DNA from: an uncultured bacterium
Lineage (GTDB): Bacteria; Fidelibacterota; UBA2242
NCBI GenBank assembly: GCA_964605705.1
Contig: CAZSDW010000002.1
Location: forward strand, 64,145-128,144
Length of the DNA: 64,000 nt
Direction: 5' to 3'
In this document: positions 1-64,000 of the stretch, one piece after another
How positions within the stretch are numbered: position 1 is the first letter of the stretch
Layout of the letters: each line of letters begins with the position of its first letter
The notes under the pieces: generated by a model
Seen by the model: only the letters and a program-made list of their open reading frames with translations
Databases searched by the model: none
What the model was told of the DNA's origin: nothing
Translations under genes and position numbers: made by a program

Positions 1-545
1 CAGCAACAGGTACTGATCCTTAAATTCCGATACGTCGATTTCAAAAATTCGATAATACCATTTCTGGTCAACTACCTTTTTAATCTCAAATTGAAGTTCT
101 TTAATCAAAACTGAATGTTCCGGTGATTTAATCCGGATGCGGATAGTGCCGATCTCGATTGGAAAGCGATGGGCATCCTTGATCAGAAACAGAACCGGAA
201 TTGTCCCGGTCTCGGTCCGGTAGGGTAAATCAAAAAGGATTTCCGGTTGATTTTTAAAAAGAATGCCTTTAAAAAATGGCAGACGGTAGTGCATCTCTGC
301 ATATAGAATAACCGGGAGTAGCCCTGCCAGCGATTCCAGTATATTTTTTAAAAAATATGATCCGTCAAATCCATGTATAACAATCATGATTAAAAGATAA
401 GTGAAAAATTCTGTTATCCCCAAGTAATAAAAGAATGATTTAATGCCGCAATCATTACTGCTCAGCAGGGAAAATTTGGTTGACACTAATAACGAAGGGC
501 GCTAAATTCAACCTCACAATTATGTGATTTTTGAAGGGAGAATGT

Positions 546-1109
546 TTGGCATCGACAGCAGATATCCGTAATGGATTGGTGATAAATTTAAACGGCGAAT
601 TGGTAAAAATTATCGAGTTTCAACACGTGAAGATGGCACGCGGCGGGGCTCGAATTCGCACAAAATTCAAAAATATCCGAACCGGTCAGGTTGTCGATAA
701 TACCTTCCGGTCCGGTGAAAAAATTGATATTGTCCGGCTTGAAGCGATAGAAATGCAGTATTTATATCACGACGGCAATAATTATATTTTTATGAATAAC
801 GAAACTTACGATCAGATTCCAATCAGTGATGAATTGTTTAAGGATGCTTCACTGTATGTTAAGGAAAATGAAAACGTCAAGGTCCTGTTTCACGGGAACG
901 AAGCCGTGGATATTGAGATCCCTCCCCATGTCAATCTGGAGATTGTCGAGACCGAACCCGGTATGAAAGGCGATACCGTGACCGGGGCGAGTAAAGCCGC
1001 GGTCATGGAGACTGGCGTCACTATTCCGGTGCCGCTGTTCCTGAATGTCGGTGACAAAGTGCGAATCGACACACGCACCGGATCCTATGTTGAGCGGATA
1101 AAAGAATAA
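546..1109 (+). CDS. efp: Elongation factor P. Start likely TTG at 546 after SD AAGGGAG, giving MASTADIRNG...; the ORF track starts at 531.
   Basis: Full-length similarity to EF-P (KOW-like N-terminus, FMNNETYDQ, LEIVETEPGMKGDT motifs). The loop-tip residue at position 32 is Arg (KMARGGA), not Lys. Confidence 0.9.
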   Translation: MASTADIRNGLVINLNGELVKIIEFQHVKMARGGARIRTKFKNIRTGQVVDNTFRSGEKIDIVRLEAIEMQYLYHDGNNYIFMNNETYDQIPISDELFKDASLYVKENENVKVLFHGNEAVDIEIPPHVNLEIVETEPGMKGDTVTGASKAAVMETGVTIPVPLFLNVGDKVRIDTRTGSYVERIKE

Positions 1110-1121
1110 TAAGAGAAATAC

Positions 1122-1598
1122 ATGAAATCAAACAAGATACTCGATCTGGTGAAAATCCTTGAATCTCATGATATCAGTGAGATTGAGGTCTCGCGCTGGG
1201 GACAGAAAATCAGAATTACCAAAAATATAAACAATAGTTCTGATGTCATTCCGGTTCCCCAGGCGCCTCAAATAAAAAACGTCAATCCTCAGTTTGTCGA
1301 AGTTGCCGGAATTTCCGAGGAACATATCGAGGGAAATGGAGAATCCCTCCCCGGCGGAGTCGAGATCAAATCGCCGCTGGTCGGGACATTTTACCAGGCG
1401 CCGGCGCCGGACGCAGAGCCGTATGTGAAAATTGGAGATCACATTACCGTGGGACAGCCGCTGTGTATTATAGAGGCAATGAAGATCATGAATGTGATCG
1501 AATCGGAAGTTATCGGGAAGCTGGTTAAAATCCAGGCAAGTAATGCCCAGTCGATTGAATATAATCAGACTTTGTTTATTGTTGAGCCTGCTAGTTAA
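1122..1598 (+). CDS. accB: Biotin carboxyl carrier protein of acetyl-CoA carboxylase
   Basis: C-terminal biotinyl domain with EAMKIMN motif; directly upstream of accC. Confidence 0.9.
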   Translation: MKSNKILDLVKILESHDISEIEVSRWGQKIRITKNINNSSDVIPVPQAPQIKNVNPQFVEVAGISEEHIEGNGESLPGGVEIKSPLVGTFYQAPAPDAEPYVKIGDHITVGQPLCIIEAMKIMNVIESEVIGKLVKIQASNAQSIEYNQTLFIVEPAS

Positions 1599-1627
1599 TG
1601 TCTAATTTGTAAGAATACAGTACCATC

Positions 1628-2971
1628 TTGATTGAAAAAATTCTAATTGCCAACAGGGGCGAAATTGCATTAAGAATTATCCGGGCATGTAAAGAGCTCG
1701 GTATTTCCACCGTTGCGGTATATTCGACGGCTGATTCATTATCGTTGCATGTCCGCTTTGCTGATGAGGCGGTCTGTATCGGACCGGCAAATAGTCAAAG
1801 CAGCTACCTGAAACAATCCCAGATTATCAGTGCTGCCGAGGTCACCAATTCCGATGCCATTCATCCGGGTTATGGATTTCTGGCAGAAAATCCGGATTTT
1901 GCCCAGATGTGCCTCGATAATGAGATCCTGTTTATTGGACCATCACCCAATGTGATCAAACGTATGGGAGATAAAGCCGAAGCCCGGGCAACTATGCTGA
2001 AAGCCGGGGTTCCGGTTATTCCCGGCAGTGAAGATGTCATTGGGGATTTAAAAACAGCCATTAAGGTCGCCAGTGATTTGGGTTATCCGGTGATGCTGAA
2101 AGCAGTAGCCGGTGGCGGTGGGCGCGGCATGCGAATTGTGCGTGAACCCGCCCAGCTGGAAGAGGCTTTTTCCTCTGCCCGTGAGGAAGCCAGGACTGCC
2201 TTCGGGAATCCGGCGATGTATATGGAAAAACTCATCGAAAAAGCGCGCCATATTGAAGTTCAGATTATGGGTGATAATTTTGGCGATGTCGCCTATCTGG
2301 GTGAACGGGAGTGTTCGATTCAGCGACGGCATCAGAAACTTATTGAAGAATCACCATCCCCGGCGGTAAATGAGGAGCTGCGGGAAAAATTCGGGAAAAT
2401 CGCGGTCCGGGCAGCCAAAGCGGTCAAATATTCCGGGGCTGGTACGGTTGAATTTTTGCTGGATAAGCACCGTAATATTTACTTTATGGAAATGAACACC
2501 CGGATTCAGGTCGAGCATCCCGTGACGGAAATGGTTACCGGTTTTGATTTATTGAAAGAGCAGATAAACTTGGCAAATAACCTGCGTCTGCCGAAGTGGT
2601 TGAAAAAATTCAAGCTGCGGGGTCATGCCATCGAATGTCGGATCAATGCCGAAGATCCCTATAAAAATTTCATGCCCTCACCGGGCAAAATTCAGGCATT
2701 TCATGTCCCCGGTGGACCGGGAACCCGGATGGATACCCATGTCTATGCCGGTTATGAAATTCCGTCGAATTATGATTCTCTCCTGGGAAAATTGATTACC
2801 CATGGTAAAAACCGGGAGGAAGCGATTGCCCGAATGGAACGGGCGTTGGAGGAGACAATTATCGAAGGAGTCTCAACTTCGATACCCTTTCATCAGGCGA
2901 TTTTGAAAGACCCGGCATTTCGGGCGGGTGATATTCATATTGATTTCTTGAAAGATTTTAAATTTCAATAA
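1628..2971 (+). CDS. accC: Biotin carboxylase subunit of acetyl-CoA carboxylase (TTG start)
   Basis: ATP-grasp biotin carboxylase hallmarks ([35 protein letters not shown]). Confidence 0.93.
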
Positions 2972-2996
2972 TTTATTATATCGAGGAGGAGCGTTG

Positions 2997-3371
2997 ATGA
3001 ACGTACCTGGAAATTTAAAGTACACAAATGATCATGAATGGGCACTGGTAGCAGACGGGATTGCCACGGTCGGAATTACCGAATATGCTGCCGGTGAATT
3101 GGGAGATGTCGTCTATGTTGAACTGCCTGGTGTTGGTGATACTGCCACCAAAGGCGATTCAATCGGGACCATTGAAGCGGTGAAGACAGTTGCCGATCTT
3201 TACAGCCCGGTATCCGGTGAAATTATTGAGGTAAATGAGGCACTGAACGACCGTTCCGAATTGATCAACAGCGATCCTTTTGGCGATGGCTGGATTGTTA
3301 AAATAAAACTTTCTGATCTAAGTGAACTTGATGATTTGTTAAGCCCGGAAAATTATAAGAAACTCGTATAA
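2997..3371 (+). CDS. gcvH: Glycine cleavage system H protein
   Basis: LKYTNDHEW N-terminus and lipoyl-lysine region EAVKTV. Confidence 0.9.
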   Translation: MNVPGNLKYTNDHEWALVADGIATVGITEYAAGELGDVVYVELPGVGDTATKGDSIGTIEAVKTVADLYSPVSGEIIEVNEALNDRSELINSDPFGDGWIVKIKLSDLSELDDLLSPENYKKLV

Positions 3372-3376
3372 AATAA

Positions 3377-4717
3377 ATGCATTATATTCCTAATACCGAG
3401 GAGATCGAAAGAGAACTCCTGAAAGCAATCGGCGTTGAACGCTTTGAAGATTTAATTCAGAATATCCCGGATAATTTTCTGAAGAAATGCCGTATTAACT
3501 TGCCGGTGCCATTGTCTGAACTGGAAGCCAGTCAGAAACTGGGCGAAATGGCGGGGCGGAATGGTCATACGGACAATCTGGTGTCATTTCTGGGCGGCGG
3601 CAGCTACGACCATTTCATTCCGGCGGCGGTGGATTTTCTGATCAGCCGATCGGAATTTTATACTGCTTACACCCCTTATCAACCGGAAGTAGCCCAGGGA
3701 ACATTGCAGTCGATTTATGAATACCAGTCGCTGATCTGTTATCTCATGGATATGGAAGTTGCCAATGCCTCGATGTACGATGGGGCGACCGCCCTGGCAG
3801 AAGCGGCAATCATGGCGGTCAATAAGACCCGCCGGAACAAGATCCTTGTCTCGCCGCTGATTAATGCAAATTCTCTGAAAGTGCTGGAAACCTACCTCTT
3901 GACCAAAGAGATAACGCTTGAATATCTGCCGGATGCAGATGGTCTGACCAATTTTTCGAATTTGGATGTCCTTCTGGATGATCAGACAGCAGGGCTGCTG
4001 GTGCAATCGCCCAACTTTTTCGGGTGTATCGAGAACCTGAATGGAATTGCCGGAAAACTGCACGAAAATAATTCCTTACTGATTGTCTCGGTCAATCCGA
4101 TCGCTGTGGCACTTTTAAAAACGCCGGGTGAACTGGATGCCGATATCGCCGTGGCAGAGGGACAGGCGTTGGGAATCCATCAGTCTTTTGGTGGTCCCTA
4201 CCTGGGGATTTTTACCGCAAAAAAATCACTCATTCGAAATATGCCGGGCAGAATAGTCGGAGAAACAGTTGACCTCGATGGCAAACGGGGGTATGTCCTG
4301 GTACTTCAGACCCGGGAGCAGCATATCCGTCGTGAAAAAGCCACTTCAAATATTTGTACAAATCAGGGTTTAATGGCACTGGCAGCCACTATTTATCTGT
4401 CTTTACTGGGTAAACAGGGCTTGAAACAGGTTGCTAAACTTTGTTTGAGAAATGCTCATGATTTGGCAGAAAAAATTTCGGCATTACCAAATTTTTCACT
4501 AACTTTTCCCACATCACCGTTTTTCAATGAATTTGTCGTTGATACACCGGTGCCGGCAAATGAAATAATCGAATCTGCATTGAAGCAGCAGATATTTGCA
4601 GGAATTGATTTGGCAAGATTCAATTCTAAGTGGGGAAAAAGGATGTTGATTGCGGTCACAGAAAAACGCAGTCAGCAAGAAATAGATGACTTTATCAAAT
4701 TTTTAATTAAATTTTGA
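3377..4717 (+). CDS. gcvPA: Glycine dehydrogenase (decarboxylating) subunit 1
   Basis: 446 aa with conserved TAYTPYQPEVAQG and GGPY regions of the P-protein N-terminal subunit. No gcvPB follows. Confidence 0.88.
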   Translation: MHYIPNTEEIERELLKAIGVERFEDLIQNIPDNFLKKCRINLPVPLSELEASQKLGEMAGRNGHTDNLVSFLGGGSYDHFIPAAVDFLISRSEFYTAYTPYQPEVAQGTLQSIYEYQSLICYLMDMEVANASMYDGATALAEAAIMAVNKTRRNKILVSPLINANSLKVLETYLLTKEITLEYLPDADGLTNFSNLDVLLDDQTAGLLVQSPNFFGCIENLNGIAGKLHENNSLLIVSVNPIAVALLKTPGELDADIAVAEGQALGIHQSFGGPYLGIFTAKKSLIRNMPGRIVGETVDLDGKRGYVLVLQTREQHIRREKATSNICTNQGLMALAATIYLSLLGKQGLKQVAKLCLRNAHDLAEKISALPNFSLTFPTSPFFNEFVVDTPVPANEIIESALKQQIFAGIDLARFNSKWGKRMLIAVTEKRSQQEIDDFIKFLIKF

Positions 4718-4721
4718 GCGT

Positions 4722-5474
4722 ATGAAAATTGTCGATAGTTTAAGTGCCATTGCACAAAGAAGGGGCGGTGCCTATTTTGTTCTGATCGATCCGGATACCC
4801 GGAAAGGTGCGGAATTAAAAGATTTTGTCCGGGAAATCTGTCATCAGGGTGCTGATGCAATTCTGGTTGGCGGCAGCCTGATTATCGATATGGATTTTCA
4901 GAATTCCATGAAAATTGTCAAAGAAAACAGTAGCCTGCCCATTATCATATTCCCGGGTTCTGTACAGCAACTGTCCTATGACGCCGACGCTATCCTTTAT
5001 CTGTCACTGATTAGTGGACGCAATCCCAACTACCTGTTCGGTGAACATGTAATCGCCGCGCCTTTCATCAAAAAGATGGGAATTGAACCGATATCGACGG
5101 GTTATATGCTGTTTGAATCGGGTAGTATGACGACGGCTGAGTTTATGAGCAATACGAAACCGTTACCAATCAACAAACCCGAAATTGCGATGGCGCATGC
5201 TTTGGCTGCTCAGTATTTTGGGATGAGTGTTATATATATGGAAGCGGGCAGTGGTGCCAAGCATTCGATTCCCAGCCCGGTCGTCAAAGCGGTCTCCGGC
5301 TATGTTGATATTCCTGTAATCGTAGGGGGCGGTATTCGAACTCCTGAAGACGCCCGCTCAAAGATAGAAGCGGGAGCAAGCTTCATCGTCACTGGCAATA
5401 TCTACGATAATTCCGAAAATATCAAACTCATCAGTGAATTCTCCCGGGCAATTCATATCAAAGAACAATCTTAA
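4722..5474 (+). CDS. Geranylgeranylglyceryl/heptaprenylglyceryl phosphate synthase family protein (PcrB/GGGPS, glycerol-1-phosphate prenyltransferase)
   Basis: TIM-barrel family blocks match B. subtilis PcrB from memory: VLIDPD, DAILVGGS, YMEAGSG, IVGGGIRTPEDA, FIVTGNIYDN. Confidence 0.75.
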   Translation: MKIVDSLSAIAQRRGGAYFVLIDPDTRKGAELKDFVREICHQGADAILVGGSLIIDMDFQNSMKIVKENSSLPIIIFPGSVQQLSYDADAILYLSLISGRNPNYLFGEHVIAAPFIKKMGIEPISTGYMLFESGSMTTAEFMSNTKPLPINKPEIAMAHALAAQYFGMSVIYMEAGSGAKHSIPSPVVKAVSGYVDIPVIVGGGIRTPEDARSKIEAGASFIVTGNIYDNSENIKLISEFSRAIHIKEQS

Positions 5475-6073
5475 TGAATGTTATCACTGGCAAAGATGCT
5501 TTATTGTTGGATATAAAGCAACAACTTCGCGAGAGTGCCGAAGTCAAGGAAATGCTGGCATCGGATTATACTGACATTATCTGGCAAGGTTCGGAAATAC
5601 TGGTCAATGCGATTCGAAACGGATCGCAAATCTTGTTTTGTGGAAATGGCGGCAGCGCTGCAGATGCTCAGCATCTTGTTGCCGAATTGGTGTCCCGGTT
5701 GCGTTTTGAGCGTCGGGCAATTCCGGCAATGGCATTGACCGTAAATACCTCGATCCTGACCGCGATTGCCAATGATTATGACCATTCCAGTGTCTTTGTC
5801 CGACAGTTGGAAGCCTTTGCCCATAAGGGTGATGTGCTGGTTGGAATCAGTACCAGTGGTAATTCTGAAAATGTGATCAAAGCGCTTCAATATGCCAAGG
5901 ATCATAAAATAACGACAATCGCATTGACCGGTGGAAGCGGCGGGAAAATGGCAGAACTGGCTGATTTCAGTATCATCGTTCCTTCGGAAAATGTCCAGCG
6001 GATTCAGGAAGCCCATATAACCATTGGTCATATTTTGTGTGATATTCTGGAACAATCGGTCATTAACCAGTAA
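5474..6073 (+). CDS. SIS-domain protein, probable D-sedoheptulose-7-phosphate isomerase (GmhA/DiaA family)
   Basis: 199 aa; single SIS domain with CGNGGSAADAQH and GISTSGNS motifs. Confidence 0.75.
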   Translation: MNVITGKDALLLDIKQQLRESAEVKEMLASDYTDIIWQGSEILVNAIRNGSQILFCGNGGSAADAQHLVAELVSRLRFERRAIPAMALTVNTSILTAIANDYDHSSVFVRQLEAFAHKGDVLVGISTSGNSENVIKALQYAKDHKITTIALTGGSGGKMAELADFSIIVPSENVQRIQEAHITIGHILCDILEQSVINQ

Positions 6074-6091
6074 CGATCCCCGATACCGTGA

Positions 6092-6985
6092 ATGCAACAT
6101 TTAGTCCGAGATTTTATAAATTACCTGAAAATAGAACGCAATCTGTCCGGAAATACTATCGATGCGTATCGTAATGATCTGGAGCGCTACTGCCAGTTTC
6201 TGCAAGAGCATGATATCAAGCGTCCCGATCAGATAGATATCAAAATTATACAAAATTTTATCAGTACCCTGGCGGAAGTTGGATTGGTAGCCAGCAGCCT
6301 GTCCCGGAACTTTTCGTCAATTCGCTCCTTCCATAGGTTTATGGTTGGAGAAAATATTATTAAGACGAATCCGACAGAGCTTATCCAATCACCGCGATTA
6401 CCGGCGAGATTGCCGAAAATCCTGGACCTGCATGAAATCGAAGCGATTATGGAAGCAATAGATACCGATACCAACAAGGGTATTCGGGACCGTGCTATTA
6501 TCGAAACACTGTATTCGACGGGAATCCGTATTTCTGAACTGATCTCATTACCCATGCAGAGTATTTTTTTCCAGCATAAAGTCATCCGGGTTTTTGGCAA
6601 GGGTTCGAAAGAACGGATTGTTCCTTTTGGCGAACGGGCGCATAAATATCTGAAGAATTATATTTCCGCGGTGCGATCCCTGCTGGTGCGGGCGGGGCAA
6701 AGTGGTGATATACTGTTTTTGAATATGCGTGGTGCGCCGCTGTCCCGGATGGGTGTCTGGAAAATTATCCAGGTTTATGTAAAACTCGCCGGAATCAAAA
6801 AACAGGTCAGTCCGCATGTGTTTCGGCACTCCTTTGCGACACATTTGCTTGAAGGAGGCGCCAACCTGAGAGCGGTCCAGGAAATGTTAGGACATTCCAA
6901 TATTACGACAACCCAGATCTATACTCATCTTGACCGGGAGTACCTGATCGAGCAACATCGAACTTTTCATCCGAGGTGGCAATGA
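6092..6985 (+). CDS. Tyrosine site-specific recombinase XerC/XerD
   Basis: Phage-integrase fold with R...HxxR...Y catalytic residues (RHSFATHLLEGGANLRAVQEMLGHSNITTTQIYTHL). Confidence 0.85.
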   Translation: MQHLVRDFINYLKIERNLSGNTIDAYRNDLERYCQFLQEHDIKRPDQIDIKIIQNFISTLAEVGLVASSLSRNFSSIRSFHRFMVGENIIKTNPTELIQSPRLPARLPKILDLHEIEAIMEAIDTDTNKGIRDRAIIETLYSTGIRISELISLPMQSIFFQHKVIRVFGKGSKERIVPFGERAHKYLKNYISAVRSLLVRAGQSGDILFLNMRGAPLSRMGVWKIIQVYVKLAGIKKQVSPHVFRHSFATHLLEGGANLRAVQEMLGHSNITTTQIYTHLDREYLIEQHRTFHPRWQ

Positions 6986-7617
6986 ACCTGCAAGTCCTGA
7001 TTTTACTGGCGCCCCCAATTCTGCTGGCGTTGACCTTTCATGAATTCTCGCACGGCTGGGCAGCTTATAAATTGGGTGATCCGACTGCGAAAATGGCAGG
7101 ACGGCTGTCCATGAATCCTTTAGTTCATCTGGATCCTTTTGGGACGATCATGATTTTTCTGGTACGCTTTGGCTGGGCGAAACCGGTACCCGTCAATCCC
7201 AGCTATTTCAGACAACCCAAGCGAGACATGCTGCTGGTATCCCTGGCAGGTCCGGGCGCTAATATGCTATTGGCTTTTATCAGCGGATTACTTTTTCGGG
7301 CATTTCATGCAGGCAGTTTTAATTTTATCCCGGTAGCGGTGCTGCAGCCGCTTTATATCATGGTGAAATTCAGCCTCCAGATCAACCTGGCTCTGGCGAT
7401 TTTCAACCTCCTTCCGGTACCTCCACTGGACGGATCCAAAATTCTTTACGGACTTCTGCCGCCACAATATGAATATATTTATGAATATCTGGAACGCTAT
7501 GGTCCATTTGCATTGATGGGATTGATTCTGTTCGGCATGCTGACCGGTATTTCAATCCTTGGTGCATTTATCTATCCTTTCGTAAATTTCTTTTCGAGAC
7601 TTTTTGGAGGAGGATAA
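6976..7617 (+). CDS. Site-2 protease family (M50-like) membrane zinc metalloprotease
   Basis: HEFSH motif in first TM region, multiple TM helices, LDGSKIL motif. Confidence 0.7.
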   Translation: MAMNLQVLILLAPPILLALTFHEFSHGWAAYKLGDPTAKMAGRLSMNPLVHLDPFGTIMIFLVRFGWAKPVPVNPSYFRQPKRDMLLVSLAGPGANMLLAFISGLLFRAFHAGSFNFIPVAVLQPLYIMVKFSLQINLALAIFNLLPVPPLDGSKILYGLLPPQYEYIYEYLERYGPFALMGLILFGMLTGISILGAFIYPFVNFFSRLFGGG

Positions 7618-7799
7618 TGGTTAAATATCAAAAGCGTGGTTTTTCGATCAGGGACAAACGCGCCGAGCGGAATAATGGTAAAATTCATTTTGAACGTTTG
7701 CGTCGAATGCCCCGAAAAATGGGTCGTCCACTGTGGTGGTTGTTCGTTTTATTGGTCGTTATTGTCGTGATTCTGCTATATTTAAACGGTGTCCGCTGA
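7617..7799 (+). CDS. Small hypothetical membrane protein (60 aa; basic N-terminus plus one TM helix)
   Basis: ORF start overlaps the M50 gene stop (ATAATGG); hydrophobic C-terminal helix; no family assignable. Confidence 0.3.
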   Translation: MVKYQKRGFSIRDKRAERNNGKIHFERLRRMPRKMGRPLWWLFVLLVVIVVILLYLNGVR

Positions 7800-7820
7800 T
7801 CCAGATAATGAGTTGATTTA

Positions 7821-9662
7821 ATGTCGAAGATAAAAATTCTTTCCGATCAACTGACAAATAAGATCGCCGCCGGCGAGGTCGTCCAGCGCCCGGCTTCACT
7901 GGTGAAGGAGCTGGTGGAAAACAGCCTGGATGCCGGTGCGAGTGACATTACAGTCATTGTCAGAAGTGGCGGAAAGACCTTGTGCCAGGTCGTTGATAAT
8001 GGTGAAGGCATGGGCAAGGACGATCTCCTGCTCGCATTCGAACGCTATGCCACCAGTAAAATTGCTACGACCGAAGATTTGATGGCAATCCGAACTCTTG
8101 GTTTCCGGGGTGAAGCACTGGCGAGTATTGCCGCGGTTGCGGTTGTTTATGCAATCAGCACTGAAAAAGGTGCTGAAAGCGGTCACGAATTAAGAATCGA
8201 AGGTGGCAGCTTCCGTGAAATAAAACCGGTCGCGGCGACGCAGGGTACGAATATATGCGTTAAAAACCTGTTTTTCAATGTGCCGGCGCGGCGGAAATTT
8301 CTGAAAAGCACCGAAGTGGAATTTCGTCATATTGTCGATGTGATTCGTAAATTTTCGATGATTCATCCGCAAGTTCAATTCAATTTAATCCATAATGATA
8401 AAGAAGTATTTCGTCTCAGATCGGAGTTGTTGGCTGATCGAATTGTCAACCTCTATTCCAGTGAATACAAAGAGAATTTGATAAAAATCGATGAGACCGT
8501 AACCGGGATGAAACTTTCCGGATATATCGGGAACCTGAACCTTGTCAGAGCCCGCCGTGGTGACCAGTATTTTTATGTCAATCAACGCTTCGTTACCGAT
8601 CGCCTGATGAATTATGCGATCAGCTCAGCTTATTCGAATCTCATCAGCCGTGGTGAATATCCCTTTTACTGTCTGCATCTGCGGTTGGATCCGGGCGAAG
8701 TGGATGTCAATGTGCACCCAGCCAAAATGGAGGTGAAATTCCGTGAGCAGAACTCGGTTTATCGCTTCCTGGAAGATACGGTCAAAGCGGGATTGAAAGA
8801 AATAACCGAGGTCATCCCGGATCTTGCCCGTTTCGCACCGGAACATTATTATAAACCGATGCCGGCTCCCCAGCCCCGGGATATTCAAAAAAATATCGAA
8901 GAGGATTCTGCTCTCACACCACTTGATCAGATTGATGGTTCCGAAGGAAATTCAATCGAAAAGTCCACTATTTCACCATTATCACAAACTGAGATGCCAT
9001 TACATTTTTCACGCCGGAGGGCTAGTGAACAATGGACAGAACGAGCAAAACGCTTTGTGGAACAGGGCATTCCGGAACCCCAAACGGAATACCATTCGGA
9101 TGTACCCCTCTATCAGGTTCATAACAAATATATTATTACCCAGATTAAAAGCGGTTTGGTGATTATTGACCAGCACGTTGCCCATGAGCGGATTTTATAT
9201 GACACCGCCATGAAAGCGATGTCGGAACAATCCTGGAAAGCGCAACAACTTCTGTTTCCCCAAATTGTTGAACTGTCTGTGACGGATTTTTCATTGCTGT
9301 TGGAGGTTCTGCCATTCCTCGAGAAAATCGGTTTCAGTATTCGTGAATTTGGTAAAAACACGGTTGCCCTTGAAGCGGTTCCTGCCGGAATGACCTGGGG
9401 AAATGAATCGACCATTATCAAAGAAATTCTCGATCACTATCATGAATATGGAACCAAGGATACCAGTATTCAGTCCAGAGTGGCAGCCTCATATTCCTGC
9501 AAAGCAGCCATTAAATCCGGTGACCGGTTAACCAATGAGGAGATGCATAATCTGGTGGATAATCTCTTTGCCACCCAAAATCCATATTATTGTCCCCACG
9601 GGCGCCCGATTATCATTAACCTGACGCTGAAAGAACTGGATAAACGGTTTGAAAGGGTATAG
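7821..9662 (+). CDS. mutL: DNA mismatch repair protein MutL
   Basis: GHKL ATPase N-terminus (IAAGEVVQRPASLVKELVENSLDAGA) and C-terminal dimerisation domain. Confidence 0.93.
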   Translation: MSKIKILSDQLTNKIAAGEVVQRPASLVKELVENSLDAGASDITVIVRSGGKTLCQVVDNGEGMGKDDLLLAFERYATSKIATTEDLMAIRTLGFRGEALASIAAVAVVYAISTEKGAESGHELRIEGGSFREIKPVAATQGTNICVKNLFFNVPARRKFLKSTEVEFRHIVDVIRKFSMIHPQVQFNLIHNDKEVFRLRSELLADRIVNLYSSEYKENLIKIDETVTGMKLSGYIGNLNLVRARRGDQYFYVNQRFVTDRLMNYAISSAYSNLISRGEYPFYCLHLRLDPGEVDVNVHPAKMEVKFREQNSVYRFLEDTVKAGLKEITEVIPDLARFAPEHYYKPMPAPQPRDIQKNIEEDSALTPLDQIDGSEGNSIEKSTISPLSQTEMPLHFSRRRASEQWTERAKRFVEQGIPEPQTEYHSDVPLYQVHNKYIITQIKSGLVIIDQHVAHERILYDTAMKAMSEQSWKAQQLLFPQIVELSVTDFSLLLEVLPFLEKIGFSIREFGKNTVALEAVPAGMTWGNESTIIKEILDHYHEYGTKDTSIQSRVAASYSCKAAIKSGDRLTNEEMHNLVDNLFATQNPYYCPHGRPIIINLTLKELDKRFERV

Positions 9663-9665
9663 CGA

Positions 9666-10625
9666 TTGGTCCATACCCCTGAAAAGCATCTTATTAAATC
9701 CTCACAAGTAATTCCCATGATTGTCGGTCCTACTGCCGTCGGTAAAACAGCTACCGCTATCGAATTGGCAAAACGGCTGGACGGTGAAATAATTTCCATC
9801 GATTCACGGCAGGTTTATAAAGGCATGGATATTGGTACGGCTAAAGCAACCCTGCGCCAGCAAAAGGAGATCCCCCATCATCTGATCGACATTCTTGAGC
9901 CCACCGAACAGATCAGCGCCGGTGCGTATCGTGAATTAGCCTTGAAAGCGGTCGATGAGATTCAAGCACGTGGTAGATTGCCGATTTTTGTCGGTGGCAG
10001 CGGATTGTATGTCAAGGTCATGGTTCAGGGGATTTTTCAGGAAAGTGTCACCGATGATCGAGTACGGGAAAAAATCCAGTCCGAGCTGACGACAATAGGT
10101 GCCGCGGCTCTCTATAATCGCCTGCTGGATATTGATCCGGAACTGGCAGTTAAAACCCATTTGAATGACACAAAGCGTATTACCAGAGCCCTGGAAATCT
10201 TTGAGATAACCGGTAAAGCACCCAGCGAACATTATCAGGATCAAGAAGCCGAACCACCCTTTCCACACAAGATATTTGTTCTGACGACAGATCGTGAAAG
10301 ACTGTACGAGAGTATCAATGAACGCGTTGATGAAATGATTGCCGATGGACTGGTCGAAGAGGTTGTAAACCTGCTCGATTCCGGACTGCGGGAAAACCTG
10401 GATTCCTTACTGACGCTGGGATATCAGGAAGTTGTCGCTTATCTGGATGGCGATTGCACTCATGCCGAGATGGTGGAAAATATCAAGCGTAATACGCGAC
10501 GCTATGCCAAGCGGCAGTTGACCTGGTTTCGCAATCAGCTGGATGCGATCTGGATACATGTACCGGAAAACCGATCAATCCCGGAAGTAGTAGAGCAGAT
10601 TACTGATCATTTACGGTTAAAATAA
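9666..10625 (+). CDS. miaA: tRNA dimethylallyltransferase (TTG at 9666; an alternative start is ATG at 9711)
   Basis: P-loop GPTAVGKT followed by SIDSRQVYKGMDIGTAK; classic mutL-miaA linkage. Confidence 0.9.
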   Translation: MVHTPEKHLIKSSQVIPMIVGPTAVGKTATAIELAKRLDGEIISIDSRQVYKGMDIGTAKATLRQQKEIPHHLIDILEPTEQISAGAYRELALKAVDEIQARGRLPIFVGGSGLYVKVMVQGIFQESVTDDRVREKIQSELTTIGAAALYNRLLDIDPELAVKTHLNDTKRITRALEIFEITGKAPSEHYQDQEAEPPFPHKIFVLTTDRERLYESINERVDEMIADGLVEEVVNLLDSGLRENLDSLLTLGYQEVVAYLDGDCTHAEMVENIKRNTRRYAKRQLTWFRNQLDAIWIHVPENRSIPEVVEQITDHLRLK

Positions 10626-10638
10626 ATCGATCTAAATA

Positions 10639-12087
10639 ATGTTATTCAACTCTTTTCAGTTCCTGATATTTTTCCCGATTGTCGTTGTATTCTATTTTGC
10701 GATTCCCTATAAATATCGCTGGATACTGCTCCTGCTCGCCAGTTATTATTTTTATATGTGCTGGAAGGCTGAGTACCTGTTTTTAATTATTGCTTCCACA
10801 TTGGTCGATTATTCTGCCGGTCTGAAAATGGGCAAAATCCCGGATAAACGGGGACGCCGGATGTACCTGATTCTGAGCCTGATTGCCAACCTTGGGCTGC
10901 TTTTCACGTTCAAATATTTCAATTTCTTCAATGCCTCATTCCAGCAATTATTCAGGCATTTTAATATCATGGTTTCCATACCGACGCTGAAAGTCCTGCT
11001 GCCGGTTGGGATCAGTTTTTACACGTTTCAAACCTTGAGTTATACGATTGATGTCTATCGCGGGAATCGGGAACCTGAAAAGCACCTGGGGATTTTCGCG
11101 CTGTATGTTTCATTTTTTCCGCAACTGGTTGCCGGACCGATTGAACGCTCGACGCGGCTGCTGCCCCAGTTTTTTGAAAAAATGGCATTCGATTCTCAAC
11201 GAGTGAAAGACGGACTACTGCTGATGACTTGGGGCTTTTTCAAAAAAATCGTCATTGCCGACTGGTTAGCGGTTTTTGTCAACCAGGTTTACAATCACCC
11301 GACAAATTATCCGGGATTAGCAGTGATCATTGCGACCTATTTCTTTGCATTTCAGATATATTGTGATTTTTCCGGTTATTCGGATATTGCCATTGGGGCG
11401 GCACAGGTGATGGGCTATAGCCTGATGCTCAATTTTAATCGCCCCTATTTTTCCAAATCCATTTCCGAATTCTGGAAGCGTTGGCACATTTCGCTCTCCA
11501 GCTGGTTCAGGGACTATCTCTATATTCCTCTGGGAGGTAATCGGGTTGTCCGTTACCGGATGTATCTGAATATTTTTATTGTGTTTCTGGTCAGTGGTTT
11601 ATGGCATGGTGCCAACTGGACCTTTGTCGTTTGGGGCGCGTTGCATGGATTTTACCTGTTGACGTCAATCTGGACAAGCTCGCTCCGGGACAGGATTTCC
11701 GATATAACCGGCATCAGTCGATTCCCCGTGTTTCGGCGGTATTTTAAAGTATTTATCACTTTTCACCTGGTGATCTTTTCGTGGATTTTTTTCCGGGCGA
11801 ATTCCCTTTCCGAGGCATTTTTTATCATTACAAACCTGTTTTCATCTTTTGACCTTGCTGCGATTTTGTCCATTGAGGGGTTTACCTTGCAGCATCTGGT
11901 CTTGTCGATGATTTCGATCCTGATTTTACTGGGAGTGGAACTATTTCAGCGGAATCACGATATCCGGGTCTGGTTGGGAAGTCGTCCAAAACTTATCCGC
12001 TGGCTGGTCTATTATGGCATCATAATGTTTATTTTAATATTTGGCGCTTACGATAATTCCAACGCGTTTATCTATTTTCAATTTTAA
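10639..12087 (+). CDS. MBOAT family membrane O-acyltransferase (AlgI/DltB/PatA-like)
   Basis: 482 aa polytopic membrane protein with the MBOAT region including the WHISLSSWFRDYLYIPLGG conserved His. Confidence 0.85.
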   Translation: MLFNSFQFLIFFPIVVVFYFAIPYKYRWILLLLASYYFYMCWKAEYLFLIIASTLVDYSAGLKMGKIPDKRGRRMYLILSLIANLGLLFTFKYFNFFNASFQQLFRHFNIMVSIPTLKVLLPVGISFYTFQTLSYTIDVYRGNREPEKHLGIFALYVSFFPQLVAGPIERSTRLLPQFFEKMAFDSQRVKDGLLLMTWGFFKKIVIADWLAVFVNQVYNHPTNYPGLAVIIATYFFAFQIYCDFSGYSDIAIGAAQVMGYSLMLNFNRPYFSKSISEFWKRWHISLSSWFRDYLYIPLGGNRVVRYRMYLNIFIVFLVSGLWHGANWTFVVWGALHGFYLLTSIWTSSLRDRISDITGISRFPVFRRYFKVFITFHLVIFSWIFFRANSLSEAFFIITNLFSSFDLAAILSIEGFTLQHLVLSMISILILLGVELFQRNHDIRVWLGSRPKLIRWLVYYGIIMFILIFGAYDNSNAFIYFQF

Positions 12088-12092
12088 ATTCT

Positions 12093-13019
12093 ATGGTCTG
12101 GAAACTCACAAGAAAAATACTTCTGTTGATGGTGCTGATTTTCGGTACAATTCTGCTTATTCTGTGGATTCCAATCAACCAACCAAACCATTATTTGCTG
12201 GCATCCATAGATAAGGAGAAACGGCTCGCCGAGACGGAATCACCCAAAATTGTTATCATTGGTGGTTCGAATACGGTTTTTAATGTCAACAGCCAGATAA
12301 TCCAGAAATCAACCGGATTCTCAGTAATCAACATGGGACTGCATGCGGGATTGGGATTAAAATATTCACTGAATGAAATCGAGAATTATATCCAATCAAA
12401 TGATGTCGTCATCATCATGCCGGAGTATGACCAGTTTTTCAGTAATCTCTTTTTTGGTGGCAGAATTGTCACCCGTTTGGTTTCACTGCGTCATGATGCT
12501 GTCAAATATATCAAGCACTATCGTCAATGGCTGGGATTGATCAAAAGCGCGGGTCTGGAAGTTCGTAGTAAATTGGTGGCTTTACTCGGGTATCAAAGTG
12601 ATGATGAAACCTACAGCCGCGATGCCTTTAATGATTATGGCGATATAAGGACTGATCTGATTGGTTTTGAATCCAATCCGGAATTGGCAAAAACTGATTA
12701 TGAAATTCGGTCAATGGACGAGTTAAGTACCGCGGCAATCAGTGAATTGAATAAATTTAATGATAGAATAATGCAAATAGGCGCTCGTGTGTACTTAGCA
12801 TTTTCGGCTGTTCCACGGGAGAAATACGGATCTTGCAGCTCACAAATAACCGGGTTATACGATTATTTACAGACTCACCTGGATTTTCCCATATTATTCG
12901 AGCCCGAAGAAACTTTATTCAGTTTAAACGATTTTTTTGATACATTATATCACTTAAATGACAACGGCAGACAACGATACACTGAAATACTTGTCAATTA
13001 TTTATTGAACTCACTTTAA
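12093..13019 (+). CDS. Membrane-anchored DltD/AlgX/PatB-like (SGNH-like) partner protein of the MBOAT acyltransferase
   Basis: N-terminal TM anchor, IVIIGGSNTVF block, C-terminal YHLNDNG (D-x-x-H-like), immediately downstream of the MBOAT gene. Family assignment is tentative. Confidence 0.45.
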   Translation: MVWKLTRKILLLMVLIFGTILLILWIPINQPNHYLLASIDKEKRLAETESPKIVIIGGSNTVFNVNSQIIQKSTGFSVINMGLHAGLGLKYSLNEIENYIQSNDVVIIMPEYDQFFSNLFFGGRIVTRLVSLRHDAVKYIKHYRQWLGLIKSAGLEVRSKLVALLGYQSDDETYSRDAFNDYGDIRTDLIGFESNPELAKTDYEIRSMDELSTAAISELNKFNDRIMQIGARVYLAFSAVPREKYGSCSSQITGLYDYLQTHLDFPILFEPEETLFSLNDFFDTLYHLNDNGRQRYTEILVNYLLNSL

Positions 13020-13041
13020 TTCAAAATATTTTTGAGGTTGC

Positions 13042-13935
13042 ATGCAGAGTGGAATGAGTGTTTTAGTGAAGTCCTATTTAGGACTTGTCCGTAGTTTCCG
13101 TCGGGGACGAGCCTTGACTCTGACAGATCAGCGGGAACGTCTGGAACATTTTGCACAGAATTTCAAAATTCCCGCGCTGGTTCAAATTGAACCGGTCAGG
13201 GTGGGTAAAATAGCTGCTGAGTGGATCATTCCACATGAAATCCGTCAAAGTGCAGTGGTTTACTACCTGCATGGCGGTGCATATTGTGCCGGCTCGCTGA
13301 ACACTCATCGGGCTTTTCTGGGTAACCTGGCACTGGTTTGTGGCTGCAAAGTATTGATTATTGACTATCGTCTGGCGCCGGAAAATCCCTTTCCGGCTGC
13401 ATTGGATGATGCCTATCAAGCTTATCGCTGGTTGATTGAACATCATTCCGCGCAGAAAATCATAGTAGCCGGTGACTCCGCCGGTGGTGGATTGACATTG
13501 GCATTAATGCTGAAACTCAGAGATGACTCTATTGATCTGCCGGCTGCCGGAGTATTGATGGCGCCCTGGGCGAACCTGACCTGCGACGATGAGAATTACC
13601 AGAAGGTTGGTAAAAAAGATGTGCTTCTTGATCAGGACCGTTTGAAACGGAATGCTCGAATGTATGCTGGGGATGAGGATTTGAAAAATCCACTGATCTC
13701 GCCAATATTTGCTAATCTGTCAAATTTACCACCGATTCTGATTCAGGTTGGTACCCATGACCTGTTGCTCGGTGATGCCAGGAGAATTGCCGCGAATATT
13801 GAAAAAAACGAAGGTAGTGTCGAGCTGAGTATCTGGGAAAAAATGATGCACGGCTGGCAGATTTTAGGAAACATGTTGCCGGAATCGCATAAAGCCATCT
13901 GGAAAATCAACCGCTTTATCGAGAAGAATACATAG
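13042..13935 (+). CDS. Alpha/beta hydrolase, hormone-sensitive-lipase-type esterase/lipase
   Basis: HGGG oxyanion motif (YLHGGAY), nucleophile elbow GDSAGG, C-terminal DxxxxH. Confidence 0.8.
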   Translation: MQSGMSVLVKSYLGLVRSFRRGRALTLTDQRERLEHFAQNFKIPALVQIEPVRVGKIAAEWIIPHEIRQSAVVYYLHGGAYCAGSLNTHRAFLGNLALVCGCKVLIIDYRLAPENPFPAALDDAYQAYRWLIEHHSAQKIIVAGDSAGGGLTLALMLKLRDDSIDLPAAGVLMAPWANLTCDDENYQKVGKKDVLLDQDRLKRNARMYAGDEDLKNPLISPIFANLSNLPPILIQVGTHDLLLGDARRIAANIEKNEGSVELSIWEKMMHGWQILGNMLPESHKAIWKINRFIEKNT

Positions 13936-13937
13936 TT

Positions 13938-14996
13938 TTGCGAAAATCACCTGTCCTTATATTATTGTTATTCTCAATCGCCTTGTCGGCAATGCCGAAG
14001 CTGGATTTCAATAAATTTTTCACTAAATCCAAATTTAATATTAATGACTTTATTGCCGATACATTGCTGGTGCCACTACCTTTGGACTCCATTGTCCTGA
14101 GTGGGAAAACCGGTGTAAAAACGATTGATGATCGGGCAATATCGGGGCGAATCCTGGACATTCAGCATAGTAAAAAATGGAAATACATACCGATTGACCA
14201 ATACATAATCATTCAGGATGATTTAGCAACGACAATGGGTAAGTATTTCGGGCGGGATTCTGTGCACTCCGCCGGTACGGTTTATATTAAAAATTTCTAT
14301 TTATGGTACGATGGCAAACCGGTGTTCAATAAAGGGCGAAAACTGAATGCCTATACAGTCCTTGAAGATTCAAGCGGTAATATTGTCAGCGACTGGATCT
14401 GGGAATTTACATTGAAGCCAAAAAAGAAACAGAAAAGCGAAGTGGTGATTGGTATTTTGATGGATCAATGGTTGACCAGGCAAGCGACGTCCCTGAAGGT
14501 CGAAAATTTTCACCGGAATGTCTATCCCTATCTATTCCGGCGGCAATTAATCAACTGGTGGGATTTTGTCCTTTTGCAGGATGGTTATATTCTGAATGGG
14601 CATTTGACGCTCGACTTTCCAGCTGACCAGGAAAAATCCTGGGTGCGCGGCTCAGCGGGAATTTTTTACCGAAAAGCGAAACACCACGAGTCAATTGCTG
14701 TTGGTGGTATGGACCAACAATGGTACAGCCGGATAAACCAGCAATTCATACGCCGGATGAATTTTACCTATCGCTTCGGTTTTAATAATTTCGACGCCGA
14801 TAAATATGCTCACCTCGATCCCTGGAACCTTTTCTTTGTAAATATCAGTGTAAACGCGGCAGTTGAATACCGTCCTGTTTATCTCAGGGGTTTATTTGCT
14901 GGAATCGGTCTGCATGGCTCGATCAATATTCTGCCGGATGTTATCAAGCGGATTGAGCCAGGTTTACTGATGACAATTGGGGTAATTCTGCCATGA
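13938..14996 (+). CDS. Hypothetical secreted protein (signal peptide), 352 aa
   Basis: N-terminal hydrophobic signal; no recognisable domain; translationally coupled (ATGA overlap) to the downstream TonB-dependent receptor. Confidence 0.5.
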   Translation: MRKSPVLILLLFSIALSAMPKLDFNKFFTKSKFNINDFIADTLLVPLPLDSIVLSGKTGVKTIDDRAISGRILDIQHSKKWKYIPIDQYIIIQDDLATTMGKYFGRDSVHSAGTVYIKNFYLWYDGKPVFNKGRKLNAYTVLEDSSGNIVSDWIWEFTLKPKKKQKSEVVIGILMDQWLTRQATSLKVENFHRNVYPYLFRRQLINWWDFVLLQDGYILNGHLTLDFPADQEKSWVRGSAGIFYRKAKHHESIAVGGMDQQWYSRINQQFIRRMNFTYRFGFNNFDADKYAHLDPWNLFFVNISVNAAVEYRPVYLRGLFAGIGLHGSINILPDVIKRIEPGLLMTIGVILP

Positions 14997-17314
14997 AGCG
15001 CATAATACATATATTGCTGCTAATGTTTTTGGCAAGTCCTCTGACAGCGGTGAATATATCGGGTTACGTGGTCGATCAGGAAACCGGCGAGACAATTATC
15101 GGTGTCAATGTCATGGTCGAGGGCAATGGACAGGGCGCGGCGACGGATGTTAAGGGATTTTTCATTATCCGTAATTTGGAAGAAGGTCAGCATAGCTTAC
15201 GATTTTCTCATATTGCCTATAAACCGTTAATCCAAACTTATACACTCTTTCGGAAGGACCTGCATCTCGGTGAAATTCCATTAGAGCCACAATCAATCCA
15301 GACTGAAGCGGTCGAAGTACTTGGACAGCGTGGCTCCATTATTCAGAAAGATATGGATATTGCCAGTTTTGAGATGGACCCGATTATCCTCACCGAGATA
15401 CCGCAGCTCGGCAAAGATGTTTTTCAGATGGTAAAACTGTCACCAAGCGTGACGGTTTCTGATCCATTTTCACCGCAATATTATGTGCGGGGCAGCGATC
15501 CCGGTGAAAATCTTGTCCAGTTGGATGGAATGACAATCTACAATCCGCAGCATTTTATGGGGTCAAATGCGATTTTCAATCCCTATGCCATCAAAAACAT
15601 TGAAATGCTGGTTGGTGGCTTCGATGCCGAGTACGGAGGACGAAATTCATCGATTTTAAATATCAGCTCAAGGGAAGGTCACCAGAGTGAAGTCCATGGA
15701 GAATTCAGACCGTCGATTTCGGGGCTTTCGGGAGCGCTGGAATTTCCTGCCGGACAAAATGCCACTGCGATGGTTTCCGGTAGAATGCTGACCGATGTGA
15801 GTTTTACAGTGATGATGGGATCACCAAATCTGATGGCGGATTTCAATGGCGCTTATCAGAAGAGCTTTCGTAAAACCAAACTGCGGTTATCAGCATTTTA
15901 TGCCCGGGATTATATGGATTACAGTATTGATGCCTTGATACTGTTTTTCCCCGAGACAATATTTGAGGATTTCAAAGAAGGATATATTGCCAATACAAGC
16001 AATAAGGCTTTGGGTGTTCAAAGCAGCACGGTCCTGACGCCGAACCTGCTCCTGGAATCACATCTCTACTATTCTGGCTCGGAGGTTGACAATAAAACCG
16101 CCTTTAGCTATTCCTTTAAGGATTCGACTTCCGAGACGGACTTTGCCATGGATTACAGGACCCGGATCGAAAATTCCATTAATGATGTTACCTTTAAATC
16201 GCATCTGTCGTGGTTTACATTCTGGAACCAAAGCCTGAAACTGGGAATAGAAATCAACCGCCTGCGGTTCATGAATCGGCTGGGCAGTTTTGATATTCAA
16301 TCTGAGAAGTCGATCTATTTCACGACATTTCAAGCCTTTTTCCTGCAGGATAAAATTGAATTTGGGAAATTGTTATTCAAAATCGGTGTTCGTAATTCGA
16401 GGGAGATTAATACAACTAAGTGGCGTCAGGAACCACGGATTTCAGCAACATTGAAGGTTTCAGACCTGACATTCAAATTGGCTTATGGTCACTATTATCA
16501 GTATTTGACGACATTGGATTCTAAAAACAATGAATTTGTTCAGTTCCTGGATTACTATAATCCACTTGTGGGACTGGACCCACTCTTTTCAATTCACCAT
16601 ATATTTGGGATTGAGGGTAAAATTACTGAACGTCTCGATTATTCTTTTACGGCATATTATAAAGATTTACGGACACTTTACCGGTCCAGTTATGAATCCG
16701 GCGGAATGGCGGTCAATCACCAAAGTCATTTTGAAAAAGGGAGCGGTGAATCCTACGGATTCGAACTCCTGTTTCGGGGTGAAATCGGGAAATTATCCGG
16801 ATGGGTAGGGTACACCTATACTCATGGTACCAGAAATTACCCAATGGTCCTGAATGGAAAAACCGTGCTCTTCGATGGCGACCAACCTCATAATTTCAAA
16901 TCTGTTCTGCTTTATAAACTTACTGAAGATATCACTGCCAGCTCGACACTGCAGTTCACCTCTGGTTTTCCGAGAACCTGGGAAACCGGTATGTTGATGC
17001 ACTATTATTATGATCCGTTGTGGAATGGTCTGGGTGCTGCGCCAACGAATATTACACCGGTTAAAAATAATGTCCGCTACCCGCCGCGACTGATCTGGGA
17101 CATCGGCTGGAAAAAGAAACTGCGGGATGGATTCGGTTACCATCTGGCTGAATATCTGGGCGCTGATGACGCCATTTTTGCAATGACAATACGTAACCTT
17201 CTGTTTCTGCACCGGGACCCGCAATATTACTTCTATTTCCCGAATTATGGTTATTATGGTTTTGATTTTCAATTTCTGCCCAGCATATCAGCAGGTTACA
17301 GTATCAGGTTTTAA
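14993..17314 (+). CDS. TonB-dependent receptor with N-terminal carboxypeptidase-regulatory-like domain
   Basis: Signal peptide, CarbopepD_reg-like region (ISGYVVDQETGETIIGVNV), plug motifs (VRGSDPGENLVQLDGMTIYNP) and a long beta-barrel ending in an aromatic residue. Confidence 0.8.
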   Translation: MKRIIHILLLMFLASPLTAVNISGYVVDQETGETIIGVNVMVEGNGQGAATDVKGFFIIRNLEEGQHSLRFSHIAYKPLIQTYTLFRKDLHLGEIPLEPQSIQTEAVEVLGQRGSIIQKDMDIASFEMDPIILTEIPQLGKDVFQMVKLSPSVTVSDPFSPQYYVRGSDPGENLVQLDGMTIYNPQHFMGSNAIFNPYAIKNIEMLVGGFDAEYGGRNSSILNISSREGHQSEVHGEFRPSISGLSGALEFPAGQNATAMVSGRMLTDVSFTVMMGSPNLMADFNGAYQKSFRKTKLRLSAFYARDYMDYSIDALILFFPETIFEDFKEGYIANTSNKALGVQSSTVLTPNLLLESHLYYSGSEVDNKTAFSYSFKDSTSETDFAMDYRTRIENSINDVTFKSHLSWFTFWNQSLKLGIEINRLRFMNRLGSFDIQSEKSIYFTTFQAFFLQDKIEFGKLLFKIGVRNSREINTTKWRQEPRISATLKVSDLTFKLAYGHYYQYLTTLDSKNNEFVQFLDYYNPLVGLDPLFSIHHIFGIEGKITERLDYSFTAYYKDLRTLYRSSYESGGMAVNHQSHFEKGSGESYGFELLFRGEIGKLSGWVGYTYTHGTRNYPMVLNGKTVLFDGDQPHNFKSVLLYKLTEDITASSTLQFTSGFPRTWETGMLMHYYYDPLWNGLGAAPTNITPVKNNVRYPPRLIWDIGWKKKLRDGFGYHLAEYLGADDAIFAMTIRNLLFLHRDPQYYFYFPNYGYYGFDFQFLPSISAGYSIRF

Positions 17315-17315
17315 G

Positions 17316-18095
17316 ATGATGAAGCAATTAAAAATACTATTTTTTATCCTGGCGGTTTGCCTGATAGGGATGAATACCTGTGATTTGCCGACTGATCCGG
17401 GACCGATGCCCAAAGATTTGATCGATACAAGATTTGAACCGGGACTGAATATTTTTGGTGTTTTGCGGGCGGACAGCGTCAGCGGCAGCTCCTTTATCCA
17501 TGTGGAGAAAGCGCTCCTGACAGAAGAGATGTATAGCGAATCGGATATATTTGATTCGACAGTTATTGTTCAGGTAACTGACACGCTGACCGGTGAAACG
17601 TTTGATTTTAATGCAATTGAGGATACAACGCATCGCGGATACTATTATAATGATGAATTTTATCCCGAGCCCGGACATTATTACACGATTGAAATCCAAT
17701 CGGACAGTTTGCCAACACTGACCGCCGGGACGACAGTTCCGATGCAGCCACAGATCACTTCAAGTACTCTTTCAATTGAAACTAACAAAGTATGCTTTGA
17801 TCTGCAGCTGACTGCGGATACTTATCAATATAACTTTTACCTGTTCGTGGGCGAAGATATCATTGAAAAACAGATTGCCAATGACAAATCCGGTACGACC
17901 ACAGTAAGCATTGATTTTCCCGAATCCGCAGGTTCCCCAACCGGATTGGTTATCATCGGATACGACCGGAACCTGACGGAGTATTTGAATTCCTCACCAG
18001 CTTTTATACCCCAAACCTTTCACGAAATGGTCAATACAGTTAAAAACGGCTACGGATGTTTTGGGTCGCTGGCGGTGATGACAATTGGATTATAG
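17316..18095 (+). CDS. DUF4249-like lipoprotein commonly paired with CarbopepD_reg TonB-dependent receptors
   Basis: Signal peptide plus lipobox-like NTCD, ~260 aa, position immediately after the receptor; the family call is from memory. Confidence 0.5.
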   Translation: MMKQLKILFFILAVCLIGMNTCDLPTDPGPMPKDLIDTRFEPGLNIFGVLRADSVSGSSFIHVEKALLTEEMYSESDIFDSTVIVQVTDTLTGETFDFNAIEDTTHRGYYYNDEFYPEPGHYYTIEIQSDSLPTLTAGTTVPMQPQITSSTLSIETNKVCFDLQLTADTYQYNFYLFVGEDIIEKQIANDKSGTTTVSIDFPESAGSPTGLVIIGYDRNLTEYLNSSPAFIPQTFHEMVNTVKNGYGCFGSLAVMTIGL

Positions 18096-18124
18096 ATGAC
18101 TTCAAATATTCTCCCCGGAGAGTT

Positions 18125-18164
18125 GAAACCTTCACAAGGATAAAAATTATCCTTCTGAAGGTTC
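18125..18164. repeat. Imperfect palindromic repeat, copy A (gaaaCCTTcacAAGGATAA-aaa-TTATCCTTctgAAGGttc); candidate bidirectional terminator / insertion boundary
   Basis: ~18-bp arms with a 3-nt loop, seen directly; a related copy lies at 20227..20297. Confidence 0.6.
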
Positions 18165-18190
18165 AGAGTTCGGAAATGCTAAACTGGGAA

Positions 18191-18643
18191 TTATTTTCTT
18201 AATTTCAGTCTGTTGATTTCCTGCTGGATTTCGGGGATTACTTCCTGATTATGGATGACTTTTTTCCCGTCATGTTTGATTGAGAACAGGTAAAAAACTT
18301 TGCCACCAAATTCTTGGGTGAATTTTTTGTGGGTTTCTTTTTGAAATCCTTTTTCTTTGTAGATTTGGGAAATATGTGTGACTCCACTGACCGGTTTGAT
18401 TTGTAATCCAATGTACTTGTCGAAGATTTTTATAAAGAAATCAACGTTGTACAATCGATCCCAGTTGTCCGGCGCCGGTTCGATTTTAACTTCGAGTAAT
18501 TTTTGTAATTGTCCGTATATTGTATTTATTTCAGTAGTATAGCCGTCAAATGTTCGATCAATAACTAACTGGTATATGTAATTGATGCAATCATCTTCGG
18601 TGATGTTTTCCACTTCAGCAGCGATGACTTCTGTAATTTTCAC
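18191..18643 (-). CDS. Hypothetical 150-aa protein, candidate cognate restriction endonuclease or specificity partner of the adjacent methyltransferase (GTG start)
   Basis: Co-directional and 180 bp downstream of the MTase in an AT-rich island. A possible degenerate PD-...QxK arrangement (NVD...LQIK) is only suggestive. Confidence 0.35.
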   Translation of the reverse strand: MKITEVIAAEVENITEDDCINYIYQLVIDRTFDGYTTEINTIYGQLQKLLEVKIEPAPDNWDRLYNVDFFIKIFDKYIGLQIKPVSGVTHISQIYKEKGFQKETHKKFTQEFGGKVFYLFSIKHDGKKVIHNQEVIPEIQQEINRLKLRK

Positions 18644-18822
18644 ATAGAGTTTGCGTCCGAGTTCTTCGATATGGTCACGTGTTCTGACGTTTTTAAATTA
18701 TATGTTCGCCATGTATCAATATCTCTTTGGGAGAACATTTTCGGATTTCTTCGGAAACGGCGCCGACATTCCGCTTAAAATTCAATTGAAAGCGGTTCAT
18801 TGCCGAGTTAAGGATCCATTCT

Positions 18823-20124
18823 TTAGCCATGAGCTGCTCGCAGATAGTCATGAAATTTGTTCATATATTTGTAATCATAGTGGTCGTCCACATCCGTCAG
18901 ACCATTTTTTAACAAGTGGGCGTTGATAAAGGTTTTATTTTTCAGATAAAGGTAACAAAGTAAATTATTTTCTTCGTCGTGTTTTATTTTGTCGAATTTT
19001 AAAAATACTTTCTGACCATTTAATTTTTCTTTAAGATAATTGACTGCCTTACCGTTTTGTGATTTATCTTCTTTTATACCAAGTAATCGGACGGTTAATC
19101 CATTATTTAATAATATTTTTTCAGGAGAAATAACCTCTTTTACGGTATAATAATCTTCCCGTTCATGGTTACTATTCGTGTCAATCCGTGAACCGAAATT
19201 CAATTTTTTAGGATCAATTTTTTTATCCAGATCATGGGGGTCTTTAAAAATGTAGGTAAGTTTTTGAATTTCTTTTTTGAAGTCGATTTTAAGATTAGAC
19301 TGTTCGAGAAAATCAAAGCTTGTTCCGAATATATCAGACTGATCCATATTTAATTTTTTCCTGATAATTGGAATAAACTCTTTGTTTATTTCATATCCAA
19401 TTGAACTTCTTCCGGTATTTAATGCTGCCAGGGAAGTAGTCCCACTACCCAGAAAAGGATCGAGGACGATATCGCCGACAAAGGAAAACATTCTCAATAA
19501 GCGCCGTGGTAATTCCTCAGGAAACATTGCTATATGTCCATCTTGTTTCGCACCTCCGAAATTCCAGTGTCCTGAAAAGTAGTTATTCCATTCCTCCTTG
19601 GTTAATCTGGATAATTCCTTATTTTCACGGCTTGGTTTTTTGGATGTTCCCAATTTTTTAAAAATTAGAATAAATTCATAATCAATTTTTAGGATTCCAT
19701 TCCTTGGAAAGGGGAAGCTGCCCATTATTGTCGCTCCGCCGCTTGTGTTGGTAGTAGTCACTTTTTGCCAGATAATAGCTCCCATATAGTCGAATCCAAT
19801 ACTTTCACAGAATTTTATAATTTCGGTTCTGATTGGAATGACTTTGTATCTACCATAGTAAATCGACCTTGCGAATTGGTCTCCAATATTGATGCAGAGT
19901 CGGCAACCATTATCTAAAACACGATAACATTCTTTCCATACAAGGTTTAAATTATTTATATAATTTTCGTAAGTATCGTTGTAACCTATTTGTCGTTTAG
20001 TACCATAGTCCTTTAATTGCCAATACGGAGGAGAAGTAATTACTAAATGTACTGATTTTTCGGGCAATTCTGCCATTTGTCGGCTATCGCCGTTGATTAT
20101 TTTATGATGGGTTTTCACGTTCAA
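18823..20124 (-). CDS. Beta-class DNA methyltransferase (N4-cytosine/N6-adenine type) fused to a C-terminal staphylococcal-nuclease-like OB-fold domain
   Basis: SPPY (motif IV) precedes DPFLGSGTT (motif I), the beta-class order. C-terminal ~100 aa (TVRLLGIKEDKS...VFLKFDK...LLCYLYLKNKTFINAHLLKNGL) mirrors the SNase fold pattern but lacks the DTPE/Arg catalytic residues. Confidence 0.8.
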   Translation of the reverse strand: MNVKTHHKIINGDSRQMAELPEKSVHLVITSPPYWQLKDYGTKRQIGYNDTYENYINNLNLVWKECYRVLDNGCRLCINIGDQFARSIYYGRYKVIPIRTEIIKFCESIGFDYMGAIIWQKVTTTNTSGGATIMGSFPFPRNGILKIDYEFILIFKKLGTSKKPSRENKELSRLTKEEWNNYFSGHWNFGGAKQDGHIAMFPEELPRRLLRMFSFVGDIVLDPFLGSGTTSLAALNTGRSSIGYEINKEFIPIIRKKLNMDQSDIFGTSFDFLEQSNLKIDFKKEIQKLTYIFKDPHDLDKKIDPKKLNFGSRIDTNSNHEREDYYTVKEVISPEKILLNNGLTVRLLGIKEDKSQNGKAVNYLKEKLNGQKVFLKFDKIKHDEENNLLCYLYLKNKTFINAHLLKNGLTDVDDHYDYKYMNKFHDYLRAAHG

Positions 20125-20226
20125 AATTTAGCTTCGTACTTAGATTGTATTTTTAATATAATGAAATTCGAAATGATTCACAACAGTCGCTGTGCTCTCT
20201 CATAATGACTGGAAATTTTGGATTTG

Positions 20227-20297
20227 GAACCTTTAGAAGGATAACAATAAATTTGCAGTTTGTCAGAAAATCGGTCAAATATCCTTCTGAAGGTTCC
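20227..20297. repeat. Palindromic repeat, copy B (gaaCCTTtagAAGGATAA - 35 bp spacer - TATCCTTctgAAGGttcc)
   Basis: Same arms as copy A, in direct orientation, separated by a 35-bp insert; directly abuts the DUF2804 stop. Confidence 0.6.
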
Positions 20298-20313
20298 CCG
20301 TTAGTTTATATTC

Positions 20314-21363
20314 CTACCACCGGTTCATGACCTTTTCCGCAAAGCCGAGGAAATCGCTCATGATGATTTCCTTTCCGTCATCCAGAATTGCTTTTCCGGA
20401 AAACCTGCCAATGACCTGGTGCTGATCGGATTGCAGAAACAGCAGGTTGGTGTTGGAATGACGATCAAGAATGGGCTGAAAATCCATCTCAAAGCGGCTG
20501 TCATTGCTGCTGAAAGTCCAGGATTTCAGGTAGCTGTCGGCGGGAATGTGAAATTCCACCTGGTCGAGTTTATGGACCTTACCATTGAAGAATAGCAGGT
20601 TTTCGGTGGCTCTCGACGTATCGCCGAAGCCGTAACCGATATTGAAGCCGAAAAGATCATTGCCGACTTTTCCTGAAGCGGAGCCCCAGTACCAGGTGTT
20701 ATTATAAGTCCAGACGCCGCGTCCCCAGTCGAGCACACCGAAGGATTTCCGCGGATCGAAAGGTATTGTTCGGTCACCGAGCGTCAACTTACCTTCGGCA
20801 GGCATGCAGTTAACTTTCTGGTTATAGTAAAAGGCGTGCTTATTTTTCGGAAAGGGCGTTGCTATGACCATAGTTTCATAACGATCCGGTTGATTTAGCC
20901 GGATATTCGCCTCCAGTGTCTGCTTATCTTTGAAGTTCCTGAAGGCAACTTCGATAAGCCGCTCTTCTTTCTTCCTGATAAATTTCATCGAAACGGTTTT
21001 GTTTTCAAAAAGGACATCGCCGGTTTTTGATGATACGGGCATCTTGAATTTTCCCAAGGGGAATAGGGTAATCAGGTCTTTGGATATCTCTTCCGGTTTC
21101 TCAAAATCAAAGACTGTGGCAGCAATGAATCCCATATAACCATTATCAGCGATGGTAAAGGACACTCCGGCATTATCCGAAAGAATACAGTAGTAATCCC
21201 ATTCCTTGATTTTAAATCTGGGTGCTTTTATATCATTCCGGCTATACTCAAGAATTAGATCTCTCGACCAGCCGGGATTGTTCGGAACGCCATCGGAATT
21301 GAGCAGTCGTGCGGGAGAGATAATTTCAGTTTGCATAGTGCCTCTTTTTCTATTTATAGCCAT
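20314..21363 (-). CDS. DUF2804-like hypothetical protein
   Basis: ~340 aa with Trp/Gly-rich blocks (NNTWYWGSASG, FGFNIGYGFGD) remembered for DUF2804; start may be the internal Met at 21334. Confidence 0.45.
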   Translation of the reverse strand: MAINRKRGTMQTEIISPARLLNSDGVPNNPGWSRDLILEYSRNDIKAPRFKIKEWDYYCILSDNAGVSFTIADNGYMGFIAATVFDFEKPEEISKDLITLFPLGKFKMPVSSKTGDVLFENKTVSMKFIRKKEERLIEVAFRNFKDKQTLEANIRLNQPDRYETMVIATPFPKNKHAFYYNQKVNCMPAEGKLTLGDRTIPFDPRKSFGVLDWGRGVWTYNNTWYWGSASGKVGNDLFGFNIGYGFGDTSRATENLLFFNGKVHKLDQVEFHIPADSYLKSWTFSSNDSRFEMDFQPILDRHSNTNLLFLQSDQHQVIGRFSGKAILDDGKEIIMSDFLGFAEKVMNRW

Positions 21364-21503
21364 CTGGAGTCAAATATTCATCAGAAAGGAATGAATGTCA
21401 ATGATTTTGCACGTGAATAATTGTAATTACTTTAGATGCAAATAAATCAGAAATTGTTTAAGTTTGAATTGTTAAAAGATTATAACAAGGAGAGAGGATT
21501 GCT

Positions 21504-21734
21504 ATGGAAAATAGCCTGAAGTTCAAACTGATTATTGGGCTGGTCATTGCCGCGCTGGTTGTCGTTTTTATCGTACAGAATGTTGCCGTCGTTGACATTA
21601 AATTTTTATTCTGGAAACTGTCTATGTCCCGGTCTTTAATGATGTTTTTCCTGGTCATTATCGGGATGATCGCCGGCTGGTTCTTAAAAGGAGCAGCTGT
21701 TCGCCGGAAGAATGAGCATCTTGATAATTCATAA
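21504..21734 (+). CDS. LapA-domain (DUF1049) small inner-membrane protein
   Basis: 76 aa with two TM helices matching the LapA-type pattern. Confidence 0.55.
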   Translation: MENSLKFKLIIGLVIAALVVVFIVQNVAVVDIKFLFWKLSMSRSLMMFFLVIIGMIAGWFLKGAAVRRKNEHLDNS

Positions 21735-21760
21735 GGGATATTCCGTAGAAGGATAATAAT

Positions 21761-23131
21761 TTGAAAGCAGTACTTCTAAGCATTGTTCTTGCGTTGATAT
21801 ATGGATTGTGTTATCTCGCTGGTCTTGATTTTTTACATACCTGGGTGACGCTGGTTTTTTCCGGATCAATTCTGGGAACCCTGCTGTTCTGGGATTTGCG
21901 GCTCAGCTTCATGTTTATCGGCAGCGCCTTACTGTTTCTCGGTGGAAATGTCGATCTGGGGCATTTTATTCAGTATGCCTCCTTCGATGTTATCCTCTTT
22001 CTGGTCGGGATGATGATTGTTGTCGCGATGGTAAAAAATTCCGGAATATTTCATTTAACTCTGCAACATCTCATGCGACTTCCGAAAATGAACGGATTAT
22101 TTCTATTCGTTATTATACTGGGTACCGGAGCGCTTCTTTCGGCATTAATGGGAGAGATTGCGTCAACCCTGATCCTGATAGTAATTATTTTTGATATTTG
22201 TGCTCAACTCGATTTAGATCCGATTCCGCTGGTCATTGCCTCGGTTGTCACCACTAATATTGGATCAGCCGCAACGCTTTTAGGTAATCCGGTCGGCGTT
22301 TTGATTGCGCTCAGGGCAAATCTGTCGTTTGTGGATTTTTTAACCCATGCCCTTCCGGTAACGTTAATCGTTTTGTTAATTACGATTGCCATATTATTCA
22401 TGTGGTTTAGAAAATATGTCAAGGAATTGTCTATAAAATTAGTGGACCAACGATCCCGGTTGGTTTCCATGCCAATGACCGAAATTGATCGGGATTCGAT
22501 TGCCAGCCTGATTGTTTTTGGGATTACGATTCTTGCGATTTCGATCCATTCGGTTTTGGAAAGATGGTTGCATGTTGCGGATAATGACCTGCTGATAATG
22601 ATCCCTGTTTGTGCCGCCGGAGTTGTGATGGCAATACGCAAAGAGCAGGTTCACCAGTATATCGAAAAAGAAGTTGAATGGACATCATTACTGTTTTTCA
22701 TTTTTCTGTTTGCCGAAACCGGTGTGCTGCAGGCTTCTGGACTGGCGGATAAAGTTGGGCAGGGGATATTAAACATTGCAGGAGAATCGACCCGCTTATT
22801 GCAGGGAATCACCCTCGTCGCGACCGGTCTCCTCTCCAGCGTGCTGGATAATACAGTAGTTGTTGCAACATTTATTCCCTTGGTAAAAGGCATGGGTGAT
22901 GCCGGAATTCAAATCGGTTCGTTGTGGTGGTGTATCCTGTTTGGCGCCTGTATCGGAGGTAATATCACCACCATTGGTTCAGCCGCCAATATTGTCGCAA
23001 TCGGATTACTGGAAAAGGAAAAGAAATTGACCATACCATTCATGAAGTGGTTGTGGATCGGTTTGCTGACCGGCTTCATCGGATTTCTGGTCAGTTTCGG
23101 TGCGGTCTTACTCTTTCCGGTATTTCGATAG
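21761..23131 (+). CDS. ArsB/NhaD-superfamily anion permease (polytopic transporter)
   Basis: 456 aa, ~12 TM helices, duplicated permease halves. Confidence 0.6.
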   Translation: MKAVLLSIVLALIYGLCYLAGLDFLHTWVTLVFSGSILGTLLFWDLRLSFMFIGSALLFLGGNVDLGHFIQYASFDVILFLVGMMIVVAMVKNSGIFHLTLQHLMRLPKMNGLFLFVIILGTGALLSALMGEIASTLILIVIIFDICAQLDLDPIPLVIASVVTTNIGSAATLLGNPVGVLIALRANLSFVDFLTHALPVTLIVLLITIAILFMWFRKYVKELSIKLVDQRSRLVSMPMTEIDRDSIASLIVFGITILAISIHSVLERWLHVADNDLLIMIPVCAAGVVMAIRKEQVHQYIEKEVEWTSLLFFIFLFAETGVLQASGLADKVGQGILNIAGESTRLLQGITLVATGLLSSVLDNTVVVATFIPLVKGMGDAGIQIGSLWWCILFGACIGGNITTIGSAANIVAIGLLEKEKKLTIPFMKWLWIGLLTGFIGFLVSFGAVLLFPVFR

Positions 23132-23189
23132 TTATTGCCGGGTATTGAGCATACCGGAGAGGATAAAGTTTATTAATGAGGAGCTTCTT

Positions 23190-23654
23190 ATGATTAAAAA
23201 ACATTTGCATTTCGGCATAATGTTCGGTTTAATCTGTATAATTTGTGTGCAATTTTCCTGTGATCGGAGGGAGTCTGGCGCTGCTCAGAAAAATGAGGAA
23301 AAATTTTTCGCTCTAACCCATTTTCTGAATGAAAATATTGATGAGGGGATTGTGTTTGTTTCCATGGATGGAATGATTCAGGAGGCGAATCAGAAATATC
23401 TTGATCTCATCGGCTATCCATTGGAAGAAGCCCGTCAATTGACCTACGAGCAGATTACACCGGAAAAGTGGCATGCCATGGAAAATGACCTGAGAATCAA
23501 CCAGGTCATGAAACGCGGCTTCTGTGATGTTTATGAAAAGGAATATATCCGTATGGATGATTCGCTTGTATCGATCATGACCCAAGCCTGGCTGATTAAA
23601 GATGAAGCCGGAAATCCCTGGCGCTTGATGGGAATTATCCGTCAAATTGATTGA
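23190..23654 (+). CDS. PAS-domain protein with N-terminal signal/lipobox-like segment
   Basis: SD GAGGAG 7 nt before ATG 23190; hydrophobic N-terminus ending in FSC; PAS-like core (VFVSMDGMIQEANQKYLDLIGYPLEE). Confidence 0.55.
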   Translation: MIKKHLHFGIMFGLICIICVQFSCDRRESGAAQKNEEKFFALTHFLNENIDEGIVFVSMDGMIQEANQKYLDLIGYPLEEARQLTYEQITPEKWHAMENDLRINQVMKRGFCDVYEKEYIRMDDSLVSIMTQAWLIKDEAGNPWRLMGIIRQID

Positions 23655-23687
23655 TAATAAGCTCGATTCGGTTTCAGTTATATTTTG

Positions 23688-24863
23688 ATGAAGAAGATTT
23701 TCCCGTATTTTGGAGTACTTGTATTTTTTCTGTCCGGTTGCGCCCCGACCATTAAAGAATTTCGTTACAATGAAAATATTCATGCCTATGAGGCGACGAC
23801 CCAAAAGAAATCAGTATCCTCCAAAAACTGGTTTGTTCTCCGGCAGGGCACGGATCGGAAAAAGGTGGATAATTATGAAATTGCCGAAGCGCTGGTTGGC
23901 AATTATAATGGATCTTTTTTTCGGGATATTATAAATATCAGCCTGCACGGCAACCAGTTGCCGCCGATTGCCAAACCTTATTTATCCGGGAAAATATATT
24001 TCAAGGCAATTGATTTGTATAAACAGCGAAATTATCCCGCTGCGCTCCATGAATTCAGAAAAGCATTATGGTCCTATAATGATCTGAATTATATCTCCGA
24101 TGTCAATTACCTGATGGGATTATGTTCGAAAAATTCGGGAGATTTGGAATCGGCGGAATTTTACTTTCAGCAGTTTATGGATTATTCAGAAAGCATCTGC
24201 CCTAAAACCTTCAATCTTGATTATCAAAATAGCCAGAACTTTGATACGCTGCTTATAAAGGCAGAAATCCCGGAGGATCACTTTTCCTGTCACTACGATC
24301 GACCGGCTTTATACCAGCATTATTTTCCCGGTTATATCAGCCCTTATGGAAATCGAATAAATATTGGATTGCGGATTGGCTATATTTATCCGGGAAAAAC
24401 TGTCGGACTGATTGAACTGCGTAGTATTTTATGGAAAGACCTGCAGTACCGATTCGGGATGGGTAATATTTATCAATACTTGCGAGTTGACTATCAATTT
24501 TATAAAAATTCCGATAATACGGTTGGCATTTTACCATTTGTCGAATTTTCATCACAAGACGTCACTTTTGATGATGGTAATAAAATTGTCTTTTATCAGG
24601 TCAATCCGGGGATCGAGATCGGATACTTTCCGTACCCTCGTCTGGGATTATACGGCGGCGCCCGTTATTATCGCTGGAACGAGGAGAACAAATATTCCGA
24701 ATTGAACGAAAGTGGTTCGTATCAGGTGTGGAATAATAATGAACTGTTTGCCGGCGCGGGTATTTTCCTCCTGGACCATTTCGGGCTGCTTATTGAACTG
24801 ACCCATCGGGGTGATATTCACATGGGAATTTATATGAGTGGGGGACAGTTCTGGTTTCGATAA
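23688..24863 (+). CDS. Lipoprotein with TPR-like helical repeats followed by a predicted beta-barrel-like region
   Basis: Lipobox LSGC; TPR-like Y/A/L periodicity in residues ~90-170. Confidence 0.45.
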   Translation: MKKIFPYFGVLVFFLSGCAPTIKEFRYNENIHAYEATTQKKSVSSKNWFVLRQGTDRKKVDNYEIAEALVGNYNGSFFRDIINISLHGNQLPPIAKPYLSGKIYFKAIDLYKQRNYPAALHEFRKALWSYNDLNYISDVNYLMGLCSKNSGDLESAEFYFQQFMDYSESICPKTFNLDYQNSQNFDTLLIKAEIPEDHFSCHYDRPALYQHYFPGYISPYGNRINIGLRIGYIYPGKTVGLIELRSILWKDLQYRFGMGNIYQYLRVDYQFYKNSDNTVGILPFVEFSSQDVTFDDGNKIVFYQVNPGIEIGYFPYPRLGLYGGARYYRWNEENKYSELNESGSYQVWNNNELFAGAGIFLLDHFGLLIELTHRGDIHMGIYMSGGQFWFR

Positions 24864-24896
24864 ACGATGAGATTTCGAATTAACTGAGAGTCTGGC

Positions 24897-25247
24897 ATGA
24901 AAAATAAAGGAATTGTTTATTCGACCGATCAGGGCAGAATGTGTCCCGATTGTGGTCGCCCGAAGGACCAATGTGATTGCCGGCAGAGTCACTCCGTGCA
25001 AATTGGTAATGGAATCGTTCGAATCAGCCGGGAAACCAAAGGTCGTAAGGGTAAAGGCGTAACATTGATCACCGGAATTCCGATGAACGAAATAGAGTTA
25101 AAATTTCTGGCAAAGGAGCTGAAAATCAAATGTGGTTCCGGTGGAACCGTCAAAAATGGTATCATCGAAATTCAGGGCGATCAGCGGGACAAACTGGTCG
25201 AAGAATTACAGGTTAGAGGCTGGACTGTTAAGCAGGTTGGAGGATAG
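24897..25247 (+). CDS. SUI1/YciH family translation initiation factor
   Basis: 116 aa; N-terminal Cys cluster, GRKGKGVT and SUI1-fold C-terminus (CGSGGTV...IQGDQRDKL). Confidence 0.8.
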   Translation: MKNKGIVYSTDQGRMCPDCGRPKDQCDCRQSHSVQIGNGIVRISRETKGRKGKGVTLITGIPMNEIELKFLAKELKIKCGSGGTVKNGIIEIQGDQRDKLVEELQVRGWTVKQVGG

Positions 25248-25385
25248 TGTTTTCAGAAAAGACTCCCAAAGGATTTTCCAAAAAAGTCTTGTTTGACAAA
25301 CCTGGAGAAGATTATCGGAACTTGACAATAATCCTAAAGCATATTAGTTTTTCGAGTTAATAAAAATTATTCAAGGAGGAAATCC

Positions 25386-26504
25386 ATGAAACGGTATGAT
25401 AACATTTTTTTATTGTTCTGTTTGTTGATGATCACGGCTGGAATACTTCACGCTGAAAATTTGCAGGTCAGTTTTATCAATCTGACCCACGGCAGTCGTA
25501 TCCCGGAATGTCAAAATAAACTTATCAGACTCAACGCATCTGTCGATAGCAGCAGTATTGATAAAATTGAGGTTTATGCAAGTGGGAGTCGGGTGTTCAC
25601 AGCCCGGAGTGAACCCTGGGAAGGTGAATGGGCTAATCCGCTCTCCGGATATTACCAGGTCTGGGCAAGAGTGGAAGATGTAAACGATAATGTGGCTTTT
25701 TCCGATACTATTGGTGTTGTTGTTGGCGATTTGATTGATGGCGATCTTATCTTGAATGGTACGTTCAATTGTGCCTCCAGATATTGGAATAAACAGGATA
25801 ACGCCGGTGCATCGAGTACAATGACCAGGGTGGAAGATGCTGAAATAGCCGAAGGTGCGGCAATGTTAATAGATATCATTAATCCCGGAACGGAAGACTG
25901 GCATGTTCAACTGCTTCAGAATTTTCCAATTGATTCGGGACATATCTACGAAATCTCCTTTGTGGCTGAAACCGCCGGGAGCCGGGATATCCAATATGTT
26001 TTCCAGGAAAATACCGGTGAATACACCTTTCACAGAGGGGAGCAGGTTACATTAACCGGGAATGGCTTTTATGGGCCCTATACCTGGGAATGTAATGTTA
26101 CCGATCCGAATTGTGCGTTTCGATTTTATCTCGGTAACAGTACGGCTTATGTTTATTTTGATGATATTTCAATCATTGATCTATCCGTAGAATTTCCGGA
26201 CGAGGCATCGGCAATAAAAGCTGAAGCTATCAAAGCCGATAAATATCAACTCGGATTGAAAAACTATCCCAATCCATTCAATCCATTTACTACTATTGCC
26301 TATGAACTACCGGTTAAATCCAATGTCACCCTGGCTGTCTATGACATTACAGGTCAATTAGTTGAGACGCTAGTGAGTCGTTACCAGAATTCAGGACAGC
26401 ATTTTATCCAATGGGATGGCACCGATTACAGCTCCGGTGTTTATTTATATCAGATTGAGACAGCTGATTTTCGTCAGGTCAAAAAGATGATTTTGATGAA
26501 ATAG
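25386..26504 (+). CDS. Secreted protein with CBM4/9-like carbohydrate-binding region and T9SS C-terminal sorting domain
   Basis: Signal peptide; C-terminal ~80 aa (NYPNPFNPFTTIAY...VYDITGQLVETL...WDGTDYSSGVYLYQIE) matches the type-A T9SS sorting-domain pattern. Confidence 0.7.
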   Translation: MKRYDNIFLLFCLLMITAGILHAENLQVSFINLTHGSRIPECQNKLIRLNASVDSSSIDKIEVYASGSRVFTARSEPWEGEWANPLSGYYQVWARVEDVNDNVAFSDTIGVVVGDLIDGDLILNGTFNCASRYWNKQDNAGASSTMTRVEDAEIAEGAAMLIDIINPGTEDWHVQLLQNFPIDSGHIYEISFVAETAGSRDIQYVFQENTGEYTFHRGEQVTLTGNGFYGPYTWECNVTDPNCAFRFYLGNSTAYVYFDDISIIDLSVEFPDEASAIKAEAIKADKYQLGLKNYPNPFNPFTTIAYELPVKSNVTLAVYDITGQLVETLVSRYQNSGQHFIQWDGTDYSSGVYLYQIETADFRQVKKMILMK

Positions 26505-26512
26505 GTTTTCAA

Positions 26513-26617
26513 ACCTTGCGAAGGTAGAACTTCGTGCTTATACTGAAGCCGGAAATTAATCCGGATCAACCGGTTATTTATGAAGGCGATCAGATTGTGT
26601 TATCCCGTCCATAAATG
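26513..26617. repeat. Upstream member of an imperfect inverted-repeat pair flanking the GH2 gene (contains ACCTTGCGAAGGT hairpin and TTATCCC motif)
   Basis: Its reverse complement aligns at ~60-65% by eye with 29694..29776, including the exact 13-mer ACCTTCGCAAGGT. Confidence 0.5.
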
Positions 26618-26741
26618 TTTAAGTTATTTAGTCATTTTCAACGGAAAAATATTGATAAAAATATTTACAAGAATTCCATGCTTAATTTGATGCTGGTTAT
26701 TCCGGTGCTAACAATGTCAAACTAACAGAAATAATTTTATT

Positions 26742-29633
26742 ATGATTAAAAAAATATTTTGCACGATAATTGTTATGTTCCTGATTGTAAATTCTTTTTG
26801 TCAGGGAAAAGACAGTTCTGAAGAAACAAACAACAGGGAACACATCCTAATGGATTCCGGATGGTTGTTCGCCTATGGCAATTCTTTTGATGCATCAAAA
26901 GATTTCAATCACGGGACAGCTTATTTTTCCTACTTTGCCAAAGCAGGTTACGGCGACGGCGCTGCCGCTCAAAACTTTGACGACCGCGCCTGGCGGAAAC
27001 TTGATCTTCCCCACGATTGGTGTGTTGAACTGCCCTTTGATTCATTGGGAGGGCATAGCCATGGATATAAAGCTATTGGAAGGAATTTTCCTGAGAACAG
27101 CGTTGGATGGTACCGTAAATCTTTTTTTATTCCTGAATCTGACCTTGGCAAACGGATATCCATTGAATTTGACGGGGTGTTCCGTAATTCCATCGTCTGG
27201 GTAAACGGATTTTATTTGGGGACCGAACATAGCGGCTATATAAGTTTCAGATACGATATTACCGATTACCTGAATTATGGAGGCATCAATGTTATTGCTG
27301 TTCGTGTTGACGCTACAATGGAAGAGGGGTGGTTCTATGAAGGAGCGGGAATTTACCGGCATGTCTGGCTTTCAAAAACATCTCCTTTGCACGTCAAACG
27401 ATATGGTACCTTTGTCACAACAGAATTGAAGGATAAATCCGCGTTCATAACTGCCAGAACAACCGTTGTAAATGAATCCAGCAAAAACGCTGTCTTCGAT
27501 ATAGAAGAAACAATTGTGGATTCAACTGGAACAGCTATTGCGACCGGCGATCATAAACAATTGACATTAGCTGCCGGTGGCGAGAACGAATTTTTCAGCG
27601 AGTACAAAATTGACAATCCCAAATTGTGGTCTATCGAAATGCCTTACCTGCATAAACTAAAAACCGTAATCCGCTCTGCTGGAAAAGTCGTAGATAGTTA
27701 TGAAACTACTTTTGGGATTCGTACGGTAAGATTCGATGCGAATGAAGGTTTTTTCCTAAACGACAAACATGTAAAAATTATGGGTGTATGTCTTCACCAG
27801 GATCATGCCGGTGTTGGAGTTGCCATACCCGATGCTTTACAGGAGTACCGCGTTAAAAGGTTAAAAAGTATGGGCGCTAATGGCATACGCACATCGCATA
27901 ATCCGCCTGCACCGGAATTATTGGATGCCTGTGACCGCCTGGGTATGCTTGTCCTCGATGAGAACAGATTAATGGGCAGTAATGAAGAACATTTCAGTTG
28001 TCTCGAACGCCTTATAAAAAGAGACCGGAACCATCCCAGTGTAGTCTTATGGTCGTTCGGCAACGAAGAATGGGGTATTGAATCAAATATCAAGGGCGCC
28101 CGGGTTACAACTTCTATGCAAAATTTTGCCCAACTCCTCGACTCTTCGCGTGCTTTTACAGTTGCCCTTAGCGGCGGATGGGATAATGGAAGCGGAATGA
28201 TTCCACAGGTAATTGGATACAATTATATCTTTCATGGCGACATTGATGAACACCATGCAAACTTTCCCTGGCAGGCAAGTGTTGGAACAGAAGAAACCAA
28301 TACTCATCAAACACGGGGTATTTATATAACTGACGAAAACAAATCTTTTGTAGCGCCGATCGATGAACCGCCGCGAAATCTCGGAGCCGAATTCGGTTGG
28401 AAATATTACACTGACCGCCCATTCCTTTCCGGATTATTTTACTGGACTGGATTTGACTACCGGGGTGAATCGAATCCTTTTAACTGGCCTGCCGTTATCA
28501 ATCAATCCGGTAGCTTCGATTTATGCGGTTTGCAGAAAGATATTTACTATTACTATAAATCATGGTGGGGAAACGAACCGGTATTGCATATTCTGCCTCA
28601 CTGGAACTGGAAAGGAAATGAAGGCAAGGAAATAAATGTTACCGTATATAGCAATTGCGAGCAGGTAGAATTGTTCCTGAACAATAAAAGTCAGGGAAAA
28701 CAAACTATGCCGATTAACGGGCATCTCGCATGGAAAGTTAAATATCAACCCGGGATTTTACTTGCACGTGGATACAAAGGTGGTAAAAAAATTATCACGG
28801 ATAAAGTTGAAAATACTGGCAATGCCTCAAGTGTTCAACTTTCTGCTGATCGGAATATTATTAATGCTGATGGTGAAGATGTGTCCGTCATTACTGTAAA
28901 AGTTTCCGATGCCGGTGGTTTGACAGTTCCAACCGCAGATAATCAAATCAATTTTACATTGGAGGGACCGGGAAAAATAATTGGTGTTGGGAACGGCGAC
29001 CCTACTAGTCATGAACCTGACAGGTTCTTTGAGTCGGTAAAAGCGGTAAAGATTGAAAACCTGAAAGAGCTGGCTGTTGACAATCTTAATAACAGACCGG
29101 GAGTTAATCCCGGAATTGATGATTCGTCATGGAAACCGGCGTTTAAAAGCAGCAGAAATGATGATTGGCAATTATACAAGGACACTCTTCTTGTGGTTCG
29201 CGGAACTGTTGAGTTACCGGCTTTTACCGACCGCACCCAAATTAATCTTTTTACGAAAAGTATTGTTGAAGGACAATCGATTTATATAAATGGACATTTA
29301 ATTGCTGCCAATATTAAACGTGACGATCCAAATCAATCATTCCGGCTCGACCATTCCATTATAAAACCGGGTAAAAATATTTATGCTGTGGTAGGTAAAA
29401 GGTTCAGGAAAACCTATCAATGGGATGAACCGAATACCGATCCGGGGTTAATTCAAGTTATCGATCCTGCAGGTCAATGGAAAAGGAAGTTATTTAACGG
29501 TTTGGCTCAGGTACTTGTTCAATCTTCAAAACAACCCGGAGAAATAATATTGTCTGCGGTTTCATCCGGATTAAAACCGGCAGTAATTAAAATTAAAACA
29601 CAAGAAGTAGTATTAAAAGATACTCAATGGTAA
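26742..29633 (+). CDS. Glycoside hydrolase family 2 (beta-galactosidase/beta-mannosidase/beta-glucuronidase-like), secreted
   Basis: 963 aa, signal peptide, sugar-binding N-terminal region, TIM-barrel acid/base motif WSFGNEEWG. Confidence 0.8.
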   Translation: MIKKIFCTIIVMFLIVNSFCQGKDSSEETNNREHILMDSGWLFAYGNSFDASKDFNHGTAYFSYFAKAGYGDGAAAQNFDDRAWRKLDLPHDWCVELPFDSLGGHSHGYKAIGRNFPENSVGWYRKSFFIPESDLGKRISIEFDGVFRNSIVWVNGFYLGTEHSGYISFRYDITDYLNYGGINVIAVRVDATMEEGWFYEGAGIYRHVWLSKTSPLHVKRYGTFVTTELKDKSAFITARTTVVNESSKNAVFDIEETIVDSTGTAIATGDHKQLTLAAGGENEFFSEYKIDNPKLWSIEMPYLHKLKTVIRSAGKVVDSYETTFGIRTVRFDANEGFFLNDKHVKIMGVCLHQDHAGVGVAIPDALQEYRVKRLKSMGANGIRTSHNPPAPELLDACDRLGMLVLDENRLMGSNEEHFSCLERLIKRDRNHPSVVLWSFGNEEWGIESNIKGARVTTSMQNFAQLLDSSRAFTVALSGGWDNGSGMIPQVIGYNYIFHGDIDEHHANFPWQASVGTEETNTHQTRGIYITDENKSFVAPIDEPPRNLGAEFGWKYYTDRPFLSGLFYWTGFDYRGESNPFNWPAVINQSGSFDLCGLQKDIYYYYKSWWGNEPVLHILPHWNWKGNEGKEINVTVYSNCEQVELFLNNKSQGKQTMPINGHLAWKVKYQPGILLARGYKGGKKIITDKVENTGNASSVQLSADRNIINADGEDVSVITVKVSDAGGLTVPTADNQINFTLEGPGKIIGVGNGDPTSHEPDRFFESVKAVKIENLKELAVDNLNNRPGVNPGIDDSSWKPAFKSSRNDDWQLYKDTLLVVRGTVELPAFTDRTQINLFTKSIVEGQSIYINGHLIAANIKRDDPNQSFRLDHSIIKPGKNIYAVVGKRFRKTYQWDEPNTDPGLIQVIDPAGQWKRKLFNGLAQVLVQSSKQPGEIILSAVSSGLKPAVIKIKTQEVVLKDTQW

Positions 29634-29693
29634 TAAAGAAAAAGCCGGAAAACGGTTTTTAAAATAAGCTTCATCATAAGTTGTTAATTACAA

Positions 29694-29776
29694 TTTATCA
29701 GGATAACAATAGTTTTATGACCAACCCGATTATCCATGGATATTTTGCCGATCCTATCGGGAAACCTTCGCAAGGT
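29694..29776. repeat. Downstream member of the inverted-repeat pair flanking the GH2 gene (GGATAACAAT ... ACCTTCGCAAGGT)
   Basis: Shares the GGATAACAAT 10-mer with the R-M flank at 20239..20248 and the CCTT-N3-AAGG core with all four repeat copies. Confidence 0.5.
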
Positions 29777-29784
29777 CGAAGTAT

Positions 29785-32184
29785 CTATTCGTATCGCAAC
29801 GCTCGCGCCGGATTGATCAAGGCGGTTTTAATTGCCTGGTAACTGACTGTCAGGAATGCGATGACCAGAGCAGCAAAGGCAGCGATAACGAAGGCAGTAA
29901 CTCCAATGCCCGTGCGATAGGCAAAATTCTGCAGCCATTTGCTCATGACCCAGTAGGATAGTGGAATTGCAATGACATTTGACAGTAGAACCAGGCTCAG
30001 AAAATCTCTGGAAATCAGGTAAACCAAGCCGGGAACAGTCGAACCCAGCACTTTTCGAATGCCGATCTCTTTCGTCCGTTGAGTTGCCAGAAATGCGGTC
30101 AGTCCGAACAGTCCCAGGCAGGCGATAATGATTGCCAGAATTGTCAAGACAACGCTCAGCTGTCCGAATTTCTCTTCGTTATTATACAGGTTATAGATTT
30201 CCTGGTCCAGGAATGAATATTCAAAAGGACGGTCGGGCTCAAATTCCCGCCACTTCTCCTCAAGAAAAGGAATTACTTCCTGATAATTATCGGTATTAAC
30301 CCGGACACCGATGTAGCGCATAAATCCACGAAAGCGCGGCGGTACTATATCCAGAATAAAAGTTGATTCCGGTTTGTGCAGCGACATGGCTTTGAAGTTT
30401 TTGAATACACCGATTACTCGTTCATTACCGTTGCTGCGGATACTGCGACCAATGGCGTTTTCATTGGTCCAGCCGAGATGCTGTACCATGGCTTCATTGA
30501 TCATTATGGCTTCCGTCGTGTCAGCCGGAAACTCCCGGGAAAATGATCGACCGGAAACGACTTCGATGTCAAAGGTTTCCAGAAAGTCATATTTTACAAA
30601 AAATCCCGGATAGTAGAGTGGTTTATCGGGATCATATCCTTCAATAAAAAACTGGCGGGTGTTATGGTCAACGCCGAGCAGGTCTTCCATACCAACCGCA
30701 TTGACGACCTTGGGATGCTGTTTGACTTCATTGATAAAGGCTTCGTACTGGCGCAGAATTCCGGTATTGAACACTGGCATCGTAATGATATGGTCTTTCG
30801 TGAATCCCAGATCGGCGTTGCGCATATATCGAATTTGTCTGAATACGATTAGCGTTCCTATGATCAATGCGATCGAAATAGTGAATTGCACGATGACGAG
30901 TATTTTTCGGGACAATGCGCTCTTGCTGCCTTTGGATAGTGTACCTTTTAGAACCTTAACCGGCTGGAACGCGGAAAGAAAGAATGCCGGATAAAGACCG
31001 GAGCTGATTCCTAAAATGATTCCCAATCCTAACACCAGGATAAGATTTCCGGGTTTCAGGAATATCGCTGGTGTGAATAATTTGCCCGCAAAATTGTTGA
31101 ATGGTGTCAGAAGAATCAGCATGAGAATCAGGGCGACTATCAGGGCGAGGTAAGCAGTGACGATGGATTCTCCAAGGAACTGCGTAATTAACTGTGGACG
31201 ATTGGCACCCAGGACCTTTTTAATGCCGATCTCTTTGGCTCTGCCAGCCGATGCGGCAGTTGCTAAATTCATAAAATTAATGCTGGCAATTACCAGGATG
31301 AAAACCGCGATTGCCGATAAGAGATAGATGTAAGTAATGTTGCTGTTCTGCCGGATTTCGTAAACAAGGTTGGAGTGCAGGTGGATATCCGTAAGTTTTT
31401 GCAGATGAAGAGTGATATCCTGGTTAGGAAAATCAAAATAGTGATTTTGATGAAATTCAGGAAAACGTTCGACGAGTTGGGCTGGATCAACGCCATCTTC
31501 GAGTACAATATAGGTCCAGCAGGGATTCCAGATCCAGGTTTGGGGATATTGACCACCGAATATCTGGGGAATTGTGTTCATGGATGCCAGGAAATCAAAT
31601 ATAAAATGAGATTGGGTTGGCAGATCTTTAATGACTCCCGTGATCTCAAATTCGCCTTGACGCTCAACGGTTAACCTTTTTCCGAGCGGGTTCTCGTCAC
31701 CAAAATATTTCCGGGCTGTACTTTCGGTGACCAGGACGGTGAATGGTCGATCGAGAGCGCCGTCAGGATTACCAAGTATGAATTCATAATCAAATACATC
31801 GAAAACAGTGGAATCCGCCAGGAAAAACCGCCTCTCATTGAATTTTTTCTGTTCGTGCTCCACCATCAGTTTGGGTGTCTGAAAATTGAAAAACCGCACA
31901 ACATTTTTAATCATTGCCGGATAAGCTGCCTGAAGCGCAGGTCCCGCAGGCCAGGAGAGAGTCGCGGCATCTTCTTCAACACCATTGGCAATATAGAGTC
32001 GGCAAACCCGATAAATCCGTTCGGCTTTACTGTGGTATTTATCATAAGAGATTTCATCGACGATATAGAAAAGAATGAACAGAAAACTGGCAATGCCAAT
32101 CGCGAGCCCGCCGATATTTAAAAATGAATAAATCTTATATCGGAAAATACTCCGCCAGGCGATTTTCAAATAATTTTTAAACAT
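29785..32184 (-). CDS. FtsX-family ABC transporter permease (MacB/LolE-like, duplicated FtsX domains)
   Basis: 799 aa; two 4-TM FtsX modules each preceded by a large periplasmic domain; no ATPase gene adjacent. Confidence 0.85.
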   Translation of the reverse strand: MFKNYLKIAWRSIFRYKIYSFLNIGGLAIGIASFLFILFYIVDEISYDKYHSKAERIYRVCRLYIANGVEEDAATLSWPAGPALQAAYPAMIKNVVRFFNFQTPKLMVEHEQKKFNERRFFLADSTVFDVFDYEFILGNPDGALDRPFTVLVTESTARKYFGDENPLGKRLTVERQGEFEITGVIKDLPTQSHFIFDFLASMNTIPQIFGGQYPQTWIWNPCWTYIVLEDGVDPAQLVERFPEFHQNHYFDFPNQDITLHLQKLTDIHLHSNLVYEIRQNSNITYIYLLSAIAVFILVIASINFMNLATAASAGRAKEIGIKKVLGANRPQLITQFLGESIVTAYLALIVALILMLILLTPFNNFAGKLFTPAIFLKPGNLILVLGLGIILGISSGLYPAFFLSAFQPVKVLKGTLSKGSKSALSRKILVIVQFTISIALIIGTLIVFRQIRYMRNADLGFTKDHIITMPVFNTGILRQYEAFINEVKQHPKVVNAVGMEDLLGVDHNTRQFFIEGYDPDKPLYYPGFFVKYDFLETFDIEVVSGRSFSREFPADTTEAIMINEAMVQHLGWTNENAIGRSIRSNGNERVIGVFKNFKAMSLHKPESTFILDIVPPRFRGFMRYIGVRVNTDNYQEVIPFLEEKWREFEPDRPFEYSFLDQEIYNLYNNEEKFGQLSVVLTILAIIIACLGLFGLTAFLATQRTKEIGIRKVLGSTVPGLVYLISRDFLSLVLLSNVIAIPLSYWVMSKWLQNFAYRTGIGVTAFVIAAFAALVIAFLTVSYQAIKTALINPARALRYE

Positions 32185-32615
32185 CTTCCACCTTTTGAAT
32201 ATTTAATAATGCTACCATCCATCACAATAGTCCTTTTGACGAGTTGATATCCAATGTGGTTGTCCGGAAAAAATCAAACAAGAAATATTTTGAAATCAGG
32301 GAACAATTATCATAGCCACAAAATTGTAATATGGTATATATTGCGCGACAATATTGTAGATAATCGCTCCACGCGCGGCGTTTTTTTGTTGATTGGTAGT
32401 TGCCGGTTAAGTCTGTTGAAATGCTATTTTCTGGGATTTTTGAATCAAATAATAAAAGAGTGAATACATATTCGGTTTAATCAAGTATAGCGCGACAATT
32501 ATGTATTGTAGCCTATAATATATTACGAATTTGTAAGAATACTGCTACATATGATTTTATTAATTATTAACGTAAATAATTATATAACAAGTATATAAAT
32601 AGAGTAAATGACAAT

Positions 32616-32631
32616 TGGCATAGCACTTGCC
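32616..32631 (+). promoter_or_regulatory. Sigma-54 (-24/-12) promoter for glnK-amt
   Basis: TGGCAT-agcac-TTGCC matches TGGCAC-N5-TTGCW with correct spacing, ~70 bp upstream of the glnK ATG. Confidence 0.6.
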
Positions 32632-32701
32632 TTTTGACTTACTGACATTTGAGTGAAGTCAATTTATAATGCTGAATCATCTGTTATAAGGAGGATTAAA
32701 G

Positions 32702-33043
32702 ATGAAACTTATTATTGCTTATATCCAACCAGCGCGATTGAATGCTGTGAAACAGGCACTTTATGAACGTGAAGTTTATAAAATGTCGGTTACAAACGCA
32801 CTTGGCTGCGGGCAGCAGAAAGGGTATCATGAAACCTATCGCGGGGCTGATATTGAGGTCAATTTACTGAAAAAAATTCGACTGGAAATCGCAGTCAATG
32901 AAAACTTTGTCGAACAGACAATTGAAGGGATAATTGTAGGTGCGAAGACTGGTAATGTCGGTGATGGTAAAATATTTATTCAATCGTTAGAGGAGTGTAT
33001 CCGAATCCGAACCGGTGAAACTGGAAAACCGGCAATTGGTTGA
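32702..33043 (+). CDS. glnK: Nitrogen regulatory protein P-II
   Basis: 112-aa P-II fold with T-loop ([15 protein letters not shown]) and B-loop GDGKIF; adjacent to amt. Confidence 0.9.
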
Positions 33044-33061
33044 TTAAAAAGGAGAAGAAAA

Positions 33062-34414
33062 ATGAAATTCACGTTAGCTAAAATAATTCTTATTGTATCA
33101 TTAATAATTTTATGTTCTTCGGTGTTCAGTTTTGCTCAGGAGACCGAAGAATCTTACAATCCTGACGCGGTTTTGGAAGTGCTTCAGAACAACATTAATA
33201 TCGTCTGGACTTGTGTCGCGGCGTTTCTTGTATTTTTCATGCAGGCAGGATTTGCTACAGTGGAAGCCGGATTTACCCGTGCAAAAAACACCGTCAACAT
33301 CATGATGAAAAACCTGATGGATTTTTCGATTGGCTCATTGGTATTTTTTCTGATTGGTTTTGGATTGATGTTTGGAGCAACGAATGGACTGTTTGGTACT
33401 ACCAATTTTGCTATGGCTGGATCGGATGTCGCCGGAAAGGACTGGGATTGGACATTTCTGATTTTTCAGACTGTGTTTGCCGGAACCTCCGCCACGATCG
33501 TATCCGGCGCTATGGCTGAGAGAACCAAGTTCTCCGGGTATTTGATTTACAGTGTATTTATTTGTGCATTTATTTACCCGATTTTTGGTTCATGGGCTTG
33601 GGGGTCATTATTTAATGGCGGTGGTTGGTTGGAAAATCTTGGTTTTACAGACTTTGCCGGTTCCACAGTAGTTCACTCAATCGGAGGCTGGCTGGGATTG
33701 GCTGGTGCTGTTGTTCTTGGACCGCGTATCGGTAAATATGGTCCGGACGGAAAAGCCCGGGCAATTCCGGGGCACAACATTGCCCTGGCTGCTTTGGGTG
33801 TGTTTATTCTATGGTTTGGATGGTTTGGTTTCAATCCCGGATCGACGACATTGGGCGACGGTGATATCGGACGGATTGCGATAACCACAAATCTTGCCGC
33901 GGCAGCGGGGGCAGTTGCTGCAATGTTTGCAGCCTGGATTGTCCTTGGGAAACCCGATGGCTCAATGGCATTGAATGGCACTCTGGCTGGACTGGTGGCA
34001 ATAACCGCCGGTTGCGCCAATGTAAGCCCGATTGGTGCCATCATTATTGGACTTCTTGCCGGAATCCTGGTCGTGCTAAGTGTTTTGTTCATTGATCGAG
34101 TATTAAAAGTTGATGACCCGGTTGGTGCGGTTAGTGTACACGGTGTCTGTGGCGTTTTTGGAACTTTGGCGGTTGGTCTGTTTGCCGTTGATGGTGGTTT
34201 GTTTTACGGCGGTGGTCTGCACTTACTTAGTATACAGACGCTGGGTGTTTTGGTGGCATTTGCCTGGGCATTTGGCATAGGGATGATTCTGTTCACGGCA
34301 ATTAAAAAAACCATTGGATTAAGAGTTACTGAGGAAGAGGAATTGTCAGGTCTTGATATCGGTGAACACGGTATGGAAGCTTACAGCGGATTCCAGATCT
34401 TCACCACTCAGTGA
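33062..34414 (+). CDS. amt: Ammonium transporter (Amt family) with signal peptide
   Basis: 11-TM Amt signature regions (FGFNPGS, twin-His region). Confidence 0.9.
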   Translation: MKFTLAKIILIVSLIILCSSVFSFAQETEESYNPDAVLEVLQNNINIVWTCVAAFLVFFMQAGFATVEAGFTRAKNTVNIMMKNLMDFSIGSLVFFLIGFGLMFGATNGLFGTTNFAMAGSDVAGKDWDWTFLIFQTVFAGTSATIVSGAMAERTKFSGYLIYSVFICAFIYPIFGSWAWGSLFNGGGWLENLGFTDFAGSTVVHSIGGWLGLAGAVVLGPRIGKYGPDGKARAIPGHNIALAALGVFILWFGWFGFNPGSTTLGDGDIGRIAITTNLAAAAGAVAAMFAAWIVLGKPDGSMALNGTLAGLVAITAGCANVSPIGAIIIGLLAGILVVLSVLFIDRVLKVDDPVGAVSVHGVCGVFGTLAVGLFAVDGGLFYGGGLHLLSIQTLGVLVAFAWAFGIGMILFTAIKKTIGLRVTEEEELSGLDIGEHGMEAYSGFQIFTTQ

Positions 34415-34479
34415 TGGCATTTAATGTTTTTTTAGTATAGCTAATTCTAACTATCAATTTATTATTAAGGAGAGAAACA

Positions 34480-35115
34480 ATGAAAATTCGAATAATAAGC
34501 TCATCAATGATTGTATCTGTGTTACTAAGTGTCATGACATTTGCACAGCTTGACTTTGGTGGTGATATCGTCAGCCGATATGTCTGGCGTGGAACAGATT
34601 TCGGTAATGCGGTTTCGGTACAGCCCTATTTGTCAGTTGCTATCGGTGGTATGGAGATGGGCGCCTGGGCATCCTACCCGGTTTGTGCAACTGTTGGAGC
34701 AAATGAAAATGATCTTTACATTTCATATGTTTTTGGAAATTTCGGAGTCATGATTAATGACTATTATTTCCCGGAAGGATTGGACCTTTTTAATTTCGCG
34801 GATGACGGCGCACATATTCTGGAAGGAATGTTATCGGTAGAATTCGGTGCTATTTCTGTCATGGGTGCAATGAATTTCCGGGGTGATACCGATAATTCCA
34901 TGTATGCCGAAGCCGGGTACGGTATTTGTGAAAAAGATGACATTAGTGTCTCGGCGTTCGCCGGTTTAGGTAATGGATTGTATGTGACTGATGGTGGATT
35001 TAATTTTGTCAACCTGGGAATATCTGCTTCGAAAGGTGCTTTTTCAATTGCATTTATTGTGAATCCGGAAGCGGAGACGGATTTTCTGGTTCTCGGATAT
35101 AATTTATCTTTTTAA
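34480..35115 (+). CDS. Small outer-membrane beta-barrel protein (hypothetical porin-like)
   Basis: Signal peptide, alternating hydrophobic strands, C-terminal ...GYNLSF ending in Phe. Confidence 0.45.
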   Translation: MKIRIISSSMIVSVLLSVMTFAQLDFGGDIVSRYVWRGTDFGNAVSVQPYLSVAIGGMEMGAWASYPVCATVGANENDLYISYVFGNFGVMINDYYFPEGLDLFNFADDGAHILEGMLSVEFGAISVMGAMNFRGDTDNSMYAEAGYGICEKDDISVSAFAGLGNGLYVTDGGFNFVNLGISASKGAFSIAFIVNPEAETDFLVLGYNLSF

Positions 35116-35312
35116 CAATCTGTTTAGCGGCAAGACTCGTATAATGAGATCGGATGGGATTTGAGTTTCATCCAGTCTCTTTTTTTATTGATAAGGATTA
35201 AAATCCGAGAAAACTACTGGACTTTTTAAGAATCTTCGTCTAAATTTCCGCAACGTAAACAAAGGAGCCTTTTAATCCTAACCCGTGAGTTGGAAAGGGC
35301 ATAAGAAGAAAC

Positions 35313-35348
35313 GATCCGCCTTACAGCAGGTGGATTTTTTTTATTTTT
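35313..35348 (+). terminator. Intrinsic terminator / attenuator immediately upstream of pyrR (PyrR-type pyr leader)
   Basis: Hairpin ATCCGCC-ttacagca-GGTGGAT followed by TTTTTTTTATTTTT; candidate PyrR-binding loop AAUCCUAACCCGUGAG upstream at ~35269..35300. Confidence 0.55.
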
Positions 35349-35358
35349 GGAGAGTGAA

Positions 35359-35919
35359 ATGAATTTTAAAACGAGATCCTATCTGATGGACGAACTGGCG
35401 CTGAAACGGACGGTGACCCGCTTAGCCCATGAAATCGTCGAGCGCTGTAAAGGAACGGAAAATATTGCGATTATCGGTATCCGCACCCGGGGTGAATTTC
35501 TGGCAAAACGAATTGCAAAAAATATCGAAGAGGTCGAAAAAGTTCAGATACCGGTCGGAGTCCTGGATACGGTGATGTACCGGGATGATTTTCGAATGAA
35601 AAAACATCTGCCGGCGATGGAAATTACCGAGATACCCTTTGATGTCGATGATAAAATCCTGATTCTGGTGGATGATGTCATTTATACCGGCAGAACAATT
35701 CGAGCCGCTATGGATGCCCTCATGGATTTCGGGCGACCGTCATCCATCCAATTAGCGGTATTAATTGATCGCGGGCATCGGGAACTACCGATTAAAGCGG
35801 ATTATATTGGAAAAAATGTCCCCACCGCCAAGAATGAAGAGGTACGGGTTCGTATGAAAGAAATTGATGATAAAGATGAAATCCTTTTAGTGGAGGTCGA
35901 GCATGAATCTGAGCATTAA
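35359..35919 (+). CDS. pyrR: Bifunctional pyrimidine operon attenuation regulator / uracil phosphoribosyltransferase PyrR
   Basis: PRTase fold with PRPP-binding VLLVDDVIYTGRT; SD GGAGAG before ATG 35359. Confidence 0.88.
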   Translation: MNFKTRSYLMDELALKRTVTRLAHEIVERCKGTENIAIIGIRTRGEFLAKRIAKNIEEVEKVQIPVGVLDTVMYRDDFRMKKHLPAMEITEIPFDVDDKILILVDDVIYTGRTIRAAMDALMDFGRPSSIQLAVLIDRGHRELPIKADYIGKNVPTAKNEEVRVRMKEIDDKDEILLVEVEHESEH

Positions 35920-36823
35920 ACATCTTTATGGTCTGGAGGGAGTTCCGAAAGAGGATATTAATGCGATCCTTGATAATGCCAACTCCTTTCGTGAAGTACT
36001 GGAACGCCCGATAAAAAAAGTCCCGACCCTGAAAGGTGTTACCGTCGTCAATCTCTTTTTTGAAAATTCGACCCGGACGCGGATTTCTTTTGAATTGGCT
36101 GAAAAGCGCTTGTCAGCGGATACGGTGAACTTTTCCGCTTCCGGCAGCAGCCTTAGTAAAGGTGAAAGTCTGCGGGACACAGTCCAGAACCTGTTTGCCA
36201 TGAAAATGGATGTCGTTGTCATGCGACATCCAACACCTGGATCAGTGAAATTACTATCCCGATTTATCGATGCGGTGGTTATCAACGCAGGTGATGGTAC
36301 CCATGAACATCCTACCCAGGCGTTGCTGGATATAATGTCGCTCAAGGAAAAAACCGGTTCGCTGGAGGGACTCAATGTGGCAATTATCGGCGATATTCGA
36401 CACAGCCGGGTAGCACTGTCGAATATTTATGGTTTAAAAACCATGGGTGCCAACGTGCTCCTCTGTGGACCACCGACATTTATTCCGTATGGCGCGGAAT
36501 CATTGGGAGTGACAGTGACCCATAATCTTGATGAAGCGCTGGCGTTTGCCGATGCAATTAACGTACTGCGGATCCAGAAGGAGCGACAGGGGAAAGGGAT
36601 GATTCCGTCCATGCGTGAATATCGGAATGTTTATGGCATTACTCAGCAACGACTGAGCAAACTGAAACGTCCCATTATCATAATGCATCCGGGTCCCATT
36701 AACCGGGGTGTTGAAATCGACACTGACGTAGCGGACAGTGAGCATTCAATTATTCTGCACCAGGTACTGAATGGTGTTGCAATCAGAATGTCAGTTTTAT
36801 ATTTATTAGCAGGTGGGAGGTAG
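35903..36823 (+). CDS. pyrB: Aspartate carbamoyltransferase catalytic subunit
   Basis: STRTR carbamoyl-phosphate motif, HPTQ and HPGP motifs. Confidence 0.92.
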   Translation: MNLSIKHLYGLEGVPKEDINAILDNANSFREVLERPIKKVPTLKGVTVVNLFFENSTRTRISFELAEKRLSADTVNFSASGSSLSKGESLRDTVQNLFAMKMDVVVMRHPTPGSVKLLSRFIDAVVINAGDGTHEHPTQALLDIMSLKEKTGSLEGLNVAIIGDIRHSRVALSNIYGLKTMGANVLLCGPPTFIPYGAESLGVTVTHNLDEALAFADAINVLRIQKERQGKGMIPSMREYRNVYGITQQRLSKLKRPIIIMHPGPINRGVEIDTDVADSEHSIILHQVLNGVAIRMSVLYLLAGGR

Positions 36824-36833
36824 GAGAGCGATT

Positions 36834-38126
36834 ATGCAGACACGAAAAATAGATACAAGCATACTTTTTAAAAATGCAACCATCGTTGATCCCTTCAAAG
36901 AGGAAATATATGAAGCCGATCTTTTAATAGAAAAGGGAAAGATCAGTAAAATTGACCGCGATATCCCGGATAAGGAAGTCAGGGAAAAGGTAAATTTAAA
37001 GGGATTCTATATAGCACCCGGATTTGTCGATCTGCACGTCCATTTCCGGGAACCGGGCTATGAAAACAGCGAGACGATCGAGACCGGATGCCGGGCAGCC
37101 CTGGCAGGTGGATTTACTCAGGTCTGCTGTATGCCGAATACCGATCCCGCCATTGATACGCGTGAAACCGTTCGGTTTATCTATGAAAAAGCTGAAAAAG
37201 AGCTGGTCAATGTCTATCCGATTGCGGCTATCACCAAGGAGCGAAAGGGCGATGAACTGACTGAAATGGTGGAACTTGCCGAAGCCGGAGCTGTCGCGTT
37301 TTCGGATGATGGTTCACCCTTAAGCAATAGTCAGATTCTGCGCTATGCCCTGGAATATTCAAAAATTACCGGAAAGCCAATCATCAATCATTCCGAAGAT
37401 CCCGGCTTAAAAGGGGATGGAATTATTAATGAAGGAATCGTATCGACCCAGTTGGGGATACCGGGCAATCCGGGTATTGCCGAAGAGGTCATGATAGCCC
37501 GGGATTTGAAGATTGCGGAATTTGTCAAAGCCCGAATGCATGTGCCGCATGTTTCGACTGCCGGATCGGTGGAGTTAATTCGTCAGGCAAAAGCCCGGGG
37601 AATCGCGGTAACAGCCGAGGTGACTCCGCACCATTTTTCCCTGACCGATGAGTATATGCGGAGTTTTAATGCCAACGGTAAAGTCGCGCCACCCCTCCGG
37701 ACGGAAGCAGATCGCCAGGCACTCATCGCCGGGTTAAAAGACGGAACGATCGATGCCATCGCTACGGACCACGCACCCCATGTCGTCGATGCCAAGGAAA
37801 CCTCTCTTGACCTCGCAGCATACGGTTTGATCGGGCTTGAAACGGCGTTTGCCCTGGCACTGACTCACCTGGTTCATCCGAAATTGCTGACATTGATGGA
37901 GCTGGTCAAACTGCTGACAACGAAACCCGCCGCGCTGATGCAACTGCCCTTATCGGAGATCAAGATCGGTACTGATGCTAATTTCACGATCTTCAACATC
38001 AATGAATGGTGGGTGTTCGGTGCTCAGAATATTTACTCGAAATCGCACAATTCACCCTTCATTGGGAATGAGTTTACAGGACGGGTAAAGGGAGTCTTCA
38101 CAAAGTCCCATTATACCAGTATTTAG
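36834..38126 (+). CDS. pyrC: Dihydroorotase (ATG at 36834 after SD GGAGGTAGGAGAG; the ORF track starts at 36813)
   Basis: Amidohydrolase metal ligands DLHVHFREPG, zinc-ligand His/Asp pattern. Confidence 0.9.
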   Translation: MQTRKIDTSILFKNATIVDPFKEEIYEADLLIEKGKISKIDRDIPDKEVREKVNLKGFYIAPGFVDLHVHFREPGYENSETIETGCRAALAGGFTQVCCMPNTDPAIDTRETVRFIYEKAEKELVNVYPIAAITKERKGDELTEMVELAEAGAVAFSDDGSPLSNSQILRYALEYSKITGKPIINHSEDPGLKGDGIINEGIVSTQLGIPGNPGIAEEVMIARDLKIAEFVKARMHVPHVSTAGSVELIRQAKARGIAVTAEVTPHHFSLTDEYMRSFNANGKVAPPLRTEADRQALIAGLKDGTIDAIATDHAPHVVDAKETSLDLAAYGLIGLETAFALALTHLVHPKLLTLMELVKLLTTKPAALMQLPLSEIKIGTDANFTIFNINEWWVFGAQNIYSKSHNSPFIGNEFTGRVKGVFTKSHYTSI

Positions 38127-38215
38127 CTCAAGCTCTCGCCTTAAAAAAATCTTGATTATGTAATTGTCGGATTGTAAGTTTACCCGCTGTTTTAACTGAA
38201 GGTATGAGAGAAGGA

Positions 38216-38653
38216 ATGTACAAGACATATTATCCGAAACTTAATGAAATTAATCAGAAATGGTATGTAGTTGATGCCGAGGGCAAAGCACTGGGTCGTC
38301 TTTCCAGCCAGGTTGCCTCAATCCTCAGAGGCAAAAATAAACCATATTATACTCCACATATGGATACCGGTGATTTCGTGGTGGTGATTAACGCCGAGAA
38401 GATCAGAATGACCGGACGTAAAGCCGAAACCAAAAAGTATTTTACCCATTCCGGTTATATTGGTGGCGGGCGATTTGAGAGCTACCGCGAAGCAATGGGA
38501 AAACATCCGGAAGAAATTATCGGTCGTGCCGTCAAGGGAATGCTGCCGCGGAATACATTAGGCAGGAAGTTATTCAGGAAATTAAAAGTCTATGCCGGTC
38601 CGGAACATCCGCACGAGGCTCAACAACCCGAACCACTTGAAATAAAAGGATAA
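38216..38653 (+). CDS. rplM: 50S ribosomal protein L13
   Basis: MYKTYYPK...WYVVDAEGKALGRL... Confidence 0.93.
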   Translation: MYKTYYPKLNEINQKWYVVDAEGKALGRLSSQVASILRGKNKPYYTPHMDTGDFVVVINAEKIRMTGRKAETKKYFTHSGYIGGGRFESYREAMGKHPEEIIGRAVKGMLPRNTLGRKLFRKLKVYAGPEHPHEAQQPEPLEIKG

Positions 38654-38660
38654 TCAGAAT

Positions 38661-39053
38661 ATGCCAAAATTAGAATATGTTTCGCTTGGACGTCGGAAAC
38701 GCGCGGTTGCCCGTTTAAGAATGTCAGCCGGCGACGGGAATATCATCATCAACAAACGCTCTATTGATGATTATTTTGGACGCGAGAACCTGAAGCAGAT
38801 TATCCGGCAGCCCCTTGAAATTTGTGATGCTGTTGGACAGTTTGATATTCGGATTAATGTCAATGGCGGTGGTCTTGCCGGTCAGGCTGGGGCGATAAAA
38901 TTAGCCGTTGCCCGCGCTCTGGAAAAATTTGATCCTGAATTACGCCAGAAATTAAAACCAGCCGGATTTCTGACGAGAGACGCAAGAGTTACCGAACGAA
39001 AGAAGTACGGTCTTGCCGGTGCTCGTCGGGCATACCAGTTCTCCAAACGTTAA
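38661..39053 (+). CDS. rpsI: 30S ribosomal protein S9
   Basis: GRRKRAVARL N-terminus and C-terminal ARRAYQFSKR. Confidence 0.93.
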   Translation: MPKLEYVSLGRRKRAVARLRMSAGDGNIIINKRSIDDYFGRENLKQIIRQPLEICDAVGQFDIRINVNGGGLAGQAGAIKLAVARALEKFDPELRQKLKPAGFLTRDARVTERKKYGLAGARRAYQFSKR

Positions 39054-39073
39054 TAGAAGAAAGATAGACTTTA

Positions 39074-39810
39074 TGAGCAACGTAACATTCGAACAACTCT
39101 GGAAATCAGGCGCCCACTTTGGTCATTTGACCCGAAAATGGAATCCCAAAATGAAAGAATATATCTTCATGTCCAAAAACGGGATCCATATTATTGATTT
39201 AAAAAGAACTGTAGAATGTCTTGATGAAGCCAGCCGTTTTATTCGTGAAACCGTTCGCAAAGGTGGCGATGTCCTTTTTGTTGGCACCAAGAAACAAGCG
39301 AAAGATATTATTCAGAAAGAAGCCGACCGCGCTGGTATGTTTTATGTCGTTGAGCGCTGGTTGGGTGGCACTCTGACAAACTTTTCGACAATCAAAAAAA
39401 GTATCCGCCATCTGCAGAAACTGGAAAAGGATAAATCATCCGGATATGGTGAAAATTTTACCAAAAAAGAAAAACTTTCACTCGAGAGAGAACGAGTAAA
39501 ATTAGCCGATCTGCATCGTGGTATCAAAGATATGAAACGTATTCCGGATGTTCTGATCGTTGTCGATATTTTACATGATGATATTGCGGTCAAAGAAGCC
39601 AAACGTCTTGATATTCCGGTTGTTGCCATTCTGGATACCAATGCTGATCCAAGCGAAGTGGATTTTCCGATTCCGGCGAATGATGATTCTATTCAGACGA
39701 TCCAGTTGCTGATCACTGAATTGGCAAATGCGATCCTGGAAGCCAAAAGTTCACGACTGGTCGATGTGCCTTCAGCCGCCTCAGAAGAACCGGGAACATC
39801 TGCTAGTTAA
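39074..39810 (+). CDS. rpsB: 30S ribosomal protein S2
   Basis: MSNVTFEQLWKSGAHFGH N-terminus; start placed after the rpsI stop. Confidence 0.93.
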
Positions 39811-39832
39811 TTCTGAAAGGATACGATAGAAA

Positions 39833-40435
39833 ATGCAAATTTCTGCAACACAAGTTAAAGAGCTGAGAGATAGAACCGGTATCGGTATGATGGATTGTAA
39901 AGCCGCTCTTGTTGAATCCGAAGGGGATATTGAAAAAGCGATCGATATCCTGCGGAAAAAAGGAAAAGCCAAAGCTGAGAAAAAAGCCAGTCGTGCCGCG
40001 ACTGACGGTCTGATCTGGTCTTATATTCACCCCGGTAACAAACTGGGTGTACTCATCGAAGTCAACTGTGAAACCGACTTTGTTGCCAAGACTGACGATT
40101 TTCAAAACTTCGTAAATGATGTCGCCATGCATATTGCCGCGACCAGCCCGGCGGCTATCCGGCGTGAGGAAATCGATGCAAATATCGTTGCTAAGGAACG
40201 GGAAATCTACCTGGAACAAGTCCGTAACCAGAATAAACCCGAAAATATTCTCGAGAAAATCGTTGATGGGAAAATGAATAAATTTTACCAGGAAAATTGT
40301 CTCCTGGAACAGGCTTTTGTTAAAGATCCGCAAAAATCAATCAAAGATTACCTGACCGAAACAATTGCCCGAATTGGTGAAAATATCAACATTACGCGTT
40401 TTGTTCGCTTTCAATTGGGTGAAAATCTCCAATAA
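39833..40435 (+). CDS. tsf: Elongation factor Ts (short ~200-aa form)
   Basis: UBA-like N-terminus VKELRDRTGIGMMDCKAAL. Confidence 0.92.
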   Translation: MQISATQVKELRDRTGIGMMDCKAALVESEGDIEKAIDILRKKGKAKAEKKASRAATDGLIWSYIHPGNKLGVLIEVNCETDFVAKTDDFQNFVNDVAMHIAATSPAAIRREEIDANIVAKEREIYLEQVRNQNKPENILEKIVDGKMNKFYQENCLLEQAFVKDPQKSIKDYLTETIARIGENINITRFVRFQLGENLQ

Positions 40436-40464
40436 AAATTCCTGTTTAAATAATTATTATTTAA

Positions 40465-41190
40465 ATGTCTAAATCTAAATACCAGCGTGTGTTACTGAAA
40501 TTTTCAGGAGAGGCGCTTGCCGGTGAAAAAGGCACGGGTATCGATCCGGCTACTCTGGATTATCTCTGCACCGAAATTATTTCCGCGAAGGAACTCGGGC
40601 TGGAGATAGGTATTGTCCTCGGAGGCGGTAATATATTCCGTGGTCTTGCCGCAAGTGAACGTGGTATGGATCGAGTTAAAGCGGACTATATGGGCATGCT
40701 GGCGACGGTGATCAATGCCCTTGCAGTTCAGGATGCGCTGGAATCCAGAGGACAGAAAGTCATTGTCATGTCTGCCATCCAGATGATCGATGTCGCCGAA
40801 CCAATGGTTATTCGTAAAGCGGTTAAATATTTGCAAAGTGGTTACTTAGTCATTTTCAGTGCCGGGACCGGACGACCTTTTTTCAGCACGGATACAGGAG
40901 CAGCACTGAGAGCGGTCGAGATTCATGCCGACGCAATTATCAAAGCCACCAAAGTCGATGGTGTCTATGATAAAGACCCGGTGAAACATGCTGATGCAAA
41001 ATTTTATCGCGATCTCAGCTATCAGACCGCTGTAGAGAAGCAACTGAAAGTGATGGACCTGACAGCGATCACTTTGTGTCAGGATAATAAATTGGATATC
41101 CTGGTCTATAATATGAAAAAAAAGGGCAATCTTCGCCGATTATTAATGGGAGAAAATATAGGTACAATAATTTCCGGGAGTAAGTCATGA
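40465..41190 (+). CDS. pyrH: UMP kinase
   Basis: RVLLKFSGEAL and amino-acid-kinase fold motifs. Confidence 0.92.
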   Translation: MSKSKYQRVLLKFSGEALAGEKGTGIDPATLDYLCTEIISAKELGLEIGIVLGGGNIFRGLAASERGMDRVKADYMGMLATVINALAVQDALESRGQKVIVMSAIQMIDVAEPMVIRKAVKYLQSGYLVIFSAGTGRPFFSTDTGAALRAVEIHADAIIKATKVDGVYDKDPVKHADAKFYRDLSYQTAVEKQLKVMDLTAITLCQDNKLDILVYNMKKKGNLRRLLMGENIGTIISGSKS

Positions 41191-41744
41191 TAGACGAAAT
41201 TTTAAAAGATGCTGAACACCGTATGCGGAAAAGTGTCGAAGCAACACACCATGAACTGGCTGCAATCCGTACCGGCAGGGCAAATCCCGGAATCCTTGAT
41301 TCGATAAAAGTTGATTATTATGGATCCCTGACTCCACTGAAGCAAATTGCGAATGTCGCAGCACCTGATCCACGGCTGCTGGTAGTCCAGGTATTTGATA
41401 GAAATGCCATAGCGGCTGTCGATAAAGCGATTAAGGCGGCTGATCTTGGATTAAATCCGCAGGCGGATGGTAATCTGTTGCGGCTGCCGATTCCACCCTT
41501 GACTGAAGAACGCCGGCGGGAGCTGGTCAAATTTGGTCACAAAATTTCTGAAGAGGGGAAAATCGCCGTTCGTAACATACGTCGGGATGCTAATGATTTA
41601 ATCAGGGAACTGGAAAAAGAGAGCGAAATTTCCAAGGATCAGAGCCACGATGCACAGGAAAATATTCAGGAAATCACCGATGAGTTTATCGGGGAAATCG
41701 ACACTCTATTCAGGGAAAAAGAGAAAAATATTATGGATGAATAA
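41187..41744 (+). CDS. frr: Ribosome recycling factor
   Basis: 185 aa, conserved RRF core (VRNIRRDAND). Confidence 0.92.
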   Translation: MIDEILKDAEHRMRKSVEATHHELAAIRTGRANPGILDSIKVDYYGSLTPLKQIANVAAPDPRLLVVQVFDRNAIAAVDKAIKAADLGLNPQADGNLLRLPIPPLTEERRRELVKFGHKISEEGKIAVRNIRRDANDLIRELEKESEISKDQSHDAQENIQEITDEFIGEIDTLFREKEKNIMDE

Positions 41745-41760
41745 GATTTCGACTGATAAT

Positions 41761-41795
41761 AAAAAAGGGCTTCTGCAGAAGCCCTTTTTTATTTT
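41761..41795. terminator. Bidirectional intrinsic terminator between convergent frr and nrdJ
   Basis: AAAAAA-GGGCTTC-tgca-GAAGCCC-TTTTTTATTTT. Confidence 0.8.
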
Positions 41796-41810
41796 AATGG
41801 AATTATCACT

Positions 41811-44225
41811 TTAGCATTTTGAGAAGCCGCAAGAAGTACAGGTTACACAGCCGCTTTCATGATAGACGGAGGCACCGCAATCCGGACAGGTTGTGATGGT
41901 TTTTTTATTGTCAACCTGTAATTTATTACCACTATTCAGCGATACCTTTTCAGCAGCATTTTCAGGAACAACATCTTTAAATACAAATTGTGGTTGTGCA
42001 GGGGCTCCCTTTTTCTTGCCTTCACGTTCTTCCAGGTACCACTCGAGTGCTTTTGCAATGGCATCCGGTGTGGATAAAATTTGAGTACCGTTTTCCCAGA
42101 TCGGGCTTGGTCCGCCAATTCCTTTCAGCTGTTTAATAACATCGCGCGTATCGATACCGGAACGGAGTGCCAGCGATATCAGACGACTGATGGCTTCGGA
42201 TTCAACCTGTGCCTGGCTACCGGCTTTGCCGATATTTGTGAATACTTCACAAAGACCGGTTTCATCTTCGTTGATTGTGACATAGAGTGTCCCCAGTCCG
42301 GTTCTGATGCGTTTGGTTACGCCGCGCGTATCCTGTGGACGAACACGGGGGTGAATCTGGTTATCATGATAGATCACTTTTGTTATAGTTTCGGTCGCAC
42401 TGGACTTTTGAGTCGCTTTATCACCAATATAAAGGACCTGTTCATCCCGGCTGCCGTCGCGATAGATTGTGATACCCTTACAATCGGCTTCATAAGCTAA
42501 CCAGTAAGCGTCCATAACATCCTGAACAGATGCGGATTTTGGGAAATTACAGGTTTTTGAAACAGCTGCATCCGTCCATTTTTGAAATGCTGCCTGCATC
42601 CGTACATGCCATTCCGGAGTGATATCGTGGGCAGTGACAAAAAGTTTTTTAATCGCGTTGGGGATTTCTTCCATGTGCTGAATCGTTCCCTTTTCAGCAA
42701 CTTTCTTCATCAGTTCTTCTGAATAGATACCGGCATCTTTGCAGGCTTGTTCAAAGTATGGGTTAACATAGAGTAGATTCGTTCCATCCATAACCCGCTT
42801 GGTAAATACCAGAGAAAAAGCCGGTTCGATTCCACTACTACAATCTGCCAGCATGGAAATTGTGCCGGTCGGTGCGATAGTCGTAAAAGTGGAATTCCGC
42901 AGTTTTGGTCCGTCCGGGAAATAGATACTGTCATTCCAGGCTGGAAATGTTCCCCGACTTTCTCCGAGCCGGATGCTTGCATCACGGGCTGATTTATAAA
43001 CATGACTCATCATTTCATCGGCGAGTTGCAAAGCTTCTTCCGAATTATAGGGAATTTTTAATTTGAAAAGCACATCGGCAAATCCCATCACTCCTAAACC
43101 GATTTTACGACTTTTTTTGACCATCGTATCGATTTTTTTCAATGGGTATCGGTTCACGTCAATGACATTATCGAGAAAGTGGATGGTCGTATCAATGGTT
43201 TCAGTCAGGCGGTCATAATCAATTTTTCTGTCGGTAACAAAATTTGCCAGATTAATCGATCCCAGGTTGCAGGCTTCGTGGGGCAGAAGTGGTTGTTCTC
43301 CGCAGGGATTGGTGGCTTCGATGTCGCCCAGCTTTGGGGTGGGATTCATTTTATTAATTTTGTCAATAAATACCACTCCCGGGTCACCATTCGCCCAGGC
43401 ATTCCGCGCGATCAGTTTGAACACATCCGCGGCATTCAGAGTACCGGCGACACTTCCATCGGTCGGATTGATTAACTCATATTGCTCGCGTTTCCTGACC
43501 TTTTCCATAAAGTCATCAGTCACAGCGACGGATATATTGAAATTTGTCAGATCGGTATTATTTTTTTTACAGTCAATAAATTCGAGAATGTCCGGGTGAT
43601 CGACACGCAGAATACCCATATTGGCGCCCCGCCGCGTGCCGCCCTGTTTGACTGCTTCGGTGGAAGCATTATAGACTTTCATAAAGGAGACCGGACCGCT
43701 GGCAACTCCACTGGTCGTTTTGACAATACTCTTTTTGGGACGAATACGACTGAATGAAAATCCGGTACCGCCGCCACTTTTATGGATTAACGCAGTATCC
43801 TTAAGTGTCTGGAAAATAGATTCCATGGAGTCGTCGATTGGTAAAACAAAACAGGCAGATAATTGACCCAGCTCGCGACCGGCGTTCATAATAGTAGGGG
43901 AATTGGGCAGAAAATCCTTATTAAACAGCATCTGGTAAAATTTTTCAGCGGTCTTTATAACATTGGATTTGCTGGTATAGGCAGCGTCGGCTTCGGCGAT
44001 CGCATTTGAAATTCGACGCAGCAAATCATCCGGTGTTTCAATTGGTTTACCGGCTTTGTCTCGCATCAGGTAGCGACGTCTGAGCACTTCAACGGCATTC
44101 TCAGAAAAAACAGGTTCCGGTTCTGCGACCGATTTAGGAACGGAAACAGATACATTTGCCTGAGAAATGTCGCCTGAATTGTCCGTTTTTGAAGATTCGA
44201 AATTGAGTACAATTGGCTCAGACAT
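41811..44225 (-). CDS. nrdJ: Class II (adenosylcobalamin-dependent) ribonucleotide reductase
   Basis: 804 aa monomeric RNR with catalytic NPCGE and C-terminal Cys zinc-ribbon (TCPDCGAS...CVTCTSCGFSKC). Confidence 0.88.
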   Translation of the reverse strand: MSEPIVLNFESSKTDNSGDISQANVSVSVPKSVAEPEPVFSENAVEVLRRRYLMRDKAGKPIETPDDLLRRISNAIAEADAAYTSKSNVIKTAEKFYQMLFNKDFLPNSPTIMNAGRELGQLSACFVLPIDDSMESIFQTLKDTALIHKSGGGTGFSFSRIRPKKSIVKTTSGVASGPVSFMKVYNASTEAVKQGGTRRGANMGILRVDHPDILEFIDCKKNNTDLTNFNISVAVTDDFMEKVRKREQYELINPTDGSVAGTLNAADVFKLIARNAWANGDPGVVFIDKINKMNPTPKLGDIEATNPCGEQPLLPHEACNLGSINLANFVTDRKIDYDRLTETIDTTIHFLDNVIDVNRYPLKKIDTMVKKSRKIGLGVMGFADVLFKLKIPYNSEEALQLADEMMSHVYKSARDASIRLGESRGTFPAWNDSIYFPDGPKLRNSTFTTIAPTGTISMLADCSSGIEPAFSLVFTKRVMDGTNLLYVNPYFEQACKDAGIYSEELMKKVAEKGTIQHMEEIPNAIKKLFVTAHDITPEWHVRMQAAFQKWTDAAVSKTCNFPKSASVQDVMDAYWLAYEADCKGITIYRDGSRDEQVLYIGDKATQKSSATETITKVIYHDNQIHPRVRPQDTRGVTKRIRTGLGTLYVTINEDETGLCEVFTNIGKAGSQAQVESEAISRLISLALRSGIDTRDVIKQLKGIGGPSPIWENGTQILSTPDAIAKALEWYLEEREGKKKGAPAQPQFVFKDVVPENAAEKVSLNSGNKLQVDNKKTITTCPDCGASVYHESGCVTCTSCGFSKC

Positions 44226-44330
44226 TAAAAAAAACTCCTTAGAAAGATTTATATAATTTGGCGATTGCCATTAAACGCATTTATCAACCATTGTGAATAT
44301 AAAAATATGCGTTTAATATGTCAAGGCAAA

Positions 44331-44346
44331 ACACAATATTTTGTGT
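44331..44346. promoter_or_regulatory. Candidate NrdR box upstream of nrdJ
   Basis: ACACAATATTTTGTGT, one mismatch from a perfect 16-bp palindrome of the acaCwAtATaTwGtgt type, ~105 bp upstream of the nrdJ start. Confidence 0.45.
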
Positions 44347-44512
44347 TTATCGACGAGCAAAACCCCAAATTCTTGTTAATATTCAATTAATAAAGTTTGT
44401 GTAAAATTGGACGAATATTTTAGCGTCGAGGAGAAAAGAATACTTTGATCAAATCCTTAAAATGATTTTGAAAATAGTTAGATACTATTAAATTATTTTC
44501 GCTCTTTAAAAT

Positions 44513-44586
44513 GCGGGTGTAGTTCAATGGCAGAACACCAGCTTCCCAAGCTGGACACGAGGGTTCGATTCCCTTCACCCGCTCCA
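44513..44586 (+). tRNA. tRNA-Gly (anticodon CCC), CCA encoded
   Basis: Cloverleaf folds by hand: acceptor GCGGGTG/CACCCGC, D-arm GTTCAATGGCAGAAC, anticodon stem CCAGC/GCTGG with loop TTCCCAA, T-arm GAGGG-TTCGATT-CCCTT. Confidence 0.85.
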
Positions 44587-44644
44587 ATATTCACAACTGA
44601 TGTCTTCAATTTTAATATACAATAGACTCTTATAAGAAATTCCA

Positions 44645-45931
44645 ATGCTGAAAATAACTTCAATTGAAAGTGGCGGCTTGGCAGAATTTTCCGGTCTCCG
44701 GGAAGGGGATAAGCTGATTTCGATAAATAATCAGGCTATCAATGATCTGCTGGACTTTTATTTTCATCAGGCTGACGAACACCTGGATATTATTTACGAT
44801 CGGGAGCGTCAACGCCAACAGGTGACAATTCAAAAAAACTATGAAAACAATCTGGGCATAGATGTTGAAGATTTCAAGATTAAACGTTGTTCAAATAATT
44901 GCATATTTTGTTTTATTAAGCAGAATCCGAAACACCTGCGCCGACAGATATACTTTTGCGACGAGGACTACCGCTACTCATTTCTCTATGGTAATTACAT
45001 AACCTTGACCGATATTGGGGCAGAGGAGCTGGATCGGATTGTTACCCAGCGGCTGTCACCCTTATATATTTCAGTGCATGCCACGGATCCGGATGTCAGG
45101 CGTTTGATTTTCAGACTTGAAAACGATGACCACTTGATGAAGAAAATCGAATTTTTAACCAGACACCGAATCGAACTCCACACCCAGGTAGTGCTGGTGC
45201 CGGATGTAAATGATGGTGACATCCTCAATCGAACGATAAAAGACCTTTACCATTATAAACGTTCGATAAAAACGCTGGCGATTGTGCCGGTGGGATTGAC
45301 AAAGCATCGCAAACATTTGCCGTCGATTCATCCGGTTTCAGCGGAATTGGCAACGACGCTGGTTGAACTTTCCGAATCATGGGATCGGAGATTTCGGAAT
45401 ATTGACGACGAGCCGTTTGTCTATCTGTCCGATGAATTTTACCTGCTGGCGGAGCGCTCTTTTCCGCTGACGGAACATTATGGTCCTTATCACCAGATTG
45501 AAAACGGTGTCGGGCTCTGCCGTCAGCTGATCGATACGATTAAGGAAAGCAGTCAGGATTTTCCCAAAGCGCTAGCTGAACCACGAAAAATTGCCCTGAT
45601 AACCGGCAAATCCGCGACACCGGTGCTCCGGGAATATGTATTGCCATATTTAAATAAGATTACTAAGCTTACAGCCGAGCTGATTACGGTTACCAATAAT
45701 TTCTTTGGTGAAACTGTAACAGTGTCGGGATTATTGACAGCCGGTGATATCATCGCTCAGTTTCCCGAGAAGGGCAGTTATGATTGTATCTATTTACCAC
45801 CGAACTGTATCAATGATAATGGTGTGTTGTTAGATGATAAAAAACCGGTTGATATTGAAAAATTTCTTGGCATACCGGTCAAAATCGGTAGCGATGATTT
45901 TTATAGAATTGTGAGAGACGGTGAAAAGTGA
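44645..45931 (+). CDS. PDZ-domain radical-SAM protein (DUF512-type) upstream of der
   Basis: N-terminal PDZ-like region, CSNNCIFC (CX3CX2C) cluster motif, C-terminal DUF512-like region; conserved neighbour of der in several lineages. Confidence 0.65.
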   Translation: MLKITSIESGGLAEFSGLREGDKLISINNQAINDLLDFYFHQADEHLDIIYDRERQRQQVTIQKNYENNLGIDVEDFKIKRCSNNCIFCFIKQNPKHLRRQIYFCDEDYRYSFLYGNYITLTDIGAEELDRIVTQRLSPLYISVHATDPDVRRLIFRLENDDHLMKKIEFLTRHRIELHTQVVLVPDVNDGDILNRTIKDLYHYKRSIKTLAIVPVGLTKHRKHLPSIHPVSAELATTLVELSESWDRRFRNIDDEPFVYLSDEFYLLAERSFPLTEHYGPYHQIENGVGLCRQLIDTIKESSQDFPKALAEPRKIALITGKSATPVLREYVLPYLNKITKLTAELITVTNNFFGETVTVSGLLTAGDIIAQFPEKGSYDCIYLPPNCINDNGVLLDDKKPVDIEKFLGIPVKIGSDDFYRIVRDGEK

Positions 45932-47237
45932 ACCAGTTGTGGCAATTATTGGACGTCCGAATGTCGGAAAATCGACACTGTTCAACAGGATTGCCCAAAA
46001 GCGAAAATCGATCATTCATCCTCAGGCAGGAATAACCCGTGACCGGGTTTATGAGACTGTTAACTGGAGCGGGAGACAATTCCGGTTAATTGATACGGGT
46101 GGATATATTCCGGAAAGTCTGGATACCATCGAAAGTGCCATTCGTACACAAGTCGAACTGGCAATTGAAGAGGCGGACCTGATCCTTTTTATTGTTGATG
46201 CGAATGACCAGTTGATGCCAATGGATAAGCAGATTGCCGAGTTGTTAAGGACAATCGATAAACCAATCATTGTAATTGCGAATAAATGTGACAATCTGCT
46301 TCGCGAACATAATCGGTATGAATTTTTTCAGCTGGGATATGGTGAGGTTGTTCCAATCTCAGCCCTGAATGGCAGACGCATTGGTGACTTGCTTGATTTG
46401 ATTTATGAAAAATTACCAGGGGAGGCGCCTGAAGAGCAGGAGGCATCCGATCATTTACGTCTGGCAATCGTTGGAATGCCCAATGCCGGTAAATCCTCCA
46501 TTGTCAATGCAATATTGGGGGTGGATAAACTGATTGTCACAGACATTCCTGGCACGACACGCGATTCAATTGATTCCGAGCTTAAATATTATGGTCAGCC
46601 GGTCACTCTGATAGATACCGCCGGACTTCGTAAAAAGAAAAACGTCAAGGACAGCATCGAATTTTACAGTAACGTGCGGACGAATCGGGCTATCGATCGC
46701 TGCAATGTTGTGATTCTGGTAGTTGATGCTCAAAAGGAATTCAACCGCCAGGATGCGAATATTGTTCGGGCAATTATTGACCGCAAACGGGGACTTGTGA
46801 TAGCCATTAACAAGTGGGATCTTGTTCAAAAAAGTGCTAATACAATGAAATTGTATAAAGAAGAAATCATCTACCGATTTCCAGAATTAAGTCATTACCC
46901 GATTATTTTCATCTCAGCGTTGACCAGGCAGCGTATCGGTCAGGTTTTAGATACTGCAAAAGAGGTCTTTGAATCCAGCAAAAAGCGGATCACGACAAAC
47001 CAGTTAAATAAATATTTTCAGACAGTGATTGACCGAACACCTCCACCGGCGGTTATGGGAAAGCATATTCAGATAAAATATGTCACACAGGTCAAAATCG
47101 ATCCACCGGTTTTCATCTTTTTCTGTAATGATCCTAAAAATGTCAAGGAAGAATATCGACGTTTCCTGGAGAATAAACTCCGTCAGGAATTCGGTTTTTC
47201 CGGGATTCCGATTACCCTGTTATTTCGCCAAAAATAG
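45921..47237 (+). CDS. der: Ribosome-biogenesis GTPase Der (EngA), tandem GTPase domains plus KH-like domain (GTG start)
   Basis: Two G-domains (GRPNVGKST, GMPNAGKSS). Confidence 0.92.
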   Translation: MKSEPVVAIIGRPNVGKSTLFNRIAQKRKSIIHPQAGITRDRVYETVNWSGRQFRLIDTGGYIPESLDTIESAIRTQVELAIEEADLILFIVDANDQLMPMDKQIAELLRTIDKPIIVIANKCDNLLREHNRYEFFQLGYGEVVPISALNGRRIGDLLDLIYEKLPGEAPEEQEASDHLRLAIVGMPNAGKSSIVNAILGVDKLIVTDIPGTTRDSIDSELKYYGQPVTLIDTAGLRKKKNVKDSIEFYSNVRTNRAIDRCNVVILVVDAQKEFNRQDANIVRAIIDRKRGLVIAINKWDLVQKSANTMKLYKEEIIYRFPELSHYPIIFISALTRQRIGQVLDTAKEVFESSKKRITTNQLNKYFQTVIDRTPPPAVMGKHIQIKYVTQVKIDPPVFIFFCNDPKNVKEEYRRFLENKLRQEFGFSGIPITLLFRQK

Positions 47238-47240
47238 TGT

Positions 47241-48926
47241 ATGAAAATCCTAAGTCCAATGTTCGTCAGTTTATGCCTGTTTTTAATTCCATTAAAAGCA
47301 GAAGATTCATACAGCGCCGTAATGAATTATCTGCAATCTCAAAAATCCCGGAAAACGACGTTGAACAGTACCCAATCGTCAGATATCAAAACAGTCAAAT
47401 CCCTGCTGATCCACCCGGCTGAGCGTGAGCGGATTTTAGGGAAAGCAATTTATTCTCGCCCTGTCCTGTCTAATAGCTATATCAGTGAGAACAACCATTT
47501 CAATATTCACTATGACACCACTGGCAGTAACGCTGTTGATAATAGTTCGACTCTGGAACCCGGAGTACCGGACTATGTGGTGGAAGTCGCCAGAACGGCG
47601 GAATATTCCTGGCGGATTCTCATGGACACTCTTGGATTTGATCCTCCCCCCATTGATAACGCATTGAGTCCGCAAACGGATATATATGTTACTAATTTAA
47701 GTGGTTTGGCATATGCTTATACTTATCCCGAGAATTCGGTCAGCTCGACTCCTGATCAACCCAAAGACTATACGGCTTATACCACTATAGACAACGATTA
47801 TAAAGAGTCGGGCTATTTGACTAGTGGGCTGGATGGGATGCGGGTTACCGTTGCCCACGAGTTTTTTCATGTAGTTCAATTGGGATATAATTGGTGGGAT
47901 TCGAATGGATTGCCCGGAAGTAGTGGTGGGGACCAGTATTTTCTGGAATGGTCATCGACCTGGTTTGAAGAGCGGGCATACCCGGAGGTTGATGATTACA
48001 TTCAGTACCTGGATGCGTTCTTCTATCGTCCCAACAAATCAATCTGGGATTTTGATGATTATGCTTATGCTCTCGGTCCGTTTATCAGATACCTGACCGA
48101 TGTTTATAATGACGAAAGCTTTATCCGGAAGGTTTGGGAAAAGATCAAACACGAGTATGCCCTGCAGGCGTTGATGGAAACCATCGAATCGTATGATGGG
48201 GACCTGGTATTGCGCTATAATAATTATGTCACGGCGTGTTATTTTACCGGTTCACGCTATGATGCCCGATACGCTGTTACTCCGGACGCCGTCGATTTTC
48301 CATTGTTGTCGATTTCCGATGAAAATTTTGTGAATAACACTCTGATTAAAAACAGTATCAATCCACTGGCGACGCAATGTGTCGCCATCGTTTTTTCCGA
48401 TGATCAATTTCTGGACATGACAATTATTTCCGTTGACGATGAAGATTTTAAAACCAGTTACGTTATTGATAAATTTACTACTCCGGATTTTCAGCGCCAT
48501 AGCGGCAGTGATACCGAGGTGTTTATAGGAGAAACCCGACAGGATGATCGTCTGCTGGTATTTATTACGAACAGTTCAATAGAATCTAAAATTTATCCCG
48601 ATTTAATCCTCACCGAAACGGAGGTGTTTCCATCAAAGATTTTGGCAATCTATGCAAATCCGTATTCAAGGATGGATCCAAATCCACTCCATATCCGACT
48701 GCAATTGGGAAAGTTCATCAACAGCATAAGTTACGATATTTACAATATACGGGGACAGCAAGTCTATCGCCTGATAACCGATGCCAAGGACCTGAATCCG
48801 GGGATAATTGATCTGGAAATTCCCGCCGATGTCTTCCGAACCAGAAACCTCAGCTCCGGTGTTTATATCCTTCAATTGGGTATCGATAAAAACCGTACAA
48901 GCTATAAGTTTACAATAATCAACTGA
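47241..48926 (+). CDS. Secreted HExxH zinc-metallopeptidase-like protein with T9SS C-terminal sorting domain
   Basis: Signal peptide; VAHEFFHVVQL motif; C-terminal IYANPYS...YDIYNIRGQQV...SGVYILQL sorting-domain pattern. Confidence 0.55.
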   Translation: MKILSPMFVSLCLFLIPLKAEDSYSAVMNYLQSQKSRKTTLNSTQSSDIKTVKSLLIHPAERERILGKAIYSRPVLSNSYISENNHFNIHYDTTGSNAVDNSSTLEPGVPDYVVEVARTAEYSWRILMDTLGFDPPPIDNALSPQTDIYVTNLSGLAYAYTYPENSVSSTPDQPKDYTAYTTIDNDYKESGYLTSGLDGMRVTVAHEFFHVVQLGYNWWDSNGLPGSSGGDQYFLEWSSTWFEERAYPEVDDYIQYLDAFFYRPNKSIWDFDDYAYALGPFIRYLTDVYNDESFIRKVWEKIKHEYALQALMETIESYDGDLVLRYNNYVTACYFTGSRYDARYAVTPDAVDFPLLSISDENFVNNTLIKNSINPLATQCVAIVFSDDQFLDMTIISVDDEDFKTSYVIDKFTTPDFQRHSGSDTEVFIGETRQDDRLLVFITNSSIESKIYPDLILTETEVFPSKILAIYANPYSRMDPNPLHIRLQLGKFINSISYDIYNIRGQQVYRLITDAKDLNPGIIDLEIPADVFRTRNLSSGVYILQLGIDKNRTSYKFTIIN

Positions 48927-48930
48927 AATT

Positions 48931-49527
48931 TTGTTGAATTACCAGATTAAACAAGCTGCGGAAGTCACCCGAAAAATTAAAGGCTCCAAATTTATTGCCC
49001 GGGTATATTCGGTAGATACCCGCGAAGCCGCCCTATTGATTATTAAAAATAACGAACAGGAACATCACAAAGCCTCCCATGTTTGCTGGGCTTTTCGCCT
49101 ATCTCAAAGTCCAGATGTGCCTGGATATTGTTCAGATGCCGGCGAACCACACGGATCTGCCGGATCACCGATTTTAGCCAGTCTTGAAGGTCGCCGACTT
49201 GTCAACACTTTGTGTGTCGTCGTCCGTTATTTCGGAGGGACAAAGCTGGGGATTGGTGGCTTGATTCGTGCATATGGTGGTGTGGCTGCCGAAGCGCTTG
49301 ATCAGGCAGAGAAGAAGCCATTTCAGGAAATGGTAAATCTGAAGATTCGGGTTGAGCAGTCTCAGTATTCTGAACTAATGCGGGTATTCAGGAAATACCG
49401 TCTGTCGGTAAAACCGAGATTTGAAGTGGAATCAGTGCTGGTTTTTTTGGTATTAACACCCAGAAAATTCGAAAGTTTATCAGCAGCTATTCAGCAAATA
49501 TCCTCGGCAGAAATTATCATTGATTAA
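48931..49527 (+). CDS. YigZ/IMPACT family protein
   Basis: GSKFIA...SHVCWAFRL N-terminal IMPACT motifs. Confidence 0.7.
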   Translation: MLNYQIKQAAEVTRKIKGSKFIARVYSVDTREAALLIIKNNEQEHHKASHVCWAFRLSQSPDVPGYCSDAGEPHGSAGSPILASLEGRRLVNTLCVVVRYFGGTKLGIGGLIRAYGGVAAEALDQAEKKPFQEMVNLKIRVEQSQYSELMRVFRKYRLSVKPRFEVESVLVFLVLTPRKFESLSAAIQQISSAEIIID

Positions 49528-49546
49528 GATTAGGCGAATATAATTA

Positions 49547-49708
49547 ATCCTGCAATGGCAGTACGTTCTTAGAACCGTGTTTCGCACGGTGGGCACCTCT
49601 CGAACGATTCAAGTTTCCCCGACTAGGAGGCATGCTTTCCACGCCCGAAGTCCAGCTCCCATATTTACAGTGTTGGTTCTAAAAATATAGGATATGCCAT
49701 TGCAGGAT
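49547..49708. ncRNA. Structured ncRNA candidate with 6S-RNA-like architecture (strand undetermined). The alternative reading is a MITE-like element with 14-bp terminal inverted repeats.
   Basis: Termini ATCCTGCAATGGCA/TGCCATTGCAGGAT pair perfectly; a second stem pairs TTAGAACC with GGTTCTAA; internal local hairpins; lies in the gap between convergent yigZ and mazG. Confidence 0.35.
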
Positions 49709-49802
49709 AAATTTCAAAAACCTTACAATTCAATATAAACCTTAGGATACTATTGTTCAAGGCTTATTTTAAAAGTGTGATTTGGATTAAGTATCAGTGA
49801 TA

Positions 49803-50597
49803 CTATTTTGGGGTGCTATCTGCTGAGCGAATTTCGTCCCAGAGTTGATCCATCTCCTCAAGTGTGGCATCTTTGAGTCTTTTATTTTTAGCCGATAATT
49901 TTTTCTCAATATATCGAAAGCGATCAACGAACTTTTTTGATGTCAGTGAGAGTGCTTCTTCCGGATTAATTTTCAGAAAGCGGGAGAGATTGACCAGCGA
50001 AAAAAGCAAGTCGCCGAATTCCAGTGAAATTGATTTTTTGTCAGAAAATTTTAAAGCACTCTTAAGCTCTTCTAATTCCTCATGAACCTTGTCCCAGACA
50101 GCATCAATCTTATCCCAGTCAAAACCAACCTGTGCCGCCCGTTCCTGAATCCTGCGAGCCAACAGGAGCGCCGGAAGTGTTTTGGGCAGTCCTTCCATCA
50201 GGGATTTGCGCCCCTCCTTGAGTTTGATCTCTTCCCAGTTTTGACCGATTTCCCGGATGTCTTTGACGCTCACATTGCCGAACACATGCGGGTGGCGCCG
50301 TTCCAGTTTATCATTAATATTTTTCAGCGAATCCGTTAAGGTAAAAGTACCATTGTCAGCAGCGATGTCTGCCTGAAAGACAATATGCAGCAGGAGATCG
50401 CCCAGTTCTTCCTTGAGTTTTTTTTCATCTCCCTCGTGTATCGCTTCGATAGTTTCATAAGCCTCTTCCATAAAGTAGGGGGTCAGGGAATTTGAGGTCT
50501 GCGCGCGATCCCACTCGCAGCCTGACGGACCGCGCAGCGTTTTCACAATTTTCAGTAACCTTTCGAATTCCCCGATGAGTGCTGATTTTTCCGCCAT
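49803..50597 (-). CDS. mazG: Nucleoside triphosphate pyrophosphohydrolase MazG
   Basis: Tandem MazG domains (EEAYE...E..GDLL motifs). Confidence 0.88.
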   Translation of the reverse strand: MAEKSALIGEFERLLKIVKTLRGPSGCEWDRAQTSNSLTPYFMEEAYETIEAIHEGDEKKLKEELGDLLLHIVFQADIAADNGTFTLTDSLKNINDKLERRHPHVFGNVSVKDIREIGQNWEEIKLKEGRKSLMEGLPKTLPALLLARRIQERAAQVGFDWDKIDAVWDKVHEELEELKSALKFSDKKSISLEFGDLLFSLVNLSRFLKINPEEALSLTSKKFVDRFRYIEKKLSAKNKRLKDATLEEMDQLWDEIRSADSTPK

Positions 50598-50603
50598 ATA
50601 CTG

Positions 50604-51056
50604 TCACTTATTTTCTATTGTTTGGAAGAGTTGCACTATTTTCAACTGCCTGATATATGCCTGTTCCAGCCGGTTCATTTCCTCTTTTTCCTCAATGGTC
50701 TGATCATCATATCCAACCAGATGAAGAAAACTATGGAGCAGTACCAGGATCAATTCCTGTTCGAAGCTGGTTTTAAAATTCCGGGCATTATCCCGGATAC
50801 GGTCGATACTGATGTAAATTTCGCCTTCGATCGGCTGTTCGCTGTCATTCAGATTAAAACTGATCGTATCGGTGAGCACATCTTCATCGAAGAATTGCTT
50901 TTTTAATCGATTGACGGCGTCGTCATCTGTGACGATCAGCCGGACGTCTTCAAAAACAACCTTTTCTCCGGTGGCAACTATCTCGAGAACAGTCTCAGTT
51001 GCCGGAGTTAATAATTGAATATCGGGATGAAGGTTGAAGATAGTGAGCTTCGACAT
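50604..51056 (-). CDS. ybeY: Endoribonuclease YbeY (rRNA maturation)
   Basis: HSFLHLVGYDD zinc-binding motif. Confidence 0.9.
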   Translation of the reverse strand: MSKLTIFNLHPDIQLLTPATETVLEIVATGEKVVFEDVRLIVTDDDAVNRLKKQFFDEDVLTDTISFNLNDSEQPIEGEIYISIDRIRDNARNFKTSFEQELILVLLHSFLHLVGYDDQTIEEKEEMNRLEQAYIRQLKIVQLFQTIENK

Positions 51057-53446
51057 CAGGAATTGGTTTTGACAGGCTTTGCTTTCACTGATTTTGTCGG
51101 AATCTCTTTATCCTGCCCGGGATATTCCACCCGTAAATGATGAATACTTTTCAGAATGGGTAAAATTCCGGTATTTGTCTTAATGTCACCTTTGATTCTA
51201 TTCAAATCAGCAAAGGTCAGCGGGCATTCATCCAGCTGTCCTTCCTGGAGCCGTTTGTCAATAATGGAATCAAGAATTTTTTCGATATTACCGAGTGTCG
51301 GTTTATCCAGCGATCGGACCGCGGCTTCAATCGTTTCACAGATCATCAGAATGGCGGTTTCCTTTGTCTGCGGTTTAGGTCCGGGGTAGCGGAAATCATT
51401 ATCATTGATCATCGTCGAATCGCCTGCCTGTTCCTTGGCTTTCGAATAAAAATATTCGACACGGGTGGTGCCGTGATGGGTTGGAATAAAGTCGATAATT
51501 GCCTTAGGGAGTTTATATTCCTTAGCGAGCCGTAATCCCTCTTTGATATGATTAATGATGATAATTGCACTGAGATTTGGTGTCAGATTATCATGTTTAT
51601 TACTGTTAAATGCCTGATTCTCAATGAAATATTCGGGTTTTGTTATTTTTCCGATATCATGATAATAGGCACCAACCCGAACCAGTAGCGCATTGGCACC
51701 GACTGCATCTGCGGCAGCCTCTGCCAAATTTCCCACGGTGACACAATGAGTGAAGGTTCCGGTCGCCTCTTTGGAGAGTGCCTTTAATAACGGATGATTG
51801 AAATCTGCCAGTTCCAGAAGGGTCAAATCGGTAGTAATGCCGAATAGCAGTTCCAGCAGGCTGACGATACCGTAAGCGAGAATGGGTGATAATATTGCAT
51901 TTAGACCGGCATAAATCAGATTATCCGTCATTTCGGAAACCGTCGAGTATTTTAATAACTCAGTTACGCCAATGCCGATCAGATATCCCAGTAGAATATA
52001 AATAATAGCCTGGAAAACCTGGCTGCGTTTGCGGAGTTTTCGCACCGAATAAATTGCAAATGAATTCACGAAAACAGACGTGATGATAAAATCCAGATTT
52101 CCCCGTAGTTGGGCACCGACCATTAGTGTTATTGTTGCGGCGCCGACAAATGCGATTTTGCTGTCGAATAAAATCGTAAGAGTCATTGCAGCGATGGTAA
52201 TCGGGATGGCAAATTCTGAAATATTAAGTTTATCCACAAAAACAGCAGTAAAAATAGACTGAATGATAATAATAATTCCAAGGAGGAGCACCATCTTCGG
52301 GTCCTGGAGAATCGACGGGCGGTAAGTCATAAGATAAGTGACAAAAAATGACAAAATGATGACGATCAGAAGAATCTGTCCCCCGAATATTATCGGATCG
52401 CCTATGAGTGGTAAACTTGTTCGGATACCTCCGCGGATGTTTGCGCGACGGGCTCGTTCCTTAGACATGGAATCCAGTTTACGGAAAATCTCAGGAGTGA
52501 TTTTGGTATTGGCATCGACAATCTTTTCGTTTTCGAGGACGATACCTTTACTGATCGGAACTTTGTTGATCGCATCGCGCTGGCGGGATTCAGTAATTTC
52601 TTTTTGATAAACCAAATTCGGTTTCAGAAACTGGATGATAATTTCGTAGCCTGTATTGATAACTTTAGTATCCTGCTCCGGAAATTTCGCCTGCAGATTA
52701 AGTTTGGCATTTGTCCAGGCTTCTTCCAAGGTGAGCAACTGATCGAGGTTTTCGGTGAGTTCGTCGGATTCTTCCCTGATAATGATATTGTCACTGATAA
52801 TATTACTCTTTGGAATATCCATGATCAGATGGGCATATAAATCACTCAGTAATTGTTTAAGGGGCGGGAAGAAGTTAACCGGTGAGGTTATATTTCCGTT
52901 GTTGCCGGTATTTAAAAGTAACTCATTATAGACAATTGAGTTTTTTTCAAATTTATAGTGTTCCTGAATTTGAGAGAGAAGATTTTTATAGGAAATTGAA
53001 TCCATCTGGGTCATTGATAAAATTTCGTCGTAGCGCTTGGAATACTTATAACGATCCAGCAGTCTCATGGAATCTTCAAATTTGGTCTTGGCGGTTCTGA
53101 CTTTATCGATATCTTTAAAAAACGCTTCGAGATTGGCAAGTTCGGTGGACGGGATATCATTATTCTGACGGAATACAAAGGGGATCTGTTTGAGCACTTC
53201 GTTTCGATCCTTGGTCAATTCCTGGACGGATTTAAGAATCGGAAAATCGAATGGCGCGATAATCGTTGAGCGGGTTATATCGTTGATTTTGTAATTATAG
53301 ACGCTGTAGCGGTTTTTTGGGAAAAGCAGTGCGATTATCAGGATAATCAACGTTGTCCAGATAATCGTCCAGGTTTTGCGTCGCTTTGCTAATTGCGGAT
53401 CAATTCGGTCGGGATCTTTTGTCGTCAGAAAACTTAAGTTGGTCAA
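51056..53446 (-). CDS. 7TM receptor with intracellular HD hydrolase (PgpH-family cyclic-di-AMP phosphodiesterase-like)
   Basis: Large extracytoplasmic N-terminal domain, 7 TM helices, C-terminal HD domain; position upstream of ybeY. Confidence 0.75.
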   Translation of the reverse strand: MTNLSFLTTKDPDRIDPQLAKRRKTWTIIWTTLIILIIALLFPKNRYSVYNYKINDITRSTIIAPFDFPILKSVQELTKDRNEVLKQIPFVFRQNNDIPSTELANLEAFFKDIDKVRTAKTKFEDSMRLLDRYKYSKRYDEILSMTQMDSISYKNLLSQIQEHYKFEKNSIVYNELLLNTGNNGNITSPVNFFPPLKQLLSDLYAHLIMDIPKSNIISDNIIIREESDELTENLDQLLTLEEAWTNAKLNLQAKFPEQDTKVINTGYEIIIQFLKPNLVYQKEITESRQRDAINKVPISKGIVLENEKIVDANTKITPEIFRKLDSMSKERARRANIRGGIRTSLPLIGDPIIFGGQILLIVIILSFFVTYLMTYRPSILQDPKMVLLLGIIIIIQSIFTAVFVDKLNISEFAIPITIAAMTLTILFDSKIAFVGAATITLMVGAQLRGNLDFIITSVFVNSFAIYSVRKLRKRSQVFQAIIYILLGYLIGIGVTELLKYSTVSEMTDNLIYAGLNAILSPILAYGIVSLLELLFGITTDLTLLELADFNHPLLKALSKEATGTFTHCVTVGNLAEAAADAVGANALLVRVGAYYHDIGKITKPEYFIENQAFNSNKHDNLTPNLSAIIIINHIKEGLRLAKEYKLPKAIIDFIPTHHGTTRVEYFYSKAKEQAGDSTMINDNDFRYPGPKPQTKETAILMICETIEAAVRSLDKPTLGNIEKILDSIIDKRLQEGQLDECPLTFADLNRIKGDIKTNTGILPILKSIHHLRVEYPGQDKEIPTKSVKAKPVKTNS

Positions 53447-53465
53447 GGATTCTCACTCCATTTTT

Positions 53466-54458
53466 TTACCAGATGATGGCTGCCGATGCCCAGGTAAATC
53501 CGGATCCAAATGCTGCGAGGATCAGTTTATCTCCTCTTTTAAATCTACCTTCGGCTCGAGCGTCAGCCATTGCCAGGGGAATCGATGCAGCAGTCGTATT
53601 CCCGTATCGATGTATATTACTATAAACTTTTTCAGAAGGCAACTCAAGTCTTTTCGTAATTGCCTCGGTGATTCTCATATTTGCCTGATGGGGGATAACT
53701 AGAGTGATATCTTCCTTCGTCCAATTGTTCGCCGCTAGAGCGACTTTAACAACTTCCGGAAAGCGGGTAATCGCATGTTTGAATACCTGTCTGCCATTCA
53801 TTTTAGGATATTGGCGATTTTCATCGAGCATCTCTTTTGAAATTCGCGGTGATGCGTAACCAACCGGTGCTTCCACCCATAAATCATCGGCATGGATACC
53901 GTCGGCAAATAGATGTGTGGATACTATTTCGCTTTCATCGTCGGATCGACTGATAATTGCAGCACCGGCACCATCGCCAAACAGAACCGCTACATCCCGT
54001 CCTTCGGTGGACAGGTTGAGTCCTACGGATTGAACTTCAACTCCGACGAGTAAAATATTCTGATACTGTCCGGTTTTAATAAATTGGTCTGCGATTGACA
54101 AGCCATATACAAACCCCGAGCATTGTACACGAATGTCTAGGGTCGGAACAGGAGTCAGTTCTAACAGTGCCTGTAAATAACTGCTGCTACCCGGAGCTTG
54201 GTGTTCAGGTGTTGTTGTAGCGACAATGATAAAGTCGATATCTTCTTTTTGAATACCAGCATCCTGAATAGCATCCAGGCAGGCTGGCAGGGCTAATTCA
54301 GCAGATCCACAGGGCTGAGTTACGAAACGTCGTTCTTGGATTCCGGTGCGCTCAAGAATCCACTCGTTGCTGGTATCCATCATTTTTTCGAGATCAAAAT
54401 TGCTGATGATGTTCTCGGGAACACTTTTACCCAATCCGGATATTTTTACTCGATACAT
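53466..54458 (-). CDS. fabH: 3-oxoacyl-ACP synthase III
   Basis: Cys-His-Asn thiolase-like residues (SGFVYGLS Cys region, HQAN, GNTTAASIP). Confidence 0.9.
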   Translation of the reverse strand: MYRVKISGLGKSVPENIISNFDLEKMMDTSNEWILERTGIQERRFVTQPCGSAELALPACLDAIQDAGIQKEDIDFIIVATTTPEHQAPGSSSYLQALLELTPVPTLDIRVQCSGFVYGLSIADQFIKTGQYQNILLVGVEVQSVGLNLSTEGRDVAVLFGDGAGAAIISRSDDESEIVSTHLFADGIHADDLWVEAPVGYASPRISKEMLDENRQYPKMNGRQVFKHAITRFPEVVKVALAANNWTKEDITLVIPHQANMRITEAITKRLELPSEKVYSNIHRYGNTTAASIPLAMADARAEGRFKRGDKLILAAFGSGFTWASAAIIW

Positions 54459-54479
54459 ATTTGCACCCCTCCAATTAAG

Positions 54480-56192
54480 CTAATATAAACCATTCGAATA
54501 ATGAATATCTTTAATATTTAATTGAATATCTTTAACACCGTTCCATTCATTTTCTTCAATGACAAATGCCAAATCCAGGGGACGATTACTGATCAGCATT
54601 TCGTACAATGTGCCCAGCTTCCAACCGATCGCACTGATGACTGTTTTGTCTTTACTGGCTTTGAATTTCAAATGGTTTTCGCCGACGATTCGGGGCATCC
54701 CCGTAATATTGATATGACGAGCAACAAAGACCGGGCGCATATTTCCCGGACCGAAGGGAGCCAGTTTTTTCAGATGGTTTATTAAATTCCGGGAAATTTC
54801 TGTGAATTCTATCTCACATTCGATGGACATTCTAGGCTGAAGCATCTCATCGGTAATCAGCTTTTCGGAGATTCTTTTGAGTTGCTGCTGAAATTTTGGC
54901 AGATTCTCTTTACTGATCGTAAGACCGGCAGCCATTTTATGCCCACCGAAATTATCCAGCAGATCGGCACATTCGGTAAATGCATTATAGAGATCAAAGT
55001 CGGGAATACTGCGGGCGGAGCCTTTGCCGATGTCGTTTTGAAAAGAGATCATGACAACGGGGCGGTTGTAAATTTCTTTTAATTTTGAAGCCACGATTCC
55101 AATGACGCCCTGATGCCAGTTTTCACCGGAAAGGATGAAAATTTTATCTTTATAAATGTCGTGTGTAGCGTTCAGCTGTAAAATTGCCTGATCAATGGTT
55201 TTCTTTTCGATATTCTGCCGGTCGCGGTTTTCACGTTCGAGTAGTGAAGCAAGTTCGCGGGCTTCGCGCTGATTGAAAGAACTCAGTAATTTTACCGCCC
55301 GGCTTGCCTGACCCAGACGACCGGCGGCATTTATTCGGGGTGCCAAACCAAATACAATATTAACAACATTCAGGACTTTACTGGTAAATCCCGCCACTTT
55401 GAGCAACGAATTAACGCCGATCTTATTGGTCCGATTCAGATACTCCAGTCCTTTAGATACCAGGATCCGATTTTCATCCAGAATCGGGACGATATCCGCG
55501 GCGGTTCCGATCGCTACAAGGTCGAGATGTTTGTACAATTTTTCGATAGGGATATTATTTTTCTGAGAAAAACCCTGCAACATTTTGAAAGCCACACCGA
55601 CACCACTCAGCTCCTTGAAGGGATAGCTGTCATCTTCACGCTTTGGATTTAAAATCGCAAGGGCTTTTGGCAGTGTTTCAGCCGGTTCATGGTGATCGGT
55701 CACAATCATATCGAGACCATTGGCATTCACATAATCAATTTCATCGATGGCGTTAATTCCGCAATCACAACTAATGATGAGGTTGGCACCATTTTCAATG
55801 GCGACATCAATTCCGTTCTTCGAAAGTCCGTAGCCATCTTTTTCACGATCAGGAATATAATAAAAAGTATTGAGTCCGATTTCATACAGAAACAGGTAGA
55901 GTAACGATGTGGCGGTTATTCCGTCAACGTCGTAATCGCCGTAGATCATGACTTTTTCTTTGTTCATCAGAGCCGTCTGGATTCGCTCGACCGCTTTATC
56001 CATATCCTTGAGTATAAATGGATCATATAAATCCTGGAGGGTAGGATTGAAAAACTGCTCGATCTGTTCCAGATTGGTAAATCCGCGATTGTATAAGACA
56101 GTGGCAATCGAGATTGGAAGCGCTTTTACCTTCGCGATCTCAGTCACTTTTGAGAGAGAATATTCTTTAAAAATCCATTCAAATTTCATCAT
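54480..56192 (-). CDS. recJ: Single-stranded-DNA-specific exonuclease RecJ
   Basis: DHH and DHHA1 motifs (YGDYDVDGITA, TDHH). Confidence 0.9.
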   Translation of the reverse strand: MMKFEWIFKEYSLSKVTEIAKVKALPISIATVLYNRGFTNLEQIEQFFNPTLQDLYDPFILKDMDKAVERIQTALMNKEKVMIYGDYDVDGITATSLLYLFLYEIGLNTFYYIPDREKDGYGLSKNGIDVAIENGANLIISCDCGINAIDEIDYVNANGLDMIVTDHHEPAETLPKALAILNPKREDDSYPFKELSGVGVAFKMLQGFSQKNNIPIEKLYKHLDLVAIGTAADIVPILDENRILVSKGLEYLNRTNKIGVNSLLKVAGFTSKVLNVVNIVFGLAPRINAAGRLGQASRAVKLLSSFNQREARELASLLERENRDRQNIEKKTIDQAILQLNATHDIYKDKIFILSGENWHQGVIGIVASKLKEIYNRPVVMISFQNDIGKGSARSIPDFDLYNAFTECADLLDNFGGHKMAAGLTISKENLPKFQQQLKRISEKLITDEMLQPRMSIECEIEFTEISRNLINHLKKLAPFGPGNMRPVFVARHINITGMPRIVGENHLKFKASKDKTVISAIGWKLGTLYEMLISNRPLDLAFVIEENEWNGVKDIQLNIKDIHYSNGLY

Positions 56193-56247
56193 TAAAAAAA
56201 TAGCTGAAGTTGGTCGATAAGCCGAATTCTGTACCCCGCCGCAGCGG

Positions 56248-56582
56248 GATGGCAGTCATTTATCTATCCACGACTTTACAGCCGGGATTAAGCGATCTAC
56301 CCGAGAACTTAACGGAACGGGCGATTCCAATTCTCTGCTTGATCTTGCTCCAGGTGGGGTTTACCCGGCTCCCGGTCTCGCGACCCGGACGGTGCGCTCT
56401 TACTTTAATCCCGCTTAATTGCAGGACGCACCATTTCACCCTTGACCACCGAAGGTGGACGGTATCGTTTCTGTGGCACTTTCCTTCTTCCGAATAATCG
56501 GAAGACTCCGTGTTACGGAGCACCCTGCCCTGCGGAGTTCGGACTTTCCTCCCCGATAAGGATCGGGGCGACTGCCTGACCA
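56248..56582 (-). ncRNA. rnpB: RNase P RNA (bacterial type A)
   Basis: Reverse complement contains GGAGGAAAGTCCG-AACTCCGCAGGGCAGGGTGCTCC, CACAGAAA, AGGGTGAAATGGTG, GTAAGAGCGCACC and GGTAAACCCCACCTGGAGCAAG blocks; P1 pairs GGCAGTC with GACTGCC. Confidence 0.9.
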
Positions 56583-56585
56583 ACT

Positions 56586-57386
56586 TCAGATTAATTCCTC
56601 CTCAATATCGGATCGAATTTCACTGGCGTCTGAATCCCAGTAAAGCAGACGACCGCAAAATTCACAACGGTTTAAAGAAGATCCAGATCGAATTTCAACA
56701 ATTTTTTGCGGGGGTACAATTTTATGACAACCTCCGCAAGAAACCTGAGCGGGAATATATTCAATATTTCCCTTTTTATCTAATTTTTCATCAAATATCT
56801 GATTAATCGGGACGATGGCAACACCGTCTTTCGCTCTGCTGATCCGATCATATTCACGGATATAACGCAGTGAAATCAACTTATGGACCTTTTCGCGTTC
56901 TGCTAATAATTTATTTTGGACGGCGTTGGTTTGCTGATTGGTTTTTTCCAGCTGTTCCCGGCGGGTTTTAATGTCACTTGATTTATCGATAAGAGTCAGG
57001 TCTTTACTTTTAATAGATTCTTTCAAACTTTCAAGTTCTTCGTTTAATTCAAGAATCTTATATTCCGCGGCATCAATTTTCTGGCGAACCGAGTCGATCT
57101 CTGTCGTCAAAGCATCATATTCTTTATTGGAGGTGACCAGGTATAATTGATCCTGATATCGTTTTAGATGTTCTTTATTATCTTCAATATCGGCTTGGAG
57201 ATTCTTTTCCTGGAGAACGATTTCCTTTTCACGATTCCGGTCTCTTTCCAGCTCTTTCTCGAGAGTATCAATATTTTTCTTTAAAGTATTCACGACCTGA
57301 GGCAAATCACCCTTCATCTGATTGATCTCAAGCAGCTTGTTATCAATTTTCTGTAGCTTTACCAGATATTCTAACTCTTTGAGCAT
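56586..57386 (-). CDS. Coiled-coil protein with C-terminal C4 zinc ribbon (COG1579-like); start placed at ATG 57386 after SD GGAGG
   Basis: Long heptad-repeat region and C-terminal CGGCH...CEFCGRLL; the longer ORF-track start would read through a terminator hairpin. Confidence 0.65.
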   Translation of the reverse strand: MLKELEYLVKLQKIDNKLLEINQMKGDLPQVVNTLKKNIDTLEKELERDRNREKEIVLQEKNLQADIEDNKEHLKRYQDQLYLVTSNKEYDALTTEIDSVRQKIDAAEYKILELNEELESLKESIKSKDLTLIDKSSDIKTRREQLEKTNQQTNAVQNKLLAEREKVHKLISLRYIREYDRISRAKDGVAIVPINQIFDEKLDKKGNIEYIPAQVSCGGCHKIVPPQKIVEIRSGSSLNRCEFCGRLLYWDSDASEIRSDIEEELI

Positions 57387-57400
57387 TGGACCTCCGTTCT

Positions 57401-57435
57401 CTTTAAAATGAAAATTGCACCGTAATCGGTGCAAT
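57401..57435 (-). terminator. Intrinsic terminator following tRNA-Val
   Basis: Minus strand: ATTGCACCG-auua-CGGTGCAAT then UUUCAUUUU. Confidence 0.6.
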
Positions 57436-57493
57436 TTATATTTTTATATATGTGTTGTACGTTTATTGACGCTTTCAAGACCTAACCTTCCTG

Positions 57494-57567
57494 TGGGCGA
57501 TATCCGATTTGAACGGATGACCTTCCCGATGTGAACGGGACGCTCTGACCAACTGAGCTAATCGCCC
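57494..57567 (-). tRNA. tRNA-Val (anticodon CAC); CCA not encoded
   Basis: Hand-folded cloverleaf: acceptor GGGCGAT/ATCGCCC, D-arm GCTC-AGTTGGTCA-GAGC, anticodon stem TCCCG/CGGGA with loop TTCACAT, T-arm ATCCG-TTCAAAT-CGGAT. Confidence 0.85.
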
Positions 57568-57669
57568 CGTGATCCTTGTGAAGAAAAAGCGTGAAAATTT
57601 ATCTAAAAAATGGCATTAAATCAACAGGATTCATTACTAATGTTGAATATAAATTTGTCGAATTTGACT

Positions 57670-59067
57670 TTATCGTCGGAAAAATGTCTTAAGAATATTT
57701 GGAGTATAGATAATTAATGAGATAAATAATCCTAAAAAGAATGGTTGAATATTAAAGGGATATTCAGGTGTTGTCAGATTGCCCCGGGTAATTCCGATAA
57801 TTAACCAGATTGCGGTTCCTCCAAAAGTTGATATCATTGAAGTAACCGTCGCGTGTTTTGATGCCTTCAATTTTTGAAAAAATACTGAAACAAGTGGAAG
57901 CAGAAGACTTGGAATAATCAATGATCCCATAAAATACCAGATTTTGACAACCGATGGCACCAGCGACAGGAGGATAACAGAAAAGACCAATGTCAATCCC
58001 AAACCGACCTGGGTGGCGATGGTCACATCAGTATTTTTCCTGATGCGCCAGACAATATCTCTGCCGAAGCTGACCGCAGCCAGGAAGGAATTTGAATCAA
58101 GCGTGGACATGATTGTTGCTAGTAAAGCGATAAAAAATAATCCGCTGAGGATAGGTGGGAGAATCTGTTCGCCCAGGAGCGGGAATGCCATTAAACCGGG
58201 GATGTCTTTGAAAATTGCGCGGGCATATAATCCGGCAGTTGTGGTAAAAAAATCAAATGTAATCCAGAAGCCCACTGAAATAATGATTCCGTTACGGGCT
58301 GTTTTAGGAGTCTTAGCCGCATAACAGCGTTGGTAAAATCCCGGATCGACAAAAGTCCACAGCGCTATGAAAAACCAGACAAAAATGTATTGAAAATTCT
58401 GACCGCCGCTCAATTGCAGGTGTGCCCGGGGTAGGTTCTCTCTCAGAAAAGTGATTCCGCCGAACCGGCTGACCAGGGTAACAACCAGAATGGCGAATCC
58501 GATGAACATCAGGATAAACTGAACGATGTCGGTTTTAACGACCGAATTAAATCCACCGAAAAAGACATACACTGTCGAGAAGATTATTCCGACTAATACA
58601 CCGATCCAGAGCTGAATACTGAAAATCGAGCTGAGTATTATGCTGATCATCAAAAGATAGGAGGCAGGGGAGACCAGTAAAAAAATTAAAATACTGCCAA
58701 TCAATCCTGCGGTTCGACCGAAATTATTATACAGTTGATCGGGAATAGTAAAGAGGTTTGTTCTGCGAATTTTCGGGGCAACAAAAACAGCAAACAGGAT
58801 GGCGAAGAGATAATAGGGCAATGCCTGAGTCACCCAATTCAGTAATCCATAACGATACGTGAATTCCCCGATACCCAGAATGCCACCATACCAGGTTGAC
58901 ACCAGTGTTGCTGTGAATGCGGGTAGGGATAATTTTCGCCCTGCTAAAAGAAAATTTTCAGGATTATCACGCTGCTGCCGGGAAGACCGCAATCCGATGA
59001 TTAGAATTGCTGCCAGGTAGATCAGGATCAGGAGTTTATCAATTGGCGCGAGGTGTACAGGATTCAT
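57670..59067 (-). CDS. Sodium:solute symporter family transporter
   Basis: 465 aa, 13-TM SSF topology pattern. Confidence 0.7.
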   Translation of the reverse strand: MNPVHLAPIDKLLILIYLAAILIIGLRSSRQQRDNPENFLLAGRKLSLPAFTATLVSTWYGGILGIGEFTYRYGLLNWVTQALPYYLFAILFAVFVAPKIRRTNLFTIPDQLYNNFGRTAGLIGSILIFLLVSPASYLLMISIILSSIFSIQLWIGVLVGIIFSTVYVFFGGFNSVVKTDIVQFILMFIGFAILVVTLVSRFGGITFLRENLPRAHLQLSGGQNFQYIFVWFFIALWTFVDPGFYQRCYAAKTPKTARNGIIISVGFWITFDFFTTTAGLYARAIFKDIPGLMAFPLLGEQILPPILSGLFFIALLATIMSTLDSNSFLAAVSFGRDIVWRIRKNTDVTIATQVGLGLTLVFSVILLSLVPSVVKIWYFMGSLIIPSLLLPLVSVFFQKLKASKHATVTSMISTFGGTAIWLIIGITRGNLTTPEYPFNIQPFFLGLFISLIIYTPNILKTFFRR

Positions 59068-59732
59068 AGAGAACGAAGCGGTGTAATTAAGATCAGCTGC
59101 CCTTTATCAAATGAAAGTTCGACAGTATCGGTTGTAGTACTGTTACTCACCCCGCGCGAACCCTCCGATAGGTCTTCCTGATCCAGATTCCATTTTAATC
59201 CCTGAGTCCGAACATTATACGCCACAGGCAAACCAAACAGTGAAACAGAGTAATTTTTTTTGAAACCGATCGAATACGATCCGGGCGGTAAAAGAATATA
59301 TTCAGAATTTATTGAGTATATCTGAATGGTCATAATCCGGCTGAATTTTTGGGCGATCTGTAAAGTAGCAAAACTTTGATCGTCCCGGTCGCCCAGAAAT
59401 CCAAGTAATAAAATATTTCGATAAACGGTCTCCTGGAAAATGTAGTTAAATCCCTTTTCAAGATCATTTTCCTGTTGAGAATCAACGGATCTGATCATGA
59501 CTCCATTGGCTGAGAAGAACTTGTGGGAATCTTTACGGATGGAATCAAGATCACCAATGATCAGATGCGGGGTGATCTGATGATCGTATGCATAATTTGC
59601 TCCACCGTCGGTACAGATAATGAATTCGGCTTTCGCTAGAATTTTGTCACATAAGTCTTTCCGGGGAAATTCAGCATTTCCCATCAGAACACAATAGGGA
59701 TTTTCAGGAACCTGATATATCGGGTTGATCAT
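59064..59732 (-). CDS. Thiamine pyrophosphokinase
   Basis: LIIGDLDS motif and ~220-aa size. Confidence 0.7.
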   Translation of the reverse strand: MINPIYQVPENPYCVLMGNAEFPRKDLCDKILAKAEFIICTDGGANYAYDHQITPHLIIGDLDSIRKDSHKFFSANGVMIRSVDSQQENDLEKGFNYIFQETVYRNILLLGFLGDRDDQSFATLQIAQKFSRIMTIQIYSINSEYILLPPGSYSIGFKKNYSVSLFGLPVAYNVRTQGLKWNLDQEDLSEGSRGVSNSTTTDTVELSFDKGQLILITPLRSL

Positions 59733-59752
59733 TTAAAATTACCGGATGGAAT

Positions 59753-60673
59753 TTAAAATAGTTTCTCGTACAAGGGGATATTGTTTTTTTGGGTACATTT
59801 CAAAAATTTACTAATATCGATAATGAAATTGAATTGGCGCATTTCATCGATGACAGCCTTCTGGTACTCTTTGGAATTGAAATATTTCAGAAGATATTTT
59901 TCGAGAGGCAGGATGAGATACTCGGTGTCCCAGACCAGTGTTGTTCCTTTGACATGATTGATAATACAGTCAAAATGAGCTGCCCAGGCGACGGTGTGGA
60001 ATTTATATTTTGACAGAAGATCGCGATTAATTGATTGCAGAATCGCATGGTTGCGGGGATTGGTGAAGATAAAATCCTTGGTAAACATGAACGCCGTATG
60101 ATAATAGCGCGGTTTATTGATCATACCCTCCAGGTGAAGCCGACGGGTCAGCAGAATTAAAATCTGGAGCATACGCTCGCCTATTCCTAATCCGGGGTAA
60201 AGTTGTCCGGGTAATTGCGGTCGCCTTTCATCGAAAGTCATTTTCGGATTCTGAAGTAACAGCCATTCCACCTGAAGTAAATTGGGATTGCGGTGCGGAA
60301 ATTGGGGAAGTGAACTCTGTGGAAATGTAACCGGTCCCTTTTTTAGCACCATTTCACAAATTTTATGATCGTCGGATTCTTTTCCGGTATAAACAAACAT
60401 CCGATGAGCATGGGGATCACTGGTGTCAATCTCGACCAGTAAATCTGTTAGACCCACTCTTGCCAAAGCTTCGGTAAGCCCAAATGCATCGATGACGTTC
60501 TTGAGTCCCTGCTTCGAGAAGATGCCCATAAAGAATGAAGAACTCTGAGCCACCCTGCCATCCGTAAAAATATCATCCATGCTCAGATCTTCAGAATTGC
60601 CACCCGCCTGCAAATCGGATAAAGTCATCTTGCGAGCAATTTTTACATACTGTTTACGGTATCGGCTTTTCAT
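59753..60673 (-). CDS. Hypothetical protein, 306 aa, no recognisable family
   Basis: Intact ORF with coding-like composition; downstream of and co-directional with the NifS-SelD fusion. Confidence 0.5.
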   Translation of the reverse strand: MKSRYRKQYVKIARKMTLSDLQAGGNSEDLSMDDIFTDGRVAQSSSFFMGIFSKQGLKNVIDAFGLTEALARVGLTDLLVEIDTSDPHAHRMFVYTGKESDDHKICEMVLKKGPVTFPQSSLPQFPHRNPNLLQVEWLLLQNPKMTFDERRPQLPGQLYPGLGIGERMLQILILLTRRLHLEGMINKPRYYHTAFMFTKDFIFTNPRNHAILQSINRDLLSKYKFHTVAWAAHFDCIINHVKGTTLVWDTEYLILPLEKYLLKYFNSKEYQKAVIDEMRQFNFIIDISKFLKCTQKNNIPLYEKLF

Positions 60674-60713
60674 TTGGTTATTTTTTTTAGGTTACTAAGT
60701 TAGTGAACTTCGA

Positions 60714-62918
60714 TTAACGATCAATAAAAATCTTGCTCCGATCTGATTCTTCGAAAGTTCCAATCCGACTCGCCGGGTGTATCCCGGATTGCTCTAATTC
60801 CCTGATAATATTATCCGCATTTGATTCCGGTACTGCCACAAGCAGACCACCCGAAGTCTGGGCATCGGATAATATGATTCGTAAATAGTTTGTGACTTTA
60901 TCATCCCAGATGACCCTACCTTCCAGGAATTCCATATTTGCATCAGTCCCGCCGGGAATGACATTACGGCGAACCATTGCGATGGTATCCGGAATGATCG
61001 GAACCTGGGAACTATTTACTCTCGCTGATATGCCGCCGGCTCCCAGCATTTCCGACAGGTGTCCCAGTAAGCCAAAGCCGGTTACATCGGTGCAGGCATG
61101 AACAGAATAGTTTTTGAGAATGCCAGCCGCTTTTGCGTTCAAGGTGGACATGATGCGAATGATTAATTCTTTGGTTTTATCGCTTAAGAGTCCGCGCTTC
61201 AATGCCGTTGATAAAATACCCAGTCCGATCGGCTTGGTTAAAATAAGGGCATCTCCCGCTTGTGCGCCGGTATTGCGCCAGATTTTATCGGGATGAACGA
61301 TTCCGGTTACAGACAGACCGAATTTGGGTTCATTATCCTCGATAGTATGTCCGCCAAGAATCGGAATTCCGGCTTCCCGGGCGACCTGCCAGGCACCTTC
61401 CAGAATCCGTTCCAGCACCTTCATGGGAAGTCGTTTTTCCGGAAAAGCGGCGACGTTCAATGCAAATAGCGGTTTCGCGCCCATAGCATAAATATCACTG
61501 AGTGAATTCGCGGCTGCAATGCGTCCGAAATCAAAGGGATCATCGACAATCGGTGTAAAAAAATCGACTGTTGCCACCAGGGAAATTTCATCATTCAGAC
61601 GAAATACGGCGGCGTCATCGGAAGTTTCAAAACCTACCTGGGTAAACTCCGATGGAATCACACTGAATTTTTTCAGGATTTCTTCCAGGTTCTGTGGACG
61701 AATTTTACAGGCACAGCCCAAACCGTGTGTATATTGGGTCAGGCGGATATCCGATATATTGCTGATTGTTACTTCCGTTAACATATTTTCATTCAGGTGA
61801 AGGTAGGTGTCCGTAATCTTGCGGACTGCGATGTTGACCTCCTCCAGACTGGTTGTTCTCCCGATGGAAAACCGAACACTGCCCAGAATCCGGTCGTTGC
61901 TGAATCCCATTGCATGCAAAACGTGAGATGGTTCCGTGCCGTCCGCGTGGCATGCCGCACCGGCTGATGCGGCAATATCGGGCAAATCCGATAAGAGAGT
62001 GTTCGTATCGATACCGGGGAAATAGACATTGACTGTGTTTGGAAGTCGCTTACTAAGATGACCATTCAACTGGATTTGCGGAAGTGCTTTTTTCAGCTTA
62101 TTCCAGAAAAGTGCACCGGTCTTGGTCAATTCCTGAACGATGCTTTGTTCGTTTGATGAAAAGAGTTCGGCAGCGGCTCCCAGCCCGACAATTTCGAGGA
62201 CATTTTCAGTCCCGGGGCGCAATCCATGCTCGTGACCGGCGCCATGGATTAAAGGAATGAGTTTTGTCCCGGTTTTCACATACAAAGCGCCAATACCTTT
62301 GGGAGCGTTCATTTTATGTCCGGCGACAGAGAGCAGATCAACCCCCAGATCCCGGACATCGACATGTATTTTGCCAACCGCCTGAGCGGCGTCGGTATGG
62401 ATTAGAATTCCATTTTTGGTGGCAATTTGGCTGATTTCTTTAATTGGCTGGATCGTCCCGACTTCATTATTTGCCAGCATAATACTGATCAGGATAGTAT
62501 CCGATCGCAAGGCTTTTTGAATATCGTCGGGATTTACCATGCCGCATTCATCAACCGGGAGATACGTGACCGAAAAACCTTTTTTCTGCAGGTAGCGACA
62601 GACCTCCAGGACGGCGGGATGTTCGACTGTGCTGGTGACTATGTGCCCGGTACCATGTAAATCTGCAATCCCTTTGATTGCCAGATTATTCGATTCACTG
62701 CCACCGCTGGTAAAGATCAGTTCTTCGGCTTTACAATTGAGCAGTGTTGCCAGTTGATCCCGGGCAGTTTCAATTGCATTTTTGGCTGCCTGTCCGTAGG
62801 TGTGGCTGCTGGATGGATTGCCATAATGATTCTTTAAATAAGGTGTCATGGCACTGATGACTTCCGGCAACAGTGGTGTGCTGGCATTATGGTCCAAATA
62901 AATCGGTTTGTCAGGCAT
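60714..62918 (-). CDS. Fusion protein: N-terminal NifS/IscS-like cysteine desulfurase (PLP) plus C-terminal selenide, water dikinase (SelD, Cys form)
   Basis: N-terminal half: SVAGHKM PLP-Lys and SAGAACH active Cys. C-terminal half: LTQYTHGLGCACKI (SelD N-terminal Cys/Sec loop), AIR-synthase-like fold with TDVTGFGLLGHL. Confidence 0.85.
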   Translation of the reverse strand: MPDKPIYLDHNASTPLLPEVISAMTPYLKNHYGNPSSSHTYGQAAKNAIETARDQLATLLNCKAEELIFTSGGSESNNLAIKGIADLHGTGHIVTSTVEHPAVLEVCRYLQKKGFSVTYLPVDECGMVNPDDIQKALRSDTILISIMLANNEVGTIQPIKEISQIATKNGILIHTDAAQAVGKIHVDVRDLGVDLLSVAGHKMNAPKGIGALYVKTGTKLIPLIHGAGHEHGLRPGTENVLEIVGLGAAAELFSSNEQSIVQELTKTGALFWNKLKKALPQIQLNGHLSKRLPNTVNVYFPGIDTNTLLSDLPDIAASAGAACHADGTEPSHVLHAMGFSNDRILGSVRFSIGRTTSLEEVNIAVRKITDTYLHLNENMLTEVTISNISDIRLTQYTHGLGCACKIRPQNLEEILKKFSVIPSEFTQVGFETSDDAAVFRLNDEISLVATVDFFTPIVDDPFDFGRIAAANSLSDIYAMGAKPLFALNVAAFPEKRLPMKVLERILEGAWQVAREAGIPILGGHTIEDNEPKFGLSVTGIVHPDKIWRNTGAQAGDALILTKPIGLGILSTALKRGLLSDKTKELIIRIMSTLNAKAAGILKNYSVHACTDVTGFGLLGHLSEMLGAGGISARVNSSQVPIIPDTIAMVRRNVIPGGTDANMEFLEGRVIWDDKVTNYLRIILSDAQTSGGLLVAVPESNADNIIRELEQSGIHPASRIGTFEESDRSKIFIDR

Positions 62919-62929
62919 AATAATGAGAG

Positions 62930-63883
62930 TTATTTGGTTTCAATGAGTAAACTGTAATCGGCGCTTTTAACTGAATGGGTCAACGCGCCGACCGAAATGA
63001 CATCCACACCGCTTTCAGCATAGGTTCTGATTGTCTCGAGCGAAATATTGCCGGAAGCTTCAAAAAGAATGTGGCTGTAGAGTTTTTTCTTTTTGGCTTC
63101 GGCAACCAATTGGGTGATTTCATTCGGTTCAAAGTGATCGAACATGATGACAAAGGGAAAAGGTGCGGTAATGTTATCCAGGTAACCGAGCATTTCCCGG
63201 TATTCATCCGGATTTGTCACTTCAATTTCAATAAATCGTAAATAGGGGTAGGCTGCAATTATTTCCGTAACCGCATTTTTCAGGCTGTCCGGATTGTTCG
63301 ATTCCCGCAAAATCGCCAGGTGGTTTTCCTTTAACATCGCAGCATCATGCAATCCGAGCCGGTGTGTCAAACCGCCGCCGCACTGAATTGCCCGTTTGTC
63401 CAGTAAGCCCCAGAGTGTTTTCCGGGTGCCAACAACAAAAGAGTGTAATCCGGCAATTTTTTCAACATATTCGCAGGTGGTCGTGGCAATTCCGCTGAGC
63501 CGCTGCAGGACATTGAGGATCGTTCGCTCCAGCGATAAAATCTGAGCAGCCGGACCCTCGATTTTCAGAAGTATTTCGCCATTATTGATTTTTTCACCAT
63601 TTTTAAAAACAGTGGTAGTGGTCAATCCGCGCCGCGTACTGAAAAATATTGTTTCATCCAATCCCCCGATTATAGTCGGGGATTTTGCGACAATTTTTGC
63701 ATAGAGGTTTTTGTGATAGGATTGGAGCGGTGTCAGGGATACATCACCACTGTCGATGTCCTCATCCGCCAGATGAGAGAAGGTACTGTAAACGGTATCC
63801 TGATAGGAAGAGCGATTCAGATCCAGATCTTCAACAGCATCAAAGGCATTTCTGATTACGATATTTCTGTCAAGCTGTTTCAT
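62930..63883 (-). CDS. nadC: Nicotinate-nucleotide pyrophosphorylase (quinolinate phosphoribosyltransferase)
   Basis: GTRKTLWGLLDKRAIQCGGGLTHRLGLHDAAMLKENH block. Confidence 0.85.
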   Translation of the reverse strand: MKQLDRNIVIRNAFDAVEDLDLNRSSYQDTVYSTFSHLADEDIDSGDVSLTPLQSYHKNLYAKIVAKSPTIIGGLDETIFFSTRRGLTTTTVFKNGEKINNGEILLKIEGPAAQILSLERTILNVLQRLSGIATTTCEYVEKIAGLHSFVVGTRKTLWGLLDKRAIQCGGGLTHRLGLHDAAMLKENHLAILRESNNPDSLKNAVTEIIAAYPYLRFIEIEVTNPDEYREMLGYLDNITAPFPFVIMFDHFEPNEITQLVAEAKKKKLYSHILFEASGNISLETIRTYAESGVDVISVGALTHSVKSADYSLLIETK

Positions 63884-64000
63884 CGGTTCTAATTTAGGTC
63901 ACACCATGTAATAATGGAAATAATTTAGTCGTCCTAAAATTCTATTTGTGCCTTTGTATATTCCAATGAGTTGTATTCCAGTGCGACGGACGACTGAATG

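Follow-up and report, generated by a model that had tools for sequence, protein, structure and literature searches.

Bacterial genes for geranylgeranylglyceryl phosphate synthase (GGGPS) stand at the center of the 'lipid divide' debate, which concerns archaeal-type ether lipids in bacteria and early membranes. An open reading frame (ORF) at positions 4722-5474 (+) of a 64-kb stretch of DNA from an uncultured bacterium, hereafter the window, raises the question of whether such an enzyme is encoded there and, if so, what becomes of its product. A sequence-only reading had claimed an ORF with five PcrB/GGGPS motif blocks, and we confirmed that all five are present in the translation (VLIDPDT, GADAILVGGS, IYMEAGSGA, VGGGIRTPEDA and IVTGNIYDN). 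The reading frame spans exactly these coordinates, from an ATG start to a TAA stop, and encodes 250 aa. Four nucleotides separate it from the stop codon of the upstream gcvPA gene, and at its 3' end the TAA runs into the start codon of the following gene (TAATG at 5472-5476), so that the packing is operon-like. Comparison with three orthologues yielded dN/dS values of 0.04-0.06, which indicates purifying selection. A scan of positions 1-12500 for sigma-70 promoters and terminators gave nothing above shuffled controls and has no bearing on operon limits. Judging from the sequence, we conclude that this is a real, intact copy of a gene for an "archaeal"-type enzyme predicted to introduce the first ether bond in isoprenoid lipid synthesis. 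Its identification as a group II GGGPS draws on family models, solved relatives, AF2 modeling with Foldseek, residue conservation and dN/dS.

To assign the protein, we compared it with family models, and those for the GGGPS/PcrB family scored above their cut-offs: Pfam PcrB PF01884 (E=6.5e-45, 153.8 bits against a cut-off of 23.9, residues 14-234 of 250), NCBIfam NF003198 (284 bits, cut-off 247), the GGGP equivalog TIGR01769 (208 bits, cut-off 162) and TIGR01768 (188 bits, cut-off 113). In contrast, the heptaprenylglyceryl phosphate synthase equivalog NF003197 reached 38.6 bits, far under its cut-off of 260. A single-sequence search of the PDB returned the GGGPS of Methanothermobacter thermautotrophicus (4mm1, 1e-51) and Flavobacterium johnsoniae (4jej, 5e-48), whereas PcrB structures reached only about 1e-7 to 1e-9; in bits, group II structures scored 145-179 and group I structures 33-40. 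A family-profile search gave 240 bits for 4jej and 220 bits for 4mm1, against 34-36 bits for PcrB. The AF2 model (pLDDT 90.8, pTM 0.90) was matched by Foldseek to 4jej with TM scores of 0.89/0.92, an rmsd of 1.7 Å and 38% identity, and the 27 best matches were all group II GGGPS chains (TMq 0.77-0.91), which indicates a (beta-alpha)8 barrel. Group I GGGPS and PcrB followed at TM 0.72-0.77 and 18-23% identity. Based on sequence and modeled fold, the ORF is best described as a group II GGGPS, the type of most archaea and Bacteroidetes, and not as a Firmicute-type PcrB. The original assignment to the GGGPS/PcrB family holds and is refined to group II.

Two other identities were weighed against this assignment. 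The ORF could encode a PcrB-type (group Ib) heptaprenylglyceryl phosphate synthase as in Bacillus, whose C35 mono-ether product would afterwards lose its phosphate and be acetylated. PcrB and GGGPS have the Pfam family, the TIM-barrel fold and the G1P acceptor in common, and the NCBI product names of relatives are ambiguous ('geranylgeranylglyceryl/heptaprenylglyceryl phosphate synthase'). However, the Bacillus subtilis enzyme (1viz, 3vzx) is only 18-19% identical to the protein encoded here at a TM of about 0.75, where group II GGGPS reach 38% and a TM of about 0.9, and it differs in its C35 donor, its limiter helix and its dimeric state. The chain-length limiter position of the ORF instead aligns with those of two C20 enzymes, as described below, and we regard a PcrB-type activity as very improbable. 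It is scarcely credible that the ORF encodes another phosphate-binding TIM-barrel enzyme, such as ThiE, ThiG or HisA/F, that merely resembles GGGPS. The protein does show weak matches of 20-36 bits to ThiG, His_biosynth (HisA/F) and DHO_dh over residues about 150-244, but these span the shared C-terminal phosphate-binding loops alone and lie far under NCBIfam cut-offs, whereas full-length GGGPS models score above theirs and the best structural matches are all GGGPS. Clustering with ThiE or a different TIM-barrel family, which had been named as the outcome that would overturn the assignment, was not seen, and family models, solved relatives and Foldseek together refute such an identity. A neighbor-joining tree of 163 sequences with 100 bootstraps left the branches below the Marinimicrobia clade unresolved (support 0-48%) and is of descriptive use only; a second neighbor-joining tree was built without bootstrap.

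We also asked whether the modeled protein retains the residues for G1P binding and catalysis, as the same reading had proposed to check, and found that it does. Among 56 relatives with 55-88% identity, the invariant positions include D23, S52, Y128, Y172, E174, G176-S177-G178, G202-204, G225 and N226, and residues of the ORF align with the functional residues of GGGPS compiled in a review (PMC9385802). D23 aligns with D25 of M. thermautotrophicus, which corresponds to D13 of Archaeoglobus fulgidus, the essential Mg2+/diphosphate aspartate. Y128, Y172 and E174 align ungapped with positions 134, 178 and 180 of 4jej (triad numbering per PMC9385802), and the beta-alpha-6, -7 and -8 phosphate-binding loops correspond to G176-S177-G178, G202-G203-G204 and T224-G225-N226. 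The limiter position in helix alpha-3' is L84, which lines up with I90 in the F. johnsoniae enzyme and V86 in that of M. thermautotrophicus; the 56 relatives have L (28), I (15) or V (13) there. Such a small aliphatic residue would fit a C20 donor, a prediction that is soft because the limiter of group II is poorly defined (PMC9385802). F141 aligns with W141 of M. thermautotrophicus, and the 56 relatives have F (49) or Y (7) at this position. Hexameric members are marked by an aromatic residue (W, Y, F or H) that serves as an anchor where the subunits of the ring meet, and F141 therefore predicts a hexamer. According to the same review (PMC9385802), a Thr that is conserved in group II replaces A. 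fulgidus N216 in the beta-alpha-8 loop. The ORF instead has N226, and among 163 sampled group II relatives Asn is found in 95 and Thr in 49, which indicates that the Thr rule is not general and does not define group II. The idea that Asn226 is a group I-like peculiarity was therefore dropped.

Taken together, these comparisons suggest that the product of the ORF is probably a functional group II GGGPS, a cytoplasmic prenyltransferase built as a (beta-alpha)8 barrel, and we hold this view with considerable confidence. Reasoning from the homologous Methanothermobacter and Flavobacterium enzymes, for which structures and assays exist, we expect Mg2+ bound at D23, close to D25 and S52, to help to ionize geranylgeranyl diphosphate, and the loops G176-S177-G178, G202-G204 and T224-G225-N226 to hold sn-glycerol-1-phosphate (G1P). 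Y128, Y172 and E174 would then orient and polarize the C3 hydroxyl of G1P for attack on C1 of the allylic cation, and the product would be geranylgeranylglyceryl phosphate (GGGP), an ether lipid precursor. Substrates, chain length and oligomeric state are likewise predictions by analogy with these enzymes. The closest counterpart is the F. johnsoniae enzyme (bacterial group IIb), which is the best structural and profile match, aligns without gaps, has the same Asp, Tyr/Tyr/Glu and phosphate-loop residues as well as an aliphatic limiter, and comes from a host that also belongs to the FCB group. It differs in having Thr after the beta-alpha-8 Gly, where the ORF has Asn, and the ORF is further set apart by its anchor Phe (Tyr in some relatives) with the predicted hexameric state. 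The hexameric M. thermautotrophicus enzyme (archaeal group IIa; 179 bits, 38% identity) aligns at D25/S54, W141 and V86 with D23/S52, F141 and L84, so that both anchors are aromatic; it differs by a two-residue indel before the anchor, and its archaeal host has a complete G1PDH-GGGPS-DGGGPS pathway.

The organism had been placed in the FCB group on account of its T9SS sorting domains, and this placement is borne out by a Por_Secre_tail domain (E=4e-11) at 25386-26504 and by close homologues that carry the names Candidatus Marinimicrobia or Neomarinimicrobiota (= Fidelibacterota, FCB group), which narrows it to Marinimicrobia (SAR406). The proposed tie to the published FCB ether-lipid hypothesis also holds, as GGGPS from Bacteroidetes and Cloacimonetes are active with GGPP and G1P (PMC7852524, PMC7888582). 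GGGPS in Marinimicrobia is already known: GGGPS and a DGGGPS-like gene have been reported for the phylum (Coleman 2019, PMC6431249), and the identification of the gene is correct but ordinary. What the window adds is one intact, strongly conserved copy from the abundant ocean clade SAR406.

Upstream of the ORF lie gcvH (2994-3371, +) and gcvPA, the gene for glycine dehydrogenase subunit 1 (3377-4717, +; NF001696 609 bits, cut-off 364), which we treat as context and to which we propose no functional link. The order gcvH-gcvPA-GGGPS-SIS-xerD is kept in all nine related Marinimicrobia loci, and gcvPA-GGGPS synteny is seen in loci L001-L009 and L058. The sequence-only reading had the GGGPS gene occupy the slot where gcvPB would normally follow gcvPA. 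Its observation of gcvPA directly upstream is correct, and no gcvPB, the second GDC-P protein, was found among window ORFs of at least 150 aa. However, the GGGPS gene directly follows gcvH, with no gcvPA, in some related lineages (L061, L068, L069 and L085), which indicates that the supposed slot reflects synteny shared across the lineage and that GGGPS has not replaced gcvPB. Another widely conserved upstream neighbor of GGGPS is alaS, an unrelated gene.

The gene that overlaps the GGGPS stop codon, at 5474-6073 (+), encodes a GmhA-type SIS_2 sugar-phosphate isomerase of 199 aa, identified by its SIS_2 match and by PDB matches. The best of these are GmhA enzymes (2xbl, 1x92 and 1tk9), with B. 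pseudomallei GmhA at 8e-48 and alignments to it that are about half identical by eye, and DiaA follows at 1e-40. The protein falls just below the cut-off of the gmhA equivalog TIGR00441 (203.2 bits against 209.45) and below that of NF010546 (213 bits against 276). Across 40 partner proteins, conservation at H67, E71, Q178 and H186 is at least 95%, and these positions align with residues that we take to serve in metal binding and catalysis in GmhA. It differs from GmhA in its setting, being fixed beside GGGPS and not beside other heptose-pathway genes. In a metagenome scan for GGGPS loci that was seeded with a 14-sequence alignment, and whose named loci include Ignavibacteriaceae, Emticicia and one bin each of Anaerolineae and Bacillota, a GmhA-type gene lay directly 3' of GGGPS in 24 of the 44 assessable bacterial GGGPS lineages and one gene away in a further 3-4. 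Upstream of such pairs, genes from at least seven different families are found, and the downstream neighbors vary too, so the flanks differ by lineage; they are often envelope-glycan genes. In several lineages an NAD-epimerase, a Wzy_C O-antigen-ligase-like protein and a WbaP-like sugar transferase lie downstream, and a CpsB phosphatase is sometimes inserted between the two genes. Bacteroidetes-type GGGPS loci differ in that they are without the GmhA-type partner and often have a phosphopantetheinyl transferase (PPTase) instead. We found no paper that links GGGPS with a GmhA-type gene, and the conserved pairing is apparently unreported.

We next considered the rest of the ether-lipid pathway. 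No DGGGPS, G1P dehydrogenase, GGPP synthase or geranylgeranyl reductase (GGR) was found within the 64-kb window, where the scan for G1P dehydrogenase (EgsA/AraM) covered ORFs of at least 150 aa. Likewise, the flanks within 10 kb on either side of nine related Marinimicrobia loci held no UbiA-type DGGGPS, G1P dehydrogenase, polyprenyl synthase or geranylgeranyl reductase, and neither the window nor these flanks contained a UbiA-like polytopic ORF. The UbiA seeds came from archaeal loci and from the bacterial locus L054. UbiA-type genes do lie near GGGPS in archaeal loci L010 and L011 and in Poribacteria-type loci; the search with the L054 seed returned only Poribacteria-type loci among the best 120 matches listed and says nothing about Marinimicrobia. 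A GGGPS without a clustered DGGGPS in this lineage agrees with published surveys and changes nothing in them. The Cloacimonetes GGGPS/DGGGPS system (Villanueva et al. 2021, PMC7852524) offers the nearest parallel: it is from the FCB group, its GGGPS falls in the same clade, G1PDH is likewise missing, and it has given rise to the same 'mixed membrane' hypothesis. In Cloacimonetes, however, both synthase genes are co-localized and were shown to work in E. coli, whereas the Marinimicrobia gene is known from sequence and has no DGGGPS within 64 kb. G1PDH is reported absent from FCB phyla other than Fibrobacteres and Cloacimonetes (PMC6431249), which suggests that the acceptor in vivo may be G1P or G3P.

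Because the window holds no DGGGPS, G1P dehydrogenase or GGPP synthase, what happens to the product has to be judged from context. GGGP may pass to a DGGGPS-like UbiA protein encoded elsewhere and yield archaeal-like diether phospholipids, as proposed for Cloacimonetes, a route that we hold tentatively. Based on the conserved GmhA-type partner and the glycan genes nearby in other lineages, GGGP could also become either a minor lipid of the mono-ether type or an envelope glycolipid anchor, which we consider possible but rather unlikely. In its specific form, this alternative supposes a real prenyltransferase whose product is not a precursor of bulk archaeal-type phospholipid but a minor prenylglyceryl lipid, which would act as an anchor or carrier when envelope glycoconjugates are made and would do so in concert with the GmhA-type isomerase, presumed to be co-transcribed. 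The recurrence of the pair amid varied neighbors, the envelope-glycan genes beside it, the GmhA-like conserved residues of the partner and the lack of a DGGGPS near GGGPS in the window and nine loci all speak for it. However, synteny is not function, as the conservation of alaS illustrates, and the pair may be a single ancestral arrangement that was passively retained. Furthermore, the isomerase resembles an ordinary housekeeping GmhA, no heptose-pathway or glycosyltransferase genes flank the pair in the 64-kb window, and a DGGGPS-like protein is present in one Marinimicrobia MAG (supplement of PMC6431249). We think an anchor or carrier role somewhat improbable. Coleman et al. raised for FCB bacteria without G1PDH that GGGPS might be catabolic or salvage archaeal lipids from the environment (PMC6431249). 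For this gene such a role is highly unlikely: the reverse reaction is without biochemical precedent, the gene sits within a housekeeping, co-directional string and is under strong purifying selection, relatives occur across many bacterial lineages, and the Cloacimonetes enzymes make ether lipids in E. coli (PMC7852524).

A broader proposal treats GGGPS and the GmhA-type isomerase as a two-gene module of ancestral origin, maintained by selection, that marks an undescribed pathway in a non-Bacteroidetes branch of bacterial group II GGGPS, which would include Marinimicrobia, Ignavibacteria-like loci and several further lineages. We consider this doubtful. If it were true, an envelope glycoconjugate that contains heptose could have prenylglyceryl phosphate as its lipid anchor or carrier, or the isomerase could supply the real in vivo acceptor of the prenyltransferase, and in either case the current reading of FCB GGGPS genes, which takes them as evidence for 'mixed archaeal/bacterial membranes', would change. 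The pair and its frequent envelope-glycan neighbors give a concrete lead on what bacterial GGGP does in the cell, one that becomes testable if a cultivated Ignavibacterium or Melioribacter strain proves to have the pair, and they caution against inferring a mixed membrane from the presence of GGGPS alone.

At the edge of the window, positions 1-387 (-) hold the first 129 codons of a gene for a CehA/McbA-type (PHP-like) metallohydrolase of 530 aa, which the edge cuts. A homologue lies inside the UbiA-GGR-GGGPS operon of Poribacteria-type loci, but homologues in KSB1, Calditrichia and Zhuqueibacterota do not adjoin ether-lipid genes, and the metallohydrolase was therefore dropped as a member of the pathway, its link to GGGPS being weak. 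Against NF038032 it scored 73 bits, with a cut-off of 80, and a whole-chain Foldseek search with its model (pLDDT 90) returned only meaningless multi-domain matches (TM at most 0.25). The fragment is 100% identical to residues 1-129 of the protein P0449.

The open reading frame at window positions 4722-5474 (+) runs from ATG to TAA over 250 codons, and its translation contains all five motifs by which the sequence-only reading had placed it in the family of geranylgeranylglyceryl phosphate synthase (GGGPS) and PcrB. The product matches Pfam PcrB (PF01884) over residues 14-234 (E=6.5e-45) and passes three NCBIfam cut-offs, namely NF003198 (284 vs 247 bits), the GGGP equivalog TIGR01769 (208 vs 162) and TIGR01768 (188 vs 113). 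Identity as PcrB itself, the heptaprenylglyceryl phosphate synthase of Bacillus type, was rejected, with the equivalog NF003197 reaching 38.6 of 260 bits. When the single sequence was compared with solved structures, the best matches were group II GGGPS enzymes, i.e., those of Methanothermobacter thermautotrophicus (4mm1, 1e-51) and Flavobacterium johnsoniae (4jej, 5e-48) and two from Thermoplasma; the Archaeoglobus group I GGGPS and Bacillus/Geobacillus PcrB matched weakly (~1e-7 to 1e-9). When a profile built from 56 relatives was used instead, 4jej, of bacterial origin, ranked first (240 bits, vs 220 bits for 4mm1). An AlphaFold2 model built on the alignment of these relatives was confident (pLDDT 90.8, pTM 0.90), and its best Foldseek matches were 4jej (TM 0.89/0.92, rmsd 1.7 A, 38% identity) and M. 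thermautotrophicus chains, followed by group I enzymes, PcrB and MoeO5 at TM 0.7-0.8 and 16-23% identity. Because family models, structure matches and Foldseek hits all point to GGGPS, rather than to another TIM-barrel family, and the residues that bind sn-glycerol-1-phosphate (G1P) are present, the family assignment holds.

Functional positions of GGGPS are listed in a review (PMC9385802) and by Kropp et al. (PMC7888582), and residues were mapped through pairwise alignments to solved-structure relatives. D23 aligns with the essential Mg/diphosphate aspartate (M. thermautotrophicus D25) and S52 with S54; the Tyr/Tyr/Glu triad has its counterparts in Y128, Y172 and E174, the phosphate-binding loops are G176-S177-G178, G202-G204 and T224-G225-N226, and L84 falls at the proposed C20-limiter position (F. 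johnsoniae I90, M. thermautotrophicus V86). None of the catalytic and binding residues varies among the 56 relatives (55-88% identity), in which L, I or V fills position 84 and F (49) or Y (7) fills position 141. The counterpart of F141 is the aromatic anchor W141, required for hexamer formation (PMC9385802, PMC7888582), and dimeric Flavobacteriales and Thermoplasmatales GGGPS have Arg at this anchor (PMC7888582). Because the anchor is aromatic where the dimeric groups have Arg, the window GGGPS is predicted to be probably a hexamer. The review assigns group II a Thr at the position of A. fulgidus N216 (PMC9385802), where the window protein has Asn (N226, codon 5397-5399). Since Asn is commoner than Thr (95 vs 49) among 163 sampled group II relatives, Asn226 is no peculiarity of this protein, and the Thr rule is valid for only part of group II. 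Purifying selection on the gene is strong, with dN/dS of 0.04-0.06 against three orthologues, comparisons in which dS is saturated. Taken together, these results identify the protein as a group II GGGPS, here from a SAR406 bacterium; the enzyme most likely converts GGPP and G1P to geranylgeranylglyceryl phosphate.

An identical sequence is already in public databases (P0001), and relatives at 60-81% identity carry the names Candidatus Marinimicrobia or Neomarinimicrobiota, both corresponding to Fidelibacterota, a phylum in the FCB group. The FCB placement previously drawn from T9SS sorting domains, one of which lies at 25386-26504, is thus borne out. Scanning 1.84 billion cluster representatives gave 1345 family members at E<=1e-3; of the labelled relatives beyond this phylum, one from Ignavibacteriaceae is closest (52% identity). 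The supplement of Coleman et al. lists both GGGPS and a protein like DGGGPS, the UbiA-family enzyme of the archaeal-type pathway, for one Marinimicrobia MAG (PMC6431249). Cloacimonetes GGGPS and DGGGPS function in E. coli, and mixed membranes have been proposed for the FCB group (Villanueva et al., 2021; PMC7852524); Bacteroidetes GGGPS activity was demonstrated earlier (PMC7852524, PMC7888582). Because Marinimicrobia GGGPS had been listed and FCB enzyme activity published, the occurrence of GGGPS in this phylum is correct and already known.

The gene lies midway along a long string of co-directional genes comprising efp, accB, accC, gcvH (2994-3371), gcvPA (3377-4717; NF001696, 609 bits), GGGPS, an SIS_2 gene, an xerD-like gene, a site-2-protease-like gene, mutL, miaA and MBOAT; names that neither Pfam nor NCBIfam supplied were given by visual inspection of the translations. 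GGGPS starts 4 nt past the gcvPA stop, directly after gcvPA as described before, and its own stop overlaps the next start (TAATG, 5472-5476). Consensus promoter and terminator scans gave signals no higher than in shuffled controls. All window ORFs of at least 150 aa were scanned with Pfam and the unassigned ones inspected, which revealed no UbiA-type DGGGPS, G1P dehydrogenase, polyprenyl synthase or geranylgeranyl reductase (GGR) in the window. The same survey found no gcvPB in the 64 kb, leaving gcvPA there without its partner; the earlier proposal was that GGGPS occupies the gcvPB slot. The nine Marinimicrobia genome loci, whose GGGPS identities reach as low as 70%, all keep the order efp-accB-accC-gcvH-gcvPA-GGGPS-SIS-xerD, and GGGPS directly follows gcvH, with gcvPA absent, in the more distant loci L061, L068, L069 and L085; the SIS gene is missing in one distant locus, L058. 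Because of this conserved order and the loci without gcvPA, we regard GGGPS as part of an old syntenic block and not as a replacement of gcvPB. In the same string, the MBOAT O-acyltransferase gene is paired with one for a 308-aa single-pass membrane protein without a Pfam match (10639-13019, +), and at least one further Marinimicrobia locus keeps this pair (L007:14082-16445).

The one lead worth following is the conserved gene directly 3' of GGGPS (5474-6073, +), which encodes a GmhA-type SIS_2 isomerase. Among solved structures it is most similar to GmhA sedoheptulose-7-phosphate isomerases (8e-48), followed by DiaA (1e-40), and its gmhA equivalog score falls just below the cut-off (203 vs 209 bits). 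In Ignavibacteriaceae-type loci SIS_2 again follows GGGPS, though both flanks differ. Using an alignment made up mostly of bacterial GGGPS from outside Marinimicrobia, we retrieved 80 metagenome loci and analysed all loci jointly, obtaining 57 GGGPS clusters at 70% identity, 44 of them assessable. The isomerase is immediately downstream in 24/44 (gap 0-140 nt), one gene further, behind a CpsB-type phosphatase or transposase, in 3-4, and absent in 16-17. Upstream neighbours of GGGPS include gcvPA, gcvH, alaS, tex, parA, a DUF1015 gene and a thioredoxin-like gene, and downstream ones xerD, a DUF192 gene, an FAD oxidoreductase, an NAD-epimerase, a Wzy_C O-antigen-ligase-like gene and a WbaP-like sugar transferase; the flanks of the pair vary between lineages and often hold envelope-glycan genes (NAD-epimerase, Wzy_C, WbaP-like, CpsB).

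In the 40 complete pairs, pairwise identity of GGGPS correlates with that of the isomerase (r=0.76, Mantel p ~0.001). Conservation of at least 95% is seen at isomerase residues H67, E71, Q178 and H186, which we take to be metal and catalytic positions of GmhA, and in the Ser/Thr-rich phosphate loop. In a neighbour-joining tree without bootstrap, the Bacteroidetes-type branch that contains 4jej lacks the partner and has PPTase or ribonucleotide-reductase neighbours, and the other bacterial branch has it almost throughout, with few losses. One ancestral arrangement may account for the pair. In addition, the unrelated gene alaS is likewise widely conserved beside GGGPS; synteny by itself is therefore no proof of shared function. 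Because of these two points and a locus sample skewed to relatives of the Ignavibacteria query, we consider it rather unlikely that GGGPS and the isomerase form a functional module. Our literature search found no paper naming both geranylgeranylglyceryl and phosphoheptose isomerase, and Villanueva et al. (PMC7852524) mention no isomerase.

Poribacteria-type loci (L054:3-6738, L059:179-5895, L080:2-6705) carry an operon of UbiA, a polysaccharide pyruvyl transferase, a 550-aa CehA/McbA-type metallohydrolase, a DGGGPS-like UbiA, GGR with a ferredoxin domain, and GGGPS, and in L074:134-1747 a UbiA gene lies directly upstream of GGGPS. Bacterial GGGPS/DGGGPS co-localisation had been seen only in Cloacimonetes (Villanueva et al., 2021; PMC7852524), and it therefore extends beyond them to Poribacteria-type loci. 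A homology search for DGGGPS seeded with the bacterial UbiA of L054 gave only Poribacteria-type sequences among the matches listed. The operon's metallohydrolase (L054:2065-3714, L059:1195-2853, L080:1890-3563), which stands beside DGGGPS, GGR and GGGPS, is homologous (31-34% identity) to a CehA/McbA-type (PHP-like) protein that adjoins efp in Marinimicrobia and is cut by the window edge (1-387, -; first 129 codons of 530 aa). The edge protein has no Pfam match, a fold search gave uninformative matches, and homologues in KSB1, Calditrichia and Zhuqueibacterota have no ether-lipid genes nearby. In the Bacteroidetes-type loci L083, L084 and L091, GGGPS is immediately preceded by a gene for an Sfp-like 4'-phosphopantetheinyl transferase, and in database protein P0162 (446 aa) the 220 N-terminal residues to which GGGPS is fused resemble such a transferase by eye.

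Elsewhere in the window, an MjaI-like restriction endonuclease adjoins an N4/N6 DNA methylase with a C-terminal staphylococcal-nuclease domain (18191-20124, -). The 2 kb around these genes are the GC minimum of the window (0.355 vs ~0.43), suggesting that this restriction-modification island was acquired horizontally. A 734-aa fusion (60714-62918, -) joins a NifS- or selenocysteine-lyase-like class-V aminotransferase to selenophosphate-synthetase-like AIRS/AIRS_C domains, and this domain combination could possibly make it a single-chain selenium-delivery enzyme.

Follow-up and report, generated by a model that had tools for sequence, protein, structure and literature searches.

Insertion of restriction-modification (R-M) units with a long target duplication was reportedly described by Nobusato in 2000. 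For R-M units which carry neither a transposase nor an integrase this is a recognised mode of entry (Furuta 2010, PMC2853133). The criteria of that study are that the restriction (R) and the modification (M) gene both lie inside an insert of less than 20 kb, that no mobility gene is present, and that a direct repeat of more than 30 bp flanks the insert, which corresponds in an alignment to one copy at the empty site and has no further copy in the genome. In the H. influenzae cases, 46-bp repeats surround an insert of 32% GC in a genome of 38% GC (PMC2853133). With regard to the enzymes, M.MthZI, M.MjaI and M.BfaI are beta-class methylases which produce m4C in CTAG (PMC5867850), and MjaI is active on CTAG (PMC2615612).

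The window analysed here, i.e. the whole stretch of 64 kb, contains at 18165..20225 an acquired Type II R-M cassette of the MjaI/MthZI kind. This type of cassette is already catalogued, and the locus illustrates the arrival and decay of such cassettes in an unremarkable but neat way. The 2.06-kb insert comprises the M and R genes alone, without any mobility gene, which is the content by which the cases in PMC2853133 were defined. As already noticed in the initial annotation, the ORFs of the island include no integrase or transposase, and neither a tRNA nor an Rfam match was found in it. Of all 2-kb windows in the 64 kb this segment has the lowest GC content (35.1% compared to a mean of 43.4%, about 3.7 sd under the mean of these windows), and the flanking genes lie around 8 GC points above it (43.0% and 45.9%). 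The GC3 of the methyltransferase gene is 0.325, the lowest among 36 long ORFs and about 2.9 sd under their mean. The windowed GC analysis therefore bears out that the module is the most AT-rich 2 kb, but not the values of roughly 30% against 45-50% that had been estimated by eye. Its position between two convergent genes, which end at 18095 (plus strand) and 20314 (minus strand), is as first described.

The intact gene of the cassette (18823..20124, minus strand) encodes an N4/N6 DNA methyltransferase with 433 aa. Translation may in fact begin at a GTG at 20118, which would result in 431 aa. The catalytic domain (PF01555, E 5e-44) comprises residues 25-255 (19360..20052, minus strand). Motif IV (SPPY, around residue 31) precedes motif I (FLGSGTT, around residue 224), and the protein therefore belongs to the beta class, as the initial annotation had proposed. 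It shares 36% identity with M.MthZI over residues 3-259 (E 4e-41), matches the PDB structure 2zie (E 3e-59) and is covered over its full length by the PADLOC model MTase_II PDLC03259 (E 8e-187). The C-terminus carries a staphylococcal-nuclease-like (SNase-like, OB-fold) domain (PF00565, residues 358-426, 18847..19053, minus strand; 28.5 bits at a cut-off of 21), which is also detected by the NucI model (E 2.5e-8) and by thermonuclease PDB matches (E about 0.006) and is a feature of the family as a whole. The Ca2+-binding and catalytic residues D21, D40, T41, R35, E43 and R87 of the nuclease were compared. In the HMMER alignment to thermonuclease, which is of low confidence, D40 corresponds to K and R87 to N, T41 and P42 fall into a gap, and R35 and E43 are aligned with R and E. 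Provisionally, the SNase-like domain is regarded as probably non-catalytic. The 101 nt upstream of the gene which belong to the insert (20125..20225, minus strand) are the presumed promoter site. This region shows no conservation when other copies of the cassette are compared, and a promoter scan of it revealed a weak sigma-70-like site at 20183..20155 that scored no better than shuffles.

The architecture M(N6_N4_Mtase+SNase)-R(RE_MjaI) is found in hundreds of genomes from several phyla with M proteins that are 70-77% identical. [quoted passage not shown] The initial annotation regarded the module as atypical for a standard Type II system. This is not supported, as the fusion of methyltransferase and SNase together with an MjaI-family endonuclease is very common and catalogued, and the short ORF beside it is a pseudogene fragment. 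The methyltransferase of the window is 76-77% identical to proteins from unrelated bacteria versus 69% to a homologous copy in a related MAG (L007). For carriage on plasmids or phages, searches of PLSDB and INPHARED returned distant methylase homologs alone, with at most 40% identity and without the SNase part.

On the left the island is flanked by a core gene encoding a lipoprotein-like ORF (17319..18095, plus strand), which is located 3' of a TonB-dependent receptor gene and converges on the island, and on the right by the core gene for a DUF2804 protein (20314..21363, minus strand; Pfam E 4e-141). The left neighbour had been named DUF4249. A profile scan gave zero Pfam matches for it even at E<=1, but one precomputed record holds a weak match to that family. 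In relatives the left gene is syntenic and 56-66% identical. The comparison with relatives that the initial annotation called for shows that the flanking order is kept, with both genes convergent and directly adjacent without the cassette, on six contigs from three related lineages (L002/L091/L092, L003 and L004/L094), whose DUF2804 proteins are 77-79% identical. For a same-species empty site, an exact-protein look-up, a genome scan and a metagenome scan yielded either identical contigs bearing the island (L001, L090) or relatives of at most 79% identity. The MAG L007 contains its homologous cassette on a scaffold with the same neighbourhood. Its junction between DUF2804 and the left gene is itself empty, and the cassette is attached via a scaffold gap. 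The arrangement is unreliable because exactly 100 N make up the join. A second insertion site beyond DUF2804 in L007 was considered and dropped, the gap being of undefined length.

Both ends of the insert are marked by a palindromic hairpin (AACCTTNNNAAGGATA..TATCCTTNNNAAGGTT). Copy A (18126..18164), probably the left insert boundary, has a stem of 16-17 bp and a loop of 3 nt and lies 30 nt past the stop of the left gene and 26 nt past the stop of the R pseudogene. Copy B (20226..20297) forms the right boundary 16 nt past the stop of DUF2804. It has the same arms in a stem of 18 bp with 94% complementarity, and the 36 nt between them include 32 additional nt. This anatomy corresponds to the initial description. 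The right arms of the two copies match at 19/20 positions and the left arms with their flank at 23/28. Two copies are indeed present, but their direct orientation is weakly defined because the element is a palindrome. The palindrome measures around 40-45 bp and the repeat spans about 18120-18164 and 20221-20296; it is only just longer than the 30 bp of PMC2853133, and besides being a palindrome it has an interruption in copy B. For both copies a stable fold is predicted, with -23 to -29 kcal/mol and z -4 to -5. They have no U-tract and were not called in an intrinsic terminator scan; copy A is probably a bidirectional terminator.

That two hairpins originate from a target duplication at insertion is plausible but unproven, because the empty sites found are too diverged. 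The spacers of these sites, from relatives with 77-79% protein identity, do not align with the hairpin, and none of the three lineages contains a remnant of it. The empty site of L002 has a perfect hairpin of its own (13 bp in the stem, 3 nt in the loop), which is non-homologous. A MAFFT alignment hinted at a duplication reaching the 3' end of the left gene ('ATGACT..AAAT'); this was rejected, since it is not above chance in local alignments with shuffles. The proposal of the initial annotation that the module inserted into, or duplicated, a terminator hairpin thus agrees with the anatomy and with a second host that has its own repeat, while an empty site with a single copy was not found. The additional 32 nt in copy B would need a second event under target duplication.

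The alternative that survives best, though it is rather improbable, is that the hairpin belongs to a dispersed palindromic family, REP/MITE-like or made up of recurrent terminators. The cassette would then have landed between two copies by chance, or the copies would be independently maintained as terminators, and there would be no insertion footprint. This corresponds to the third class of Furuta, 'chance insertion between repeated sequences' (PMC2853133). The stable palindrome is indeed placed like a terminator after three genes, its two copies differ by the internal segment of 32 nt, and a local alignment found no likeness between the island ends beyond the hairpin, so that the likeness stops at the palindrome edge. 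The genome search that bears on this point covered 64 kb, and a flanking repeat is absent in 5/7 contexts of the cassette. Against a dispersed family stands that a search with a 17-mer of the arm, allowing <=3 mismatches, recovered the four arms alone in the 64 kb, with 0.27 matches expected by chance and 0/100 shuffles reaching four arm matches. The initial annotation had itself named common intergenic hairpins as a possible refutation, and within 64 kb the arms occur at the two island ends alone. The window contains three long hairpins, of which the other two are unrelated in sequence, and 1.87 Mb of other loci, relatives included, contain no copy. Furthermore, the spacer that is left after subtraction of the insert and one hairpin copy measures about 85-90 nt, which fits the spacers of 57-290 nt in the relatives.

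In a second unrelated host (L082/L083) the cassette is bracketed by its own direct repeat of 27-33 nt. As in this window, the first repeat there begins around 172-175 nt before the M start, and an internal extra segment is present in one of the copies. Flanking direct repeats are significant in two of the seven independent contexts, and were therefore rejected as a general property of the cassette. It is very unlikely that the cassette is self-mobilising, targeting and duplicating palindromic intergenic hairpins or terminators, with the SNase-like domain, conserved though catalytically unusual, or the endonuclease supplying the DNA-breaking or -binding step. Such a reading rests on the two independent hosts, the window and L082/L083, with their host-specific end repeats.

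A lateral insertion of the cassette, already suspected at first sight, is well supported because of the GC anomaly including the lowest GC3, the empty syntenic sites in three lineages, the constant GC content of the cassette and the 70-77% identity across phyla. An ancestral cassette that was lost in the sampled relatives, e.g. by recombination between the flanking hairpins, so that no gain occurred in this lineage, is extremely unlikely. Direct repeats around the segment would permit precise excision, and L007 carries a homologous cassette in the same neighbourhood. However, three separate lineages are without the cassette and none of them keeps a hairpin remnant, and the cassette lies 8 GC points under its flanks, with a GC content that its family shows irrespective of the host. 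Moreover, the M protein is nearer to unrelated bacteria than to L007, whose cassette is joined to an empty DUF2804/left-gene junction solely via the 100-N gap.

The second gene of the cassette is a pseudogene of an MjaI/MthZI-family endonuclease (18191..18830, minus strand), as indicated by RE_MjaI matches and by the alignment to L007. The ATG with which it starts, at 18830, shares nucleotides with the stop codon of the methyltransferase gene (ATGGCTAA). It appears as two ORFs on the minus strand, one of 52 aa (18693..18851) and one of 150 aa (18191..18643), which constitutes the 3' two-thirds of the R gene. The co-directional 150-aa ORF of the initial annotation is thus present, but as a fragment of a frameshifted R gene and not as a complete gene. 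The HMM searches which had been recommended for both proteins assign N6_N4_Mtase and SNase to M, and RE_MjaI (PF09568) to the two R fragments, which cover profile positions 1-33 and 59-159. The two E values of the fragment matches are 2e-25 and 8e-8. In comparison to the L007 DNA the R gene has gained 2 nt at about 18728-18729 and lost 1 nt around 18698-18700. A single frameshift or sequencing error splitting the gene was considered and rejected, the DNA alignment showing two separate indels. Both sit in short runs (CCCAAA and TTTAAAAA), around 30 nt apart with a net change of +1, and apart from them the reading frame is clean. The Logan assembly of SRR9710702, which may share reads with the window, has the identical sequence with both indels.

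The repaired R protein comprises 212 aa, matches positions 1-159 of the 164 of RE_MjaI (E 1e-46) and is collinear with intact 212-aa homologs, to which it is 70-71% identical. It keeps D130 and I144-K145-P146, which are invariant in the homolog alignment. With R.MthZI of plasmid pFZ1 it shares 27% identity (E 3e-8), and the PADLOC model REase_II PDLC03450 matches R. The N-terminal 60-75 residues are conserved in all intact homologs, with N8, V22, G23, I29 and W40 invariant. Due to the two frameshifts the locus is now most likely an orphan methylase with an R pseudogene, and restriction activity would have been lost, as far as the sequence indicates. An orphan methylase is the expected outcome once restriction is lost and methylation is kept. 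It is scarcely credible that the R gene is functional in a working R-M system, the frameshifts being assembly or sequencing errors or being bypassed, or the 150-aa C-terminal product being active alone: the otherwise clean frame, the short runs at both indels and the catalytic-core region (D130, IKP 144-146) inside the 150-aa ORF would be in favour of it, but a second assembler yields the identical sequence, two lesions 30 nt apart with net +1 are improbable as short-read errors, phase variation would need longer runs, and the N-terminal part is conserved in all intact homologs.

Homology to characterised enzymes, with 27-36% identity, suggests that the presumed target of the cassette is CTAG and the modification m4C. 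The window contains 14 CTAG sites versus 34 expected. The count is uninformative because relatives without the cassette at the site are equally depleted, and CTAG depletion was therefore rejected as evidence of restriction pressure.

Taken together, the best explanation, which we consider probable, is an acquired MjaI/MthZI cassette that entered at a hairpin with long target duplication and whose R gene was inactivated. In its intact form the cassette would be one operon for two proteins, a beta-class methyltransferase with a C-terminal, probably non-catalytic SNase-like domain, and a PD-(D/E)XK-type endonuclease of around 212 aa that is coupled to it in translation. The methylase would shield the CTAG sites of the host, and the endonuclease would cleave incoming unmethylated DNA. 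Entry would have taken place at a terminator-like palindromic hairpin in the short space that separates the two convergent core genes, and this hairpin would stand on both sides afterwards as the result of insertion with long target duplication. Two frameshifts near the 5' end of R would then have inactivated the endonuclease and left the rest of the gene undecayed, so that the present role is most likely that of a solitary CTAG methylase alone.

At this locus the life cycle of R-M units can be followed in a clean and datable case from the uncultured phylum Marinimicrobia/Fidelibacterota. A minimal two-gene unit would have arrived without mobility genes, leaving repeats at its ends, followed by rapid loss of restriction while methylation was kept. 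The prediction is m4C at CTAG in the methylome of the host. The annotation can be corrected by merging the ORFs of 52 aa and 150 aa into one pseudogene, and the methyltransferase-SNase fusion is a standard family and not a novelty. A new mechanistic question would arise only if the hairpin-duplication pattern were general for the cassette.

Like the cases of Furuta, the locus is a small unit of R and M genes without integrase or transposase, an insert of lower GC content by the 3' ends of genes, with a flanking repeat longer than 30 bp. Within the 64-kb window no further copy of this repeat occurs. The published cases of long duplication include an alignment of the repeat with its one copy in a conspecific strain whose site is empty, whereas the spacers of the relatives do not align here. 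Also in contrast to them, the repeat is a palindromic hairpin, one copy of which has an internal extra segment of 32 nt. With the MthZI, MjaI and BfaI systems the cassette shares the homology of both genes, the two-gene Type II organisation and the catalytic motif SPPY. Those enzymes comprise 303-364 aa (PMC5867850), whereas the methylase described here has 433 aa with the extra C-terminal SNase-like domain. The MthZI genes on pFZ1 are convergent, but here both genes run in one direction and the stop of the first overlaps the start of the second, and the R gene is frameshifted twice. Another close match is the widespread cassette of PADLOC models PDLC03259 and PDLC03450, with the same architecture, gene order, overlapping junction and low GC content, and with 70-77% identity for M and 70-71% for R. 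In contrast to this locus, with its pseudogene, R is intact in all further copies examined that are fully readable (six contexts; the L007 copy is cut by the scaffold gap), and the host here is a Marinimicrobia/Fidelibacterota-like bacterium. Finally, the locus resembles the solitary methyltransferases that derive from decayed R-M systems, as an intact M gene stands beside an inactivated R gene; in comparison to them the decay is very recent and consists of two indels only.

The AT-rich island lies between two convergent genes, a lipoprotein-like gene to the left (17319..18095, plus strand) and the DUF2804 gene to the right (20314..21363, minus strand). Its GC content is 35.1% (18165..20226), compared to 43.4% for the window, 43.0% for the left gene and 45.9% for the DUF2804 gene. 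It has the lowest GC among all 2-kb windows (mean 43.4%, sd 2.2), and its methyltransferase gene shows the lowest GC3 of 36 long ORFs (0.325; mean 0.455, sd 0.045). The anomaly described in the initial annotation is therefore real by windowed GC and GC3, although about half the size estimated there. According to the closest genome matches the host is a Neomarinimicrobiota/Fidelibacterota-like bacterium. Three related lineages, represented by six contigs (L002/L091/L092, L003 and L004/L094), share 77-79% identity in DUF2804 with the window and lack the cassette. Gene order is conserved in them, with p352, TonB receptor, lipoprotein on one side and DUF2804, LapA, CitMHS transporter, PAS on the other; the convergent genes are 96-290 nt apart, and neither methylase nor endonuclease lies between them. 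These empty syntenic sites together with the composition support a gain in the lineage of the window, and the lateral acquisition proposed earlier is well supported.

The mechanically called ORF of the left gene begins within the TonB-receptor gene (17247-17318). Translation probably starts at 17319 with MMKQLK, giving a lipoprotein-type signal that ends in ...NTC. No Pfam match to DUF4249 was obtained for this gene even at E<=1; a precomputed record has a weak one. A homologous cassette is found at positions 1-1516 of L007 (JBNGDF010000011.1, from the related Fidelibacterota MAG E05-020), with a methylase 69% identical and a 5' part of the endonuclease gene 74% identical and without frameshift. 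It is joined to a DUF2804 gene beginning at residue 49 across a run of exactly 100 N, and the DUF2804/left-gene junction of L007 is empty. The join may reflect a genuine second site of insertion or may be an artefact of scaffolding.

The larger gene of the island (18823..20124, minus strand) encodes a 433-aa methyltransferase (PF01555 N4/N6, E 5e-44), which is of the beta class because SPPY precedes FLGSGTT. The methylase is complete and undisrupted and closely resembles homologs that look functional. Its C-terminus carries an SNase-like domain (PF00565, 28.5 bits, cut-off 21). In a weak alignment to thermonuclease this domain has counterparts for R35 and E43, but K at D40, a gap at T41/P42 and N at R87. 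We provisionally infer from this alignment a non-catalytic OB-fold, which perhaps serves DNA binding.

The 150-aa ORF (18191..18643, minus strand) covers RE_MjaI profile positions 59-159, and a 52-aa ORF just upstream of it (18693..18851) covers positions 1-33. DNA alignment with the L007 homologue revealed a pair of indels: the window gene has two bases more at ~18728-18729 and one base fewer at ~18698-18700. With both repaired, the endonuclease gene starts with an ATG at 18830 that overlaps the methylase stop codon (ATGGCTAA) and encodes 212 aa without a stop. The product aligns with positions 1-159 of the 164 in RE_MjaI (E 1e-46) and is collinear with intact 212-aa enzymes of two other bacteria (70-71% identity). 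Alignment-invariant residues are kept; D130 and I144-K145-P146 are among them and plausibly form the catalytic core. For these reasons the gene is regarded as a recent pseudogene. The window sequence over 17079..20753, both indels included, is reproduced at 100% identity in a Logan assembly of run SRR9710702, and a JGI contig shows no difference from it over 18997..22143.

More than 120 cluster representatives match the methyltransferase over its full length at 70-77% identity, and nearly all of them contain the SNase domain. Among the sources given by name are Pseudomonadota, Hydrotalea (Bacteroidota) and Thermodesulfobacteriota. All six further independent contexts examined (L082-085 with L172-175; L086/087; L088/089; L170; L171; L176) have an undamaged RE_MjaI gene of 196-233 aa behind the methylase, with a stop/start overlap of the two genes. 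The PADLOC methylase model PDLC03259 is matched over its full length (E 8e-187, positions 2-423 of 423), and PADLOC also has an endonuclease model, PDLC03450. Cassette GC is 33-37% in host flanks of 35% to 51%, which fits frequent horizontal transfer. The initial annotation was largely right about the locus, but the composition it called atypical for a standard Type II system is standard and catalogued; the oddness is due to a known methylase-SNase fusion family and an endonuclease pseudogene. The locus is another example of an already known cassette type.

The cassette often adjoins other Type II R-M pairs (L082/L084/L174 at ~8064-10577; L170 at 7159-9125), among them a HinfI-family and a BsoBI-family pair. 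Strains of the same species differ in whether they carry the HinfI-family pair. The cassette is also found downstream of a Gp49/HTH toxin-antitoxin-like pair. Together with these neighbours it forms small defence islands that are gained and lost at the level of strains.

The methylase shares 36% identity (E 4e-41) with that of the Methanothermobacter plasmid pFZ1, whose system is MthZI. Between the repaired endonuclease and the adjacent pFZ1 gene, annotated as an MjaI-family endonuclease, identity is 27% (E 3e-8). M.MthZI is an experimentally characterised m4C CTAG methylase, and M.MjaI and M.BfaI are placed in the same class (PMC5867850); MjaI is an active, CTAG-specific enzyme (PMC2615612). 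From this homology CTAG would be the best candidate target and m4C the best candidate modification. The characterised CTAG methylases have 303-364 aa and no SNase-like domain (PMC5867850), in contrast to the 433-aa protein of the window. CTAG occurs 14 times in the window where 34 are expected, a count that is uninformative on the cassette since relatives without it at this site are just as depleted. An intact cassette would methylate host CTAG and cut unmethylated CTAG of invading DNA; at this locus restriction has most likely been lost, which would leave the methylase as a solitary enzyme.

No other 4-nt palindrome in the window is nearly as depleted as GGCC, which has 3 sites (26074, 28486 and 31949) against ~180 expected under a maximal-order Markov model (ratio 0.02). 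L007 has 0 against 48 expected, while depletion is slight or none in other relatives (L003, L004, L092, L094 and others). This suggests a strong, lineage-specific HaeIII-like restriction pressure.

Each spacer beside the island contains one copy of the same palindrome. Copy A (18126..18164) is a stem of 16-17 bp closed by a 3-nt loop. In copy B (20226..20297) the stem measures 18 bp, is 94% complementary and has its arms 36 nt apart. Both are predicted to fold stably (-23 to -29 kcal/mol, z -4 to -5). Similarity of the island ends is limited to the palindrome (~18120-18164 and 20221-20296); a proposed extension toward the left-gene stop codon was at chance level and was dropped. Because the element is palindromic, its direct orientation rests on few asymmetric positions. 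Hairpin B probably terminates DUF2804, and hairpin A probably both the left gene and the methylase-endonuclease transcript; a U-tract is absent from both, and a consensus scan scored neither as a terminator. In contrast, a perfect 17-bp palindrome with a 4-nt loop and flanking A and T runs at 41756-41795 (ATAATAAAAAAGGGCTTCTGCAGAAGCCCTTTTTTATTT) resembles a textbook bidirectional intrinsic terminator.

Under the main rival to a duplication at insertion, the hairpin would be one of a dispersed kind and would flank the island by coincidence. A search of the 64-kb window with the 17-nt arm (<=3 mismatches) matched only the four arms of the two copies; 0.27 matches are expected by chance, and four were reached in no shuffle. 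The window contains just two other long perfect hairpins, unrelated in sequence. No hairpin alignment was obtained in the spacers of the three lineages with 77-79% identical DUF2804. One of them has a different perfect hairpin at the equivalent spot (13-bp stem, 3-nt loop), which shows a palindromic, terminator-like element to be a normal occupant of the spacer. Without the insert and one hairpin copy the spacer of the window would measure ~85-90 nt, inside the relatives' range.

An origin of the two hairpins by duplication at insertion is plausible but unproven, and would be in line with a phenomenon already described. The locus reads x, hairpin, endonuclease and methylase, hairpin, y, with x the sequence next to the left gene and y the sequence next to DUF2804. 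That is the layout predicted by 'insertion with long target duplication', which is documented for R-M units without mobility genes, among them H. influenzae cases that have repeats of 46 bp and inserts of low GC (PMC2853133). Published criteria are both genes within the insert, an insert <20 kb, a repeat >30 bp and, in a comparison genome with an empty site, one copy to which the repeat can be aligned (PMC2853133). Here both genes lie within an insert below 20 kb, and the repeat barely exceeds 30 bp; the empty sites available for comparison are those of the three lineages with 77-79% identical DUF2804. A significant flanking direct repeat is found in two of seven independent cassette contexts, the window being one; the second case strengthens the duplication idea, and the count shows that such repeats are not universal. 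The second, in an unrelated host, is a direct repeat of 27-33 nt (AATGTTTTGTAGTTTTGGGGGAAG...) with copies ~2245 nt apart (L082 5826-5852 and 8074-8100; L083 5826-5858 and 8068-8100; L084 1920 and 4168) and no further copy within these loci of 9-13 kb. Like its counterpart in the window, the upstream repeat begins ~175 nt before the methylase start, and in this host too one copy contains an extra internal segment, of ~54 nt.

Follow-up and report, generated by a model that had tools for sequence, protein, structure and literature searches.

In a genome of the uncultured phylum Marinimicrobia (SAR406), two accessory gene modules lie at related intergenic palindromes: an apparently decaying restriction-modification (R-M) unit is bracketed by two palindrome copies, and a glycosidase gene appears to sit inside a hairpin that is intact in relatives lacking the gene. 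The palindromes, found in a stretch of 64,000 nucleotides (the window), are a real, local and low-copy feature of this genome, with no demonstrated genome-wide mobile repeat family. With about even confidence, we regard them as host 3'-end palindromes that have been hot spots of insertion or recombination and were partly duplicated, and not as the ends of a self-propagating family. The preliminary description of this DNA, which saw in them a REP/MITE-like family marking the edges of gene cassettes, is partly confirmed in what it observed and partly supported in how it interpreted it.

The palindromes and their distribution

The motif AACCTTNNNAAGG occurs six times in the 64-kb window where 0.13 occurrences are expected (about 46-fold; none of 100 shuffles has as many), at 18127, 18151 (- strand), 20228, 20283 (- strand), 26512 and 29763, and CCTTNNNAAGG occurs seven times against 0.99 expected. 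All six occurrences of AACCTTNNNAAGG fall within four intergenic sites, which are confined to 12 kb of the 64 kb:

18125 to 18164, no strand: site 1, a double palindrome, GAAACCTTCACAAGGATAA-AAA-TTATCCTTCTGAAGGTTC, with two motif matches
20227 to 20297, no strand: site 2, the site-1 arms GGAACCTTTAGAAGGATAA ... ATATCCTTCTGAAGGTTCC with a 36-nt interior
26512 to 26534, no strand: site 3, a single arm, AACCTTGCGAAGGT, then AGAA-CTTCG, a possible remnant of a second arm
29694 to 29745, no strand: probable decayed third copy of the site-1/2 type, TTTATCAGGATAACAATA ... GATTATCC
29761 to 29776, no strand: site 4, a single arm, GAAACCTTCGCAAGGT, ending 9 nt from the MacB stop codon

A scan of the window with one mismatch allowed yielded three other motif matches against 4.3 expected, none beyond chance. 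All four sites adjoin lineage-specific DNA, and the remaining ~15 intergenic gaps are devoid of the motif. Enrichment and positions thus bear out the earlier view that the motif is common to four intergenic sites, and its absence from housekeeping intergenic regions holds throughout the window. The 10-mer GGATAACAAT, reported at 20239 and 29701, is indeed found there and nowhere else in the window (two occurrences against 0.20 expected, equalled by one of 100 shuffles). GGATAA/TTATCC, by contrast, had been listed as arms shared by the sites; this is a 6-mer that alone is expected about 30 times in the window by chance, and as a shared feature it is unconfirmed.

The arm is itself a small palindrome, (A)ACCTT-NNN-AAGG, and two arms in inverted orientation make a stem of 15-18 bp. 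This inverted arrangement with a short spacer is present at sites 1 and 2, whose terminal inverted repeats have arms of 18-19 bp, and in a hairpin of the related lineage L122 described below. The copies are all extragenic, each at a distance of 8-30 nt from a stop codon, and two of them lie at convergent gene pairs. Double palindromes fold far better than their shuffles (z -3.4 to -6.1): site 1 RNA folds into a stem of 18 bp, one pair mismatched (-26.1 kcal/mol; z of -4.9 for the + strand, -3.4 for the - strand), and site 2 reaches -24.7 kcal/mol (z -4.1). Single arms fold weakly (z -0.9 and -1.5, the latter for site 3 alone). No Rfam covariance model matched at E <= 1 in 18000-30000, and none reached its gathering score at the four sites.

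The arms are related across sites. Site 4 equals the left arm of site 1 at 14 of 15 positions, and 16 of 18 positions agree between 29694-29711 (TTTATCAGGATAACAATA) and site 2 (left arm plus interior); neither score was reached in 500 shuffles. The segment 29694 to 29745, which includes the second GGATAACAAT, is on this resemblance probably a third palindrome of the site-1/2 type, now decayed.

The R-M unit between two palindrome copies

The first module and its surroundings comprise:

17247 to 18095, + strand: DUF4249-family gene, conserved flank of the R-M insertion, positioned as in relatives
18191 to 18822, - strand: MjaI-family restriction endonuclease (REase), frameshifted, probable pseudogene (Pfam RE_MjaI, 2e-25)
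18823 to 20124, - strand: N4/N6 DNA methyltransferase (MTase) fused to SNase, partner of the REase (Pfam N6_N4_Mtase, 5e-44; SNase, 2e-6)
20183 to 20209, no strand: spacer piece E (reverse complement GTCATTATGAGAGAGCACAGCGACTGT), common to relative L132
20314 to 21363, - strand: DUF2804 gene, conserved flank of the R-M insertion (Pfam DUF2804, 4e-141; homologues and synteny)

A Pfam scan of the 17247 to 18095 ORF itself gave no family, and the DUF4249 call rests on the relatives, whose gene beside a TonB-dependent receptor, convergent with DUF2804, carries this domain. The RE_MjaI match comes from a 150-aa ORF and covers profile positions 59-159 only; against the intact 233-aa homologue in L141, the N-terminal part of the REase falls in a different frame. 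Homologues of the MTase, with 70-77% identity, occur in Pseudomonadota, Chitinophagaceae and Desulfobacterales, and the GC content is 37% for the REase and 34% for the MTase against 43% for the window. Judged from its sequence, this is probably an MjaI-type unit that was acquired horizontally and is now decaying. In six lineages of syntenic Marinimicrobia relatives, DUF2804 is directly convergent with DUF4249 and the R-M genes are missing.

Site 1 lies between the stop of the DUF4249 gene (+ strand) and that of the REase pseudogene (- strand), while site 2, 17 nt past the stop of DUF2804, is upstream of the MTase start by 103-173 nt; the site 2 sequence is identical in the JGI contig L121/L139, from the window's own population. 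That the two sites are direct repeats around the R-M module, as first proposed, is upheld by an exact 17-mer, TATCCTTCTGAAGGTTC, common to both. These flanking palindromes, of 40 and 71 bp, have in common the 17-mer plus an arm matching at 15 of 19 positions. As read from the sequence, the 6-mer AGAGTT adjoins site 1 at both ends (18119-18124 and 18165-18170). Neither site 2 nor the L122 hairpin shows a direct repeat resembling a target-site duplication, and the R-M junctions show no short direct repeats beyond the palindromes.

The spacer between site 2 and the MTase gene contains piece E. A 30-nt local alignment, running 3 nt past E, has 24 positions identical to L132 (a score reached by none of 200 shuffles), and the L132 match starts 16 nt past the DUF2804 stop. 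This alignment places site 2, which L132 lacks, between the DUF2804 stop and spacer DNA common to both. E was seen only at this locus among the loci compared, and we take the spacer DNA that it represents to be ancestral. Since E separates site 2 from the MTase gene, site 2 is off the actual R-M junction, unless E came with the insert. CCTTN3AAGG is absent from the five different empty-site spacer sequences of the six lineages, a weak test given relatives with only ~78% protein identity, and these spacers are too diverged to align. No relative has a single copy of the site-1/2 palindrome at its empty site, and target duplication at the R-M unit thus stays unproven.

The glycosidase gene and the apparently split hairpin

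The second module consists of two genes between conserved flanks:

24897 to 25247, + strand: SUI1 gene, conserved flank of the T9SS-tail/GH2 insertion (Pfam SUI1, 1e-20), convergent with MacB in L122-L127
25386 to 26504, + strand: secreted protein with a T9SS C-terminal sorting domain (Pfam Por_Secre_tail, 4e-11), absent here in relatives
26742 to 29633, + strand: GH2 beta-galactosidase-like gene, between sites 3 and 4 (Pfam GH2 domains)
29785 to 32184, - strand: MacB/FtsX permease gene, conserved flank of the T9SS-tail/GH2 insertion (Pfam MacB_PCD, FtsX)

In L122-L127, six contigs of one of the six lineages, SUI1 is directly convergent with MacB, with neither the T9SS-tail gene nor GH2, and the spacer holds a near-perfect hairpin, AACCTTGCGAAGGTT-TTG-AACCTTCGCAAGGCT. 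Its MacB-proximal arm is orthologous to site 4: the 15-mer ACCTTGCGAAGGTTT of site 4 is identical in L122, and the alignment takes in the flank up to the MacB stop and the MacB C-terminus. Site 3, which starts 8 nt past the stop of the T9SS-tail gene, aligns with the other arm of the hairpin and continues through its spacer into the first bases of the second arm. Arms that are adjacent in the relatives are now 3.2 kb apart around GH2, so that, by alignment, a palindrome appears to have been split with GH2 inside it. The site-3/4 palindrome is a pre-existing target and not a cassette end, since it is intact between two core genes in relatives without the module. The T9SS-tail gene lies outside the split hairpin, which calls for a second event; a short direct repeat at its junctions is weak (52 of 1000 shuffles reach its score).

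The closest homologues of GH2 (80-81%) are found in large glycoside-hydrolase clusters beside Por_Secre_tail genes, and about 100 nt 5' of GH2 (26644-26741) are homologous to the upstream region in L143. No such palindromes occur at the GH2 homologue loci (L143-L145) or at the R-M homologue loci (L140-L142), which argues that the palindromes are independent of the cargo. Both modules are accessory, as originally claimed, the R-M genes being missing in six lineages and the T9SS-tail and GH2 genes in one (six contigs). The view of the palindromes as cassette ends is not supported, in view of the cargo homologues that lack the palindromes and of the relatives' hairpin that lacks the module. Sites 3 and 4 had also been described as an inverted pair of ~90 bp around GH2. 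An exact 13-mer, ACCTTGCGAAGGT / ACCTTCGCAAGGT, is indeed inverted between them, but a local alignment of 26513-26617 with the reverse complement of 29694-29776 covers this 13-mer only, and the other common piece, the 8-mer GGATAACA/TGTTATCC, is not significant alone (109 of 500 shuffles), so that the supposed pair comes down to the 13-mer and a short anchor.

Origin of the arrangement and comparison with known systems

In the account that we prefer, the palindromes of the ancestor would have been stem-loops between convergent core genes, serving as transcript ends or insulation, and two foreign or relocated pieces of DNA would have entered exactly at these palindromes in this lineage. The R-M unit, presumably acquired horizontally, would have settled between DUF4249 and DUF2804 and become bracketed by two copies of one palindrome, either because the palindrome was duplicated or because recombination took place there; GH2 would have entered inside the SUI1/MacB palindrome. 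The palindromes would thus be fragile or recombinogenic landing sites, and the duplicates insertion scars. What we infer from the present arrangement is the RNA-level role, how the events were ordered and the mechanism of recombination.

In anatomy the palindromes are REPIN-like. A short palindrome makes up the arm, a doublet consists of two inverted arms with 3 or 36 nt of variable spacer between them, and folding can give either a single long hairpin or a pair of small ones, the 'clover' form (PMC3116915). They could accordingly be non-autonomous mobile palindromes of REPIN/MITE type, with doublets that a RAYT or a Y1 enzyme of IS200/IS605 type, encoded elsewhere, moves in trans, the single arms being decayed remnants, and pairs of copies bracketing, and perhaps mobilising, accessory genes. 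The relatedness of the arms, the extragenic position of all copies, the AGAGTT repeat at site 1 and the absence of site 2 from L132 would all fit. Membership of such a family is nevertheless unsupported, and we consider it unlikely. Besides the lack of other copies in the window, even with one mismatch, and of a target-site duplication at site 2 or the L122 hairpin, nhmmer found none in 25 loci gathered by protein look-ups and the metagenome scan, except in contigs of the window's own population. A 24-base two-arm pattern of the site-1/2 type was found in all JGI metagenomes, including the sample that holds this population, only at this locus and in one unrelated contig, and IMG/VR gave no match. 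REP-like multiplicity was thus not found in the window, the 25 loci or, for the site-1/2 pattern, JGI, and the suggestion of a REP/MITE-like element family was not sustained. Nor did a Pfam search of 30 window proteins reveal a RAYT or a transposase, the only recombinase being Xer-like and in a housekeeping context.

Less likely still, the palindromes may be plain intrinsic terminators or 3' stabiliser hairpins, alike by local ancestry and without causal tie to the insertions, the accessory genes having merely landed in gaps that tolerate any insertion. The stems are strong and just past stop codons, the two copies at convergent pairs could serve both strands, and an unrelated metagenome contig (L137) has a like hairpin between convergent genes. 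However, no T tract follows the palindromes as it would in an intrinsic terminator (there is none after the stems at sites 1-3, and the sole flag of a terminator scan is an alternative stem of 5 bp at 29766-29781), though canonical GC-hairpin and T-run terminators are used elsewhere in the window (41745-41810 and 35116-35346). The motif is therefore not the species terminator consensus, an alternative raised at the outset. Moreover, the two arms of a 33-nt hairpin enclose GH2, which has not landed just anywhere in the gap, and chance landing would have to account for all four motif sites adjoining lineage-specific DNA when the other gaps lack the motif.

We give little credence to the idea, modelled on the Xer-dependent pdif modules or integron attC sites, that these are sites for a trans-acting site-specific recombinase through which recombinase-less cassettes would move in and out. 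Neither module carries its own recombinase, yet related palindromes bracket each; the 17-bp core of sites 1 and 2 is identical and directly oriented, as attL/attR would be; and the window encodes the Xer-like tyrosine recombinase (6092-6985). AACC-TTNNNAA-GGTT also has the shape of a tRNA anticodon arm, a classic integrase target. One may divide the L122 hairpin into 11-bp inverted arms and a 7-bp centre, but any perfect palindrome parses in this way. The attC core consensus is RYYYAAC / GTTRRRY, with R''/R' core sites; the palindromes, by inspection, end in GRAACC/GGTTC, have no likeness to the dif or attC core consensus, and have neither a cassette array nor an integron integrase beside them. 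One mechanism would not give both half-sites inverted around GH2 and full sites direct around the R-M genes, and the same cargo genes occur elsewhere without such sites. Equally improbable to us is an undescribed low-copy mechanism of cassette capture in Marinimicrobia, in which nested palindromes would be landing pads for a trans-acting, hairpin-specific enzyme. Such an enzyme, a candidate being of Y1/HUH, IS110 or Xer-like type, may open the palindrome centre and insert recombinase-less cassettes, and may leave split arms (GH2) or duplicated palindromes (R-M).

The locus offers a clean example of filled versus empty sites in an uncultured phylum. If the landing-site account proved general, 3'-end palindromes would help to predict entry points of accessory genes in streamlined marine genomes and would flag hot spots of genome plasticity in MAGs.

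Xer-dependent pdif modules and integron attC cassettes are recombinase-less gene modules bracketed by short palindromic sites. The modules described here resemble them in this respect and differ in the lack of a dif-like or attC-like consensus, of an array and of an integron integrase, and in site orientation, which is not the same for the two modules. REP/REPIN families have a conserved 5' tetranucleotide such as GTAG, which was not found in the palindromes here. As in REP/REPIN systems with RAYT (PMC3116915, PMC3333891), the palindromes are extragenic, with a short palindromic unit, inverted doublets, a variable spacer, two possible folds, and singlets that could be decayed doublets; unlike in those systems, the searched material gave no sign of tens to hundreds of copies, no RAYT is among the 30 window proteins, and the unit stem is 4-5 bp. 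Extragenic palindromes are documented insertion targets (Tobes & Pareja 2006, PMC1525189), and here too foreign DNA lies in or beside such a palindrome with arms on both sides, although the inserted DNA is no IS and carries neither a transposase nor its own terminal inverted repeats. Also documented are R-M units with direct or inverted repeats on either side, and their insertion with target duplication, the criteria being R and M homologues within an insert of <20 kb, flanking direct repeats of >30 bp, and a related genome whose empty site holds one copy that aligns with the repeat (PMC2853133). The present repeats are palindromes, E lies between one of them and the R-M genes, the REase is frameshifted, and the single copy was not found in five empty-site spacers, a weak test at ~78% identity. 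In other respects the cases agree: a frameshifted REase and an MTase (18191-20124) lie between direct repeats of >30 bp, and both cases involve a small type II R-M unit of ~2.1 kb with atypical GC and no linked integrase or transposase, placed between conserved genes and flanked by direct repeats of 37-68 bp, absent from syntenic relatives. As it stands, the locus is a local illustration of known phenomena rather than a new system.

Palindromic motif and its sites

The motif CCTTNNNAAGG occurs seven times in the 64-kb window, against 0.99 expected, and AACCTTNNNAAGG six times, against 0.13 expected, a count reached by none of 100 shuffles. All six copies of AACCTTNNNAAGG fall within the four intergenic sites named in the preliminary description, confirming that these share a real core motif. 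When one mismatch is permitted, three extra matches are found in the window where 4.3 are expected, so no hidden degenerate copies are present there. The sites, each copy of which lies 8-30 nt past a stop codon, are the following:

18125-18164, site 1, double palindrome GAAACCTTCACAAGGATAA-AAA-TTATCCTTCTGAAGGTTC; follows DUF4249 and the REase gene, which converge on it
20227-20297, site 2, double palindrome with the site-1 arms around a 36-nt interior; follows DUF2804
from 26512, site 3, single arm AACCTTGCGAAGGT; follows the T9SS-tail gene
from 29763, site 4, single arm AACCTTCGCAAGGT; follows MacB

An exact 17-mer is common to the right arms of sites 1 and 2. Sixteen of the 18 nucleotides at 29694-29711 agree with the left arm plus interior of site 2, a score that none of 500 shuffles equalled; a third palindrome of the site-1/2 type, now decayed, probably lies here. 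Sites 3 and 4 together form the exact inverted 13-mer reported initially. The initial observations on motif and sites are thus largely correct, apart from the imperfect inverted pair of about 90 bp said to surround GH2: the 13-mer alone aligns, plus an 8-mer, GGATAACA, which is non-significant by itself.

Elsewhere in the window, a 12-mer that is part of the site-1 left arm, CTTCACAAGGAT, is found at 57572-57583, 5 nt upstream of tRNA-Val(CAC) (57493-57567, minus strand); it may be coincidental (BLAST E 0.017 among intergenic regions). A tRNA-derived origin of the motif was rejected, the anticodon arm of this tRNA, CCCGTTCACATCGGG, being unlike CCTTCACAAGG. The window also encodes 6S RNA (49543-49711, minus strand), tRNA-Gly(CCC) (44513-44586, plus strand) and class A RNase P RNA (56202-56587, minus strand). 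Two mechanically called ORFs lie on or directly against the RNase P gene, at 56260-56583 and 56586-57434, so that at least the former is spurious.

Accessory modules and their junctions

Homologues of DUF2804 assign the window to Candidatus Marinimicrobia, with syntenic relatives in six lineages (DUF2804 identity about 74-79%). DUF2804 and DUF4249 are directly convergent in all six, with spacers of 47-275 nt that contain neither the R-M unit nor CCTTN3AAGG. Similarly, in the lineage represented by loci L122-L127, SUI1 and MacB converge directly across a gap of 70 nt, and the T9SS-tail gene and GH2 are both absent. Since the modules are missing at the relatives' equivalent junctions, both are accessory, and the proposed association of the palindromes with accessory modules is upheld.

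The R-M unit is foreign, as indicated by its GC content (34-37% versus 43% for the window) and by the cross-phylum homologues of its methyltransferase. Its genes are:

18191-18822, minus strand, MjaI-family REase, broken into two frames when compared with its homologue at R-M locus L141, which is intact (233 aa)
18823-20124, minus strand, MTase-SNase, an intact N4/N6 methyltransferase fused to an SNase-like domain, with 70-77% identical homologues in Pseudomonadota, Chitinophagaceae, Desulfobacterales and other groups

This type of R-M system is highly conserved and widely transferred, and the state of the two reading frames indicates that the present unit is decaying toward an orphan methylase. 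The same-population metagenome contig L138 matches 17630-19156 almost exactly, frameshifted REase included (98% mean column identity, unaligned ends counted), although the assemblies may not be independent, L138 coming from the same JGI sample as L121. Plasmid and phage databases queried with the R-M region gave no match.

In none of the relatives does the empty DUF4249|DUF2804 site hold a site-1/2 palindrome, and the spacers there are too diverged for alignment. A 27-nt piece of spacer (20183-20209) is common to the window and to the relative L132. In L132 the match begins 16 nt past the DUF2804 stop codon, whereas in the window the order is DUF2804 stop, site 2, shared piece; on this comparison, site 2 would either have been inserted or copied between the stop codon and the shared piece, or have been lost from L132. 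The long L132 spacer contains no remnants of the R-M genes. A 6-mer, AGAGTT, adjoins both ends of site 1 and is the sole signal resembling a target duplication. Of the three junctions tested for short target duplications, that of the R-M unit had none and that of the T9SS-tail gene gave a marginal result, a repeat in direct orientation, ATAG(T)GTTTTCA, that follows each of the two stop codons (52/1000 shuffles). A hairpin at the empty site of L133 was discarded as a site-1 orthologue, its similarity not being significant. The DUF4249-proximal spacers of L122 (11085-11100) and L133 (3040-3055) both carry a short conserved intergenic motif, GCGTCCTCTGCGGT, which is not in the equivalent spacer of the window.

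At the second module, the SUI1|MacB spacer of L122-L127 contains one near-perfect hairpin, AACCTTGCGAAGGTT-TTG-AACCTTCGCAAGGCT (z -5.2 and -6.1). Its MacB-proximal arm, with the flank up to the MacB stop codon, can be aligned with site 4, and the other arm, with the spacer and first bases of the second arm, with site 3. The site-3/4 motif therefore pre-existed at the empty site between two core genes, and GH2 lies in the window between the counterparts of the two arms. From this alignment, the entry point of GH2 appears to have been a palindrome's centre. Some 100 nt upstream of the gene came along with it; its closest homologues (80-81%) reside within large glycoside-hydrolase clusters adjoining Por_Secre_tail genes. 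The position of the T9SS-tail gene, between SUI1 and site 3, requires a separate event. Between site 3 and the promoter region of GH2 is an ORF-like fragment, NFVLILKPEINPDQPVIYEGDQIVLSRP* (26528-26611, plus strand), without a homologue among the loci compared; a gene brought in with GH2 may have left it behind.

Searches for further copies

A two-arm pattern of 24 bases, which retrieves sites 1 and 2 and hence models the site-1/2 and not the site-3/4 type, matched three contigs in all JGI metagenomes. Two of them (L138 and L139) are this locus from the same population and the third (L137) is an unrelated hairpin between convergent genes. The same pattern had no match in IMG/VR, where the GCG/CGC doublet gave a single match, a GC-rich hairpin. 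Nhmmer searches with each site against 25 loci, from protein look-ups and the metagenome scan, yielded nothing new, and the motif is absent from the loci of the R-M and GH2 homologues. Taken together, the homologues lacking the motif and the scans without new copies mean that the palindromes do not move together with the cargo and, in the sequence searched, are not members of a detectable multi-copy population. The 14-base pattern AACCTTNNNAAGGATAA was set aside: its 120 loci over genome contigs are essentially chance, the central triplet being evenly distributed.

Paired palindromes do exist in unrelated phyla, in other contexts such as upstream of genes. Near-identical double palindromes built as CCTTGCGAAGG/CCTTCGCAAGG doublets, e.g. 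ATCCTTGCGAAGGTTTTTAAACCTTCGCAAGGAT, were found, perhaps by chance, in Anaerolineales (L077, 6437-6470), Lentisphaeria (L113, 3013-3045) and Chryseobacterium (L099, 5970-6002), at least one of them directly preceding a ribosome-binding site and start codon; another pair is at L026. Locus L053 (380-645, Bacteroidetes MAG JAJYIT010000057.1), which surfaced through pattern search only, has ten palindromes of the CCTTGNCAAGG type arrayed in tandem, e.g. AACCTTATCAAGGATAAAAGGGAACCTTGACAAGGGTTCAAGCC, with spacings alternating between 21-22 and 29-39 nt and an iteron- or operator-like look. The occurrence of CCTTCAAAAGG in L129-L131 was dismissed as the unrelated product of an insertion junction. The insertion, of about 125 nt (L129 2887-3010 versus L134 2353), lies in the ParE|DUF2804 gap of the L129-L131 lineage. 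It is possibly a mobile element of small size, and L129 encodes an IS110-family transposase nearby.

Nature of the palindromes

The palindromes could be plain terminators, causally unconnected to the insertions. The double palindromes form stems of 15-18 bp (z -3.4 to -6.1, RNA fold versus shuffles), while single arms give weak folds (z -0.9 and -1.5). No site has a T run after the palindrome or matches an Rfam family, and textbook terminators, bidirectional and unidirectional, are present at 41745-41810 and 35116-35346 of the window. The lack of T runs, together with these terminators elsewhere, argues that the motif is not the terminator consensus of the species, recurring after housekeeping genes, as the preliminary description had envisaged it might be; within the window it does not so recur. 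We regard the terminator explanation as quite unlikely. Site-specific recombination of the Xer/pdif or attC kind is more doubtful still. A Pfam scan of 30 window proteins turned up a single recombinase, a tyrosine recombinase of XerC/XerD type (Phage_integrase and SAM-like N domains) encoded in a housekeeping context at 6092-6985 (plus strand). The palindromes, however, bear no dif or attC consensus, and the two modules differ in how their sites are oriented.

Membership of a REPIN or MITE population seems unlikely, yet it is retained because the sites are built strikingly like REPINs. Their unit is a short palindrome, present as inverted doublets whose spacer varies and as decayed singlets, with a choice of fold between a long hairpin and a 'clover' (PMC3116915). 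The assignment fails on copy number, counted in the 64-kb window of this genome, the window being also the scope of the RAYT search; the REP/MITE label is unsupported by the sequence searched (window, JGI metagenomes, IMG/VR and the 25 loci). The reading we prefer, and to which we give about an even chance, is that these are host palindromes between genes, at gene 3' ends, which would have served as hot spots for insertion or recombination, one of them having been duplicated around the R-M unit. Two patterns already on record agree with this reading: direct or inverted repeats bordering R-M units, along with insertion accompanied by target duplication (PMC2853133), and extragenic palindromes used as insertion targets (PMC1525189); the locus is one more instance of an already known type of event.

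Follow-up and report, generated by a model that had tools for sequence, protein, structure and literature searches.

In the 64-kb stretch of DNA analysed here (the window) an open reading frame (ORF) of 150 aa starting with GTG is found at 18191..18643 on the minus strand, downstream of a DNA methyltransferase (MTase) gene and on the same strand, as the first-pass annotation had described and as is seen in the ORF listing (gap 179 nt). The ORF had been reported to match no restriction endonuclease (REase) family; searched on its own against Pfam, however, it matches RE_MjaI (PF09568) with E=2.1e-25 and 89.9 bits (cut-off 22.7), the match being limited to profile positions 59-159 of 164. As its sequence indicates, the ORF makes up the 3'-terminal two-thirds of a Type IIP REase gene of the MjaI family (PF09568, PD-(D/E)XK superfamily) and belongs to this family by descent. 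The features of the locus are as follows.

18823..20124, minus strand: cognate DNA MTase of 433 aa, apparently intact, with the N6_N4_Mtase domain at aa 25-255 (PF01555, E=5.3e-44)
18847..19053, minus strand: SNase-like (OB-fold) C-terminal domain of the MTase, aa 358-426 (PF00565, E=2.2e-6, 28.5 bits, cut-off 21)
18191..18830, minus strand: disrupted MjaI-family Type II REase gene, a probable pseudogene, with ATG at 18830 and stop codon at 18193..18191; 212 aa once both indels are repaired
18726..18830, minus strand: N-terminal segment of the REase, residues 1-35 (MAKEWILNSAMNRFQLNFKRNVGAVSEEIRKCSPK), frame A (RE_MjaI profile 1-33; tblastn)
18722..18725, minus strand: first lesion, about +2 nt in a GAGA repeat (AAA-GAGA-TATT), frame shifted (DNA alignment)
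18695..18723, minus strand: middle segment DIDTWRTYN(F/L), in the third frame only, counterpart of the consensus xIxDWxxYYF
18695..18697, minus strand: second lesion, -1 nt at a T3/A5 homopolymer junction (AATTT^AAAAAC) (DNA alignment; frame analysis)
18191..18643, minus strand: 150-aa ORF, GTG-initiated, C-terminal 150 aa of the REase, with a PD-(D/E)XK-type core containing NVD and LQIK

The missing part of the REase was found in a different frame, where a 52-aa ORF (18693..18851, minus strand) matches positions 1-33 of the RE_MjaI profile with E=7.6e-8. As positions 1-33 and 59-159 of the profile are matched in two frames, the 150-aa ORF has to be regarded as the 3' part of a frameshift-split gene. 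In agreement with this, residues 1-37 of the homologues P0001 and P0002 map by tblastn to 18830..18720 with 95-97% identity and their residues from about 46 on map in another frame; in the alignment no other block of the family is as well conserved as the N-terminal segment (residues 1-35). The ATG at 18830 and the stop codon of the MTase gene overlap by 8 nt, as is typical of operons with translational coupling. An in-frame TAA had been placed directly upstream of the GTG, while it is actually located at 18700..18698, 18 codons before the GTG, and these 18 codons (FKNVRTRDHIEELGRKLY) fit the family consensus FKNVRTxxHIEELGRKLY. Since the conserved coding sequence extends 5' of the GTG, this codon is not the true start.

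Repair of a single base in the TTT run results in a protein of 212 aa that matches PF09568 over profile positions 1-159 of 164 (E=5.4e-42, 143.9 bits) and has 4917 homologues, the best of which, the intact 211-aa protein P0001, is 83% identical over 98% coverage. Almost all homologues are 209-213 aa long, and those listed range from 209 to 232 aa with no 150-aa form among them. Aligned with 12 homologues, the repaired protein shows 71-82% identity and is collinear without internal gaps. With this repair, in which one T of the TTT run is removed, residues 36-45 read EILIHGEHII, unlike the consensus xIxDWxxYYF, and we therefore prefer a model with two indels. In the RE_MjaI family W40 and Y43/Y44 are invariant or nearly so, and the third frame, reading DIDTWRTYNL, restores the nearly invariant W40 and Y43. 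Against an HMM built from 42 homologues the two-indel repair (…SPKDIDTWRTYNFKNVRT…) scores 404.6 bits and the one-indel repair 388.5 bits, a gain of 16 bits, and within the 12-residue stretch concerned the identities to 94 homologues amount to a mean of 5.0 (max 9) for two indels versus 1.9 (max 4) for one. Compared to the intact genes in L002 and L003, the DNA of the window carries +2 nt near 18722-18725 and -1 nt at 18695-18697, about 30 nt apart, with the exact placement of the first lesion being ambiguous within a few nt and a 1-nt loss nearby as the alternative. Frame A as sequenced ends at the TAA 18695..18693, so that translation from the ATG stops after 45 residues; instead of forming a single uninterrupted ORF the coding sequence is scattered over three frames. 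The two frameshifting indels near codons 36-46 would thus lead to a truncated product, and the 150-aa GTG ORF would exist only because the rest of the frame has stayed open.

The possible catalytic motif NVD...LQIK, which had been no more than a guess in the first-pass annotation, turned out to be well chosen, as it corresponds to D130, Q143 and K145, all three invariant in 42 homologues; residues of the catalytic D...(Q)xK type are present in the ORF of the window. The intact homologue P0001 was modelled with AlphaFold2 (pLDDT 81.5, pTM 0.57). In this model D130 stands where strand 131-135 begins, and Q143-x-K145 belongs to strand 138-147. Nucleases of the PD-(D/E)XK fold have an alpha-beta-beta-beta-alpha-beta core in which strand 2 begins with the acidic residue and strand 3 carries (E/Q)xK, and the predicted placement would fit this canonical geometry. 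A Foldseek search of the PDB with this model gave top matches that are all PD-(D/E)XK nucleases, including arenavirus and bunyavirus cap-snatching endonucleases, Hjc resolvases (probability up to 0.98), RecE and BstEII, with weak scores (best E=1.7e-3, TM 0.24-0.43), so that the fold comparison counts as suggestive only. The RE_MjaI family has been placed in the PD-(D/E)XK superfamily by sequence analysis (PMC2441816; PMC3424549, the latter listing PF09568).

No NCBIfam model matches the 150-aa ORF, a PDB search by sequence returned nothing significant (best E=0.12), and tblastn against a plasmid collection gave only two distant matches of 26-27% identity, named 'MjaI family' and from Clostridioides, which are uninformative on specificity. 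The homologues carry the NCBI name 'MjaI family restriction endonuclease', and the 150-aa product itself is recorded in Logan only and is absent from the NCBI record.

The partner MTase shows the motif TSPPYW near aa 30 and DPFLGSGTT near aa 222, with SPPY thus N-terminal to the AdoMet motif I (FxGxG). This order is that of a predicted beta-class MTase with an m4C-type motif, and the enzyme is probably an N4-cytosine MTase specific for CTAG. SPPY is characteristic of the beta-class m4C CTAG MTases M.MjaI, M.MthZI, M.BfaI and HVO_0794 (PMC5867850; PMC11033074), which share with the MTase of the window the N6_N4_Mtase domain and the order SPPY then FxGxG; the MTase of the window is paired with an MjaI-family REase. 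HVO_0794 of Haloferax is an orphan CTAG MTase (PMC5867850), and an orphan state is probable here too. In all ORFs of at least 150 aa of the window no other (D/N/S)PP(Y/F/W) or PCQ motif of a second MTase was found.

In contrast to the characterised CTAG MTases, which are 303-364 aa long (PMC5867850), the MTase of the window has 433 aa and carries an extra SNase-like domain at its C-terminus, and from this difference in length the tail of roughly 130 aa can be regarded as an addition. It passes the Pfam cut-off of the staphylococcal nuclease family (PF00565) and aligns to thermonuclease chains, although weakly (E about 0.006), and the catalytic residues differ. Active staphylococcal nuclease uses D21, D40, T41, R35, E43 and R87 for catalysis and Ca2+ binding. 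As far as the weak alignment can be read, the tail has K in place of the Ca2+ ligand D40 and N in place of the catalytic R87, and thus does not show the residues of an active SNase. Across 60 homologous MTase tails conservation is absent from the columns of R35 and E43 but present in other blocks (KKxD..KL.FGS and YLYLxNKTFxNAHL). The tail is therefore probably a non-catalytic OB-fold module with a DNA-binding or structural role and not a nuclease. A literature search on SNase-fused MTases gave no description of the tail. The SNase-like domain might serve to bind DNA, to form dimers or to control the REase, and we only tentatively consider the widespread subfamily of CTAG-type MTases with a conserved degenerate SNase-like domain as an uncharacterised variant of the MjaI system, an idea that is more doubtful than probable.

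A scan of the GTDB species representatives revealed 473 relatives of the REase with about 70% identity, spread over many phyla of both Bacteria and Archaea. For the neighbourhood analysis we took the best 80 of these 473 loci, 72 of which have at least 1350 nt upstream and are informative. The conserved pairing with an MTase in other genomes, which the first-pass annotation had named as a check, is indeed present: an N6_N4 MTase is adjacent in all 72 informative loci among the best 80, and MTases of 423-435 aa are located directly upstream of intact MjaI-like genes. The further question of whether the homologues always occur together with SNase-fused MTases has to be answered with mostly, as 65 of the 72 loci encode an MTase with the same SNase-like C-terminal domain, and the end of the MTase in most cases abuts or overlaps the REase start. 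An REase beside its cognate MTase, conserved across genomes, is what is expected of a Type II restriction-modification (R-M) operon, and the conserved pairing confirms an ordinary and widely transferred one.

Variation in this arrangement was also observed. In L037, L039, L047, L052 and L049, including several Desulfamplus MAGs, the MTase follows the MjaI-like REase and none precedes it; the downstream MTase of L037, L039, L047 and L052 is about 33% identical to that of the window and is devoid of the SNase-like tail. The gene order of these loci is a second operon type in which this REase occurs. A minority of loci contain an extra co-directional gene between the SNase-fused MTase and the MjaI-like REase, as in L016 (2889-3998, 369 aa, with only a sub-threshold NucS_C match, E=0.065) and L064 (3346-3999, 217 aa, without Pfam match), and gaps between MTase and REase are also present in L019, L044, L082, L053, L061, L068 and L069.

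In the window the R-M module sits between a DUF4249-like gene and a gene for a 349-aa protein on the minus strand. Its G+C content is 31-37% (18200-20300) versus 42-46% in the flanks, as would fit a module gained by horizontal transfer. Among the 4-bp palindromes of the window CTAG ranks second in depletion, with 14 sites observed versus 34 expected, and this is compatible with a history of CTAG restriction and modification but not specific to it, as depletion of CTAG is common in bacteria generally. As a separate observation, GGCC is avoided far more strongly than any other 4-bp palindrome in the 64 kb, with only three sites (26074, 28486 and 31949) versus 180 expected from trinucleotide counts (ratio 0.017), which suggests a strong HaeIII-like (GGCC) restriction pressure in the lineage. 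As the window is free of a second MTase motif, the system responsible for it, if any, would be located elsewhere in the genome.

The REase gene might be intact in the organism, with both indels being errors of sequencing or consensus, and the locus would then encode a functional MjaI-type R-M system. Both lesions do lie in slippage-prone contexts, the T3/A5 homopolymer junction and the GAGA repeat, and apart from these two sites the parts of the gene are free of stop codons and highly similar to the homologues; such contexts favour real mutations as well, however, and both indels together with the same split ORFs are reproduced in the Logan assembly of SRR9710702, whose contig SRR9710702_227094 (3675 nt) is 100% identical to 17079-20753 of the window and is an independent assembly, even if it may share sample or data with it. 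Moreover, it would be an unlikely coincidence for two errors to fall within 30 nt in a single gene while the rest of the 64 kb shows none: every other large ORF of the window, the longest having 963 aa, is intact, and as long uninterrupted ORFs fill the window densely, general indel noise is unlikely. A JGI contig from a related population (L086) ends 49 nt past the MTase stop and thus short of the indel site. Given both the indels in the Logan assembly and the intact ORFs elsewhere, the gene is most likely a real pseudogene, and we regard the indels as very probably biological and leave only a small chance to sequencing error. Inactivation of the REase gene with the MTase being kept is common.

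Two other explanations accept the indels and would still assign a function to what is left. The 150-aa ORF might be a free-standing gene translated from its GTG, whose product would be a minimal REase, a subunit for control or specificity or one partner of a new two-component system, for which one could refer to the invariant D...QxK core it has kept and to the native genes of MjaI and MthZI, which start with GTG (PMC2615612). This reading is very improbable, as family-conserved coding sequence continues for 18 codons 5' of the GTG and then in other frames up to the ATG that overlaps the MTase stop, the block that varies least in the family lies within the absent 62 residues, the homologues listed (209-232 aa) do not include such a short form, and a promoter and terminator scan of 18000-20400 gave no excess over shuffled sequences, so that nothing promoter-like speaks for a gene of its own. 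Because these 62 N-terminal residues are missing we judge the 150-aa fragment to be inactive, with only a remote chance that some activity is left in its core. Programmed ribosomal frameshifting might instead yield a low level of full-length enzyme and so regulate a toxic nuclease, and the second site is indeed a slippery-looking A/T run, but two successive shifts of different direction or size would be needed within 30 nt, and the homologues are all single ORFs, none having such an arrangement, which makes this explanation scarcely credible. The family membership, the disruption of the gene, the conserved pairing and the conservation of the catalytic motif are direct observations, and the best explanation overall, which we hold with good confidence, is a frameshift-dead MjaI-family REase gene next to a surviving and now orphan MTase.

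The founding enzyme MjaI (MJ0984) is an active, biochemically verified CTAG-specific Type II enzyme (PMC2615612). Like the CTAG Type IIP REases of the MjaI/MthZI type, the repaired gene of the window encodes about 210 aa that match PF09568 over its full length; as in the RE_MjaI family, it has the invariant D...QxK and is positioned directly 3' of, and in a translationally coupled arrangement with, a beta-class MTase with SPPY. It differs from them in being broken by two frameshifting indels. From this family membership and the literature (PMC2615612) a CTAG specificity of the system can be proposed. In the ancestral operon the stop codon of the MTase gene would have overlapped the start codon of the REase gene, and the system would have methylated CTAG, probably to m4C, while cutting unmodified CTAG in incoming DNA; here the endonuclease would have been inactivated and the intact MTase left as an orphan methyltransferase.

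The first-pass annotation had considered three roles for the 150-aa ORF, which could be a REase of very small size, act in control or specificity, or belong to a new two-component system. Of these the REase kind proved right, but the ORF is not a novel small REase, being the C-terminal part of a frameshifted 212-aa MjaI-family gene. Likewise the suggestion that the module may be undescribed because of this ORF does not hold for a family that is in Pfam, is annotated by NCBI and has a biochemically characterised founding enzyme (PMC2615612). We conclude that the locus represents a known Type II system in degraded form, and that the ORF does not encode a defence partner of a new kind.

In summary, a false lead has been removed, since the ORF that gave the main ground for suspecting an undescribed defence module has turned out to be a piece of a REase from a textbook Type II family, and what remains of mild interest is only the conserved SNase-like tail of the partner MTases. 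For the annotation of similar loci it follows that a small ORF which follows an MTase gene and shows no signature may be what is left of a frameshifted REase gene, and that all three frames upstream of it should be checked. For the R-M systems themselves the locus would add one more case of REase decay with an orphan MTase left behind.
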